A stretch of 64,000 bases of DNA from Lingula anatina (lineage: Eukaryota > Animalia > Brachiopoda), in NCBI GenBank assembly GCA_051362555.1, contig CM120649.1, positions 11,160,001 through 11,224,000 on the forward strand, read 5' to 3'. This document shows, one piece after another, positions 1-64,000 of this stretch. A program made the position numbers and the translations under genes. Under the pieces are notes generated by a model that searched no databases, had not been told where the DNA came from, and saw only the letters and a program-made list of their open reading frames with translations. Numbering within the stretch: the first letter of the stretch is position 1; each line of letters opens with the position of its first letter.

Positions 1-71
1 TTCACAAGGGTCATCTACTGGTTAAATGTGTCGCTTCCTCAACTAAAAGTCAAGATAAAATAAATGTTTAT

Positions 72-380
72 TTAAATGGATGAGAATTGTCGTTTTGGTA
101 AAAAGACGGGTTTTCCTGGAGTAAAAGAAATTTTCCATTGCTTACCAATGGTTGAATAAATCCATTCCGACATTCAAAGTTAGTCCATGATTTTTTTCTC
201 AAAAAAATTTCTTTTGTAATAATCTCTTTGAAATTATTATGGAGGTATGCTCATCTATGAAGGTCCACTTTCTAGTGGCAAGCAAAGATTCCAAAATAAT
301 TGCGATAACCACTGTTATGGTGGTAAAATGAGTTGTTTACTGTTTATTGTGAAATTAAATCTCGTATGTTATCCCTTTAA
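72..380 (+). mobile_element. Diverged copy of the TTAA-flanked MITE at 2707-3043
   Basis: Shares internal blocks (ttttcctggagtaaa, ttaccaatg, atccatt..acattcaaagtt, tttattgtgaaat) and the end atccctttaa with 2707-3043. Confidence 0.6.
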
Positions 381-2706
381 AATCTTCTTCGTTGTTTTAA
401 AAGCTTGTAAACACACCAAGTTACATTGCCGAACATTCAATCAGTCTGAATCAGAAAGGTACACTAGAAACTCTTCTTTAATAACGATTTTACACCAGCC
501 CACTTTAAAATGGAGAGACATTGTAACAAATTTTATGAAGACGGGTCTTTTATTATTATTGTCCAATTTTTTTTTTTTAGAATAAACTGCCTTTTTATAC
601 ACGTATAATAATAATAGCTTTATTCAGTGTAGCGTATGCATCCTAAGGGTAGATGAAAATGACAATAATAATGTCATTATAAAAACTATACTTTTGAACA
701 ATTATAATATATTATGAAAGCTGAAAAATTTAGAAGGACATTTGCTTAGGCCCAACTTACAATGTAATACTGTACTCCCTTTACTCCCCCCTCCTCCCCC
801 AAAAAAGTGTGTCACCCCTAACGCAATGCGTTAAGCCTTGGTCACAACCGGACACACGAATTTCAGGATCATACATGTACATGTACGTGCCCTGCGAATT
901 TTGGGTTAGGCAGTAGAATCCGTGGAAATCGTAGAGGAAAGGTTGCAATGGAAAGGCGTAAGTCTGCCTTGCGAGTCGCAGGGCCACGTGAGATGTCCTT
1001 TCAAGCAGGGATTGCAAGGTGCGATGGCCGTGGAAATTGTACTCATTTTTGTCTTGCTACTTGTGTGTTTGTCTTGCTACTTGTGTCCGTTTTGCCTCCT
1101 GTTCTCCCCTTCTTTCATCTTCCTCCTCCCTTTTTTTCTGCTCTCTAAGCTTCTTTCCTCTCCTTTTGGAGGCATATCGGAATCTGAAGTGAGCAAAATT
1201 CGACATTTTTGAAAATTGTTGTGCACGTTGCACATTCGACGCTACATTGCCGAGACACGAGCGTGCGTCGTGAGCACGTCTTCTATACTCTTGGCGTGGG
1301 GATGACGTGCGACGCACTCCTGCCGTGCTTTTGATTTGTTCGTTAGCTGTGAGAGTGTGCGCCGTACTCAACACGCAAAGGACACTTGCTCCTTCATTGC
1401 TTGCGACGCACATCTCACTTGCGAAGTACATTTATGCTATATTTTATTATTTACAAATGTTCTGCTTCTCTCAAATTCTTTAAAAACAAGAGAACCCTTT
1501 ATCTGCCTTTCTGTGTTAATTTTTACAAGATGTGCATTTGCTGAGTAGGCCTATCGTTTCTACATTACTTACTTCTTTATTTTTGATAGATTGAAGGAAT
1601 GTATAGTGAAATAGGGTCTATGTGCGCATTGGTTCAGTAAACAGACTTTTGGGTCAAGAATATTCCATTTTAAGTGAAAAAAATATAGATGAACAAAGAA
1701 CAAAACATTTTCGACAGTTTTAACCGGCCTCGATAAACTTCACCATGTAATGCATTTGAGATCCCCAGGCGGCAAAACCAGTGGCGGATTTCGATGGGGG
1801 GTGGGGGTTCTGCACCCCCCCCCCCCCCCCCCCCCCCATCTCCCTTCGTTTTCTTGTCCCTCTTGAAATTAAAATTTACGACTCAAAAAGTGTTTTTCGT
1901 CCCCAGGCAAATTGATAGTAACACGAAGACCTTTGCCTCCCGCATTTGGAAGAGTCCAATTTATGGACCAATCAAAATACCGTTACTATTTATAGACTTG
2001 GTAAGCTTGTCAGTTTCATGGACGACAGCGAAGCTTAGGGAAGATGCATTACCGAAAATCACGAGCTTTCTACAAAAATGTCGCTCGTTAGCGGCCTGTT
2101 ACAAGTGTTTTTGATACTGGGAAGTGTCAATGAAGGGAGATATGTTAATCCTGAGGACAGCGTTTTAAGGGAAGCGAGATGTAAGGCGAGGTGTCTAAGC
2201 GAGCTTGAAGAGAGATCCGCGGGGACACACGTGAGTTTATATCTAGCCTAACTTCGACGGAATCTGCAGTATAGAGATCCAATATTATACGTTAGCACTA
2301 TTTACTCGTCTCCAGACGATGCTGTGTGCTTAGTAGTTATTTTTAGTATATAGAACTAGCTCCTAAATTCAGAGGAATAATTAAAAATTATAAGTGTAAG
2401 AGCCAGTACATAGAGGCCATGTAAATACAGGTATTTACACTATATTAGTGCAATCATTTGACAACGTTGACCCTATATGTTGCCTGTTTGTTTAACGATG
2501 TGTGTGTTAGTGAGAGAGAGAGAGAGAGAGAGAAATGCTGGACCAGTATGCTTTGTTAAACTTTTAGGGTAAGGGAGGACCAATACTCATGAGTCAAGGC
2601 ACCATTTGCAATATTTTTTGTCACTCTCAATTCATAGATGGAATTGAATTTACTGATGCATAAATAGCCAAACTTAGTTCAGTTCTTGAAATTGGAATAT
2701 TATTAA

Positions 2707-3043
2707 AGGGATAATAACTCTTCGTTTCGGCCAAAAAATGAATTTTCCTGGAGTAAACAACAATTTTCCCATACTTACCAATGATTAATGAATCCATTTT
2801 TACATTCAAAGTTTGTCCCTGGTTTTTTTCTTTAAAGTTTGGTTTTTTGTTAAAATCTCTTAAGAGATTTTAACAGAATATAGCCATCAGTGGAGGTCAC
2901 GTGGTCTAAAGACAAGCTCAGATATCAGAATAATAGCTATAATTGCCATTTTTGTGGTAAAACAGAATATATTATATTTCTATGAGTTATTCACAATGTT
3001 TTTATTGTGAAATATAGATCTCATACGAAGAGTTATTATCCCT
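2707..3043. mobile_element. Non-autonomous TIR element with TTAA target duplication (Kolobok-like MITE)
   Basis: TTAA|AGGGATAATAACTCTTCG ... CGAAGAGTTATTATCCCT|TTAA: 18-bp perfect TIR with TTAA on both sides. One end recurs inverted at ~11917-12003. Confidence 0.75.
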
Positions 3044-6000
3044 TTAAATAGTGATGTAGAACTATGCTATCCAAGCGTTTTATCATTATTTTATTAGTCT
3101 TTTTATAAATAAGGGTCCACAGACAGTGTATCTTAAAGTGTAATCCTTGGAATAAAAAAATGTGGTGAATGGAGAAAAAAAAAAAAAAGACTTCCATAGA
3201 AGCTTTTTGACAGGGTTTCTTTAAGTGTTTTTTTTAAAGTATCTTTATAAATAAGGATATAGCCATAAAAAATGTCATATCCAAAATGTCCTTAGTTAGA
3301 ATAAAAGTAGAATAAAAATGATAATTATGACTAAAACAATTGGTTTCCAATGCAGAGCATGATAACATGAAGTAATAAAATTCAAACAAATAGGTATGGC
3401 TATTCTTATGTTCATTCTGTAGAGTTAGAAATGCCATCAAATACCCAATTAAGTTGTTAACTTGTAAATTAAAGAATGCATGGTATAGAAATGACTTGAA
3501 GGAATTTGTGAAAGTGGACAATTATGCTGAAGTTGGTAACTTGTACCAATAGGAACAGCGGATGGCTGCGACTAGCACTGTTTTTTTACAAAAAACTGTG
3601 ATGAGACTATCGAGGCTATCCATAGGTATGGGATGATTGATTGCAAACATTCACTTCTTAAAAAATATGTAAGTTAATTTGACAGCTCATTGAGTAGGGG
3701 CTGTTTTAGAACTCGTCTATTCTTTACCTTTGAATCCACTTTCAAGAATGTATTTTATCTTTTCTAGATCACACACACACACACACACACACGCACGCAC
3801 GCACGCACGCACGCACACACACGGGTATATCAATGTATACATGTTTCATTGTCACCAGTGTCCCATGTATGTTTATACTCTATTGGTCTATTATATCTTT
3901 GTTAAAATAGCAGTTTGTAGCTGAAAGCTGTACTTTCTAAAGTTTTATCATAAAATGAGCCCTAGCTCTTAGAAAACACAAAGGTCTACAAGAAATTTAC
4001 AGGTTCCATCTTCCCCAATAATCACAAAAAAAATACTCTTTAATGAAATGTTCCCAGCTTGTACAGGGACATTCACTTGCAAAAGACTTGTCAGTTTTCT
4101 GATCTGGAATTGCTCATAAGCAGTTTCACTTAAAACAAAGTAGAATGGGACCGACCGTAGTGTCTTTCTTGAGGCCATCCCCTTTGTTGCTGTGTGTATA
4201 CAAAAGGCCCAATAATGGAAGCCTTCTAGGCAACATCTAGTTTAAACCTGCAACAGAGACATCCTGACAGCTTACTTGACAGGCAAATTACATGTTTGAC
4301 ACAGCAAGTGTTGGGTTTCCTTTTAGGGGGTTTTAAAAATTCAATTTTTTTTTAAACCAGGCAAATCCCAATTCAGACAATTATCGAAAATTGCCACTAT
4401 TGGACATAGCAGTACAATAGACAAAGTGTAACATTCGCTAGAATTCTGACAGACAAATTAGAGGTCTGACATAGCGTGTCTCATGTTTCTTTATTCTTGC
4501 TCTGACGTGTTGTCTGGACATGAAAAGTCATGTATGATCAGGTGTCAGAGAGAACTACTGGGGAAATATAAATAAAATACCAGCCCCCAGGCAAATTGAA
4601 GTTTATATTCAGAAAATGGAGACAAGCAAATTTTACACCTTTTAATTTAAAGTTTACTTTTTCACAAAAAGTACACTGTTTATTAGAGACCTATAGACTG
4701 GATTTTTTATGCGTTTAAAAGAAAATAAATGCTTGATGTTTTTAGAAAATCAAAACATTGGATAAATTTGAAAAAAAAAAGAAAAAAAAACAACACAGTA
4801 CACCTTTTTACATTGTTATGAAAAAGAATGATATTTTAGAAGATTGATTACATTAAAAATAATAAGAGACAAATTAATTAAAAAAATGCAGATTGAAAAG
4901 TTGGTTTATCTGTTGCTATGTCTTCAAATGCTAAATGTTTGAAAAGAAAAATAGAAGGAAAAAAAATACAAAATACTTCAAAAATTTCCAGTAAGTATTT
5001 ACCATAGCACACCATATCAGTGAACATGTACTCCTTTTGCCAAACTATTTTAATGTGTGAGAAGAAATGTTTTCTAAACAAAGGGGTTAAGCAATTAGAA
5101 AGATGAGATTTTTGTTGGGATCTACATTTAATTCTCCCGCAGAGCTTCTTGATTGATCATTTGCAGCTGTGAAGAGAAAAAAAAAGAGAGTAAAGAACAG
5201 TGGGAAACAGAAAAGGAGAGAGTTGGTGGGAGGTAGAGAGAGGGGGACAACAAGGAGAGGGAATTAGAGCCAAAATAGAGAAGTGGGGAAGAAAAGGTGA
5301 GGGCCTGGGTTGTCAACAGAAAATGGGTGGGGGGTGGACTAAAAAGATGAAGAGTGTTTTCCTTTTTACAGCCATCAGTGAGATATTTTATAGACTTCAA
5401 TAAGTTGCAATATGCCCCCCCCCCCCAATCTGTCCTCATTTCTTTCAAAGGTTGATACATGTGATGTATCAGACCTACAGTAACTCAAGGCTTTATAATT
5501 AGCCAACGCTTCAACACTGGTAAAAACATCATTACTCTAAAAATTTGAACACCAATATATAATTTTCCCTTAAAATAAGTAATGTAAGTAACACATCGCT
5601 ATTAATTAAAATGTTTTGAAAAGTGTGAGAAAGTACATTCTTGTGTAGGTCTGAAAATGAAATGATAAATCTTGAATTACTGTTTACACATACAATGTAA
5701 GAGAAAGAAGGGAATCTGAAAATGTCAAGTAATTACCGTATAACCCTGAATGGGGTTCCCTTTCTCAATGCCTTTCAAAACACACTGTACACCAACAGTA
5801 AACACATAGAGCAGTGCCCTTCCCTTTTCTCTGTGGAGATAATCCCCACACTGGACCACTATACAATTAACATTGGCTTATATTAAGGAGTGGGGATATA
5901 TTGTGGATGCTATAGCTCTAGAGTTATAATCACAAAATTTTGGAGTTTGGAAACTGCTTTCATTTGATTTGATTCGAGTAGGTGTAAATCTGAAAAAAAA

Positions 6001-6116
6001 AGAAAAAAACAGGTTTTCTGAGGATTTTATTTTTCATGACCACTAAACATTTTTTTACATTCAGTGAATGCTTTATTTAGGATTTTTCAAATCTCTCCGT
6101 CTCCACACACACTCTA

Positions 6117-6118
<2 letters not shown>

Positions 6119-6156
<38 letters not shown>
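6119..6156. repeat. (CA)n microsatellite
   Basis: Direct reading; a (CA)n/(CGCA)n tract also lies at ~3770-3822. Confidence 0.9.
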
Positions 6157-6158
<2 letters not shown>

Positions 6159-7960
6159 CTTCTGACACACAAAAATACATACATTCTTCCTCTCCTCGCC
6201 CACACACGCACATGCAATGAGAGAGCATTCCGTGTGACATTCAAGCACGGTGGCATTGTCAGCGCTAAGAGGAAGCACATTGTGTAACTTGTACTAATGT
6301 TGAGGGGGAGAAGGCCTTGTTTGGACAAAGAAAGCATTGAACACAATGGCAAGGGTTGACTCTGTAAACTTGTGGGGTCGCCTGGGCATGCCCTGCAGTT
6401 TCCTGTGCTTTATGCCTCTGAGGCGAAGGGGCCATTTCAAATTAAGTGAACTTTGATGATAAAGAACAGAAAAACGTGTGAAGGGAGAGCTTACCACTTC
6501 CCTTGATTCCTTTGCTGGGGACGGTTTCATGAAAGAAAAGTGGAAAAAAATTATGTAAACTTTAGGAGCAAAAATTTGGTCTTCTGCAATTTAAGATTAG
6601 TCCGTAAAAATTGACTTAGATAAAAAAGAAATTGGTCTGAAATAGTTAGCCTTGTTTTTTTAATATAAATGATATAATTTTCTTCGGCCACAGAAACATC
6701 AAAAATTGTAACCCAATGCCACACATACATACTAGTAAGATGATTCTAGGGGTTATCTTTTCATGTTTCATTAAAAAGTCCAGGTCACTGACTTGACTAA
6801 AATTATTTATAATTGCTTACATATTTTACCATCTGGAAAAATCAATAATGTATCAGTATGCAATAAGTTTGCATATATTAGTACAACTGTTTTTAAGGTC
6901 TGAACACTACATTGAGAGGAACGTTATCGAGTCTAATTTCATAAAATCTGGATAAATGTTGAAGAGAAGTTGTAGATAAACAGATAGCAAATTTCTCCTT
7001 GTTTTCTTGAAAATAGGGGAGGGGGGGTGCACATTTGTGAAAGACTGAGTTTCCAGTTCGGATTTTGTCTATTACGAAATAGATGCTGTACATACACATA
7101 ATACTGACAGTACAAATCCCCTTTGCTTCTCACATAAAAGATTTTGAGTCCAGCCCTTTCTATTCAGGAGGAAAGTCGCCCAGTTGGTGGTTCTTAACAA
7201 GTCTTAAATTTCACTTCTATTAAATGTGAGGCTTGACTTTGGATTACAAGCACCCTGCGGGTCTTCTGTGTGCACCCTGCGTGTGTAGGTGATTTTACTG
7301 TGTAACGGAGCAGGCGGTTCAGTTGAAATCTATACAGATGTGACATTCAGCACTCAAAAATCCCAATTTTTATATAAAACAGACCTTTCCCAAGGAAAAG
7401 ACTAATTACTAAAAGGGATAAACGAATTAAAAAATATAAGGGAACCTGGTTTAGGTCAACATTAAAATTTCATTTTTTATCCTTTTGGAAGCCTGTCTGT
7501 CATGAAAATGTCATCAAAATTTGTGAGAAACTTTTTGAGATAGATTTCTTGTGACTTTTCTCTTTATGATTAGTGGACAATGCCCATTAATTATAAAAAG
7601 ACAAACCAATGCCAATCAGTGGATGGAAACTTTAATATAACCTCCTTCAGTGGCTCCAGCACACACATTTCTAGGACACCACATTTGACTTTGTGAAGAT
7701 ATTTGTTGCCACGTACTACTAATATCAGCCTCTTTGGTGATAATGAGACTTAGCTTTAGATGGGAAGAATCTGTTTTTCTGTGCTCATCAGCCATATGTA
7801 TACATGTACTTTTCCACAGATGCATGGTTTTCTCTGATTTTTAATTCCATTCAAATGGAGCTGAAAGCGGGTCCCAGACCCACAACTGATAGAATGTTTG
7901 GTCTCGTGGTAGATTTTCTAACATTATTTAACACCCCTGGCAAATGTATGGGCACTTCAT

Positions 7961-8691
7961 AATAGGAGTTGTCCGGGATAGGACCAAATCTCGCCCAGCA
8001 TATAAATTTGGTGTGAGATTGTACGAGATCCAGTTCAAGATGGGGGTTAAAATATGGCGAACACGCGGAACAAAGACGGCGATTTTTCTGGTTGGAAAAA
8101 AGCAGAACTAACTCAATTTTTGAGTCAGAGACTGGTCAATTTTTCAAGTTATAGAGTAGAAACACTAAGGGAACTTGCACGTGCAGCAGACATGTTGAAT
8201 CTTCCAGTAGTAGAGGCTGATGACTCCGGCAAAGCTGAGCTTGCTTGGAGGACTCTGCCAAGCAGTGGGCAAGTCTTAAAGGGACTCACTGGACAGACGT
8301 TTATTCTTGATTTGACTAATATACCGCCGGTTACCATGCCTGATGTCATGGCATATTTCTTGATTCCTGAACCTTGTGTGGAAAGGAGTGGAAACTCACG
8401 TCCACCATCCATGGGTATTTTCTCAGGTTTCCCTTCTTCGATACAGCTGAATTGCAACCAACAGCACAGCAAAAATAGTTTACCATTACATTGCTCTCTC
8501 TTATATAACATGTCAATGCCAAGTTTTAGGACATTCAGCCCTGCAACACAGGCTTGTGCACGACTGCAAGTGAAGTCGAAATGGAATATTTTAACCCCAC
8601 TTCTCGCAAAATCTCACATGTAATCTTAGTCTCGTATGACGTCATCTGCTGCGCAAAGGTTTAAAACTGGCTATCCCAGACAACTCCTATT
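7961..8691 (+). mobile_element. Internally deleted TIR DNA transposon, probably ISL2EU-like, retaining the 5' end of an ORF
   Basis: AATAGGAGTTGTCCGGGATAG ... CTATCCCAGACAACTCCTATT inverted ends, readable as AT TSD plus AGG...CCT termini. ORF 8054-8623 begins with a SAP-like helix segment (WKKAELTQFLSQRLVNFSSYRVETLRELA) and DLTNIPPVTMPDVMAYF, resembling the N-terminus of the YqaJ-type ORF of such elements; the family call is inference. Confidence 0.65.
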
Positions 8692-8846
8692 GTAAGAGTG
8701 AGCACTGTATATGACATCCCCATCCAACTGTCCTGTTGTGTTTATGCCATTGATGTGAAATCTGAAAATAAAAATTTTAAGGTAATTTTAGAACAAATTT
8801 CACCAGATTTTTGATATTGGAAGTCAAAAATATAAAATGCTCTGTT

Positions 8847-9062
8847 TAGTCTAAATTATGGGAATGAGAGAAGCACTGTATAGTAATGGATTTATGATCA
8901 CAAGTTCCCCAAAAATTAGAAGTCTAAATTATTGGACTAAGGAAGCACTGTACAGTAATGGATTTATGATCACAAGTTCCCCATAAATTAGAAGTCTAAA
9001 TTATTGGAATAAGAAGGCACTGTACAGTAATGGATTTACGATCACAATCTCCCCATAAATAA
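8847..9062. repeat. ~72-bp minisatellite, ~3 copies
   Basis: gcactgtayagtaatggattta.gatcacaa..(t)cccc..aaat at ~8873, ~8945 and ~9017. Confidence 0.85.
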
Positions 9063-9264
9063 GAACTGTGATAAGTATTGTCAGAATTAAGCAAAATACA
9101 TTATCAATTAATTGATTATCAGAATTAAGCAATGTTAACCATTATTAATTAGGTGGGATGATATCAGAAGTGTTTTTTTAGATAAATCATTTAAAAATGC
9201 AACATGGGGGGAAAAAGGGAAAAGTTTAAACCCCAACCCTTCTTAGAACAAGTTTCAGCTAATA

Positions 9265-10954
9265 CAGGGGTCAAAACAGAATTTGGGCAGGACTGGCCAA
9301 TACGGACCAGTGGACCTTAGAGGTACTGGTCCGTACCAAGAAGTACTGGTCCGTAAAATTTTACGTTAAAAATTAGTAGTTTCAAGCTACTAGATATAAC
9401 GTAAACGCATACATGTTTAACATCCATTTTTATTTCTATATGATTATCTAAACACATTCATATTCCAGTCAGTTCCTTTAACTGTTTGTACACATCCTCC
9501 TCTGCTATCTCATCATCATCATAATATATAAAAAATAAAATGGATATATAAAAAATTATTATGAAATAAATATAACTTCTACATATATCCATATTTTAAT
9601 CTTAAAAAATTAATTTAATTTTAATGCCGGGGTTGAACGCGAAACGAAAAAAACTTCTCTCAAACTTTACTAGCCCTAACCAAAAAACACTAGCCCAATT
9701 TGAATAATTCATTTAAAAAGTTTAAGCAGATGCTGTAAAGAGTTGTGGTACCATACTGTACTTTCTTATAAACCTTATCATTGAAGTAGAGCAAGTGAAT
9801 AACAAAGTCAATCAGGTTAATTTCCAGTTGATGGGGTGGTAAAATTAATTAAAAATATATTTAATTCTTTAAATATTGAAAAAATTCTTTTTTTTTAATT
9901 TGTAATACTGAATATAGTTACCCTTACTTTTCATATTTTTATTATATCTTTTTTTCCATTTTTTATATGCAATCAAATTTTTTTAAATTCCTATTCTTTT
10001 TATTGACAATGGCTCTTTTCTGACAATTTATTTCCAATTACATCGGTATATAATGCCACTTCTAATTTAAAATACATAGGTGCTGTAAGGGTAATTAAAC
10101 AAACGTCTTACAATTTTTTTGGTAACAATTCTTTTGGTTATATATTTGTAAAAACAACTTTTCAAGGACTTTACCAGGACAGAGTGTGGAGGGGTAGCCA
10201 TGGCATAAACCGAACTATCCCACATTGTCAAGAATAGTTCATAGGATATTTATGTAACTGCCATGTATTTACTCATGGACATTAAAATTATAAATAAAAA
10301 ATATAAACAAAAAAGGAAATAGAACACTCCACCCCTCAGTCTGCTAAGTGGTCCTAACCTAAATGTTCTATGAGATAACGCATACATTACACTTGCTTCG
10401 GAGACAGTGTTGTTTTGACAAAACCTGTTGCTAGTACCAAAGAATTCTGGTCTGATCCAGTTTCTTGATTGACGGCAATTTGTAGTCATGACAACAAACT
10501 GGTCAAATAAAAAGATGCCGGCACGCTGATCAGACAGACTGCTACTATTTATAACTACAGTGAAGTTATTTATAGCAACTAATCAATATTCAGTAGTTTG
10601 AGCTAGGTGTGAGTTTTTTCAACTGAGAGGCATATCATACTATCTAGAAACGTCAAATTAGAGGCAGGGACAAAGAAGACTGGCGACTCATATTTTTGAA
10701 ATCTTACTGAGTGTTAAAATAGGTTCAAAATTACAGCTAGTGCTTTATAAAATTTCAACTTTTTTACTAGCCCGGTGCCACTTTAGGTGGGCAATTGCCT
10801 CGGGCTAGTGCTTAACGTCGCAGACTGTGGGTTTGGCAACGATGTTCGGCACTTTCCAGCGGTCGCCAAAACGGACCAGTACCCCTGACAGGTAGTCGCC
10901 CGGGTCGTTTCTAAGTCGCATTGGCGAGTGGGCGACCGTCTGTTTCGACCCCTG
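9265..10954. mobile_element. Non-autonomous hAT-like element
   Basis: TIR CAGGGGTC-AAACAGA ... TCTGTTTCGACCCCTG; ctaata flanks both ends (eroded TSD); subterminal ggaccagt and ctagccc motifs; AT-rich non-coding core. Confidence 0.7.
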
Positions 10955-11916
10955 CTAATATATAAGCCAACATAAATATGCCGTGAGTCTGCAGTGTATG
11001 TTTCAAGCATTTTGTTGACTGACCTAAGTCAAGTATTAGGACAGGGAGCTATAATTGCATATGTAAACACTGCTTGAAGCTCGCAGAGCTTGGAAGAGAT
11101 TTAAGGAAGTGGTGTGTTTATATTGTATAGGTCAAGTCCAGTGTTCTTGACTTGATGGTATCTCTGGTGCTTCACACTTTCAGCAAATTGAAGGTGTGGG
11201 TTGTTTTAGGTAATCTGTCTCAAGGACTCTGGCCTTGATGGGCTCTTAAAGTCGGACATGGTCATCAGTAGAGTGTGAAAATATGCAGGGAATGATGCAA
11301 TGATGTGAACTGTACATTGGTGGCCTGCTCACTGTTTACCTCCCAACTTGCATCAAACTGTTGATTTATATTATAAGAGCAGTTACTTCTTAGCTTCTGG
11401 TTGTATATAGGAATATGGCTGCCACAGCATTTTGATTTATTTGCTTGGTGGAAATTTGAATGGAATATGCTGAGATTTTAAGCAGAGATTTAATGGCCAA
11501 GCATTTGAAAATCTTACACTTTGTCAGGTGTCTAAAGTCTCAGTCATTACATAGGGGGATGGGTAGAGGGAGGAAGTGGAGGAGGTGAGGATGAGAGAAA
11601 TGAGGAATAATTAAACTTACTTTTAACTATCTTATAAGTGAATTCTGGTGTGGCATCATACTTGAGTGTGATCCCTGGTGCTCTGTTTTGCTAGGAGTCC
11701 GCTTACCAGTAAAAGAAATAAACAGTTTAGTCTTGCCCGTCTTGCTTCCATCAAAATAAAATAGGAGAAGCATGCAACTTGTACTGACTACAAACTCCTT
11801 ATATACGCTGCATAAATTGTGTTGATAGTGTTTTGAGAGCTGGTATTGGCAAAAATTTGAGCAGAATTTGGGGCGTTATTTCCATTGTAAAGATCCATAA
11901 ATTCTTTTTGATATAC

Positions 11917-12003
11917 TTAAAGGGATAATAACTCTTCATATGAGATCTATATTTCACAATAAAAACATTGTGAATAACTCATAGAAATATAATATATTCA
12001 GTT
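11917..12003 (-). mobile_element. Terminal fragment of the TTAA MITE family
   Basis: Near-identical reverse complement of ~2960-3047. Confidence 0.75.
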
Positions 12004-12349
12004 TATATTCAAGTTTAGTGGTATATGTATTGAAAATGTTATTTTTTCAGGATATTTGACTGATCTTTCATAGAGCTAAGATGCATCTAAATTGTGTCCG
12101 TAATCTGCCAGTAACACCCTGAGTTTCAAGGGGTCCCTGCAGGCACCTTCCATCTCTTCCTCTATTATCAGCATACATTTACCTCTACCATTTCCAGTAA
12201 CCTCTTAAACTCAGGTTTAACCATAGGCCTCTATTTATTGCATCACATTGTATTATTATTATTATTATTATTAATAACAGGTAAACAGTTAAAGGAGATA
12301 AATGTACTCAAATACCTTTTATTCATGATTGTTTTGATTATTTTTTCAG

Positions 12350-15300
12350 GACCCCAGTGCTTTGACGTTGACAGGTTGTCAGGAAAATGTCACCTGTTCT
12401 CAGGTAGGAAAGCAGCATCATTTAGATCTTTAAAACATTGCTGATAGGTCAGCCATTGAGATGTTCAGCAATATGAGAAAGCAGATATAAAATAATAGTT
12501 TACATTCAAAAGAAATGACTGAAATGATAAAAACACAAGCAATTTATTATATTCATCATTTTAGTCTTATTACTAGATATTGCCATTTTGTTTTGTTCTG
12601 AAGTCATAGTAAACAATGTAAAGATGCACGACTTTGACAATTATTTTGTTAATATTAAATCTTTGTAGTATGTTGTCAAGTGTATATACTAGAGGGGTTT
12701 TTATATCTAAATTGAAGATTTTTTTCTTTCAAGTGTCTGAAACCATGCGGCCAAACTCATACTGGTTTAGATGACTGCAAAGTAAGGTGTCAGGTATGAT
12801 GAACAAGAAAGAGTATGGTACAAAAGTAAACAGTCAACGTTTATATAGAGACTGAATTTAAATATTTTTACCCATGAAGCATAGGTACACTTGTGCTGAA
12901 ATGGTCAAGCAAGTTTGTCCTGACAGATCAGAATGTCAAAGGCAAAATTAGATTTGATTTTAGGACAAGATGAAATTAGAAAATGAGAACTTATCAGATT
13001 AAAAGGTTACCTTTTATTCACCTTGCCAATCTGGCAGTCTTGTGATGGCAAGTTTGCCCACTTGAAGGCCAGTTTTATATTTTGATCACAGAAGATCACC
13101 TGGCCAGATTCTTACTTTAGGAAAATAATTTTAGAATTGTTTGATCATTATAAAAGTACTGTGTAAAACTATACAAAAGTAAGGTTTACCTTAAAGTTTG
13201 TAAAGATGTGCTAGTACTGAATAGGTCAATAGAAATGAATAAATATTTCTTTTTATAATCTTTTTATGATAAATATTTCTTCTCACCCCCCAAAAGGATC
13301 ATGAAAGTTGCCTAAATTCCTGCTTATTTCTGGACGACATCAAGACCAACAGGCCAGGGTTGTGTCCTCCAGCAGAAGAGGCTGTCGGTTTCGCAGCCGT
13401 GTGCGTGGAGGCATGCACCACAGATGCCAGTTGTCCGGCCAGAGATGACAAGTGTTGCGACAACGGCTGCGGACACACTTGTCAGAAGGCAAAAGGAGAG
13501 GAAAATAGTAAGGAGATAGGTAGATGGATAGGTGGTTAAATGGATGATGAGAGGGCAGAAGGATGTGAGGGGGGACGAACAGACAGACAGACAGATAATA
13601 GATTGTTGCATGGATGCTAGTACACAATCATATGGTTAACAGTTAACCCTGCCAGTAGGTATGTCTGATAAGAACCATGGGAGCATATTGTCAGAGGCCT
13701 TTAACTACAATATACTCAATTGAATTGAATTGAAATATAGATTTACCTATCACAATTTATTTAAAAAAAAACATGTTGCCATAAAGTTAAGATCTTTACC
13801 CACTTTTTCTTCCTCCATTTGCTTCAGACAGAAATTTTTCACTTCAGGGTTTCCAGGGGTAAGATCTTTACCCCTTCTCTTATTGCTAAAGACACAACAT
13901 TTTACTTCAGGGTTGCCAGCAAGACCATACATCAAGAGGATCCAGGAGCTGACGGTGAACAACAGGGTGGTGGTAACCTGGAAGCCCAGCGCCCCGCAGA
14001 GGTACTCTGTACCCTTGGTCCACGTACTGCAGTCTCGCCAGAACCCAGGGGAGAAGGGGAAGGAGGCTTTGTGGACTGAGTGGGAAACTGTGAAACAGGT
14101 AACTCCATGTTTACCAAAAATTTTCACCAAGTGCAAGTGGGAAAACTTCTTGTCATCCTTGATTGCTCAAATAGAGATGTCAAATAAAGATGTTAAAATA
14201 ATGGTCATATCAGCAACATTGCTCAATTTTGGAAGATTTTGATTGTCTCTTATCAGGTCATTTAATATGTGAACATATTTCAATTTGGGTATTTATATGC
14301 TGAAGTGTTTTTCTGTGATCTAGTATTTTTGCATACAATAAAATATCTAAGTTAACTTGTTGCAGTGAATATTAGTGCAGCAGATCACATGTGGAAATTT
14401 CTGGTGCCAGGCATCCAATAAAAAAAGTTGGTCGTAGTCACTGTGATAATGTATGCAGTGGGTTCAAATAGTCTCCTCTCCCATGCCCCATAATCAAAAG
14501 CTGTTCCCCATACCAAGCATTGTATAAATTATTAACAATACATTAGTGACAATATATTCCTTTCCTAACAGACCACTCAGTACAGTGCCAACATAGACGA
14601 TGCAATTCTCGGTTACTGGTACGAGTTCCGAGTTGCCACGGTGAGCACCAATGGCAGTGTGGGATTCAGTTCCGGGTCCAAGGCATTGAGGCTCAGCAGA
14701 GGTGAAACAGAGTTATATTACTCGAATAAGCTATGAATGATTTTAATTCTATAAAATTGTAATCAGATTAGAAATATATTTTCTTATTAAAATTATCAAG
14801 ATCCAACAGTTTGTGTAATATTCAATTTTGTTTTTTCTAAAATCTGTAATTCTCTCTCAGTTACTTTAGAAAAGAAATATGGATTTTTAAATCTCATAAT
14901 TAAAAGCAAAAACAGTGTTGTACCATGCAGCCAATCATGTTTTTACCCTATGCTACCTGCATTAATAAACATATTTTAACTGTTAGCAACATGAACAATA
15001 TTTTAGGTCTTTGTTTTATTGCAGTTCCACAGCCGCCTTCACAACCAGTCAACCTTACCGAAGGAAGTACCACAGTGCATGATGGGAAAATTGATGTTGA
15101 AATAAAATGGCTACCACCACTGACTTCTGACCTTCCAATTATAAGATACAGGGTACTGCCATCTTTTTTTTCTGAATTTTAATATAAATTTGAAAAAAAA
15201 TGCTTGTGTCTTTTGTGGTACCAACAACTGACTACATATAGCTTCATTCTCGAACAGAAAGGAGTTGGAACTTCTCCAGGCTTTCTCCATTGATCATACA

Positions 15301-18300
15301 TCATAGTCACCAAAGCATTCCTTTTTAATGCCATTCAACTTTTTACTTTCAGGTATTTTGGAGTGAGAGACTCAGTAGTATAAGCCCTGTGTTTGTTTCT
15401 CTGAAAGAACACAGGCAGTCTGTCTCAGGGGTAAGTAATCAGTGTAGCAGATCATGATTTATTAGGGTAATTCCTCCATGTAGCATACACAACCACAGTA
15501 TGGATCTATTGCATGTAAAAATCACCAGGAAACATATGATTGATTAAATGAATGATAAATTTTGTTTATGCCTTAAATCTATCCTGTATGAAAACTATAT
15601 TATACCGAAATCTTCCCCAGTTTTGCTTACAGTTATTTGAATTCTGTAAACAGGATATTGATTCAGTTGCACTGTAAATTCATTTATAGCAATGTTATAT
15701 ATTATTTTCATCTTTCATTATTTCCAGAATCAAAACAGCTACACAATCAAAAATCTCAAACCAGACACCACATATTTTGTTGAGGTATGTTTGAGATGGT
15801 TTATATTTCGAAAAAGAACTTCTGTCAAAACTTGATTACTCCTTTAATGATCTCACTGTTAAGACTGACACTTTTGAAAGTATAATTTATTTATTCATTT
15901 CTTTTTGTAGCTGATAATTTTAGACACTTTTCTCCATTTTGTGGCTTTTATCAAGGTTTAAAAGACAGTAATTTTTGCAATTTTAAAGTCAAAGCAACTT
16001 TGATATGTTGTAGAATTGGACCAAAGAGTGCTATTCAGAGAAATTGTATTAGATGAGATGAGAAAATATTCCCCATCCAGCATTTCCCATCCTTTACCTT
16101 GGCTACTTATCTTTCACATGGTAGTACAAAACATCAGTAACTGTAATAACAGCATGTACCATAATATTGGTGGATGTATGCTGAAGTTATGCCATTAGTA
16201 CAATGTATAACTAATATTATATTAATTTGTAGAAATATAATACATAGCAGTTTGATTTTGTACATGGTCACTACATCATTTAAGGCATTTAATAGCTTCA
16301 ATGAACTTGTCACCTCCAGAGAAAAAGAGAGCTATTGGATTTACTTTTTGACATCTGCCTTTTTCTTTATCTTTTGTCTACAGGTGCAAGCAATATGTCG
16401 CTATGGTCGCAAAAAGCTGAGGAGCCGGAGGAGGTCTTTCTATATCACTACCTATGCAATACCTACAGCACCACCTGGTAAGTCCTGAAAATAAAATGTT
16501 CGTTCCTTTAATTTATCATCTTGTCTGTGCTCTATTAAGCTTATTGGTGCTGCAAACTGCTAGGGTCTTAGAAACAACTATCTGAAATTTGAAGCAGTTG
16601 TCAATAATGAACACATTAATTTTGCATAATTTTACTGGGCTGGTTTTAGTTTTACTGGCTTTTGGTATGGTCACATTGAAGAAAGTTCTCTCTTACTAGT
16701 TAATCATCATTTCACTGAGTAGATTTACTAGTACGTGGATCTTAAAACTATTTCAAAAGTTTTTGACTAAAAAGTCATCATATTTGCCTTATTTTGAAAG
16801 CCATGCTATTTCCTTGTTAAATTTTTTATTTAAGGGCTAAAGACCATTGAAATCCTGAAACATTGGTGATCAAGAAATTGTCAAATCATTAAAAATACCC
16901 ATTGTTTCTTTTAGTTTCAGAACGTCCCACTGTCTTTGACATGGCTTATCTTGACCTACCAATGCCCCCTACAGTACTGAACCTCACTGTGCCAGAGGTG
17001 TATTTTTCTGAAGGCCAACTAAGGGCAAAGGTCACCTGGCTTACCACTGCAACCCGTGCAGGTCAGATTGAATTTGAATAAAAAAAATTATTAGATAAAA
17101 AATATCAATAATAATAAATGGAGAACTTAATTTTAAAAAATGTCAAATCTAGTTGAGAGATTTTCTTTGATCATCAACTAGATGATGAACGTAATGTTGA
17201 ACATGTCTTCTGGTCCTGAAAGCACAATACAATGCAGTTTAATTGTGAAAAACTTGTCATAACTTTTGCTTATTGATAACACATGGCTGTAGCACAGATG
17301 AATTGTGTTCATTTCTATGATAGCAGCATGGTCTTTTCTCCTTCAATTTGATTTACAGGTCCTCTTTTTATTTCAAGTTAATCTTTTAAAGATTTTTCAC
17401 TTTCACCTAGTTTGCAAAAACATGCATTCTGGCATATACCCAAGTTACAGATATATTGCATTTAGTCTTTAACACCATGATTCAAGAACTACATTGGACT
17501 CAAAAATTTATTGTACAAAATGTCAAGTACATTTTACACTGACGAGAAAACAAACGAAATATTCAAAATAGACATTGCTGGTTTAACTCTTGAAGGCTAA
17601 TAGTCTAATCATCTGACAGGAATTTACTTGTATTTAGATTTTGTCTTGGTGCAGAAGTACACAGTCCACTGGGTGGCGCTTGTGTGTCAAGATGAGCCAC
17701 AGACAGAAGCAATAAAGAAAGGTGCTACAACACATGTAAGTGAAAAAATCACCTCAGTCCCTTTCTCAGATGTCTTTTTGTCTGGATATAATTTGATAAA
17801 AATGATATATCAAGCCAAGGTTCTTCATGACAAACTAAACTTGAGTTCAAAGAATTTTTAATTGACTCACGACAGATATATGATATTTAAAAAACAATAT
17901 ATTTATATATTTTTGTAAAATTCCTGGGTTTCCTTTCTGTGCAGGACACATTGTTTACTCTCTATGACCTGGAATACAGTTGCCATTATGAGGTGATGGT
18001 ACGGAGTGTCTCTGCAGAGGGAAGGCAGAGCACTGTTACAACAGCCAGGTTTTACACCCCATCTTGCCATTCAGTGAAAGTGAAGGGGGATATAGCCCCC
18101 AACTGCCCGGCAACACCAGGTACACTATGGTCTAATTTTTAATGTAAAAAAACTTTCAACTAAGGCATTTTATACTTTTTAATAATAAAAAATCTATTCC
18201 TGGGATTATCTGTAATTTTTCCTTTATCATAAGATTTTGTTCTTTGTGCATTTGGAGACAAAACTATCAACTATTTACTGAAGTTATAACCACAGTTTTA

Positions 18301-20342
18301 ATTTTACAATTTTTTAGTGTCAGAAGTTCAACTGTTGTTTGAAACATCTGTATTAATTTTGCAACTTTACTCCTTCAAGGTTTATTATTTTCGGGCATTC
18401 AAAATGTACTTTTTTTCAGATTTTGAATTAATGAAAAGGAATAAGAATCATTTTGCTCAAATTTACTGAGTAATTATTGTATTTTTTTCTTCACAGCTCC
18501 TCAGGTTACCATGGAGACAGAGACTGTGAGAGGTATGGAGGGAACATCTGCCATATTGAGGTGTAACGTTATCGGGATGGAAGCTCCAGCTTTAAGTTGG
18601 AGTAGGCAAGATGGTGAAGAACTGACCGCCTCCAATCACAGGGTAAGAAGGAGAGTCGGACAAAAAAAAAAAGAAAAAATGTTGAAAAATAAATTCAATC
18701 TTAAATTGTAATACAATGCAGGGACCGATCAAGGGTTATTTGAAGGGGTGGGGTCCGTTTTTTTAGGAATGACAGGCTGTTAATGAAAAGTCTAACCCCC
18801 CCCCCCCTTCTTGGCGTGGGCTGCGGGGCTAAAGGCCCCGAAAAAAAAAAGATAGTTTACAGGGTGAATGGTGCCTTTTGGTATGGTTTAGAACTATTAT
18901 TCAGAAACTGATTTTTCCAAATCCTTATTTCAGGAGGGGACAGTTTAATTGATGGAAGGTTTTATATAATCACATGGAAATATACACTTTTGTACAATTT
19001 ACAGCTACTAGATGGCGCTCTTCACATATTGAGCCTCTCAGCAGAGGACTCCGGGGTGTATGTCTGCAGTGCGCAGAACCATCGGGGTCAGGTTGCCACG
19101 GGCACAATGACAGTGATTGTTGAAAGTAAGTGGGGAAAATAACAGGAAAGTCTACAGAAATGTTGCACAGTATAATGTTTTTTTCCCCAGTTTGTAAAAA
19201 CTTTTCTTTGTCATGGTAAAGCTTGGATTAAAAAGAGTTTAATTCTGTAAAAAGAGTTTAATTCTTAGCTATGATGTTTTATGATTCAAAAACCAGTCTG
19301 TTACCTAGCATTATTGGTAGACATGTTGCAGTAATTGTTATTATTCTAATTTTTAGAACCTGTTCTACCTCCCAAGCCAAAAGAGCTCCAGCACAGCTTC
19401 ATTATCACAGACGGCAACATAACTGCCCATTTGACCTGGAAACTTCCTGCCCCTGCCCCAGAAGATGCATATCATAGCATTACAGGGTTTCAGGTCAGTT
19501 GGGGTCAAAGGTCAGGGTCATCTGAAGGTCAGGGGTCGAGTTCCACGATGACTGGTGCAACAGTGGCTGTGTCGATACCTGAAGACCTTGAGGTATTGAA
19601 GCACTCTCTCTCTTGCTTCCCCCTCCCCTCTCTTTGTCTCCCCCTCTTCCCTCTTTTTCTCTTGCCCCCCTCTTTCTGTCTGTTGCTTTGTCTCTCTTTC
19701 TTTCTTGCCCCCCCCCCCCACACCTTTCAGTAATTGCTTGATGAGAACTTAAAGTTTGATAAGCAGTTAAGATATCAAAGATTATTTCCACCAGGTTATG
19801 ATAAAAATGTACCTGTCGGGTAAATGTCAGGAACTTAAAACTTTTTCAGGCAACTTTTGAGCTCAGTCTGGCTGACCTAGATGAAGGGACAGTGTACGTG
19901 GTCCAGGTACAGGTGCTGTCCACAGTGGGGGCAGGGCCAGCCCAGAAGATCAGTTTTACCACTCCCGTCTTGAATTTTAATACTCAACTCCAAGGTGGGT
20001 TTTAGGTCATACAGAGACATTTCATCACATAATGAAAAGTTTGCCTCCCACGAAGGGCTTGGTTATTCTTAAAGCAGTGCAAACAGTGAGTATGTGCATC
20101 TAATATATGCATCTTCTGTGCTATTATTTCCAGAACCATCTGCGCAAGAGGAAGAGCATAATTCTCACATGAATAATAAAGAAAAGAAGGACAAATATGA
20201 CACAGAACATAACTTCAAAGAAAGGACATTAAAGTCTACATCTGGATCATGGAGCCTCAAGATGCACCAGAGCTATTTTATGCAGGGTTCCTTACTTTTG
20301 TTTGCTCTCTTAAAAATAGGTGTCACTGGTGTAGTCTTGTGA
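12350..20342 (+). CDS. ANOS1: Anosmin-1 (KAL1) orthologue, 5'-incomplete: Cys-rich, WAP, FN3 x3, Ig, FN3, hydrophobic GPI-like C-terminus
   Basis: GT-AG, phase-consistent exons: 12350-12403, 12734-12793, 13297-13507 (WAP: CPPAEEAVGFAAVCVEACTTDASCPARDDKCCDNGCGHTCQ), 13911-14098, 14572-14701 (YWYEFRVATVSTNGSVGFS), 15025-15152 (SDLPIIRYR), 15353-15430, 15728-15784, 16384-16477, 16915-17061, 17638-17735, 17945-18119 (DLEYSCHYEV..FYTPSC), 18497-18642, 19005-19125, 19357-19592, 19850-19994, 20134-20342. Motifs match anosmin-1. The signal-peptide exon was not found and probably lies upstream of the window. Confidence 0.93.
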
Positions 20343-21669
20343 TGGATTATAGAGAGCGCTGTTGTACAGTCGTCAGTGTGTCTGTTGAGATATCTTCCAG
20401 ATATAGCTGCTCTAGTGAAGAATATCCTGTGCCTGATGGACATTTTCATGTAATATGACATGATGATGTTTTAGATTGTCTTGAAAAAAAGTATTTGGTG
20501 GTAGTATACGTGGATGCCATCTGTTGACAATCTTAGCTATGCTCTCTGACAATGAGAAGAGAGAACATATTTTTTGTGCTTATAACTTGTGTATACGCAT
20601 CACTACAGAATTTCATGATCTTGAGCTGGTCTCTTGAATGATACCCAGTTATCAGTTTGTACTTAACTGTCTTCTTGCATGCCATTGTTTTATGTAACAA
20701 ATATTACAAAATGTAATGCAAAGCGATTTTGATTTTGCAGCAGTTTACTAAAATTATGGGTTTGTTGTGATAGGTATTATTTTTGTAAGAATTTCATGTG
20801 CATGTGGACTGTTCTGCCCAAGCAGACTTGCTGATTTGACATGCATGTAGGAAAATGGCATTTTATCAAAGTTTGACATATTTGACATATTGACTTGTGT
20901 GTTACATCAAGTTTTTTGGAGCCAGTTATTTGTAAGGGTGAGAAAAAGAGAGAAAGACTTGTGTAATGTACTCATGTAAATCATGTTAGTATATTATTTA
21001 CAAATGATGAACACGCATAATGAACAAGTTATTCCTAGCTTTTACAAACAAAATCGACTTAATTTTTAGTTTTGTATATTTTATGTTTAGTTTTATGTTA
21101 TTTTGCTATATGATATGTTATTGATATATATGAAATACAGTGTATAGTGTCCCCAGTTCATACCCACTTGTACCCTTGACACTAAAGTGTGTGTCTTGGT
21201 AGAATTTATTCTTTTTTGTAAACTTTGTCATGCACATTTAAATGTATCGCATTGTATAAGATTTACTTTGATACATAGATTTTACTGATTAATGAACCTC
21301 AGTTCTTGCGATATAGAAGCATTTCAATTTTTACCGTATGTTGACAATCAAAGTTTCTTTGAGACGGATTATCTGATATATACTGGTTCAAAACGACTTG
21401 GGAGAATTCTGATTCTGAAAGGATCTGAAATAGGTGAAAAACAGAATGATATTTCTTGTTTCGTTTTATAACAAATATTTGCATGATGTTCTGGCAGTGA
21501 GATTTGTATTAAGATGTTGGAATTGGCATGTTTTAATAGCTTGTCAGCAAAAGATCTGTTCAATTTACTTTACGTAGCCTGATGCGGATGCCAAGATGCA
21601 GATTTGTTAATGTTTTTTTAAGAAGATTGATCAGTAAAATGCTACAATTGTTGATATTTAAAAGATATT

Positions 21670-21675
21670 AATAAA
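21670..21675 (+). terminator. Candidate polyadenylation signal of the anosmin gene
   Basis: AATAAA followed by a GT/T-rich tract (gtgtcttttgcttgtttgtg) ~1.3 kb after the stop; also retained in the duplicated copy at ~35526. Confidence 0.5.
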
Positions 21676-23203
21676 ATATTAAAACTTTACGTGTCTTTTG
21701 CTTGTTTGTGAATTACTCTAGAAAGGTACAGTGCCTGTGCATTTGTTATGCCAAAATAGGAACGGATGGTGAAAATGATGTAAGCAGCAGGTTTTATTCC
21801 ACAACATACCTAAAGCCTAGGTTACATTTGCCATGCGTTGTGCGTGCGGTGCTCGTACACTGTTCGTAAATCCCTTTTCGTGAGACAGTGGTGTTTGAAA
21901 TTTGGAGTAATCCACTTGCATAAACATGGAAGTTTTTGCGTTACTTTACTTAAGCCAAATGGGTGCTTAAAATCGTATGGGGCTATTGACAGTATTGATC
22001 TTCAAGGAAGCCGCACGGAAGACGTAAGGGAACTTCACTTAAAACTGAAAGGGCTCCGTGCGATCGTTTTTCAACCGACAACCATGAACTGATTTTTCCC
22101 AATGTGACCTCAAAGTCATGGCTCAGTATAGGAGAGGCACTGGCACGTAATGTAAAGGTACTCGCCATTTACAAACGATGTCAGTTGAAGAGAATTATTA
22201 TCGTACGGTTCATTTGGCAACTGTAATCTAGGCTTGAGTCATGTGCATGAATCAAGATATGACCGTAATATAATTTGTAGAGTAGTGAAAAACGAGGGAG
22301 TAACATGACAAAAATGTTCTGCGCTCTCCGCGTATGCAGCCGTGCCAATAGTCGGTTTCATGGTTGAAAAAAGATCAAAAATTATATCGCCAAAGTAATC
22401 TATCTCTCAAAACCACAAATAATTATTTTGGTGTCCTCTCTGAAAATGCTTTATACCGAAATTTTATTTTGCAGTCATGAATTGTATATACATCATGGGC
22501 GGAACTATATGTATTTTGGCAACGTTACCATTTTGGCGGTGCACATGTACAGTGTACATGCTCCATTAGCTCCTACAGAAAACGGAGTGTTCGTGTGACG
22601 TGTGCGATAATAAAAACCTTAAGTGAATTTTTCATACAATAACCAATGAACATTAAGTGCAGGTTAAATTGATTCACTTTTTCTCTTCGGAATAAAGAGT
22701 GGCTGGCTCATTCTGAAACGCCATCATTCTTCCAAACGTCGATAAGAGAGCGGAGTCAGAAGAAATTTCCGTCTCCCCAATATTTACGCATCTTTTGTCG
22801 CATGTAATAGCGGAAAAGGAAGAAACGAAGCAGAATTAAACATTTCAAATTGTTTCGTCATTTGCGTCAATTTATATTTTTGGTAGCAATTGATCTGAAC
22901 AATCTGATATCAGATAAATAAAGAAAATACATTTGAATGTCTTTTTGAAATCAATAGACCATGTAAAACTACAATTATATGAATATTTATTTTTCTTATC
23001 GCTGGAAGGCAAATAGATTTTTTGACCGAAAAACTATTCTTACACTTGCACTGCGCCATTGTCCTTGCTAAATTCGCTCTGCTCTGTATATCACATGTAT
23101 CACACATACCAAATCATTTTGAATACTTTAAAAATTAGTAATTACCTTTTAGAATTTTTAGATTTTGTGCTGCATATTTGTTGTTATACTGCTACTATAC
23201 ATG

Positions 23204-23204
<1 letters not shown>

Positions 23205-23237
<33 letters not shown>

Positions 23238-23246
23238 GCTACTACA

Positions 23247-23286
<40 letters not shown>

Positions 23287-23304
23287 ATAATAATAATAAT
23301 AATA
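23205..23304. repeat. (CTA)n-(TAA)n compound microsatellite
   Basis: Direct reading; explains the poly-L/poly-T/poly-N ORFs. Confidence 0.95.
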
Positions 23305-25512
23305 AAGTTTTCAATTTCTCAAAGTGGACAGGTTCGGTTAATTTTACCGCTAGAGATAAAAAGGTTTATAAACTTTGCGTTATGTTATTCCAGATTGAAC
23401 TCTATAAAAACCTATCCCAATGAATGCCTTGCCGCTTGAGAGCCCTGGTAGCAGCCAGAAGAGATCAGACGTAATGTTCAGCGACCATTGCTGTAACTAT
23501 ATACTGAGGGTCCTTTGTGGACCCTTTTACGATAATTTTGAAAATATGGAGATCCAAATTATCTCTTTTAATGGTTGTCGTATGGCATAGAATATGCAAT
23601 GAATTTTTGTTTGCTTCACTGGCGAATTTAATTAATGAACTGATGTCACAATGACATCAAAGAGATAATTAAAAGTTATTAAAACACGATTTTAGTCATT
23701 ATTTTAATTTATCAGTCGGAAGTGGATATTGAACATTTGGCCCCACTTCTTACCATGTGGTTTTTGTGGTGTTGGTAAGAAGAGAGTTATGGATTAAAGA
23801 AAGGAGGAGACATGTTCATGAAAACGAACTTGCTATTTGTTCTTGCCCTTTGTACTTTCCCACCTTCTCTTAATTTTTAGTTTTTCTGGCATTAGGCCCA
23901 CATATGTGTCGTTTGTTATCCTTGACGAGTCAGACTTTTCCAATACTTCTTTTTGATTTTTTAACATAATTTTCTTTAATGGTCTATGTTTTTGTGAGTA
24001 CTCATGAAAGTGTCACAAAACGCTTGCAGCTATTAATTTTTACCCAATGCTCTGAATGCGTGTTTAATAATAATAATAATAATGATTTTATTAACGTCTC
24101 ACGTTTTAAATAAATAAAACCCACCCTACTAAGAGTTATGAGAGACTGTTTAATTGTTTGCCTCAAAAATATCAATTTGATTGCGTTGTCCCTTATTGCG
24201 AACGCGACCGGGCGTATTGATCGACCTTTAAATTGTGGCAGCCCGGGAATTGATCCCGACATTGTTTATCAGACAGCACAATTGCTGAGCAGATCAAATC
24301 AACAATCTTCATTTTTTCTGTAGTTGAAACCAAACATTAATGCTTAGTTCACTCTGAAAATAATCACATTGGCTGCCATCTTAAAAAAAAAAAAAAAAAA
24401 AAAAACGAACAGAGTGTTGAGTTAATTGATTGAAATTAATATTAATTCAATTGCGTCTTCCTTTTCACTGTGGCATTCTGTTTTGTGAAGAAGAATATGT
24501 GATATTAAGTTAAAACATTAAGGTGGGCACACCATGTTGGGTGTTTTTTCTAGACTTCATACCATTCCGTGCAAGAAAACAATTTAAAAACCAAGAGAAA
24601 ATTTTATGCCATGGAAAGAGATACAAATTGTTATTAGAGGAAAAAAAGGGAAAACGTTCAATTTTTATGTGTACGGACTGAACGAAACGAAGACTGCTGC
24701 TGGAAGTCGCATCAAAATACGGTAAACATTAAAAATCACTAGTTGTGCAACCATGAAATATGAAATCCCAGTATTTTTCTGAAGCTATGTATAAGCAATC
24801 TGAAATGTAAAGGAGAGGATCCAGGAGTATTTGAAAGGGGGGGGGGGAATCTTTTTGGGAATCCGAATGCGAAGGCTGCCCTCGCCCCCGTAACGTTTGG
24901 GGTCCGATCAAGGGCCCCGAAATCGTTGGTGTTTTGAGGGCAAACGGGCACCGTTTAGGGCTAGAATTCACCTAGTCAAAATTCAAATTTCAAGAGGGAC
25001 CATTGGTGTGATTGATTTCACCAGAAAACGTATTACAATGTTTTATTTTGCTCCTAAGTGCTTCCTTCGCCCTTTTAATTCACTAAAAGCGTTTCTACAA
25101 ATGAATAATTTTGAGATAGGGCGTTCTGATTCATTCAGTAGAGTGATATGACAAGAAGAAAAAAAAGAATCTCGTACTAGACGTGCAACGAGATTTATTA
25201 TTTTTCTTTATAAATAGATTCGCTTGTTTTTATCTTGTATGTGCAAACACTAATAATTGTGCTAGTACACTGGAATATTCAGGGGAGAGTATAGAGATAA
25301 CCCCCTCTCACTCCCTCCAATATAGCATAAGGAGCAATACGAGAAAACAAGAAAATTCCCCGTTCCTGGTCCGTATATATATTACAGAAAAGTTGTCTTT
25401 TTTTTTTAATTATTAGTTTATAAACCTTTTTGTCCTTGTTCACCGCCTCCCAACCTTAACAAAACTCTAGATACGCCATTGTAGCTAAACTAACTACTTA
25501 TAAATATTACAG

Positions 25513-27593
25513 ATGAATACTGCGCTGGTCGCCAGTCTACTCTTGTTGCTGAGTATAAAGCACGTTTCAGGTTAGTTCCAAGAGGTTATGTTAAATTTTA
25601 GTATATCGTTCTAAAACTTTTACCAGAAGTTCAGATATACATGTATTCTAGGGCAAGCCCACCGAGGCGGGCAATGAGTGTTAGACCTTTACATAGCAAA
25701 CATTTAAAAAATTCCTTGAAATTTCAACAGTTTTCATTATTAGACAAGACACCTGCATGGTACGTGCATATCATAGCCTGAACAGAATTGCAACCCATTC
25801 AAAGTAGACAATGCTCTCGTCCATTTCGTTATGGAAATAGAAACCAGTTCATTTCAAATGTGACTGAAAATTATTCTCAAAGGTTCTTAAATTGAAGCAA
25901 AGGTTTGGAAATAATAAACATGGTGAAATTTCCAGGACATCTACCTACATTTATTTATTAATTTATTTATTGCTATAAGAAGGTCTAACGTGAACTCTTT
26001 TTTTTTTTGACTACCTTATGTATACATTAGTTCTTATTGCAGAATGATGATTTAAAATCATATCAATAATTTATCCATAAATGAATGAATAGGAAATGAA
26101 TGACTATATGTATGCAGTGGTGCCTCTTACAGGTGGATGTGCTTGGAACTTTGTGAACGGTATTCCGAAGTGTTTCAGATACTTTTCCCAAGAACGGTCT
26201 TTCAGTGATGCAAATTACACATGCGCTAATACCGCTGACGGGGCGACGCTAGCTATGCCAAAAACTCAAGAAATCAGCGATTTCATAGAAACTATTCTGT
26301 GAGTATTGCAATTTTTTACAACGAAATGAATAGCATCAACTGAAGGCAAAGCGACTTTCATTTTCTTAAAATTATAATCGTTAGTAGTAAAATAAGTGAT
26401 TGGTTTATTTAATAAAAATATTTATCCGCTGGATTGACATAAATGTCTAGATTCATTAGTTTGCCACTGCGACATAATATATTAAATATATAGTATAATA
26501 TGAGTAGATATAACTGTAGATGGATCATTTGTACATTAACAAGGATATCTATTACAGTGGCGGATTTAGTGGGAGTCAGGGGGTCCTGATCCTCCCTTCG
26601 GTTTGCGAAAAAAAATCAAACTAATATTCTCCTCTTGAAACAGGTATTTTGACTAACTGAAGCATAGCTCTAAACCGTACCATAAGGTACCATTTTCCTG
26701 GATCCGACCCTGCACCAGTTCCTTAGTAAATCATCTTATACGTGTGAAGGCCATGGCAAAATTTATTTAAATTTCAATAGAGCGCAGCGTGCCTTGCGTT
26801 CGTTAAAGATGTACACTGCGAAATTCAACATTATCAATACTCACAAGGAGAGTAAAAAAAAAGAAGAAATTTTGAGCTCACGACTTTCTGGATCGTAACT
26901 CTGTCAGCGGTTCTAGATATACAACCCCGCCAAGCTCTCTAGGAAGAGTTGTCAATATTCCTCAAACAGAATTGGTATACCCTTGTTGAAGGCTCGTCGC
27001 GCCGCCTACAGGAAATGATTGCAGTACGCAGTAGACACACTGTTTGACACGTGGTCCTTAACAAACACATCCTCATGCTATTTGTTTGCGAATTTGGTGA
27101 TATTTTGTGGTGTCTTATCATGGGCATTTCTTTACCTCTGTGGAAATCACAGCGAAACATTGGATTTTAGCGGGTACATGTTATACATTTGAACAAATGG
27201 TGTAAAATACGGGTATTTTCACCACTATTTTGTATTTTCTTAATATATATATATATATGTATGGTTAAGTGAAAAAAGTTGAAATTACCATGATATTGAT
27301 AATTTTTACCCTTTAAAGGTGTAACTATCATTGTTTGCTTAGGACAACCAATTATTTCTCAATTCAGACTTCAAACCATTGGTTCTCAGATGATATTTTC
27401 TCAATTCAGACCTGCAAACAGTGACAATATATGGATCGGCCTGCTTTGGCTCTCAGAATTCGGAATAAATTATAATGGGATATTCGAAGACGATTTCAAG
27501 TGGCTGGACGGCACTCCGGTCACGGAAGGGTTTCAGAACTGGGGGATAGCTAATTCTGTAAGTACCAATTAAAACAGGTCTTAGGAACTGTGT

Positions 27594-27624
<31 letters not shown>

Positions 27625-27943
27625 GGGGGGAGGGGGGGAGGTCATTTCACTTATAATGATTACATTTCAGAAGGGAACTTAACTATTGTTCTAATACCCT
27701 GTATGTCACATAATAAATGTATTTTTGATAAATTAATCTTAGGTTATCATTATACATATTGCCCTGAGGCAGGCTGTGTCCTATATCAGTCATTTCCTTT
27801 ATTTTCAGTATAATGAAAATGTACCCTGTGTAGGTGTTCGCTTACGCAAATCTTTCGGCCACAGGGTGTGGTGGGACAAAGATTGCAGCTTTAACCAGTT
27901 TTCCTATATCTGTGAAGTACCGTATACATCTTGTCCGTGTACG

Positions 27944-27992
<49 letters not shown>

Positions 27993-30900
27993 TATCACTC
28001 CTCGTAGATTCATCTCAACAACTTACAATTAATTTATTAGCAAATTTGATAGGATAATATTGAGACATAAATAAGCAACGGAATTTTTATACCCAACCAA
28101 GTTGGACTAGGTAGGTGTCTATATAGCAGGTACAGCATTGGATGAAATTCATCCAATTTATTTTGTAACAGCTAGACTGAGGAACCTCTAGTAATACAAT
28201 ATAATTTTGTTTCTGCATTCCAGGTTGTTTAAGTCCATCACAAGGGAACCGCACCACGTTTAATCCGGTCTTTTCGAGATACGATGTGGGAGATACAGTG
28301 ACCTATGCCTGTGAGTCGCCTGAAGAGGGTTTGGTAGAGGGGGACCTGGAGCGCACTTGTATGGGAGCTTTCAATTGGTCAGGATTAGAGCCTGTTTGTG
28401 GTGGCTGTCCAATCCCGGCCTCTGATACAAACTACACAACACTGGTAAGAAACCAATCGTTTATACACACCTACCCTGTTGGGTACACAGTGACATACGC
28501 ATGCGCAGATAGCCGACTAGTGCACGTGGCCGGCGACCTCACGCGCACGTGTCTCACCGACTTGACGTGGTCTGGTTTGCAACCAAGATGTGACGGATGT
28601 CTGTTTCCTCCGCATGGAAACCACTCCATTCACGATCTCATCGATAACGGAGACCCTTTTGCCGTCGGAGACATAGTCTCTTACCAGTGCCTGCCAGGTT
28701 TATTGCCAATTGATGGAGACACCATTCGCACCTGCCTTGCCGACCGAACTTGGTCCGGGACACCCTTGTCCTGTTCCGGATGCTCGCCACCCGCCAATGA
28801 TACACAGTTTCTTAGTTTATACGAACCAGTCAAAGAGGAATATCAATTAAACGAAACCATCTCTTACTCTTGTATTGGTTCTTATATTTCTATACAGGGA
28901 GAAATAACACGAACATGTGACTCTAACTTAGAATGGACCGGGAATGGTTCACTACAATGTGTCGGGTGTCCGCCCCCAGAGAATGCCACATTGGCCACGT
29001 ACAGCGCTCTTAACGTCACGTACTACGAAATCGGATACCTAGTGGAGTATACATGTCTTGATGGATTTGTTTGGGTGGAAGGGGATTTAAATCTCACGTG
29101 CATGCCTTCTCTTAACTGGGATGGAACAACACCAACATGTAAGGGATGCGATGCTCCAGAAAATGGAACCCTTGCCAAGCCATCAGTTTTGGGATCGGTT
29201 TTTGGAGTAGGTGAAACTGCTCACTATGCTTGCACTGATGGCTTCTTCCTCTTCAGTGGAGATATGAACCGCACATGCCTTGATTCCCTAACGTGGTCTG
29301 GCGTCGCCCCTGAATGCCGAGGGTGCACTTTGCCCGAAATCGGGTATCTTTCCAATTACTCTCTGAGCGAAGCCCCATATTACCCATTGGGTCAGGTCGT
29401 GAACTACACTTGTCATGATGGATTCCAGATGAAAAATGGGAGCCGCAATCGAACTTGCATAATGGCCAATGGTTTTGAAGGATCAAATTGTTCTTGTATC
29501 AATTTGTCAAATGATAATGAGAATGAATTTTGCCCCATTAACTCCACCAATCAGACCATTTGTCGCGCGGAGCGTGCAGTTTGGTCCGGAACTCCTTTAA
29601 AATGTGGCGGTTGCAAACTACTGTTCAACAGCAGTAGATTTGTCATAATGCCACAAAAGAACACATACAGATTAGGGGAGTCTGTGAATTACACCTGCAA
29701 TCCAGGACTCCGTCACACGCGTGGGGACCTGACCCGCTATTGCCAGGAAAATCTCACGTGGTCCGGGAGAACGCCGTCGTGCGTAGGGTGCAGTGCGCCA
29801 GATGATGCCGATACCAGGGCCACCTACAGTCCAGCGTTAGAACCAAGGCACATGTATAGGATAAATAAAACCATCACCTACAGCTGCGACCAAAACTTTG
29901 TTAAAGTTAATGGAAACGACTTGCGTACTTGTCAGTTTGATCTGACCTGGTCAGGACATCCAATGAGGTGTGGAGGGTGTGGCCTACCAGAGCTAGGAAC
30001 AAATTCGACGCACAGTTTCGCACAATATAATGAGACGTCACAGTTTGGTATAGGAACTGTGGTGATCTATGAGTGTCTTACGGGTCATGAAAAAATTGAC
30101 GGGGATTGGAACCGCACTTGTTTGGGGACCCTCAACTGGTCAGGAGGGGCTTTGTCTTGCTCAGGTAAGATTCCGGAATACGTGACTTAAAGCGTTTAGT
30201 GGCCAGACTACAGTCTGTTCTCTATAGCTTAGCCGTAAAAATACTTTGAGGTAAGAAATGTTTATAGCAATACTTAAATATGTTTCGTGTTTTGCTTTAT
30301 GGGTTTGATAATGACAAAAACACAGAAGAAGTAGGGTGTACAGTTTATGGAAGAAAAGTACCAAGGCAGATGAGACACGAAAACTCAACTTAAATTTGAT
30401 AGATGGATTAAAATTTAAAAAGTGTGGACGCCAAACAACAATGATGGCTTAAAACTACAATGTTCTCACGACGATATGTCCACACAAATATGTCTGACAC
30501 TGCGACACATTGCAAGCCTCAGGAATTATCATTTCTAAATGATCATAATTTACTGAAAATATTACGTTTCTTTTCAATACGATGTTAGTGTAGATATGCA
30601 TGTATTTGAAATTAACGGATACTTGACCAACTGGAATGTTCATGTGTTATCAATTTGTTGGGAACGAACAAGTGCCCTATTTTCGAACTTAAAGGCATAC
30701 CATGTTCGTTAGACTCCTATAAAATAAACAAAAAAGAATAAATACATATTTATAGACAGGATATCATAACACCATTGGCAAAATGGCAATACATAAATTT
30801 GTCTTTGAGTTTTATTTTTCTGATCGTAACGTCAACAGTGATGTACACCAGTATACCAGTAGGCCATTGCAACAATGCAGGCTAAAAATGGACTCAAAAA

Positions 30901-32265
30901 GGAGTTTACGGATCGTACTTCTGTGAACAATTTTAAATATGATATACAGCGGTACTGTGGTAATTAAAAAAAAGCTGAGCTGCTGAAACGAATTAATTTT
31001 GTTGCTAAATAATTAAAGGCCAATCTCTCATTATTTATTGCTATAGTTCCAGAATCAACAACAGGACCATCCACTAATGTGACGATTACAACTACTAGAA
31101 GTGATTCAGACTCATTATGTGACGAGCCGCCAATTATACCGCATACGAAAGGTACGTTGGTGGACAATGACATTGGCACTGCTCCTACCGAACGTGTCGC
31201 CATCTTTCGGTGCGATGTGGGCTACTGGTTTCAGGAAAATAGGATCTATGAACAGCATGTCACATGCCTTCACTGGAACACTATCTCGCCTTGTACAGGT
31301 ATATACATGGAAACCAGTTACATTTTTAACAAGTGAATAAATAAATAAAAATCAAAGAAATAAAAGCAATAAATAAAATTAAAATGTGTATGAAGATGCA
31401 AAATGTGTGCCAAATACTTAGAGATAAAATTGCTTCGAAAGGACCATTTTCAAAAGTTACATAAATCAGTTCCTTAGCAGCATTATCACCTTCGCCTCTT
31501 TCTCAGTGGCAGATAGTTTTAATACTTACTGTACTTTGCCTTACAGCGGTGCAATGCCCCCCTCCACTCCAAAGCGGTTCAGCTATTCTACTAAGACAAA
31601 CCCAAGGGCAATACGTGTTCAACTCCACGGTGGAGTACCGCTGCCCTAACGGCACCTATCTCCCTGACGGCAAGAGATCTCGGTTCTCCAGGTGTACTCA
31701 GAGAGGGGTGTGGTCGGCCTATCCCCCTGCATGTACAGGTAGGTGGACAGCAGGGGTTCCAGAGAACACAGTGGTAACCTACTGTGAGTGTATGTTAACC
31801 GGGTTTATTTTTGTTCTTGGACGTGCGTGTGTCAGTGGGTGCACACTTGTGCATGTTATATATAATATTAGAAAAAATGGAAGAATATAGAAAAAGGTGA
31901 TTTTGACTGAAGTTGTGTTTAGAGAATTTTGTGGTATATTTAATGTTTTCTTGAAGATTTGTGAATTGTATAGGTACGTTGTTGAACGTCCTTTTTTAAT
32001 TTATACATCAGCGTCTGTGCCAAGAGTTACCCGGCGACAACGAAAATTTTCCGCAATACCGAAAGAGGCGAGTCTGAGCGTCGTGGTTCCCTGTGGCACA
32101 CTTGCCATAGGACTTCTGCTGGGCATCAGTATTATTTTATTTGTATTGGACGCCCGGACGTTACTTGTGCAAATCCAAAAGGGACTACGTAACGTGCAAC
32201 GCTTCTGTGGACGTTATAAGGGTCTTCGTAGACGGCAGTCGAGTGCGTACATCAGCAGGGGATAG
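25513..32265 (+). CDS. C-type lectin + ~12 sushi/CCP domain type I membrane protein (selectin/furrowed-like), paralogue A
   Basis: Exons 25513-25570 (signal peptide MNTALVASLLLLLSIKHVSG), 26133-26298, 27410-27557 (IWIGL..FKWLDGT), 27809-27938 (WWDKDC..YICE), 28224-30164 (10 CCP), 31047/31053-31298, 31547-31738, 32012-32265 (TM VVVPCGTLAIGLLLGISIILFVL plus basic tail). Probable non-coding exon ending at ~24721. Confidence 0.9.
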
Positions 32266-33244
32266 TCAGTGGCGTACCTTTGCTCTAACGGATTCAAGGT
32301 TTTGCTAAAGGGGAGGCATTTTATGAATAGTGTATTTCCCTAGTTTCTTTCTTCTAATATGATATACAGTCGGCGAGGACATATAGGGCACAAAGATTGA
32401 ATAGACATTTGCAACTCATACGCACCTCTACACTAGGTGTAGCAGAGCCTTAGGGCAAACAGAGCTGAGAGAGTGCGCGTGCTTATTGTGCCACCCCTTG
32501 ACGGTCGCTTTTACCTGGGCATGAAAGATGTGTTCATCTTTTATAGCGACTAGGAAGTGTCTACGTGGGCATGGTGCATGTGAGGACAGCAAAATATAAA
32601 GTGGGCGCAATAATTCTACCAGGTCGGTTTCTAGTCAATGTTCATTAAAGTATCATTGAAACTATATAGTTTTTAATTTTCTGGCAATTGTGCTGCCATC
32701 ATGTGGTCAAAATTGAAAGCTTGTATACTGTGATGTCAGTTTCTCACAAATTGTCATTTTCAAGATTTGACTGAAGCTGTGTGCTTCTTAGATTTTCTGA
32801 ATAACCACATCAAATGGAAGGTATATAATGGGGTAAGGGTGAACTGCTCTAGTGGATGCCCTTGATCAAAGGGCGTTTTTGGTCTGAGCATACAAGATTA
32901 CCGTTTCAAGTTTACTGCAAAAGCAAAACCGGCAAAGTAAAATGCATGCAACGAATTTATTTCATTAAAAAATTAGACTTGTTAATGTTTAATCACACTG
33001 TATTGCAATGTAACAATGAATGTTAAAATAAACCAATATCACCCCTACACTAAAGTTATATATCGTAATGTGTGTGTAACGAGCAAAATGGGTGTTTGTT
33101 CTTAATTCGCTCATCAAATCAATGAATTTGTTCTGATATTTTGAAACTACAACATCTCGTATCGTGTAAATATTAGCCTTTTTTACCCAGGTTAAACAGA
33201 TTGTTTAAAAGAATTATTTCTTTATAGCAATGTCTTTTCTTAAA

Positions 33245-35620
33245 ATTCATCCTGCCTGAGAAGTATGGTGAACCCAAATCTTCCCCAGTTTTACTTACAG
33301 AATTTGAAATGTGCAGAGATGTTCTGTATCAGTAGCTCTGTACATTCACTTGTAGTAACCCTAAATATCGATTTTATTACCTCCGCCAAGGAGGTTATGT
33401 TTTCATCCCTGTTTGTTTGTCTTTCTGTCTTTATGTTTGTCATCAACATAATTCAAAAAGTTATGGATGAATATCGATGGAATTTTTCAGGGTATGTCAG
33501 AAATGGGTTAACTTAGAAGTGATTAGTTTTTGGGTGGTGATCCGGATCAATAATCAATCAATAATCAATAATCAAACATTTAGGGGTGAAACGGCATTGG
33601 GTGTAGACTTTGGTGCCTTGGCGGAGGTCTGCGCTCTCGAAGTGCTTTTCTAGTTTTTCAATATTTCCAAAGTGAAAACAGCTACGCATCTGTTGAGGCA
33701 TGATGTAATGGATGGGATATGGGTAACGGTTTCAAGAAGCAACCCCTGTTAAATGTCATACCGCAATAATTGAAATTAACAGTACAGTTTGATACTTTCA
33801 TACAATAGACTGGATGTACCTACATGTTATGGTATTGTAACAACATACATGTATAAAAGATTAAAATATTTATTACAGAATTAAAAGTCCATGTCTCACA
33901 TGCCACGTCGCATCCCCAATCCCGCTTCACATTCATGACCTCTGACCTACATCACGTGACTTATTACATCATTACATCACACTATTAAGTAGGGTTATTA
34001 ATTAATTGAATAATTAATATTTGTGACTTAATATTTCGACATATTTTTAAAAGTTTATTACATATCATGGTTGAAAAAGTCATTAAGTTCTTCAGTTAAA
34101 ATATTACAGAAAAAATCATAAATTCGTTTGTAAAAGTGGACCGAGTTTTTCAGAATAAATGTGCTAGATGTGACGAGAAAGTATTTCCCTATCAAACATT
34201 GTGTCAGATGCCCTTTTCCCCACCTTGGCTTATTACCACTAACATGGTAGTACAAAACATCAGTAAGTGTAATAATGCTATTTTAATAGTGTATATAAAA
34301 TTGAAATTGATGTTTGTGTGTTGAAACGACACCTTATGGATAACATAACTTATATATTTGTCGAATTTTTTAGAAGCAATATAAAATATATAATTCTATT
34401 TTTAATTAATTATTCGTAGTTGAACTTTTCACCTTCAGTTACAAAGGAAGAAAATGCATTTACTTTCCATCCTCTCCGGTCATATTTTTATCTTTTATGT
34501 ACCAGTGCAATCAATATGATGTTATGGCAGAAAAAAAAGCTGTGGAGCCGCAGGAAGTTCTTCTACATTAATACCTATACAATACTTACTACACCACATG
34601 GTAGGTCGTGAAAACAAAAGAAAATCTTTGCTCCTTAAACATCTATAGTCTCCACTATATCTTAGCTTACTGGTTCCACGAACCTCTAGGGTCTTAGAAA
34701 CAAGTAGCCGCAATATGAAGCAGTGGTCAGTAAGTGAACAGTTACGCAAAGTTTTACAGGGCTGCCTGGCTTCAGTTTTGTTGGCAGTCAGGGTGGGGCC
34801 CTTGCTGACAAAGCACACAGGTTTTTATTGACTGTTTCCAAGCAAGAAGTTTTGAAATAGATTATATCCAGGTATTCTAATCTACCATTTCACTAAGTAG
34901 AATAATTTGCATTTGAAAAGCATTTTAAATTCTAGAACAAATAATTATCCCATAAGCATTGTTTGAAAGACTGACATGCTATTTTTTTTTGATCAAATTT
35001 TATTCAAGTGCCAAAGATAATCAAAAAGCGAAACTTTGGTTATCAAAAATTGACAGCTCATTGAAAATACTTTTTGTGTAAAACCTTAACAGTCGTTGAT
35101 GTATAAAAAGCGTTTAAGATATTGATACATCGGATACCTTGGATTGAAAAGCTATCAAATGAGAGAGTTCGCCAAAATTTGAATTTCAGAGATGACTGCG
35201 GAAAGACATAAGCCAACGAAAGCTTTGTTGTGTTGGGCGTATACAACGGCATGACTCCCATACTTAGATAAGCAACAACAAGGAGTGGACAGAAGCAACG
35301 ACCAACGAATGTGCAGAAACATACATGTTTGCCAACGCTTGGATCAAGCAAGGCACCTGATCGATTGAATAGCTCGTTGGCGGAGATCTGTTCAATTTAA
35401 CATAAGACCTGATACGGATTCCAAGATGCAGATTTGTCATTTTTTTTAAAAGAAGATCAACCAGGAAACGGAAATCAGCCAAGATATCTACTATTGTTCA
35501 ATTGTTCAATTTTCAAAGATGTTATTAATAAAATATTGAAGCATCAAGTGTCTTTTGCTTGTATGTTGATAATCCTAGAAAGGCTGTACTGTACTTATAC
35601 ATTTGTCATGCCAAAATAAG
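33245..35620 (+). pseudogene. Decayed partial duplicate of anosmin-1 (FN3-2 exons, introns and 3' UTR end)
   Basis: 33250-33340 ~ 15583-15680; 33665-33700 ~ exon 15728; 34136-34275 ~ 16016-16150; 34505-34600 ~ exon 16384-16477 with an in-frame TGA and a frameshift (..KKKLWSRRKFFYINTYTILTTPHG); 35410-35620 ~ 3' UTR 21580-21760. Confidence 0.85.
33374..33655 (+). mobile_element. Helentron-derived non-autonomous element (HINE/DINE-like)
   Basis: Sub-terminal IR ACCTCCGCCAAGG / CCTTGGCGGAGGT, (GTTT/GTCT)n tract, 3' hairpin then CTAG, inserted in a T-tract and absent from the parental anosmin intron. A related reversed remnant lies at ~54900-55080. Confidence 0.75.
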
Positions 35621-38600
35621 AAATGAATATGTTAAATTTAAGTGCATCTATAAAGATCTTTGTTTGGTAGAATGTCCGAGCTTTCGGCTTGTTCGCTTTC
35701 TTGAGAGATCCAAAAATGATATACCAGAATAGGTACGGCTGGTGAGCAAAAATGTTGTGAGCAGCAAACTTTGAGTTTCCCCAGCAAAGTTTGCTACTAA
35801 CAACATACTTAAGTCATGGCTATACTTGAATTAAGAAATTACCGTAACAAAGTAGGGGAAACGAGCGAACATGGCACGCGCCTTACATATGGGACAAATA
35901 GTCAGTTTCACGATGGAAAATAAATCGTCAAAATTATATCTCCTAAGAAATCTTTCTCTCACATCTATTTTGTTGTTCCTTCTGAAATTGCTTTAGGGCG
36001 AAATTGGACTTGACAGTCATCAATAGTATATACATCAGGAGCGATCTATTTTGGCAACGTACCCATTATGCCGGTGCACATATACCCTGTGAGTGGCTTA
36101 AGTTTCTACAGAAAACGGAATGTTCGTGAGTGGTATTCAATAGTAAAAACCTCGGGCGAATTTTTCGTACAAAAATTAAATGAATTTTAAGTGAATGTGA
36201 AATTTGGATTAATATTTTTCTCTTCGGAATAAAGAAAGCTTACTCATACGGGAACGCAATAATTTTCCAGAGGTCGATAACGAAACGTTGCCAAAATATG
36301 TTAAAATGTCCACCTCCCTGATATTTACCCTTATTTAACGAAAAGGAAGAAAGGAAGCGGAAGTTAACATTTCAAATGGTTTTGTCTCATGGGTCAATTT
36401 AAATGTTTGGTCACAATTGATCTGGGCACTTCTTTATTAAGTAAGTAAAGAAAATGCATTTGGTTTTCTCTTTGAGCTCAATAACAATTTTAAACTACAA
36501 TGTCAGTTTGGAAATGAATATATTCATTTTTCATTGCGCTGCAGGGGAAATAATTTTTTGACTGTAAAGCTTTTTCCACATTTGTGCCACGTCCTTGTCC
36601 TTACTAGCATAAATTTGTTCTAGTTTGTATATCGCACGTGTCACATACCTAATCATTTTATATACATTAAAAAATAGTAATCACCTTTTAGAATTTACAG
36701 ATTTTTGTATGCTTTATATTTTGTTGTAAACCTTGTTATTGTCCTACACTACTGCTATAATAATAATAATAATTATTATTATTATAACCTATGACGTTGT
36801 CAATCTCTCAAAGTGATCAGGTTCAGTGAATTTTATGAACTGCACATGTTCAGGTTAAGTGCAACTCTATCGTTTGCATCCGTCTTCACGCAGTGAAAGG
36901 CAAACACAAACTATGGCCATTAAACGATTTGTAGGCCCCATACTGTCTACCCTGTTGGCTTTCTTTAATAGTGGGTATTATGTCTGTCGTCCGAAGTACA
37001 ATATTTGCGATGATACGCAGTTTTAATTAACCAAACACACTTCCTTCAATTTTCATTAGTTAAGAGTAAAAACAAATGAAGTATTGATGCATATCATATA
37101 GTCCTTACCTCAGTTTAATTAGAATTGAGAACCTAAGTATATATTTTGCACACAAAGTTTGACAAGTTAATTGACGGTGCCTTGCAAATATACATTGGAA
37201 AAATATTTTTGATGAAAATTGCGTTCAGTTTTGCCGTCTTTCAAATTCTAGCCACAAGTATAACTTTTGAGTTTCTGTGTCTTAAGCAAATTTAATATGT
37301 ATAAGGCAATCGAAGGCATCCGGTGGAATGGCTCGTGTGTGTCTGTAACGATAAATCAAAGATTCAAAATCACGTACCTAATATTAAGAGCATGCATTCA
37401 ATACTGTGACGCCAACTGTTGGGAACTGAAAAAAGGAAGAAACACGTCAATGAAAACGAACTTGCCCACTGTCCTTGTCCTTTAGGCTTTTCTACTATTT
37501 CCCAATTTCAAGTTCTTCTTACATAATACTGTCTACATGTATGTATCGTTTATTATCCTAAACGAGTTAATTTTTTCCCAGTGCTTTTTTTCGATTTTTA
37601 CACATAATTATCCTTAAAGGGCTATGTTTTTGTGGACAATCATAACAATGCCACAATGCGTGTGTAGTAATTAATTTCCACTCACTGTTTCTTGCTTGTC
37701 TCAAAATGTTAAGTGCACAAACATAAACCCCAGATTTGTAAATTAATTTTAATAGAAGTGGATGTGAAGTAACGCAAGTGTACGTGTGCAATTTGAGTAA
37801 TTAAGCTTTGTAAGCACCGCGCAATAGTGCAGCAATGAATCCACCTTAGATAAAGAATTTGGATATAAGACGTTCAGAATTTATATCTGGGAGATCAGAT
37901 TTAGAGAGACCGCTTGGGATAACTAAGAAGACGCACGCGAGTTATGGGAGATGGTTCAGAAGTTGGAGACTTCACGTAGATCATGTAGTTAGCGAGCGTC
38001 AACAAATAAACCATTTAACTTGTCATTACGTACATTTGGTTTTCTTGGAGCAACTTTACGTAAATCTGACACGAATCGTGGAATTTCGGATTGCGTTATG
38101 CGCGTTATAAAAAGGCATTACATAAGTATACAAGTTTTCATTACAGAAGGTAATATTTTATGGCGTTAACCCTAGATGCGTACACGCCAGCCCCGTCCTC
38201 TCTGGGCGTATTGATCAGCTCTTAAGTGAGCCATCCTGGGAATGGATCCCGGCATTGTTTATCAGGCACCGCTATTGATGGATAGATCAAACATAGTCTT
38301 TGAATAAACAAAATTTCTTATTTTTCTGTACTTGAAATGGAACAGTTGATGCCCATCTCCTGGTGAAAATAATTACAATGGTAAAATCATTTTCAGTAAA
38401 ACCAACAGAGTGTTGAGTTAATTGATTCAAATGCATATCAGTTCGATTTGGTCTTCCTTTTCGTTGTGTTCCTTTTCATTTGGTTTTGTGAATATAACGA
38501 TATGGCATTAAATTCATCTTTTGAATTAAAACACGAAGTTGGCCCCACCGTGTTAGATGTTCATTCAAGATTGGTGACCTTCCCGTGTCTAACCACAACA

Positions 38601-40144
38601 GTTAAGAAAAAAATTAAGGGAAAATTAATACCATGGAAAGAGGTACACTTTGGTGTTAGAAAAAAGGAAAACGTTCAATTGAAAGGACTGAGCAAACCGA
38701 AGACTATTTGTTGCTGGAAGTCAAATCAAAAGACGGTAGGTAAAAATCAAGCAATAAAAAACGGCTAACTGTGAAATCATTAAGTATAAAATGTTATTTG
38801 TTTCTTTGAAATATTGTTAGCCTTTGACAAAACTTAATTGGTTATTGACTTACATGTATGCTTTTGGATAATAGATACATCTTCTTTGTTCAGAGGCTAA
38901 ATTAATTAACATTTACACACATGTCATCTTATTGTGATTTTGGCGTAAAAATAGAAAATCGGTTTTTCAAATTTTTCTTTTACTTGAGCACCCACGAACA
39001 CCGTCTAAACGCCAATTTAATGACACCATTCAGTACTCCAAAATCCTGCCAACGGTTTTTCTTTAAAGGCCTTAGTTCAGAGTTTATTCTTTATAAAGCA
39101 AAATAATACCTTTGTTTAATGAATATCTGTAATTGTAATCTGTAATCTCTTAACTCCAAAACAAAACACTTAAACCAAAATGACGGCACAAGATTCTGGC
39201 CCATACACTAGTGGTCAACTATGCCAATTTTTGTGATAACATCTTGTTGAGAGATGAAGCTGCGCCCCATCTCACCTCAAAATAGAGAGGTGTTAAACTG
39301 ACGATTAAAGCTTTGAGTTGACTATGCTTATACATTGCAACGAGAAATATAAAAGCCGACACTGTTTATTTTTGAGGGGATTTTTATTTATTTACGAATA
39401 CAGCACAAAATAGAATGCATGTATTTGGATGATAATGTGGATGATAATAAAGGCTTACAATACCCTTAAGCGTTGCATACAATTTTAGGATACCTGAATG
39501 GGCAGGAGCTTGTGGTGTTTTCTACATTTCATATTTTCATCGGAGTGTGTTACAATGTGACGAGGCTATTTTAATAAGAATAAAAAGATAAATATTTCAT
39601 TTTTTGGACTACTGAACTTAAAAGGCCTATGGAAAAGTGTTCTTGGCCCTGGCGTTGGCGTAAATAAAAAGCAAATAAGTTGTATGGAGGAAACAATTCA
39701 TCCACATAGCTGTTTTTCTTAATGGTAATTTTACACATTACACTACTTTTATTTTGCGCCGCATGATTTTCCTTACCCTTTTCATTCACTGAAACGTTTC
39801 TACGAAACAAAATTTGTTCATTTTCACCAGGTAGGTGTGCGTACTAGCTATATGGGATGCACCCCCCGCCCTATTCTTTGAAAGTACCCCCGCCCCATTT
39901 TCCTCTAAAATACATAAAAGCGCGACAAAACCAAGCATATCTCTCATCCCTGTTCTGTATATATTGTAGAAAAAATGCCTTCATCTACCTTTTACATGAT
40001 AAACTTTTTTATCATTTGTCAATCTCTCTCACAAAACTGGACGGGTCACTATAGTAAAATACTCGTGTGTCTGCTTATGGTAATGTGATATACGAAATAA
40101 AGTCTTTGGAATAATATTCACGAAAATTCTGATTTTCATTACAG

Positions 40145-43100
40145 ATGAATGTCGTGCTTATCACCACTATACTGAATACATGTATAGTGCTGCTGCTGAA
40201 TACATGTGTAGTGCACGTTTCAGGTAAGTCCTAAGCAGTTTTATGTTTCGTTCTAAGACTTCTTTAAGATATTCAGATCGAAAGAGGGAATCGAGGGAAA
40301 GCACATCGAGTCGCGTATTGGGTGCTGGACGTTTAAAAAGAAAACATTTTACATGTCTGGACATTTCAACAGTTGTTTCTTAAGACAAGTTACATGTATT
40401 TGAATGGTGCGTGGGTGTCATTTCCAGAACCATTTACAGAGTTACAATCCATGAACATATTTGAGCTCTATATGTTTCTGGTGTTTGAACATTCTCGTAA
40501 TTGAGAAAGGGGCTATTTCATTTCAAATGTGAGTGTACAAGTCATGCATTCAGAACTCAAGAACGGGTTTATGGATTTTAATTAATTTTGAATTAGATAT
40601 TCCCAAGCTGTTCATACATGTGCAGGAAGTGTTGTTGAAGTTTCAACGGTTTGATCTATTTATTTAGCGTGCAAGGAGCATTTACTTCTCTGATTGGCCA
40701 CCCACCTTACACAGTTTATTATTTTTTTCTTATTGCAATAAAGCAGAATCAGGAATTTTATTCATATCACACTTTGGTTTATAAGTTAATTGATATAAAC
40801 TAATTGATATCGTTTTATTTTCAGGCGGGTGTGCTTGGAAATTTGTGGACAATATTCCGAAGTGTTTCAAGTACTTCTCTCAAAACATGAAATATACTGA
40901 TGCACGTTACGCATGCTCTAATCTTGCCGAGGGGGCTACGCTAGCTATGCCAAAAACTCAAGAAGTCAGTGATTTTATAGAAAGTATCTTGTGAGTAATA
41001 CTTTTTTCTTTGCAACGAGAATGTATTTCATGAACACAATATAAAACTACATTCATTCCTTTCTATTAATCACTGCTGGTCTCAAAATATATGATTGGTG
41101 TATTGATATCTCTAGTGGACTGATTATTTCTAAATTCAGACTTCAAAACACGTTGGTTCTCAGATGATTATTTCTGAATTCAGACCTCAAAACAGTGATG
41201 ATATCTGGATCGGTCTGCAGTGGCTTCAAGAGTACGGGTTAAATAATAATGGGATATTCGAAGACGATTTCAAGTGGGTGGACGGCACTTCCGTCACGGA
41301 GGGCTTCCAAAACTGGGGGGAAGCTGATTCCGTAAGTAGCTATAGACTAAAGCTATAGACTAAAATACGTCCGCGTTTAGCGTTGATCAATTATCCAAAT
41401 CCGAAACCGGGCCTTATAATATTTCAATAAAATAAAACGATAGTTAATCTTACTTACATAATGCCTTGTTCTGTTCCCTTGCATGTATTAACTACTTTAT
41501 TTCTTTTCAGTATCGCCAACATTTATCCTGTGTAGGTGTTCGCTTGCACAAAGTTTCGGGCCGGAGGGTGTGGTGGGACAATGACTGTAGCAAGACGTAC
41601 TCCTATGTCTGTGAAGTACCTTATACATCTTGTCCCTGTGCGTATAAAAATAAACTAATAATAACACTTAAAATCTTGAAATTACTTCTCGTAGATTTAT
41701 TGCAAAAAGTAAAAATTAATTTATGAGCTAATTTTGATAGGATTATATTAAAACATACATGTAAATAAGAGATGAGATTGCATTATACCCAACCAAATAG
41801 GATTGGGAAGGTGCCCCTGTAAAAGTTACAAAATTGGACGAAATTCGTCCCGTTTAATTTGTAGCAGCTACAGATGCCTGAGGAGAACCCTGCTGGAGGG
41901 CACTGAAATGAAAAGTTCTGTATTCCAGGTTGTTTACCTCCACAACCAGGCAACCGTGCCACTTTCAATCAGTTCTCCCCAAGATACAATATGGGGACTA
42001 CAGTCGCCTATGCCTGTGAATCGCCTGAAGAGGGGCTGGTAGAGGGTGACCTAGAGCGCACGTGTATGGGGGCATTCAATTGGTCAGGATTAGAGCCTGT
42101 TTGTGGTGGCTGTCCAATCCCTATCTCTGACAGAAACTACACCACTCTAGTAAGAGACCAGTCGTTTGTATACACCTACCCTGTCGGCCACACAGTGACA
42201 TACGAATGCGCAAACAGCCGACTAGTGCACGTGGCCGGCGACCTCACGCGCACGTGTCTCACCGACTTGACGTGGTCTGGTTTGCAGCCTCGATGTGGCG
42301 GCTGTCCCTTCCCTCCGCATGGAAACCAATCCATTCACGACCTCATCGATAACGGCGACCCTTTTGCCGTTGGAGACACCGTCTCTTATCAGTGCCTGCC
42401 AGGTCTATTGCCAATTGATGGAGACACCATTCGCACCTGCCTAGCCGACAGGACTTGGTCCGGGACACTGCTGTCTTGTTCCGGATGCTCGCCACCCGCC
42501 AATGATACACAATCTCTTAGTTTATACGAACCAGTCAAAGAGGAATATCAATTAAATGAAACCATCTCTTACTCTTGTATTGGTTCTTATGTTCCTATAC
42601 AGGGAGAAATAACACGAACATGTGGCTCTAACTTAGAATGGACCGGAAATGGTTCACTACAATGTGCCGGGTGTCCGCCCCCAGAGAATGCCACATTGGC
42701 CACGTACAGCGCCCTGAACGTCACGTACTACAAAATCGGATACGTAGTGGAGTACACGTGTCTTGATGGGTTTGTTTGGGTGGAAGGGGATTTAAATCTC
42801 ACGTGCATGCCTTCTCTTAACTGGGATGGAACAACGCCAACATGTAAGGGGTGCGATGCTCCAGAAAATGGAACCCTTGCCAAGCCATCACTTTTGGGAT
42901 CGGTTTTCGGAGTAGGTGAAACTGCTCACTATGCTTGCACTGATGGCTTCTTCCTCTTCAGTGGAGATATGAACCGCACATGCCTTGATTCCCTAACGTG
43001 GTCTGGCGTCGCCCCTGAATGCCGAGGGTGCACCTTGCCCGAAATCGGGTATCTTTCCATTTACTCTCTGAGCGAAGGCCCATATTACCCATTGGGTCAG

Positions 43101-46100
43101 GTCGTCAAGTACACTTGTCAAGAAGGATTCCTGTCGAAAAATGGGAGCCGCAATCGAACTTGCATAATGGGCAGTGATTTTGTGGGACCAAATTGCTCTT
43201 GCACCAATATGTCAAATGATAATGAGAATGAATTTTGCCCCATTGTCTCCACCAATCAGACCATTCACTGTGCGGAGCGTGCAGTTTGGTCTGAAACCCC
43301 TCTACAATGTGGCGGTTGCAAACCACCGTTCAACAAAAGAAGGACCGTCATCATGCCACAAAAGAACACATACAGAATAGGGGAGTCTGTAAATTACACC
43401 TGCAAAGCAGGGTTTCAGCACACACTTGGAGACCTGACCCGCTATTGCCAGGAAAGTCTCACGTGGTCCGGGAGAACGCCGACGTGCGCAGGGTGCAGTG
43501 CGCCAGATGATGCCGATACCAGGGCCACCTACAGTCCAGCGTTAGAACCAATGCACATGTATAGTGTAAATGAGACCATCACGTACAGCTGCGACCAAAA
43601 CTTTGTTAAAGTGAATGGAAGCGACATGCGCACTTGTCAGTTTGATCTAACCTGGTCAGGCTATCCAATGAGGTGTGGTGGATGTGGCCTACCAGAGCTA
43701 GGAGCTAATTCGACACACAGTTTCGCACATTACAATGTGACGTCAGTGTTTGAAATAGGAACTGTGGTAACTTATGAGTGTCTTAAGGGGCACGGTAAAA
43801 TTGGTGGAGATTGGAACCGCACCTGTCTATGGACTCTCGACTGGTCAGGGGACCCTTTGGTTTGCTCAGGTAAGATTCTGGTGTTCCTTTATCTGAGCAC
43901 CCGTGACCATTTTATCTTAACGCCAATTTAATGACATCACTGACTACTTCACATTCCTAGGCCTATCAGTGATTTTTCTTAAAAGCTTCAGTTCAGATTT
44001 AATAGTTTTTAAGCCAAAATGATACCGATTTCAATGATGCATTGTAATAATGATAGCATTACTGAAAAAGTACTTTTTTTCAATAAAATGTCTATGATGA
44101 ACATTTTATTTTGTTGGCTGTAAACCTTCATCAATACACATGTACATGTATGATAGGTTTGTTTGAAAGCTTTGAATTAAGATTGAAATAAGAAAACATC
44201 AGTCATTATATAAAATACACATATCTGCAAATGATATGAGGTTATAAGATCAACTGAAATGGTTCTGTGTTATCTATTTGTCATGAAGAAACTGGTACCG
44301 AATCCTTTAAATTAAAGGCATGCGATATTCAATAGGCCTCCATATAACAAAAGAATGAAATGAAAAATTAGATATTTATAGACAGAATATCATCTCTAGA
44401 TGATCTAAAGATCATCTCTATAGACAAAATAACGATGTAAAACCTGTTTTGAGCTTTGTATTTTAAAGGTACACACGAACTGAGCATCGGTGGAGCGTGG
44501 ATTCCCAATAACACATGTCAACCACTGCTACTAGATTCTTATATGACTCAAATATATTCGACATGCCAAGGGATAAACTGAATAGATAACTCGATCAGCC
44601 ATAAAAGAACTTTAGACTGCTCCTTTCTTTAAATTTTTGGTTGTAAATTTAACCTACTTTCGTGACCTACTTTCCTGCCCCATTGACATACAGCTTAGAA
44701 TGCCAGCAGAAAAATCCGTTCAAACATCATTTTCGGGTAAAATTAAACAATGCCTTTTGGTTATTCTCTTAGTTATACTACGTGAAACTATATGCTGGCA
44801 TTTGGTTGGTTTTTGTGACAAAAAATTGACTTTGTATGCATCTTTAAATTGCTATCGTCAAGAGATATATCCATCAGTCTCTTTGCCATGGCAACAGTGC
44901 AGGCTCTAATAATAATAATAATAATAATAATAAAAATAATAATATAGAAACTTAAAACTCGCAAAGGGGTTTTCCGATCGTATTTTTTTTATTGATTTTG
45001 GATATGATATACCGCGGTACTTAGGTAATGAAGGAAATGAACTACAGTTTCCAGGAAAGGGAATTAATATTGTTCCTACATTAGGGCCTAACTCCCCTTA
45101 TTTGTGAGCCTTTGATATAGTACTAATCATGGTTTATTGCTATAATTCCAGAATCAACGACAGGACCATCCACTGATGTGACGTTTACATTTACTTCGAG
45201 TGCCTCAGTCTCATTATGTGACGAACCGCCAATTATACCGCATACGAAAGGTACCTTGGTGGACAGTGACATTGGAACTGCTCCTACCGACCGGGTCGCC
45301 ATCTTTCGGTGCGATGTGGGCTTCTGGTTTCAGGAAAATAGGACCTATGAACGGCACGTCATGTGCAGTCACTGGCACACTGTCTCGCCTTGCACAGGTA
45401 CACACATGGAAATCGGTTATATTTTCAACAAATGGATGAAAAAAAAAACTTAAAATAATAGCATTTTTATCATTTTAACAATTTCCTCGTTGCATGAAAT
45501 ATGAAGGAATTTTAATTTCGTACAAAATACTTAGATATGAAATCGCTTGGGAAGGAGCATTTTTAAATAAATAAATACATAAATTAGTTTCCTCTCATAA
45601 TAATCAGTTTCATTTCTTTATTGGAGACAGTTTTTGTTTACATTTTCACTTTGTCCTACAGCGGTACAATGCCCCCCTCCACCTGAAAGCGGTTCAGCTA
45701 TTCTACTAAGACAAACCCAAGATCAATACGAGTTCAACTCCACGGTGGAGTACCGCTGTCCTAACGGCACCTATCTCCCTGACGGCAAGAGATCTCGGTT
45801 CTCAAGGTGTACTCAGAGAGGGGTGTGGTCGGCCTTCCCTCCTACATGTACAGGTAGGTGGACAGCAGGGAATCCAGGGAGCACAGTGGCAACGTGCCCT
45901 CCTTCACCAGGAGATACATCTATACGTCTCCACCTCCGACCCTGCCAAAAAAAAAAACAAAACAAAAAACAGTTAATTAGTTACTATAGAGAAACAAAAT
46001 GAATACTAGCAATTACATGAACATTGCAAGTATGCGATATTTGTGGAGTAGAAGAACAAACACATGCAGGAACACAAAAGCAAATGTACCCAATAAACAT

Positions 46101-46828
46101 ACATTCAGGATCTTATCATTTTTCATAATATTTATTATCCTGGATGTACTGTATGTTTACTGGGTACGTGTGCGTTTTTTTTTCCCCGCTCTTGATTGTG
46201 CTAGCTCTTGCTTGCGTTTGTTTATGTGTTCACATTATATTTAAACGAAATGGTATATAGGGAAAAGATGCCCTTACCTATTTTTTCTTATAGGACTCTA
46301 TAGAAGTCCTACATGACTGTATAGCAATTCTATCGGACCTTCTGTAAGATTCTTGTCTAAGAATTATGCTCCAAAGGGCCCTATAGGATATTGAGCTAAT
46401 TTCCTTTCAGTCATCTGATATTAAGTAAGGGACCTTGTAAGGATTTTGGTAAAGGTGATTTTAGTTTAAGACATGCTATTAAATTTTGCAGTGGATTTCA
46501 TGTTTCATGAAAATTCATAACCTATTTGAGTGCGTTGTCTCGTGTCTCACACCAGTTTGTCACTTGCACTTCAGCCTCCATTCCCAGCGTCACCCAACGT
46601 CAACGAAAATTTTTCGCCACACCGAAAGAGGCGAGTCTGAGCGTCGTGGTTCCCTGTAGCACGTTTGCCATAGGACTCCTGCTTGGCATCAGTATTACTA
46701 TATTTGTACTGGACGCCCGGACGTTACTTGAGCAAACTCAAAAAGGACTACGTAACGTAAAACGCTTCTGTCGACGCTTTAAGGGACCACGTAGACGGCG
46801 GTCGAGTACGTACGTCAGTAGGGGATAG
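40145..46828 (+). CDS. C-type lectin + ~12 sushi/CCP domain type I membrane protein, paralogue B
   Basis: Exons 40145-40223 (signal peptide), 40825-40990, 41184-41331, 41511-41637, 41929-43869 (10 CCP), 45152-45397, 45662-45853, 46575-46828 (TM plus tail). Same intron phases as paralogue A; ORF intact. Confidence 0.9.
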
Positions 46829-47010
46829 TCAGTGGCGCGCTTAATGTGTATCCACTAACGGATCGGATAAAGGATTTTGCTAGAGAAGAGAGGTTTCAAA
46901 AATTAATATGTCCCTCGTTTTTGGTGTAATAATATGATATGACAAGGACAGTTCACGGGGGTATGTAAGGGACAGGAATTGATAAAAAGAGCTGTTTTGT
47001 CTGAGAGTAC

Positions 47011-47565
47011 TGTCACACTTTAAGCGTAGTGCACTAAAGTATGAGATAAGGGAAGTTTGGCGTTACTAGTCAAACGTTAATTTATGGCGACGGTTTAACA
47101 CTTAAGCTTACAACTCTAAACTTGACTTTGTTCTATTCTTTTAATAGGTGTATCATATTATTATAAGTATTATTATAAGTCGGTTTAGATCAAGGAGACA
47201 TAAATTGTCTATTCGCAGACGAATGCAAGTGGTCATTAGATGTACTTCTCTAGTACGTTGGCAAATGTTTTTGTACGTTCGAGATCGGGTAAGCGAAGAT
47301 AAAGTGTTTTAGCATGTTCAAAAGCAATTTCTTTCGTTTCTTACACGTGTTGTACTAGGTTCTTAGATACAGTGTATACCGCGGGTATAATCTAGACGCT
47401 AGGGGCTCTAATCCTACGCTGGAAGATTCTAGGTACGGTACGCGATTCCCGACTTGGGTTATGCCCGGAGAGAAGAGTAAAGCAACACCACCGTTTAGTT
47501 ACCAAAATCAAACACTCCTTTATTGCCAGGTCGCAGCCTGATTTTATACCTAACTTGGCGTGACA
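47011..47565 (-). mobile_element. Solo-LTR-like remnant
   Basis: TGTCAC...GTGACA termini; TATAAA and AATAAA on the minus strand; region absent downstream of paralogue A; no clear TSD. Confidence 0.45.
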
Positions 47566-48022
47566 GACTTATATCTTTATTGAGACTTCGCTATAATTAA
47601 AGAAGATAAGATAAGAAAAGAGATTAACGTTAGATAAGAGATATAAACTTCTATTGACACTTATTACGAGTCGCGCGTCCAAGCCCGCGACTCTGATCGA
47701 ATTAATTTTCATTTTTATTTATGTTAAATTTTAAGCCCGCGACTCGTAATAAGTGTCAATAGAAGTTTATATCTCTTATATAACGTGAATCTCTTTTCTT
47801 ATCTTATCTTCTTTATTGCCAGGTCGCAGCCTGATTTTATACCTAACTTGGCGTGACAGACATATCTTTATTGAGACTTCACTATAATTAAAGAAGATAA
47901 GAAAAGAGATTAGAGAAAATAGATAAGAGAAATGAACTTCTATTGACACTTATTACTAGTCGCGCTCCCAAGCCCCGCGACTCTGATCGAATAAATTTTC
48001 ATTTTTATTAATGTTAAATTTT
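47519..48022. repeat. Duplication-inversion-duplication of a ~210-bp segment
   Basis: 47519-47731 repeated at ~47812-48022, with an inverted copy of ~47598-47675 between them. Confidence 0.85.
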
Positions 48023-48572
48023 ACTAGTCTGAACAATGTACTACTATGTTCATTTTCATGCGATGGAAAAGGGGTTATTTTATACGCTCAAAGCTGTGCC
48101 TGTTATCGATTTTTATAGTGGTAATCACACGCACTTCTTCACGCTAGGCGTGACAGAGCTTCAAGGCAAAGAGAGCTAAGACAGGACGTGGGATAACTGT
48201 GCCGTCCCTTGCTGGTCGTCAGCACCAGGAATGGCAAGCAGGCCACTTTGCCCCGGGGTACGTACAGAGAATTTTGAGAACTTTTTAACGCCTTGCGCAA
48301 TGTCAGTACTTGACAGATATATGCCCATGAGAACAATAAAACATGGGCGCCAAAGTTGTCAACTTTTAATTAAATGTAATTTTTTCACAGTTGCTTATTT
48401 TCTGGCGATTGTGTCGCCATCATGTGGTCACTTTCAGAATAAAGAGTATACTGCGCGGTTAGTTTTCCTCAAATTTGAGGATTCATGTTAATTCACCGTA
48501 TAGATCTTAATGGATATAGAAGTTTATATATTGATGCACCTTTGAAGATCTATATTACATTTGTAAAATACA

Positions 48573-48608
48573 ATCCGAGCTTTCGGCCCCTGGGCCTTCT
48601 TCGGGGAT
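48573..48608 (-). ncRNA. Minimal hammerhead-ribozyme-like motif in a short Penelope-type insertion
   Basis: Minus strand ATCC-CCGAAGA-A-GGCC-CAGG-GGCC-GAAA-GCTC-GGAT; within a ~150-bp insert flanked by duplicated ttttcctcaaatt (48463-48475, 48613-48625). Core has CCGA instead of CUGA. Confidence 0.5.
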
Positions 48609-50298
48609 TTTATTTTCCTCAAATTGTCATTTTCAAGATTTGGCTGAAGTCTCATGCTATTTACTTTTTTGGATAACCACAAGAACACTGATGTATGATT
48701 AAAAATGGAGAAATTGCTGGGTTTTTTTTTTCAAAGAAATTTTATAGTTGAAGTTTAAACTATTTAAAATGTAATTTGAAGTATACTTTTTAATGTCATA
48801 GCTTTAATGGTTTTACAGCTTGTTTTTATACTACAGTATTTTAGCATTTTATCATTGTAAAATCTACTGAACTTTTAAGGCTTTTAGACTTCAAATAAAT
48901 ATTAATATTATTAAGCATCAAAACTGACAAGAGTATTCTGTGCATTTCTATCACCACCATTGGTTATTCATCATTTCTAGACCGTTTCGGTGAGACTGCT
49001 TATATAATAGCAATTTTGCCCAATAATTGTCGTTTCACATTAACAGCAAAATCACAAACGAGTGTGTAAAATGCATGCAACATTTATTTTTTCACAATAA
49101 CCATTTTGTATTATAATGGCACTGTAACAATGAATTTAAAAATAAAAAAATATTATACTTTAACAAAATAGGTATAACCTGTGTTTGTAACCAAATGCAA
49201 GCAAAATGGCTTCTTTTGCTTCATTTATCAAATCAATGAAATTGCTCTGCAATTTTCGAACAAAAAGATCCTGTCTCTTAATAGCATTAACTATGCCAGG
49301 TCATTTTTTTATTCTGCTTAAACGAGGAATTTTTATGAATAACTTAATCCGTACCTTAAAAGCAATTTTCACAAAAATTCAACCGGTAAACCCATACAAA
49401 ATAAAACTGACAAGTGGATACTATTGGAAAACAGCTGTTTCTAAATTACAATAAACACAAAAAACTAAGTTCTGTAACAATATTTAGTACAAACTCTTGC
49501 CAAAAAGTTTAAGTCAAGGCAGCTTTATAAATTACGCTGAAAACATTATGAAAATGATCAAATACATAAACAAAAAGAAAACCAAAGAAACTGTCCTCTT
49601 GTATAAATCCATCTTAAAACCATATTTTACACAACTTTCTGAAGTATATAATTTCTCTACTGGCTGTCATTTTACAAGAATCCTTTACTATTTGCTAGTA
49701 AGCCACATTTAAGTCTATTTCTTTCGGGTACATTTATAAAACCGATGCTGCATATCTCTTAGTTTTTCTAAATGGTATAAGAGTGTTATGTCCTCTTAGT
49801 CTTTTCTTGATGTATCGGTGTAAAACTGATACTTGGTATATTTTAGTTATTTCTATGTTGTTTAAAAGTGTCAGGATCTTTGTATGCCTCACAACTTTCT
49901 GTTTATAGACTACCGTGCATTAGACCCCCTTGGAAGCAAAATAATGATAAATATTAATAATTATTACAGTGATAATTATAAAAAGATTTCCTGGAAATCT
50001 TATGCATCTCCTTATTATCACCAAGTGAGCTTACATGCTAATTCCATTAAATTCCATTGAGAAAATTACAATTTATAAAATTAACCTTTTCCCAGTTCTA
50101 AAATTCTGTGAGTGAAATTCACCAATCTAGTAGCTTGGAAATCAAAATTGGGCAACATTTTATAGATTGTAATTTGCAAATGGCTTTGGAGATAACATAC
50201 TTTGGTGTTTAAGAGAAGTGTTGAAATTTCCAGGAAAATGAAAGTTTTGTTTAATCAGGTCTTCTGCTCAATGGGTGTCTTTGTACAGTATCTCCAAG

Positions 50299-50923
50299 TT
50301 ATTTCTTAGTAAGTGCCACGCCCAGTCCTATAATGCTTCCCAGTGCCACTGCAGCTGCTCCACCAACTATTGCCATTCCTAGCAGACCCTCTGTGGAAAT
50401 GCCAAAAACTAAAGGATTATTGTTTACTGTTTGCACATGTGATCATGTTATATTATGATTTACCATATTTAATGCGTAAATTGGTGCTTATGAAACTGCA
50501 GGTCATTTTCACAAAATGGATTACATGATAGTGCACATATCTGTACCAAAATACTAATTCTAAATTAAAGAAAGTATACAGCATAATTACCATCAAGACT
50601 TATCATAAGTGTTCAGATATTCTGTCTATTAGAGAGAGAGAGAGTTCGAGAGTTCACCTCACCTTTCTCCATTTTTTTCTTTATAATTTTCTTCAGCTCA
50701 GCAGCCTGGTGGTTGCCAGGTTGCACTTGCAAGATGCCATTTACATATTTGAGAGCTTTGTCATATTCCTGGAGAAGGAAAGAAATAATAATAAAATGAA
50801 AAGAGAAAAAATACTGTTACAATTAGTTTTAGAAATAAAAGAAATAATTCCACTAATAATAAAGTCAAATTAAGTTGATCTTCAATTAGAATATTTGATG
50901 TAACTTTAGAAATTTTATCCACT

Positions 50924-50975
<52 letters not shown>

Positions 50976-53107
50976 AGGACCATAAGGTCATTCAAATCTT
51001 AGAGTTAAATAAACTGACACATGCACTTTTACTTTGCATTAAAAAAATAAATTAGCAGCCAGAGTTTTAATGGCCACGCCATATATCCCAACTTCAGGGG
51101 TATTTGATTGATTGGCTGTATTCCCAGAGCTATTAGATCGATCTATCCCTGCGGGGAGTCTCACTAGATTACTGTCAGATAATCCGGCTTAAATGTCCGT
51201 CCAGCCTACTACAAGCTGTAAGGGGGTAATTAACTTTCGTGTCCGCCCGGCTGACAGCTATTTAGCGTGAACCCCCAGGGAGTTAGGTCAATCTAAAGTA
51301 GATCGATCTAATCTCTGGAAAAGGGGTCATTGTTATTACCAACCAACAATGTTAACCCAGTCTATTAACTACATCAGGCCACCTTCTATTCAGACACAGG
51401 ATACAAAGGACTGGCTCTGCAGCTGTGCTTGGTGTAGTAGATGTTGAACAAACCCTGTGAGCTGTACTTACTTTGAGACGTGTGTTCCCGACAGCCAGGT
51501 AATATAAATAATCTCTCTTTGCAGTTTCATCATGTGTTTTATGAAATAGGTCTGAAAATAAAAGTTGGCATAACACTGATGGAAAAAAGTAAAGTTATAC
51601 ATATTTCATACTAAAAAAGGATAATAACAAATAAAAGTAAAATATGTATTGGAAGTAGCTATAGATGTTGTTTAAATGCTGTTCGAAGTAAAACTGACAA
51701 ATATCATAGTGAATATTAACTTTTATTGAATATATTTCTTTTTCAATTGAATGATTTTCAAAATTTTTCTACTATCAAGAAAAGAAGAGGAAAATTATTT
51801 TACCTAATGTGGAAAAAGAGATTCAGCTTGAAAAGTTAATAAATTCAACAAGGCAGTAATCTAAGATATGCTATGGTATTCTTCAACACAACATATGTAC
51901 ATTTTTATTGCTCATACATTTTTACCTTCTAAGAGAATAATTCCTTTCTGATTATCCCTTGCATATTTACTACGCACTAAGCACCAAGCATATTCAAACT
52001 GAGTCTTTGGACTCACGCTGCCTCTTGTCATCTGCTCATTGTACCTCTGTTCAAATTTCTGAAAGATGAAAGAAAATTTTAACAATCAGCACTTCATTTG
52101 ATTTGTTTTTAAATGATAAAGCTAACATTGAAGCCAGGGGCATATACATGTAGGCCTGATTCTGAGAATCTAATACATCAGATTTACTGAAAAAAAATGT
52201 GATGTGGAAAATTAAAGGTAGCTGTATCAATTTTGGGTCTAATCTGATGTCTGCTTCTATTCTGTTTGGATTTTTATGATTTATTTTCCGTGATTCCGTT
52301 TCACAAGTTTACTTTATTTAATTACACATCTCTATTGGGGTTGGTGGTGATTTTATGAAATTCCTTTGAAATATTTAATTAATTTTCTTATTTCATTATT
52401 ATTTGCATTATGGTAGACTCGTAGTATAGTATGATAGTCTAAAGTTGTTTTACATCAAATTACATGTATGTGATTTTTAGGTTAAGTTAAAGTTACCTGG
52501 TTTATATAAATCATTAATACCCGCAGTAAACAATCAGAGTGACAGCCAAGATTGTGTCAATTAATAGTGTTTATTCAACATTAACATGCAGTCAGACTGC
52601 TGGGATAGTACAATCTTCATTATTCTTTGTTTCATTAAAGAATTAAATTAAATGGCATGATGAAATCCACAATTTAAAGAGAATATTCTGGTGGGTTAAG
52701 GGGAGGAGTGGGCAGCTTAATTTAATTATCCGGAATTCGCCATCTCAAACCTTTTTCACAAACACCCAAGAGAGTAAAAATGCAGATACTTCATATTTTT
52801 CTTAAGAATGTTTTGTCGCTTTTTATACGACTGACGCGGCAACAAACAGCTGACGTGTTAGTCACCATATGTAAGCTAGCGTTAACATTGTGTTTATCCC
52901 CACTATGGGGTAATATGACGTGCACATCAAATATCATTATTTCAGCAAAGATAACAAATTGTTTCAATCATAAATTCGGAGAAGATTTAAAACTGTCAAT
53001 GTAATGACATAAAACTGCATCTGTACTGTCAAGAATAAGTCAAAAGTGAAAAATAAATATACCTTTAAATCTTCCGTCGACACTGTCTCATCAAGCATCG
53101 CTTCCAT
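50299..53107 (-). CDS. FIS1: Mitochondrial fission 1 protein
   Basis: Exons 53107-53063 (MEAMLDETVSTEDLK), 52058-51926 (TQFEYAWCLVRSKY..KGIILLE), 51551-51472 (KRDYLYYLAVGNTRLK), 50768-50663 (EYDKALKYV..PGNHQA), 50390-50299 (GLLGMAIVGGAAAVALGSIIGLGVALTKK*). Canonical splice sites, TPR motifs and tail anchor. Confidence 0.97.
51114..51328. mobile_element. PIF/Harbinger (Tourist-like) MITE, copy 1, in a FIS1 intron
   Basis: Imperfect TIRs (CCAGAG..TTAGATCGATCTA / TAGATCGATCTAATCTCTGG), 3-bp TSD ATT, near-identical to 54106-54320. Confidence 0.8.
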
Positions 53108-53630
53108 TTTGGCTTATCTTGGCTGTAAAGGTTATGAACACTTTACGTCGTAATTAATATAATTGGATTTTGGATCTAAAAGAACTTTAAAAAATATAAG
53201 TTTTAATATGCAGTGAAATTTTGATGTGTTTAAAATATTTGGTGTGTATTTTTTAAATAATTGCTGATAGAATCAATATTTTGTTCCACACCCAAATCAT
53301 TTTATTATAGTACCCCGTTTATAAATATACCTCTAAGTACTAGAGAACGCAATTCTGAGGATGTTTGTGTGTTTGTGTGCTAGACCGTGAGTAGACAAAC
53401 CTGCTGGCAGATCAAATCATTTTGAAAATTAAGACATCTTGTAGAGAAGCATTTCAGGCGAAGATATAAATACCGGCGTCGATCTGCTCCTGTTTTATCC
53501 AAAGATAGAGTGGAGAAACTTGAGTTGAGTGCCTCGACGCACCAGGCTTATGAATGGGAAAAGTATTGCCTGAGTTTTAGGCCTTCAGTTACATGCTGCA
53601 TGTGTAGGTAGTACCTTTACCGCAGGTAAG
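53108..53630. promoter_or_regulatory. Probable bidirectional promoter (FIS1 / GH32 gene) and first non-coding GH32 exon
   Basis: FIS1 ATG at 53107 (-); CpG-richer plus-strand segment ~53350-53626 ending in a strong donor CAG|gtaagg; head-to-head arrangement. Inferred, no transcript data. Confidence 0.4.
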
Positions 53631-53750
53631 GCCTCACGGCTGCTGTTTCAAACTGTAGTTGCTATAAATTCCCACATCCTATAATAATGTCTATCCACCA
53701 TCGCATGTTGTAATTCAAATTTTAAAGTTTTTTTAAAATAATATTAATGT

Positions 53751-54805
53751 CCAATTTTCTTGTACCTAGCAATGACCTACATGGTTACCCATGTATGAAA
53801 ATGGCAGTCTGCCGGATTTCCAGTGGTGGGTGTGGTCAGGGGGGTCCAAAACATAGACCCCTCAAATCCAGTTAGCAGGACTTTTTAGGGGAACCCTTAG
53901 AAACCTATTGGGGGTCTTTCAGCATGGTCTCAGGTATATTAAATCTATAGATACCAGTTGACAGACAAATTGAATGGTGGGATGTGGCCGGCAGACCCTG
54001 ATTAATACACAAATCACCTGGGTGTGACATTTGGGTGTGTCTGCCAGGCAGTACCCACCACTTAAATTGTCTGTCAATGGTCATTCTAGCATCCTGGAAC
54101 TCTAAGGCTGTATTCCCAGAGCTTTTAGATCGATCTATCCCCGCGGGAAGTCTCACTAGATTACTGTCAGATAATCCGGCTTAAATGTCCATCCCGCCTA
54201 CTACAAGCTGTAAGGGGGTAATTAACTTTCATGTCCGCCCGGCTGACAGCTATTTAGCGTGAACCCCCAGGGAGTTAGGTCGATCTAAAGTAGATCGATC
54301 TAATCTCTGGAAATGGGGTCTAAGAAACATTTTCCAGTTATTTGTTTTCGAGTTAACTTTTGGGGAATGCTAGAGGTACATTAGGCATGCTAGCTGTACA
54401 TTAATGGTGTGGCTCTTTGGGTGTGTCTGCTGGGCACTACCCACCACTTAAATTGTCTGTCGATGGTCATTCATCTTTCTTGGGACTCTAAGGAACATTT
54501 TCCAGTTGTTTTTGTAGGGTTAACTTTTAGGTCCTGCTAGCCGGATTTCCACCCCCTATAAATCAGGGTCTGCCGGCCACACCCCACCACTCAATTTGTC
54601 TGTCAGTATCTATTTGATATACCTGAGACCATGCTGAAAGACCCCCAATAGGTTTCTAAGGGTTCCCCTAAAAAGTTCTGCTAGCTGGATTTGAGGGGTC
54701 TATGTTTTGGACCCCCCTGACCACACCCACCACTGGAAATCCGGCAGACTGCCATTTTCATATATAGGTAACCATGTAGGTCATTGCTAGGTACAAGAAA
54801 ATTGG
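53751..54805. mobile_element. Foldback element with ~190-bp near-perfect inverted arms
   Basis: 53751-53940 is the reverse complement of ~54615-54805; internal degenerate repeats of cccaccacttaaattgtctgtc; hosts a nested MITE. Confidence 0.85.
54106..54320. mobile_element. PIF/Harbinger (Tourist-like) MITE, copy 2, nested in the foldback element
   Basis: TAA TSD; the empty site is visible in the sister repeat at ~54484 (actctaaggaacattttccagtt). Confidence 0.85.
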
Positions 54806-55293
54806 TGATCTTTCCGGGCATGCTCAACCGTCTGGGATCCTGCTCTATATCTGACCTGACACTTCAACATACTAGTGACTACCTGTTTTGCAAAGGGCGA
54901 TCTCTGGTGATTGACCTAACTTAAAGCAAATTTTACACAAATGGCATGCAGTAGCACATAATTACAATGTATATAGCTGGAATAGAAAAAAAGGTCAAGA
55001 CTTCATAACATTTTGTGCAATGTTGTTGATAGACAGACAAACCTATTACCATGAAAACATAACCTCCTTAATGGAGTTAGATATAAATCTCTACACAGCT
55101 TGTCATCTGGTCTTCTCTTTAATGTCACATGATGTCAGGCAAATTGCCTTTAAAAAGTGATATTCACTGTTGATGCTTTTGCAGATTACACAGTTTGGGG
55201 AGCTGCACCATACAGAATTGTATATAGTTCATGGAAGCAATACACCATATGTGTGGCTCATTTATTAGAGGATCAATGTGACATACAAACATA

Positions 55294-56960
55294 ATGGAGA
55301 ACATCGAGTATCATCGTTTGGCCGCCAGTGAGGATGATGGTTCTGTACCAAAAGAGACCAAGATTAGGTGGGTTTGACCTGTGACTTTCATACAAGTTTC
55401 TTTGTGTTGAGTACAATGCAATTGGTGATTGGTGAGTGTTCACTCTGCCTTTTTGCATGTCTGACGTTGATTATTATTTGATTTTTAGTGCATTGCTTAT
55501 ATATACCATTTATCATGATTACTATAATTTCTATAATTTACAGCCACAGTAGCATAATTACACATTGTGATAATCTAAGTCTGTCTTACTTACCAGAGCT
55601 TTTGCTATGCGCTTTTCTTATTACCTAAATAATTGGGAAGCAATGGTGCTGTTTTACTTCAGACTCACCACTGAGGGATAACTCCTTATTCTAATGTGAC
55701 AGTCAAACTCAAAACTGGACAGAGTTTTTTTTTATACTGGGGGGTAGTTTTGATTTTTCTTTTTTCCCAGTGAATATCTCAGTCTAGTCTGTCACTGCTT
55801 TAAAGCTTGCATATTGCTATAATTTTATTTTTAGTCTTCATAGATAAGTGCTGTCTGTATGTATAACAGCTTTAGGTGGCTTTTTATAATTAATGTGTTA
55901 TTTATTCCAATACCAGTACATTTTAAAAATAACTATAACCCAAGATAGATTATATACATGCACATCGCATTTAATATAATTACAAGAAAGATGCAATGAT
56001 ATTCTGCAACTTTATGTAGTCCATGGATTGGCAGAAAAAGTAAATGGAAAAAGTGCTTACGGAAAATAAGGTAAGAGTGTATGATGCAAAGTTAACATTA
56101 TTTCACCACTAATTAATCCATCATTTTTAACCAATTGGTAGATGTTTAACAAGTCCATCAGATCACAATTTACTTTGATCTCTGCTGTTTATCGTCTTCA
56201 GTTTTCACATCAAATAATCTTGTCAACACTTCTCTGCTTGTTGACTTTGTTTTTCCCTCTGTGTTCACGGATTTGGCTGCACATGACGGGCCTTGCACCA
56301 CCTGTGTTACCTGTGTATTCTGTGGAATCCCAGGATTGACATAGGGCTGATATCCACATTTAATTAACTTTTTCCTTCTGGATACTGCAGAGGTCCCTCT
56401 TGAGCTGTCTTCCTTTATTTTTTTTGTGACCAGTTAAATTTTTTTGTTTTTCTGAGAATACTGCTGGTTTAAGTTTACAATTTGCACAGCTGCTTTTGCT
56501 AAGGGGCTGGTTTCATCTTATGTGTTTAAATTTATCCTTGTGTCTTTCATTGTTTTGGTAGAGTAGTTTATTTGTTGTTTTTGTTTATTTGAGTGTATTG
56601 TTACAGTGGTATTTCTTTTCTTTCTTTGTTTGTTATTTAATTATGTATTTAAATTTGAACATGTTTTAGAGTTTCGTCTGAAAATAATTTATCACAGCTA
56701 TTTTGTGATCCCAGTTCTTGTGACTGTTCTATTCTTGTTGAGTTGTAGAATAAGTATCCTTGCTGTGTTGTAGTATCACAAACAAAAGCAATTGAAATGA
56801 ATTTTAAAGAATGAGTAGTATTATCTTGTCATTTCAACTTCACGATTTTGATAATTCTCTACATGAGGAGCCAAGTCACGAAAGAGAACAATGATTAATT
56901 ATTTATACAGGGACATATTATTCTCCCTGATGTTGTTTCACCCAAAGGCTCATCTGGGGC

Positions 56961-57010
<50 letters not shown>

Positions 57011-57269
57011 CACTCTATATAAAATCAAGGATACGAATAAATTAGACTTATCTCTCCATTTTATTTAAAAAATGCCCTTTGGCCGTTTCGTATTTTGTTT
57101 TGTTTCCGCCCCTGACGAGGCCTCAGGGCCGAAACGGCCAAAGGGCATTTTTAAATAAAATGGAGAGATAAGTCTTATTTATTCGTATCCTTGATTTTAT
57201 ATACTAGCTCCCCACGGGCCGCCCCCATGGGTGGAGCACTTTTTCATGGTGTATTGACTTTATTCTCCG

Positions 57270-57356
<87 letters not shown>

Positions 57357-60300
57357 AAATCAAAGTTTCAAATTTCATGATAAGTGTCTTCAGGCAAAAC
57401 GGGTGTTACGGGAAATAAAGATTTTCTTATTCTATTATTATTATATGGTATATATATTTTTATTTAATTAATTGAATGCATCTTTAAAGTCTAAATACCA
57501 GTACACTCATAATTTGATGTGACTAGGTCAAGATTAAAATCACTGTTACGTCAGCACTGCCCCCTCCCCCCCCCCCCCCCACCCCACCCAATACCCACTG
57601 CCAGTTAAACTGAAGCCAGACCAGTTTGCAAATTTTGTGAATATTTTCAGCCACTGGCCTTGTATTTGCTTTGGACTAGTTGATTTCTATCATTGGTGGC
57701 CACAGGCTGAAATCTCAGTAGACTTTTAAGTTAAAATCTGTACAGACTGATCTCTCTAATGAGTGATCTCACCATAAGAGGCTAGGATGGTCCTGGTAAG
57801 GAAATGCGCAAACAAAAATACTTACATTTTGCATGTTAAATTTTGGTATGGTGGAATATTAAAATTTAGGTATATTAACTAAAATACAATCATAATTTTT
57901 TTTCTTATTTCCTTTTTAGCTATTACAGAAGGAGTAAGCTGAATTCTTTCATGACATTGCTGTGTGTGGTCACTTTCTGCTGTTGCTGTCTTGTTGCTCT
58001 TGTCTTGGCCATCGTCTTCAGTGGAAAGTCCAAGAGTGCTACCTATGATGAGACACCATGGTTCCGGCCACAATATCACTACACCCCAAAGAAAAACTGG
58101 ATGAATGACCCAAATGGACTGATTTATCACAATGGGGAATATGAGCTGTACTTTCAGTACAATCCTTATGGTAATTGAAGATTATTGATATCCTTCTCAT
58201 TTAAGATTTTTTATTGTATTTCGTGTTTTTGAAGATAATAACTTTTCATATGATTAAAGATCATTGTATTTCATGCAGTTATAAACACTTATATACACAC
58301 TCACACACACACACACACACACACATTATGCTGTGAATACATATTTAGTGCAATGCAAAAAGAAGCCTATCATTTATTTGTGGAGCAAAGGAAGGGGAAA
58401 AAGTCATTGGACCCCCACACACACACACACACACACACCACACAAACATCTCTACCAGCAGATTCCCAGATATTTAATATCATAAATACACAGCTTGTAA
58501 TTTCAGGTATAACCTCCACATGAGTTTATCCATATTGCTTTAGCAGTATACACTCATTTTTCTTATAATGTCTCAATAACAGAGAACCCATGTTGCTGTA
58601 TTGTTTCACACTGGCATTGTCCTAGAACACTAGTCAACTTTATAAAATGGTTAACATATATATTCAAATTTTATGAATTTTTAAAAATTTTACACCTTTA
58701 TTTGTAATAAAAGGAAGTCACTGGAGTCACATGAGTTGGGGTCATGCTAAGAGTAAAGACATGGTTTGTTATTCTAGGTAGTCACTGGGGTCACATGAGT
58801 TGGGGTCATGCTAAGAGTAAAGACATGGTTTGTTATTCTAGGTAGTCACTGGGGTCACATGAGTTGGGGTCATGCTAAGAGTAAAGACATGGTTTGTTAT
58901 TCTAGGTAGTCACTGGGGTCACGTGAGTTGGGGTCATGCTAAGAGTAAAAACATGGTTTGTTATTCTAGGTAGTCACTGGGGTCATATGAGTTGGGGCCA
59001 TGCTAAGAGTAAAGACATGGTTTGTTATTCTAGGTAGTCACTGGGGTCACATGAGTTGGGGCCATGCTAAGAGTAAAGACATGGTTTGTTATTCTAGGTA
59101 GTCACTGGGGTCACATGAGTTGAAGCCATGCTAAGAGTAAAGACATGGTTTGTTATTCTAGGTAGTCACTGGGGTCACATGAGTTGGGGTCATGCTAAGA
59201 GTAAAGACATGGTTTGTTATTCTAGGTAGTCACTGGGGTCACATGAGTTGGGGTCATGCTAAGAGTAAAGACATGGTTTGTTATTCTAGGTAGTCACTGG
59301 GGTCACATGAGTTGGGGTCATGCTAAGAGTAAAGACATGGTTTGTTATTCTAGGTATATATAGTCACTGGGGTCACATGAGTTGGGGTCATGCTAAGAGT
59401 AAAGACATGGTTTGTTATTCTAGGTAGTCACTGGGGTCACATGACTTGAAGCCATGCTAAGAGTAAAGACATGGTTTGTTATTCTAGGTAGTCACTGGGG
59501 TCACATGAGTTGGGGTCATGCTAAGAGTAAAGACATGGTTTGTTATTCTAGGTAGTCACTGGGGTCACATGAGTTTGGGTCATGCTAAGAGAAAACACAT
59601 GGTTTGTTATTCTAGGTAGTCACTGGGGTCACATGAGTTGGGGCCATGCTAAGAGTAAAGACATGGTTTGTTATTCTAGGTAGTCACTGGGGTCACATGA
59701 GTTGAAGCCATGCTAAGAGTAAAGACATGGTTTGTTATTCTAGGTAGTCACTGGGGTCACATGAGTTGGGGTCATGCTAAGAGTAAAGACATGGTTTGTT
59801 ATTCTAGGTAGTCACTGGGGTTACATGAGTTGGGGCCATGCTTAGAGTAAAGACATGGTTTGTTATTCTAGGTAGTCACTGGGGTCACATGAGTTGGGGC
59901 CATGCTAAGAGTAAAGACATGGCTTGTTATTCAAGGTAGTCACTGGGGTCACATGAGTTGGGGTAATGCTTAGAGTAAAGACATGGCTTGTTATTCTAGG
60001 TAGTCACTGGGGTCACATGAGTTGGGGTCATGCTAAGAGTAAAGACATGGTTTGCTTTTCTAGGTAGTCACTGGGGTAACATGAGTTGGGGCCATGCTAA
60101 GAGTAAAAACATGGTTTGTTATTCTAGGTAGTCACTGGGGTCACATGAGTTGAAGCCATGCTAAGAGTAAAGGCATGGTTTGCTTTTCTAGGTAGTCACT
60201 GGGGTCACATGAGTTGGGGCCATGCTATGAGTAAAAACATGGTTTGTTATTCTAGGTAGTCACTGGGGTCACATGAGTTGAAGCCATGCTAAGAGTAAAG

Positions 60301-62035
60301 ACATGGTTTGTTATTCTAGGTAGTCACTGGGGTCACATGAGTTGGGGTAATGCTTAGAGTAAAGACATGGCTTGTTATTCTAGGTAGTCACTGGGGTCAC
60401 ATGAGTTGGGGTCATGCTAAGAGTAAAGACATGGTTTGCTTTTCTAGGTAGTCACTAGGGTAACATGAGTTGGGGCCATGCTAAGAGTAAAAACATGGTT
60501 TGTTATTCTAGGTAGTCACTGGGGTCACATGAGTTGAAGCCATGCTAAGAGTAAAGGCATGGTTTGCTTTTCTAGGTAGTCACTGGGGTCACATGAGTTG
60601 GGGCCATGCTATGAGTAAAAACATGGTTTGTTATTCTAGGTAGTCACTGGGGTCACATGAGTTGAAGCCATGCTAAGAGTAAAGACATGGTTTGTTATTC
60701 TAGGTAGTCACTGGGGTCACATGAGTTGGGGTCATGCTAAGAGTAAAGACATGGTTTGTTATTCTAGGTAGTCACTGGGGTCACATGACTTGAAGCCATG
60801 CTAAGAGTAAAGACAATGTTTGTTATTCTAGGTAGTCACTGGGGTCACATGAGTTGGGGTAATGCTTAGAGTAAAGACATGGCTTGTTATTCTAGGTAGT
60901 CACTGGGGTCACATGAGTTGGGGTCATGCTAAGAGTAAAGACATGGTTTGCTTTTCTAGGTAGTCACTGGGGTAACATGAGTTGGGGCCATGCTAAGAGT
61001 AAAAACATGGTTTGTTATTCTAGGTAGTCACTGGGGTCACATGAGTTGAAGCCATGCTAAGAGTAAAGGCATGGTTTGCTTTTCTAGGTAGTCACTGGGG
61101 TCACATGAGTTGGGGCCATGCTATGAGTAAAAACATGGTTTGTTATTCTAGGTAGTCACTGGGGTCACATGAGTTGAAGCCATGCTAAGAGTAAAGACAT
61201 GGTTTGTTATTCTAGGTAGTCACTGGGGTCACATGAGTTGGGGTCATGCTAAGAGTAAAGACATGGTTTGTTATTCTAGGTAGTCACTGGGGTCACATGA
61301 GTTGGGGCCATGCTAAGAGTAAAGACATGGTTTGTTATTCTAGGTAGTCACTGGGGTCACATGAGTTGGGGTCATGCTAAGAATAAAGACATGGTTTGTT
61401 ATTCCTAGGTAGTCACTGGGGTCACATGAGTTGGGGTCATGCTAAGAGTAAAGACATGGTTTGTTATTCTAGGTAGTCACTGGGGTCACATGACTTGAAG
61501 CCATGCTAAGAGTAAAGACATGGTTTGTTATTCTAGGTAGTCACTGGGGTCACATGAGTTGGGGTCATGCTAAGAGTAAAGACATGGTTTGTTATTCTAG
61601 GTAGTCACTGGGGTCACATGAGTTTGGGTCATGCTAAGAGAAAACACATGGTTTGTTATTCTAGGTAGTCACTGGGGTCACATGAGTTGGGGTCATGCTA
61701 AGAGTAAAGACATGGTTTGTTATTCTAGGTAGTCACTGGGGTCACGTGAGTTGGGGTCATGCTAAGAGTAAAGACATGGTTTGTTATTCTAGGTAGTCAC
61801 TGGGGTCACATGAGTTGGGGCCATGCTAAGAGTAAAGACATGGTGCACTGGGAACAGCAGCCAGTGGCGCTGATGGAGGCAGACGGAGTCATGATCTTTT
61901 CTGGCAGCGCCGTTGTTGACACAAACAATACTTCTGGGTTTGGAAACAAAACACATCCACCTCTTGTAGCCTTGTATACCGGATTTGTAGAGTAAGTTTT
62001 TTTCTTTTCCTTTTTTCTTTTCTTTCTTTCCTCTT

Positions 62036-62066
<31 letters not shown>

Positions 62067-63606
62067 AAGACACCCCTTTATTTGTATTCTGGATTGGTAA
62101 AGGTACAAGTTGGACCAGTTTCCAGGCTAAAATTTGATTGTGAAACAAGCTCTGCTAGCTTACAAAGCTTTATTATTTCCTGTACCCTTTACCCTTCCAC
62201 TTGTTCTCATTTTAACTCTTATTTTTTATTTGTCATTTTATAATTATTTTAAAATGGATCATTTTATTTTCACATCAGACATTCATCTTTGAATAGTTTA
62301 TGTATCAATTTTAAGAGCTCAGACAGAAACCAATTTCTGATGTATTTTTTATGGTGTAATTCTTTGATTTTTTAAATGGGAAAATGTAATAATCCTGACA
62401 GAAAATCCATTTTGATCAATTATATCGAAATACAACATTGTCCAGTGACCTCACATCAAATAGATGAAGTAAAAATCCAAGTTTCTTGGATGTGTTAAAC
62501 CTAGGGTACATTTACCAAGCAGTGTTTGTACAGTGCAAGTATACGGCCCATAAATATAAGCTTCATAAATTAGTGTGATTATTATCACAGGTCAGATAAA
62601 ATCCAAGATCAGCGAGTAGCTTACAGCAATGACAATGGCATGAGTTGGGTCAACTATGAAAATAACCCAGTTTTAGACCGCCACAGTGAGAATTTTAGGG
62701 ATCCAAAGGCAAGTATGTGTACATACATAGGTATAGGTGTGTGTGTGTGTGTGTGTGTGTAGAGGATGTGCATTTTCTGCACATGCATTCATGGGTGTGT
62801 AAATGTGCAAGTATACATTTGTGTGTTTATGTGTGTAAAGTTGTTATCTAGTTTGCATTTTCTCAAAAGATTGATTACCATTCATCATATATCTTGATAT
62901 ATGATGAATGGTAATCATATATCTTGATATATAAAATGCACATGCAATTAGTTTAACATGATATCTTTGTATGCAGGGCCTTTCTCACGAAAATGTGAAT
63001 TTCATTTGCTAAGCTTAGAAAGCTAAAATCAAAGAGGCAACTATGCAAAGTCAGCTTTGCAGTATTGGTCTGAAGGTTTACAAAAATGATTGACCAGCAG
63101 TAAATGAATTGGACATTCATCAACAGACTTTTATCACCTTTGACAATAAAAAAATAAAAAAATAAAAAAATAAAAATCTTAGTCAAGGCAATCAAAATTT
63201 GCTCAAGGGGCTTTGTTAAGAGGCCAACAAAGAAAAAGGTCATTTGCCTTTTTGATTCTTTATGAAAGTGCAACTTAGTTGACTACTTCTTACCAGACTA
63301 CAATTATAGCTAAAAAACTGACTTAAGAACTTTTGTTAAACAGGGTGCTGGTATAAACGTGCTAATAATCGAACAAAACTAATACCTCTTTTTTTTTCCT
63401 TCACCAGGTGTTTTGGCACCCTCCCACTAAATCATGGTGCATGTTAGCTGTTCTGGCCCAGAAACACACCATCCTTTTTTACACCTCAGTAAACCTGATA
63501 GATTGGACCCTGACGTCAGAGTTCATCCCATCTCCCAGCACTGGCGTCAGCATTGAGGGAAACTGGGAATGTCCTGATGTGTTCCCGCTGAAGGTGATAG
63601 GGGCAG
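55294..63606 (+). CDS. Glycoside hydrolase family 32 (levanase/exo-inulinase/beta-fructofuranosidase-like), type II membrane-anchored, 3'-incomplete
   Basis: Exons 55294-55367 and 56020-56070 (inferred from phase-2 continuity), 57920-58170 (TM; [18 protein letters not shown]), 61793-61991 ([13 protein letters not shown]; [16 protein letters not shown]), 62591-62708 (AYSNDNG..FRDPK, GC donor), 63408-63606 (WECPD). All three catalytic motifs (NDPNG, RDP, EC) are intact. Confidence 0.93.
56965..57341 (+). mobile_element. Penelope-like element end with inverted duplication, inserted in (TA)n
   Basis: ~75-bp inverted arms 57016-57090 / 57130-57203 bracketing a hammerhead core; (TA)n tracts on both sides. 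Confidence 0.6.
57107..57146 (+). ncRNA. Minimal type I hammerhead-ribozyme-like motif
   Basis: gccc-CTGACGA-GGCC-TCAG-GGCC-GAAAC-GGCC-aaagggc: intact CUGANGA and GAAA boxes and a 4-bp stem II; the cleavage triplet is atypical (GCC). Confidence 0.55.
58713..61843 (+). repeat. 64-bp minisatellite (~48 copies plus the functional one) built from the splice acceptor and first 50 nt of a GH32 exon
   Basis: Unit GTAGTCACTGGGGTCACATGAGTTGGGGTCATGCTAAGAGTAAAGACATG-gtttgttattctag, period 64 (58777, 58841...); the last unit runs into GTGCACTGG (VHW) of the coding exon. Confidence 0.97.
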
Positions 63607-64000
63607 GTAAGGAGGTATTTAGAACAGTTATTATGATGAGGTTGGGGGGGGGGGGGGGGGAGAGGGGAGGTGCACAGTGGGAAAGGGCCCCTCCCTCAGC
63701 TCTGGGGTATCCACCCTCCTACTCTCCCTCTTCTCACATCTAAAAATGCACCAAATGAAGCAAAACAAGACTTTTTTAGATTAAAATCTATTTAGCGATT
63801 TTAGTTGTATGCAATTTGAAATAATTTTAAAGCATGGTTTGGATCAAATAATACCTCAAATGATTAATTTTTTTCCTTCTATTATAAATACAGGTATATT
63901 AATATATATATAATTTTATTTAACAATCATGTTATTATACTGTTGTTAACTTTTTTGTTGAATGTATTTTTCCTAATGTTTTTTCTGCTTTACTTAGTTT

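What the first reader, a model, noticed from the sequence alone, without database searches (positions are those of the whole stretch)
58713..61991. ~48 tandem decoy copies of an intron/exon junction in front of a GH32 catalytic-domain exon
Seen: each 64-bp unit is a 14-nt acceptor tail (gtttgttattctag) plus the first 50 coding nt of the exon ([17 protein letters not shown]). Every unit offers essentially the same 3' splice site in the same phase, but splicing to an upstream unit reads ..SKDMVCYSR and then usually TAG. Only the last acceptor (61792) gives enzyme. Each unit also holds a donor-like ATG|GTTTGT, and the acceptor is an AG|GT junction like a recursive-splicing ratchet point. Known: junction-spanning minisatellites ('mirages') were described in amphioxus introns, and tandem duplication of AGGT is a proposed route of intron gain. 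Inference: the spliceosome must bypass ~48 near-identical acceptors, either by exon definition from the donor at 61992 or stepwise/recursively. Copy number could then tune productive versus NMD transcripts or yield a short membrane-anchored truncated product.
Basis: partly seen in the sequence, partly recalled or inferred. Interest (0 to 1): 0.85.

Follow-up and report, generated by a model that had tools for sequence, protein, structure and literature searches.

The report
Splice-acceptor "mirage" minisatellite in brachiopod GH32
A 64-base piece spanning the end of an intron and the start of the next exon of a sugar-cleaving enzyme gene in the lamp shell Lingula is repeated 49 times in a row, yet the messenger RNA sampled joins at the last, real copy; it is a large example of a repeat type known from lancelets as a "mirage" and is likely tolerated clutter rather than a regulator.

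Summary
The array is real: 48.8 copies of 64 bp at 58712-61844, each a 14-nt acceptor tail plus 50 exon bases. All 48 upstream copies would lead to a stop. The gene is Lingula anatina LOC106151601, a GH32 enzyme with a predicted membrane anchor. RNA reads from 4 of 9 listed runs gave 73 junction reads from donor 58170 laid at the last acceptor (44/13/0/16). None was listed at the preceding copy, where a simulation puts 82% of decoy junctions. So decoy use in the RNA sampled is likely under about 10%. Array-derived reads carry the assembly's unit variants, which argues against an assembly artefact; copy number is untested. The 'ratchet' donor is weak (4 of 9). This fits the amphioxus 'mirage' minisatellites (PMC3087553) and mirrors the human F7 repeat (PMC1557585). 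The scan has noted at least eight such arrays in other invertebrate genomes. NMD-masked decoy use and recursive splicing remain untested. New member of a known kind; modest interest.

The parts
55294..55367 (+). GH32 gene coding exon 1 (start codon)
   Evidence: tblastn of P0001; GT-AG join
56020..56070 (+). GH32 gene coding exon 2
57920..58170 (+). coding exon 3: predicted transmembrane segment and the NDPNG motif; its donor feeds the array intron
   Evidence: Pfam PF00251 E 1.1e-11; hydropathy peak at residues 55-75; its 3' end appears as loose ends on 73 reads
58171..61792 (+). intron of 3622 nt, GT-AG; first 540 nt unique, the rest is the array
58700..58777 (+). copy 1, the 5' edge copy: A-rich acceptor tail (4 of 13 bases differ from the unit tail, against 2 of 50 in its exon part); no reads listed with its two diagnostic letters
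   Evidence: (Fisher p 0.014, post hoc)
58712..61844 (+). 64-bp minisatellite, 48.8 copies, 22 distinct units, with higher-order blocks (identical non-consensus units at lags 6, 8, 9, 14, 32)
61779..61792 (+). functional 3' splice site (last tail), with array-derived sequence upstream of it
   Evidence: step in read depth and 73 loose ends at 61792
61793..61991 (+). coding exon 4 (199 nt), donor GTAAGT at 61992
   Evidence: PF00251 E 6.6e-16; 100% identical to P0001; reads
62591..62708 (+). coding exon 5 (RDP motif), followed by a GC-AG intron
63408..63606 (+). coding exon 6 (ECP motif); the gene continues beyond the window

Best explanation
The array is a tandem amplification of the gene's own intron/exon-4 junction, and the RNA sampled splices to the last copy, likely because that copy alone is paired with the rest of the exon and its strong downstream donor, which would leave the 48 upstream copies as tolerated, likely neutral intron sequence. 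Shown: the anatomy, expression in 3 of 4 runs, the junction at 61793, and stops or substitutions in many decoys. Inferred: origin by a 64-bp duplication at a GT microhomology, growth by slippage or unequal crossing-over (the higher-order blocks), and acceptor choice by exon definition. The acceptor-choice step is not fully explained: copy 48 would give a 263-nt exon against 199 nt, so length alone hardly excludes it, and a nearest-site rule or enhancers in the unique part of exon 4 must be assumed.
For:: loose ends matching exon 3 at 61792 in 44, 13, 0 and 16 reads (X1, X3, X4, X7); none listed at 61728; depth across 61713-61742 is flat (31.9/32.8/32.6; 23/23/23; 6.6/7/7), so at most about one read starts at copy 48; 824 of 1008 simulated decoy-junction reads are placed at copy 48, 163 at 61793; a 10% decoy share would give 6.5 reads there (P of 1 or fewer 0.011); indiscriminate use about 290. 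One search lists no joint or deletion skipping the tail. Decoys are not under coding constraint: 16 of 48 have a stop inside the 50 exon bases. RefSeq isoforms X1 and X2 are both 582 aa and differ by 3 substitutions. Precedent: mirages leave splicing normal (PMC3087553; PMC3902484), and in human F7 only the repeat copy at the real exon edge is used (PMC1557585).
Against: A 5% decoy share is not excluded (P 0.18). Three X1 reads leave the last unit with a tail sequence at 61844; the simulation shows pure array reads do this (115 of 419 sampled), but if all three and one more were decoys the 95% upper bound would be 21% (4 of 41). Array-derived reads are present and lie on the sense side in the stranded runs, at 3.8%, 8.7% and 2.1% of the junction count per base if these animals have 48 units; no other intron was measured as a control. 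All decoy products would be NMD targets, so steady-state RNA understates them. The simulation used my aligner, not the tool's. Only 4 of 9 runs were laid, 6-25% of each was read, X4 gave 2 reads, and tissues are unknown. Copy 1's weak tail may reflect selection, which would mean decoys are not cost-free.
Confidence: 0.76

Rival explanations
1. Decoy acceptors are used at an appreciable rate, the products stop after about 147 aa or earlier and are destroyed by NMD, so array length tunes enzyme output.
For: All 48 decoys give a stop; 48 of 49 starts keep AG; sense array-derived RNA exists; a 5% steady-state share is not excluded.
Against: No decoy junction listed among 73 junction reads. AG retention is weak evidence: 21 of 64 unit positions vary, so two unvaried positions are unremarkable. 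Amphioxus mirages gave no aberrant mRNA.
Confidence: 0.11
2. The intron is removed stepwise: exon 3 joins a decoy acceptor, the AG|GT junction rebuilds a donor, and splicing is repeated until the last acceptor.
For: Units 2-49 mostly show AG|GT. Poly(A) RNA detects recursive intermediates poorly (PMC6110457 passages), so their absence is weak evidence.
Against: The rebuilt donor matches 4 of 9. The same GT is the second and third base of a glycine codon at the real acceptor, where it is not used. Known recursive sites have strong motifs, lie in very long introns and nearly all cut segments over 1 kb; here units are 64 nt and the intron is 3.6 kb. No intermediate was listed.
Confidence: 0.05
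3. The array exists but its length in this assembly is inflated, or is private to this haplotype.
For: No DNA run or long read was examined; reads only show that three or more units exist.
Against: 11 of the 13 distinct letters listed in reads over the array part match letters of assembly units, including variants found in only 2-4 of 48 units. The window has no N. 22 distinct units with nested block structure are hard to get by mis-assembly. Array-type reads also occur in X7, whose reads are only 90-99% alike.
Confidence: 0.05
4. The locus is an intermediate of intron gain: a decoy's 50-nt exon part is being recruited as a new exon (model of Ebner et al. 2010, Fig. 7).
For: Each unit has an acceptor and a donor-like ATG|GTTTGT 50 nt later; the model is published.
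Against: No AG lies at the matching position after base 50 of the real exon, so recruitment cannot restore the frame now; no such joints were listed; the unique part of the intron shows no convincing likeness to the flanking exons.
Confidence: 0.03

Closest known systems
Amphioxus 'mirage' minisatellites: globin BflGb6 and BflGb9, Adh3, troponin C, PGBD5 (PMC3087553 and PMC3902484, passages read; Canestro et al. 2002 not read, known only through those papers)
   Same: Tandem copies of an intron/exon boundary. BflGb6 has the same layout (3' end of intron plus 5' part of the next exon). Many units keep splice signals, splicing stays normal, and edge copies escape homogenisation.
   Different: Brachiopod rather than cephalochordate. 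49 copies against 3-6 for BflGb6; unit 64 bp against 150-160 bp (Adh3 units 10-72 bp). Length polymorphism and somatic instability were shown in amphioxus and are untested here.
Human F7 intron 7 VNTR (PMC1557585; abstract and Discussion read)
   Same: A minisatellite spanning a splice junction gives several identical pseudo-sites; only the copy at the real exon edge is used.
   Different: It is a donor array (37 bp, five to nine sites) and was dissected experimentally; here it is an acceptor array with 48 decoys and the mechanism is inferred.
Recursive splicing ratchet points (PMC6110457, passages read)
   Same: AG|GT junctions inside an intron.
   Different: Ratchet points have strong juxtaposed motifs, are conserved, and lie in very long introns with segments over 1 kb; here the donor half is weak, units are 64 nt and no intermediate was seen.
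GH32 beta-fructosidases / levanase-like enzymes (Pfam PF00251, PF08244)
   Same: Host gene: both Pfam domains and the NDPNG, RDP and ECP motifs (their catalytic role is recalled).
   Different: Predicted type II membrane anchor; below the curated cut-offs of TIGR01322 and NF041092; substrate untested.

Membership tests
Mirage minisatellite | Head-to-tail repeat whose unit spans an exon-intron boundary of the host gene | tested here: met
Mirage minisatellite | Many units keep splice signals | tested here: met
   48 of 49 unit starts follow AG
Mirage minisatellite | Normal splicing of the mRNA is preserved | tested here: met
   73 junction reads at the last acceptor, none listed at copy 48; steady-state RNA only
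Mirage minisatellite | Concerted evolution inside the array, edge copy excluded | tested here: met
   93% matches, higher-order blocks, divergent copy 1
Mirage minisatellite | Length polymorphism or somatic instability | not testable with these tools
   no DNA run listed (asked for RNA), no genome held; two unit letters in reads are absent from the assembly, which shows sequence variation only
Recursive splicing ratchet point | AG|GT junction | tested here: met
   but the GT is also part of the exon's glycine codon
Recursive splicing ratchet point | Strong regenerated 5' splice site | tested here: not met
   4 of 9 consensus matches against 6-8 of 9 for donors of exons 2-6 (consensus recalled, no Lingula matrix)
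Recursive splicing ratchet point | Very long intron, segments over 1 kb | tested here: not met
   intron 3622 nt, units 64 nt
Recursive splicing ratchet point | Intermediates, saw-tooth coverage or lariats in nascent RNA | tested here: inconclusive
   none listed in mostly poly(A) runs; such data detect intermediates poorly
GH32 | PF00251 and PF08244 domains with the three motifs | tested here: met
GH32 | Fructoside hydrolase activity | not testable with these tools
   needs an enzyme assay

The most novel reading that the evidence does not exclude
The array is a heritable expression dial and a mutational reservoir. Decoy acceptors capture part of the splicing, their stop-bearing products are cleared by NMD and so are nearly invisible in poly(A) RNA, and array length sets the output of a bacterial-type fructan-degrading enzyme. 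The 5' edge copy was weakened by selection, and gene conversion moves variants between decoys and the real exon: position 29 is C in 23 of 48 decoys and in the window's exon, but T in 22 of 25 X7 reads.
Probability: 0.1. Interest if true: 0.65.

Novelty: new member of a known kind. Interest (0 to 1): 0.27.

Why it matters
It extends mirages to brachiopods (my literature searches, listed none there) and adds read-level evidence that one acceptor is picked out of 49 near-identical ones, which a simple first-AG scanning view does not predict. The locus is a ready natural test of 3' splice-site choice, the acceptor-side mirror of the F7 experiment. The phenomenon itself is published and this scan has met it repeatedly, with arrays up to about 247 copies by unverified notes, so a specialist would find it a neat example and not a surprise.

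Tried and rejected
Genome-wide scan for junction-spanning repeats: not possible, no genome is held; the scan's notes for this genome are empty. The look-up of sequencing runs: no RNA holder listed; nine raw-read runs were offered by species label. Reads could be laid on one 300-base stretch only, so no control intron, exon 3 or copy 1 region was measured directly. X4 gave 2 reads and is uninformative. Idea that the whole intron arose by exon duplication: the best match between the unique intron part and exon 3 is a 15-nt low-complexity T/G stretch (score 12; 0 of 200 mononucleotide shuffles reached it, a weak null), judged chance; matches to the unit (5 of 200) and exon 4 (25 of 200) are no better. 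Conserved AG as a sign of selection: rejected, since only 21 of 64 positions vary at all (three indel units left out). Tree for horizontal transfer: 62 rows, quick method only, P0001 on a long unresolved branch, so no donor is claimed. Literature searches: mirage terms, Lingula with GH32 or transfer terms, recursive splicing; none listed a paper on this locus. Supplements of the papers were not opened; the species list of PMC11311677 there could bear on whether Lingula's GH32 was already counted.

Full report
Observation. Tandem Repeats Finder reports one 64-bp array of 48.8 copies at 58712-61844, 93% matches, score 5468. Splitting it gives 49 exon-start copies and 22 distinct unit sequences. 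Each unit is the first 50 bases of the exon at 61793 followed by the 14-base acceptor tail. The two bases after position 50 are GT in both the exon and the tail, a microhomology that likely marks the original duplication joint (inference). Identical non-consensus units recur at lags 6, 8, 9, 14 and 32, so blocks of units were themselves duplicated. The window holds no N.

Host gene. Four exons tested each hit Pfam PF00251. The exon-4 peptide is 100% identical to P0001, Lingula anatina LOC106151601 isoform X1, 582 aa. Six coding exons lie in the window (55294-55367, 56020-56070, 57920-58170, 61793-61991, 62591-62708, 63408-63606). Four introns are GT-AG and one is GC-AG; the joined frame is open for 297 aa and differs from P0001 at 4 positions, so the window is likely another haplotype than RefSeq's. 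A hydrophobic segment at residues 55-75 predicts a type II membrane anchor, and the NDPNG, RDP and ECP motifs are at 104, 228 and 285. The array fills most of the 3622-nt third coding intron.

What decoys would give. Splicing donor 58170 to any of the 48 upstream copies ends in a stop. 16 of 48 stop inside the 50 exon-derived bases, so decoys are free of coding constraint. 48 of 49 starts follow AG. Copy 1, the only one with unique intron upstream, has an A-rich tail: 4 of 13 bases differ from the unit tail against 2 of 50 in its exon part (Fisher p 0.014, noticed after the fact). Without an outgroup I cannot say whether this site decayed or the unit tail improved and spread.

RNA test. No indexed RNA holder was listed, but nine raw-read runs with the same species label were offered. 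Four of the nine were laid on 61693-61992, which holds copy 48, the last acceptor and exon 4; 6-25% of each run was read. Reads laid: 122, 63, 2 and 54. Loose ends matching the 3' end of exon 3 lie at 61792 in 44, 13, 0 and 16 reads. None is listed at 61728, and depth is flat across that point in all three informative runs, so about one read at most starts there. In a simulation with my own local aligner, 824 of 1008 decoy-junction reads land at copy 48, 163 at 61793 and 21 elsewhere, while 21 of 21 productive reads land at 61792. A 10% decoy share predicts 6.5 reads at copy 48 (P of 1 or fewer 0.011), 5% predicts 3.1 (P 0.18) and indiscriminate use about 290. No joint or deletion that skips the 14-nt tail was listed, and no letters diagnostic of copy 1; the listing threshold is 3 reads from 2 starts. 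Against this reading: three X1 reads continue into a tail after 61844. Pure array reads do the same in simulation (115 of 419), but counting them as decoys gives an upper bound of 21%.

Array-derived RNA. Depth over the array part is about 36, 25, 0 and 7, collapsed from all copies. In X1 and X3 it lies on the same strand side as the exon reads, which points to unspliced transcript and not DNA. Spread over 48 units it equals 3.8%, 8.7% and 2.1% of the junction count. No other intron was measured, so I cannot say whether this is raised. These reads show joints going back 128 bases, and 11 of the 13 distinct letters listed over the array part exist in assembly units. The array and several of its rare variants therefore exist in RNA data apart from the assembly; its length was not tested. 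X7, whose reads are only 90-99% alike, also has array-type reads, and its true exon has T at 61821 in 22 of 25 reads, the other state of a site that is C in 23 of 48 decoys. Exchange between decoys and exon is one possible reading; recurrent mutation or old polymorphism are others.

Mechanism. The likely rule is that the acceptor nearest the complete exon and its GTAAGT donor wins (inferred). Acceptor-to-donor distances for the last five copies are 455, 391, 327, 263 and 199 nt, so length alone does not clearly exclude copy 48. In human F7 the mirror case was dissected: pseudo-donors are functional but only the copy at the exon edge is used (PMC1557585, abstract and Discussion). The recursive reading fares poorly: the rebuilt donor matches 4 of 9 positions of a recalled consensus and the internal ATG|GT site 5 of 9, against 6-8 for the donors of exons 2-6. 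Fly recursive sites have strong motifs, very long introns and segments over 1 kb, though poly(A) data detect their intermediates poorly (PMC6110457, passages).

Comparison. Ebner et al. 2010 describe amphioxus mirages with the same layout in BflGb6, normal splicing by RT-PCR, concerted evolution and exclusion of cluster edges (PMC3087553, passages). PGBD5, Adh and troponin C cases are summarised in PMC3902484 (one passage). Four of five mirage features were met here and length instability could not be tested. The scan's notes list eight similar arrays in other invertebrate genomes; I did not check them, and they lowered my estimate of novelty. Searches listed no brachiopod case.

Side finding. 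The 119 best non-self hits of P0001 are 41-56% identical, and those with a source name are bacterial or metagenomic; only 7997 candidates were scored. A 2024 survey of animal GH32 genes names nine phyla and not Brachiopoda (PMC11311677, passages; supplements not opened). A quick tree leaves P0001 on a long, unresolved branch. A bacterial origin is plausible but not shown; if true, the intron that carries the array was gained after transfer.

Verdict. It is a new, large member of a known kind; the neutral reading gets 0.76 and interest is 0.27.

Noticed in passing
window 55294-63606 (+), gene continues beyond 64000: The host GH32 gene may be a horizontal acquisition: named top hits are bacterial or metagenomic, Brachiopoda is not among the nine phyla in PMC11311677, and it has a predicted N-terminal membrane anchor. 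The tree was unresolved.
   Followed up: partly
window 62709-63407: GC-AG intron in the GH32 gene, inferred from the frame and the match to P0001; not checked in reads.
   Followed up: partly
window 61821: A synonymous C/T site varies both among decoys (23 of 48 C) and between true-exon alleles (X7: T in 22 of 25 reads), a hint of gene conversion between array and exon.
   Followed up: partly
window 58700-58713: The 5' edge copy's acceptor tail is A-rich and weaker than all others; direction of change unknown.
   Followed up: partly
window 57016-57203: Inverted repeat with 56-nt arms, 98% complementary, between two (AT)n tracts in intron 2 of the gene; looks like a MITE-type element (label is my inference).
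   Followed up: no
window 27300-32270 and 41130-46830 (+): Two tandem paralogous genes, each with one very long frame of 661 or 674 aa holding 9-10 Sushi repeats; the upstream exons look C-type-lectin-like by eye, but the one tested gave no Pfam hit.
   Followed up: partly
window about 2000-20500 (+): Multi-exon gene with a WAP domain (E 8e-10) and a weak Ig hit; anosmin-like by recall, not tested.
   Followed up: partly
window 8051-8623 and 8848-9065: A 190-aa open frame with no Pfam hit next to a 72-bp x 3 repeat; no exon link was seen by eye.
   Followed up: no
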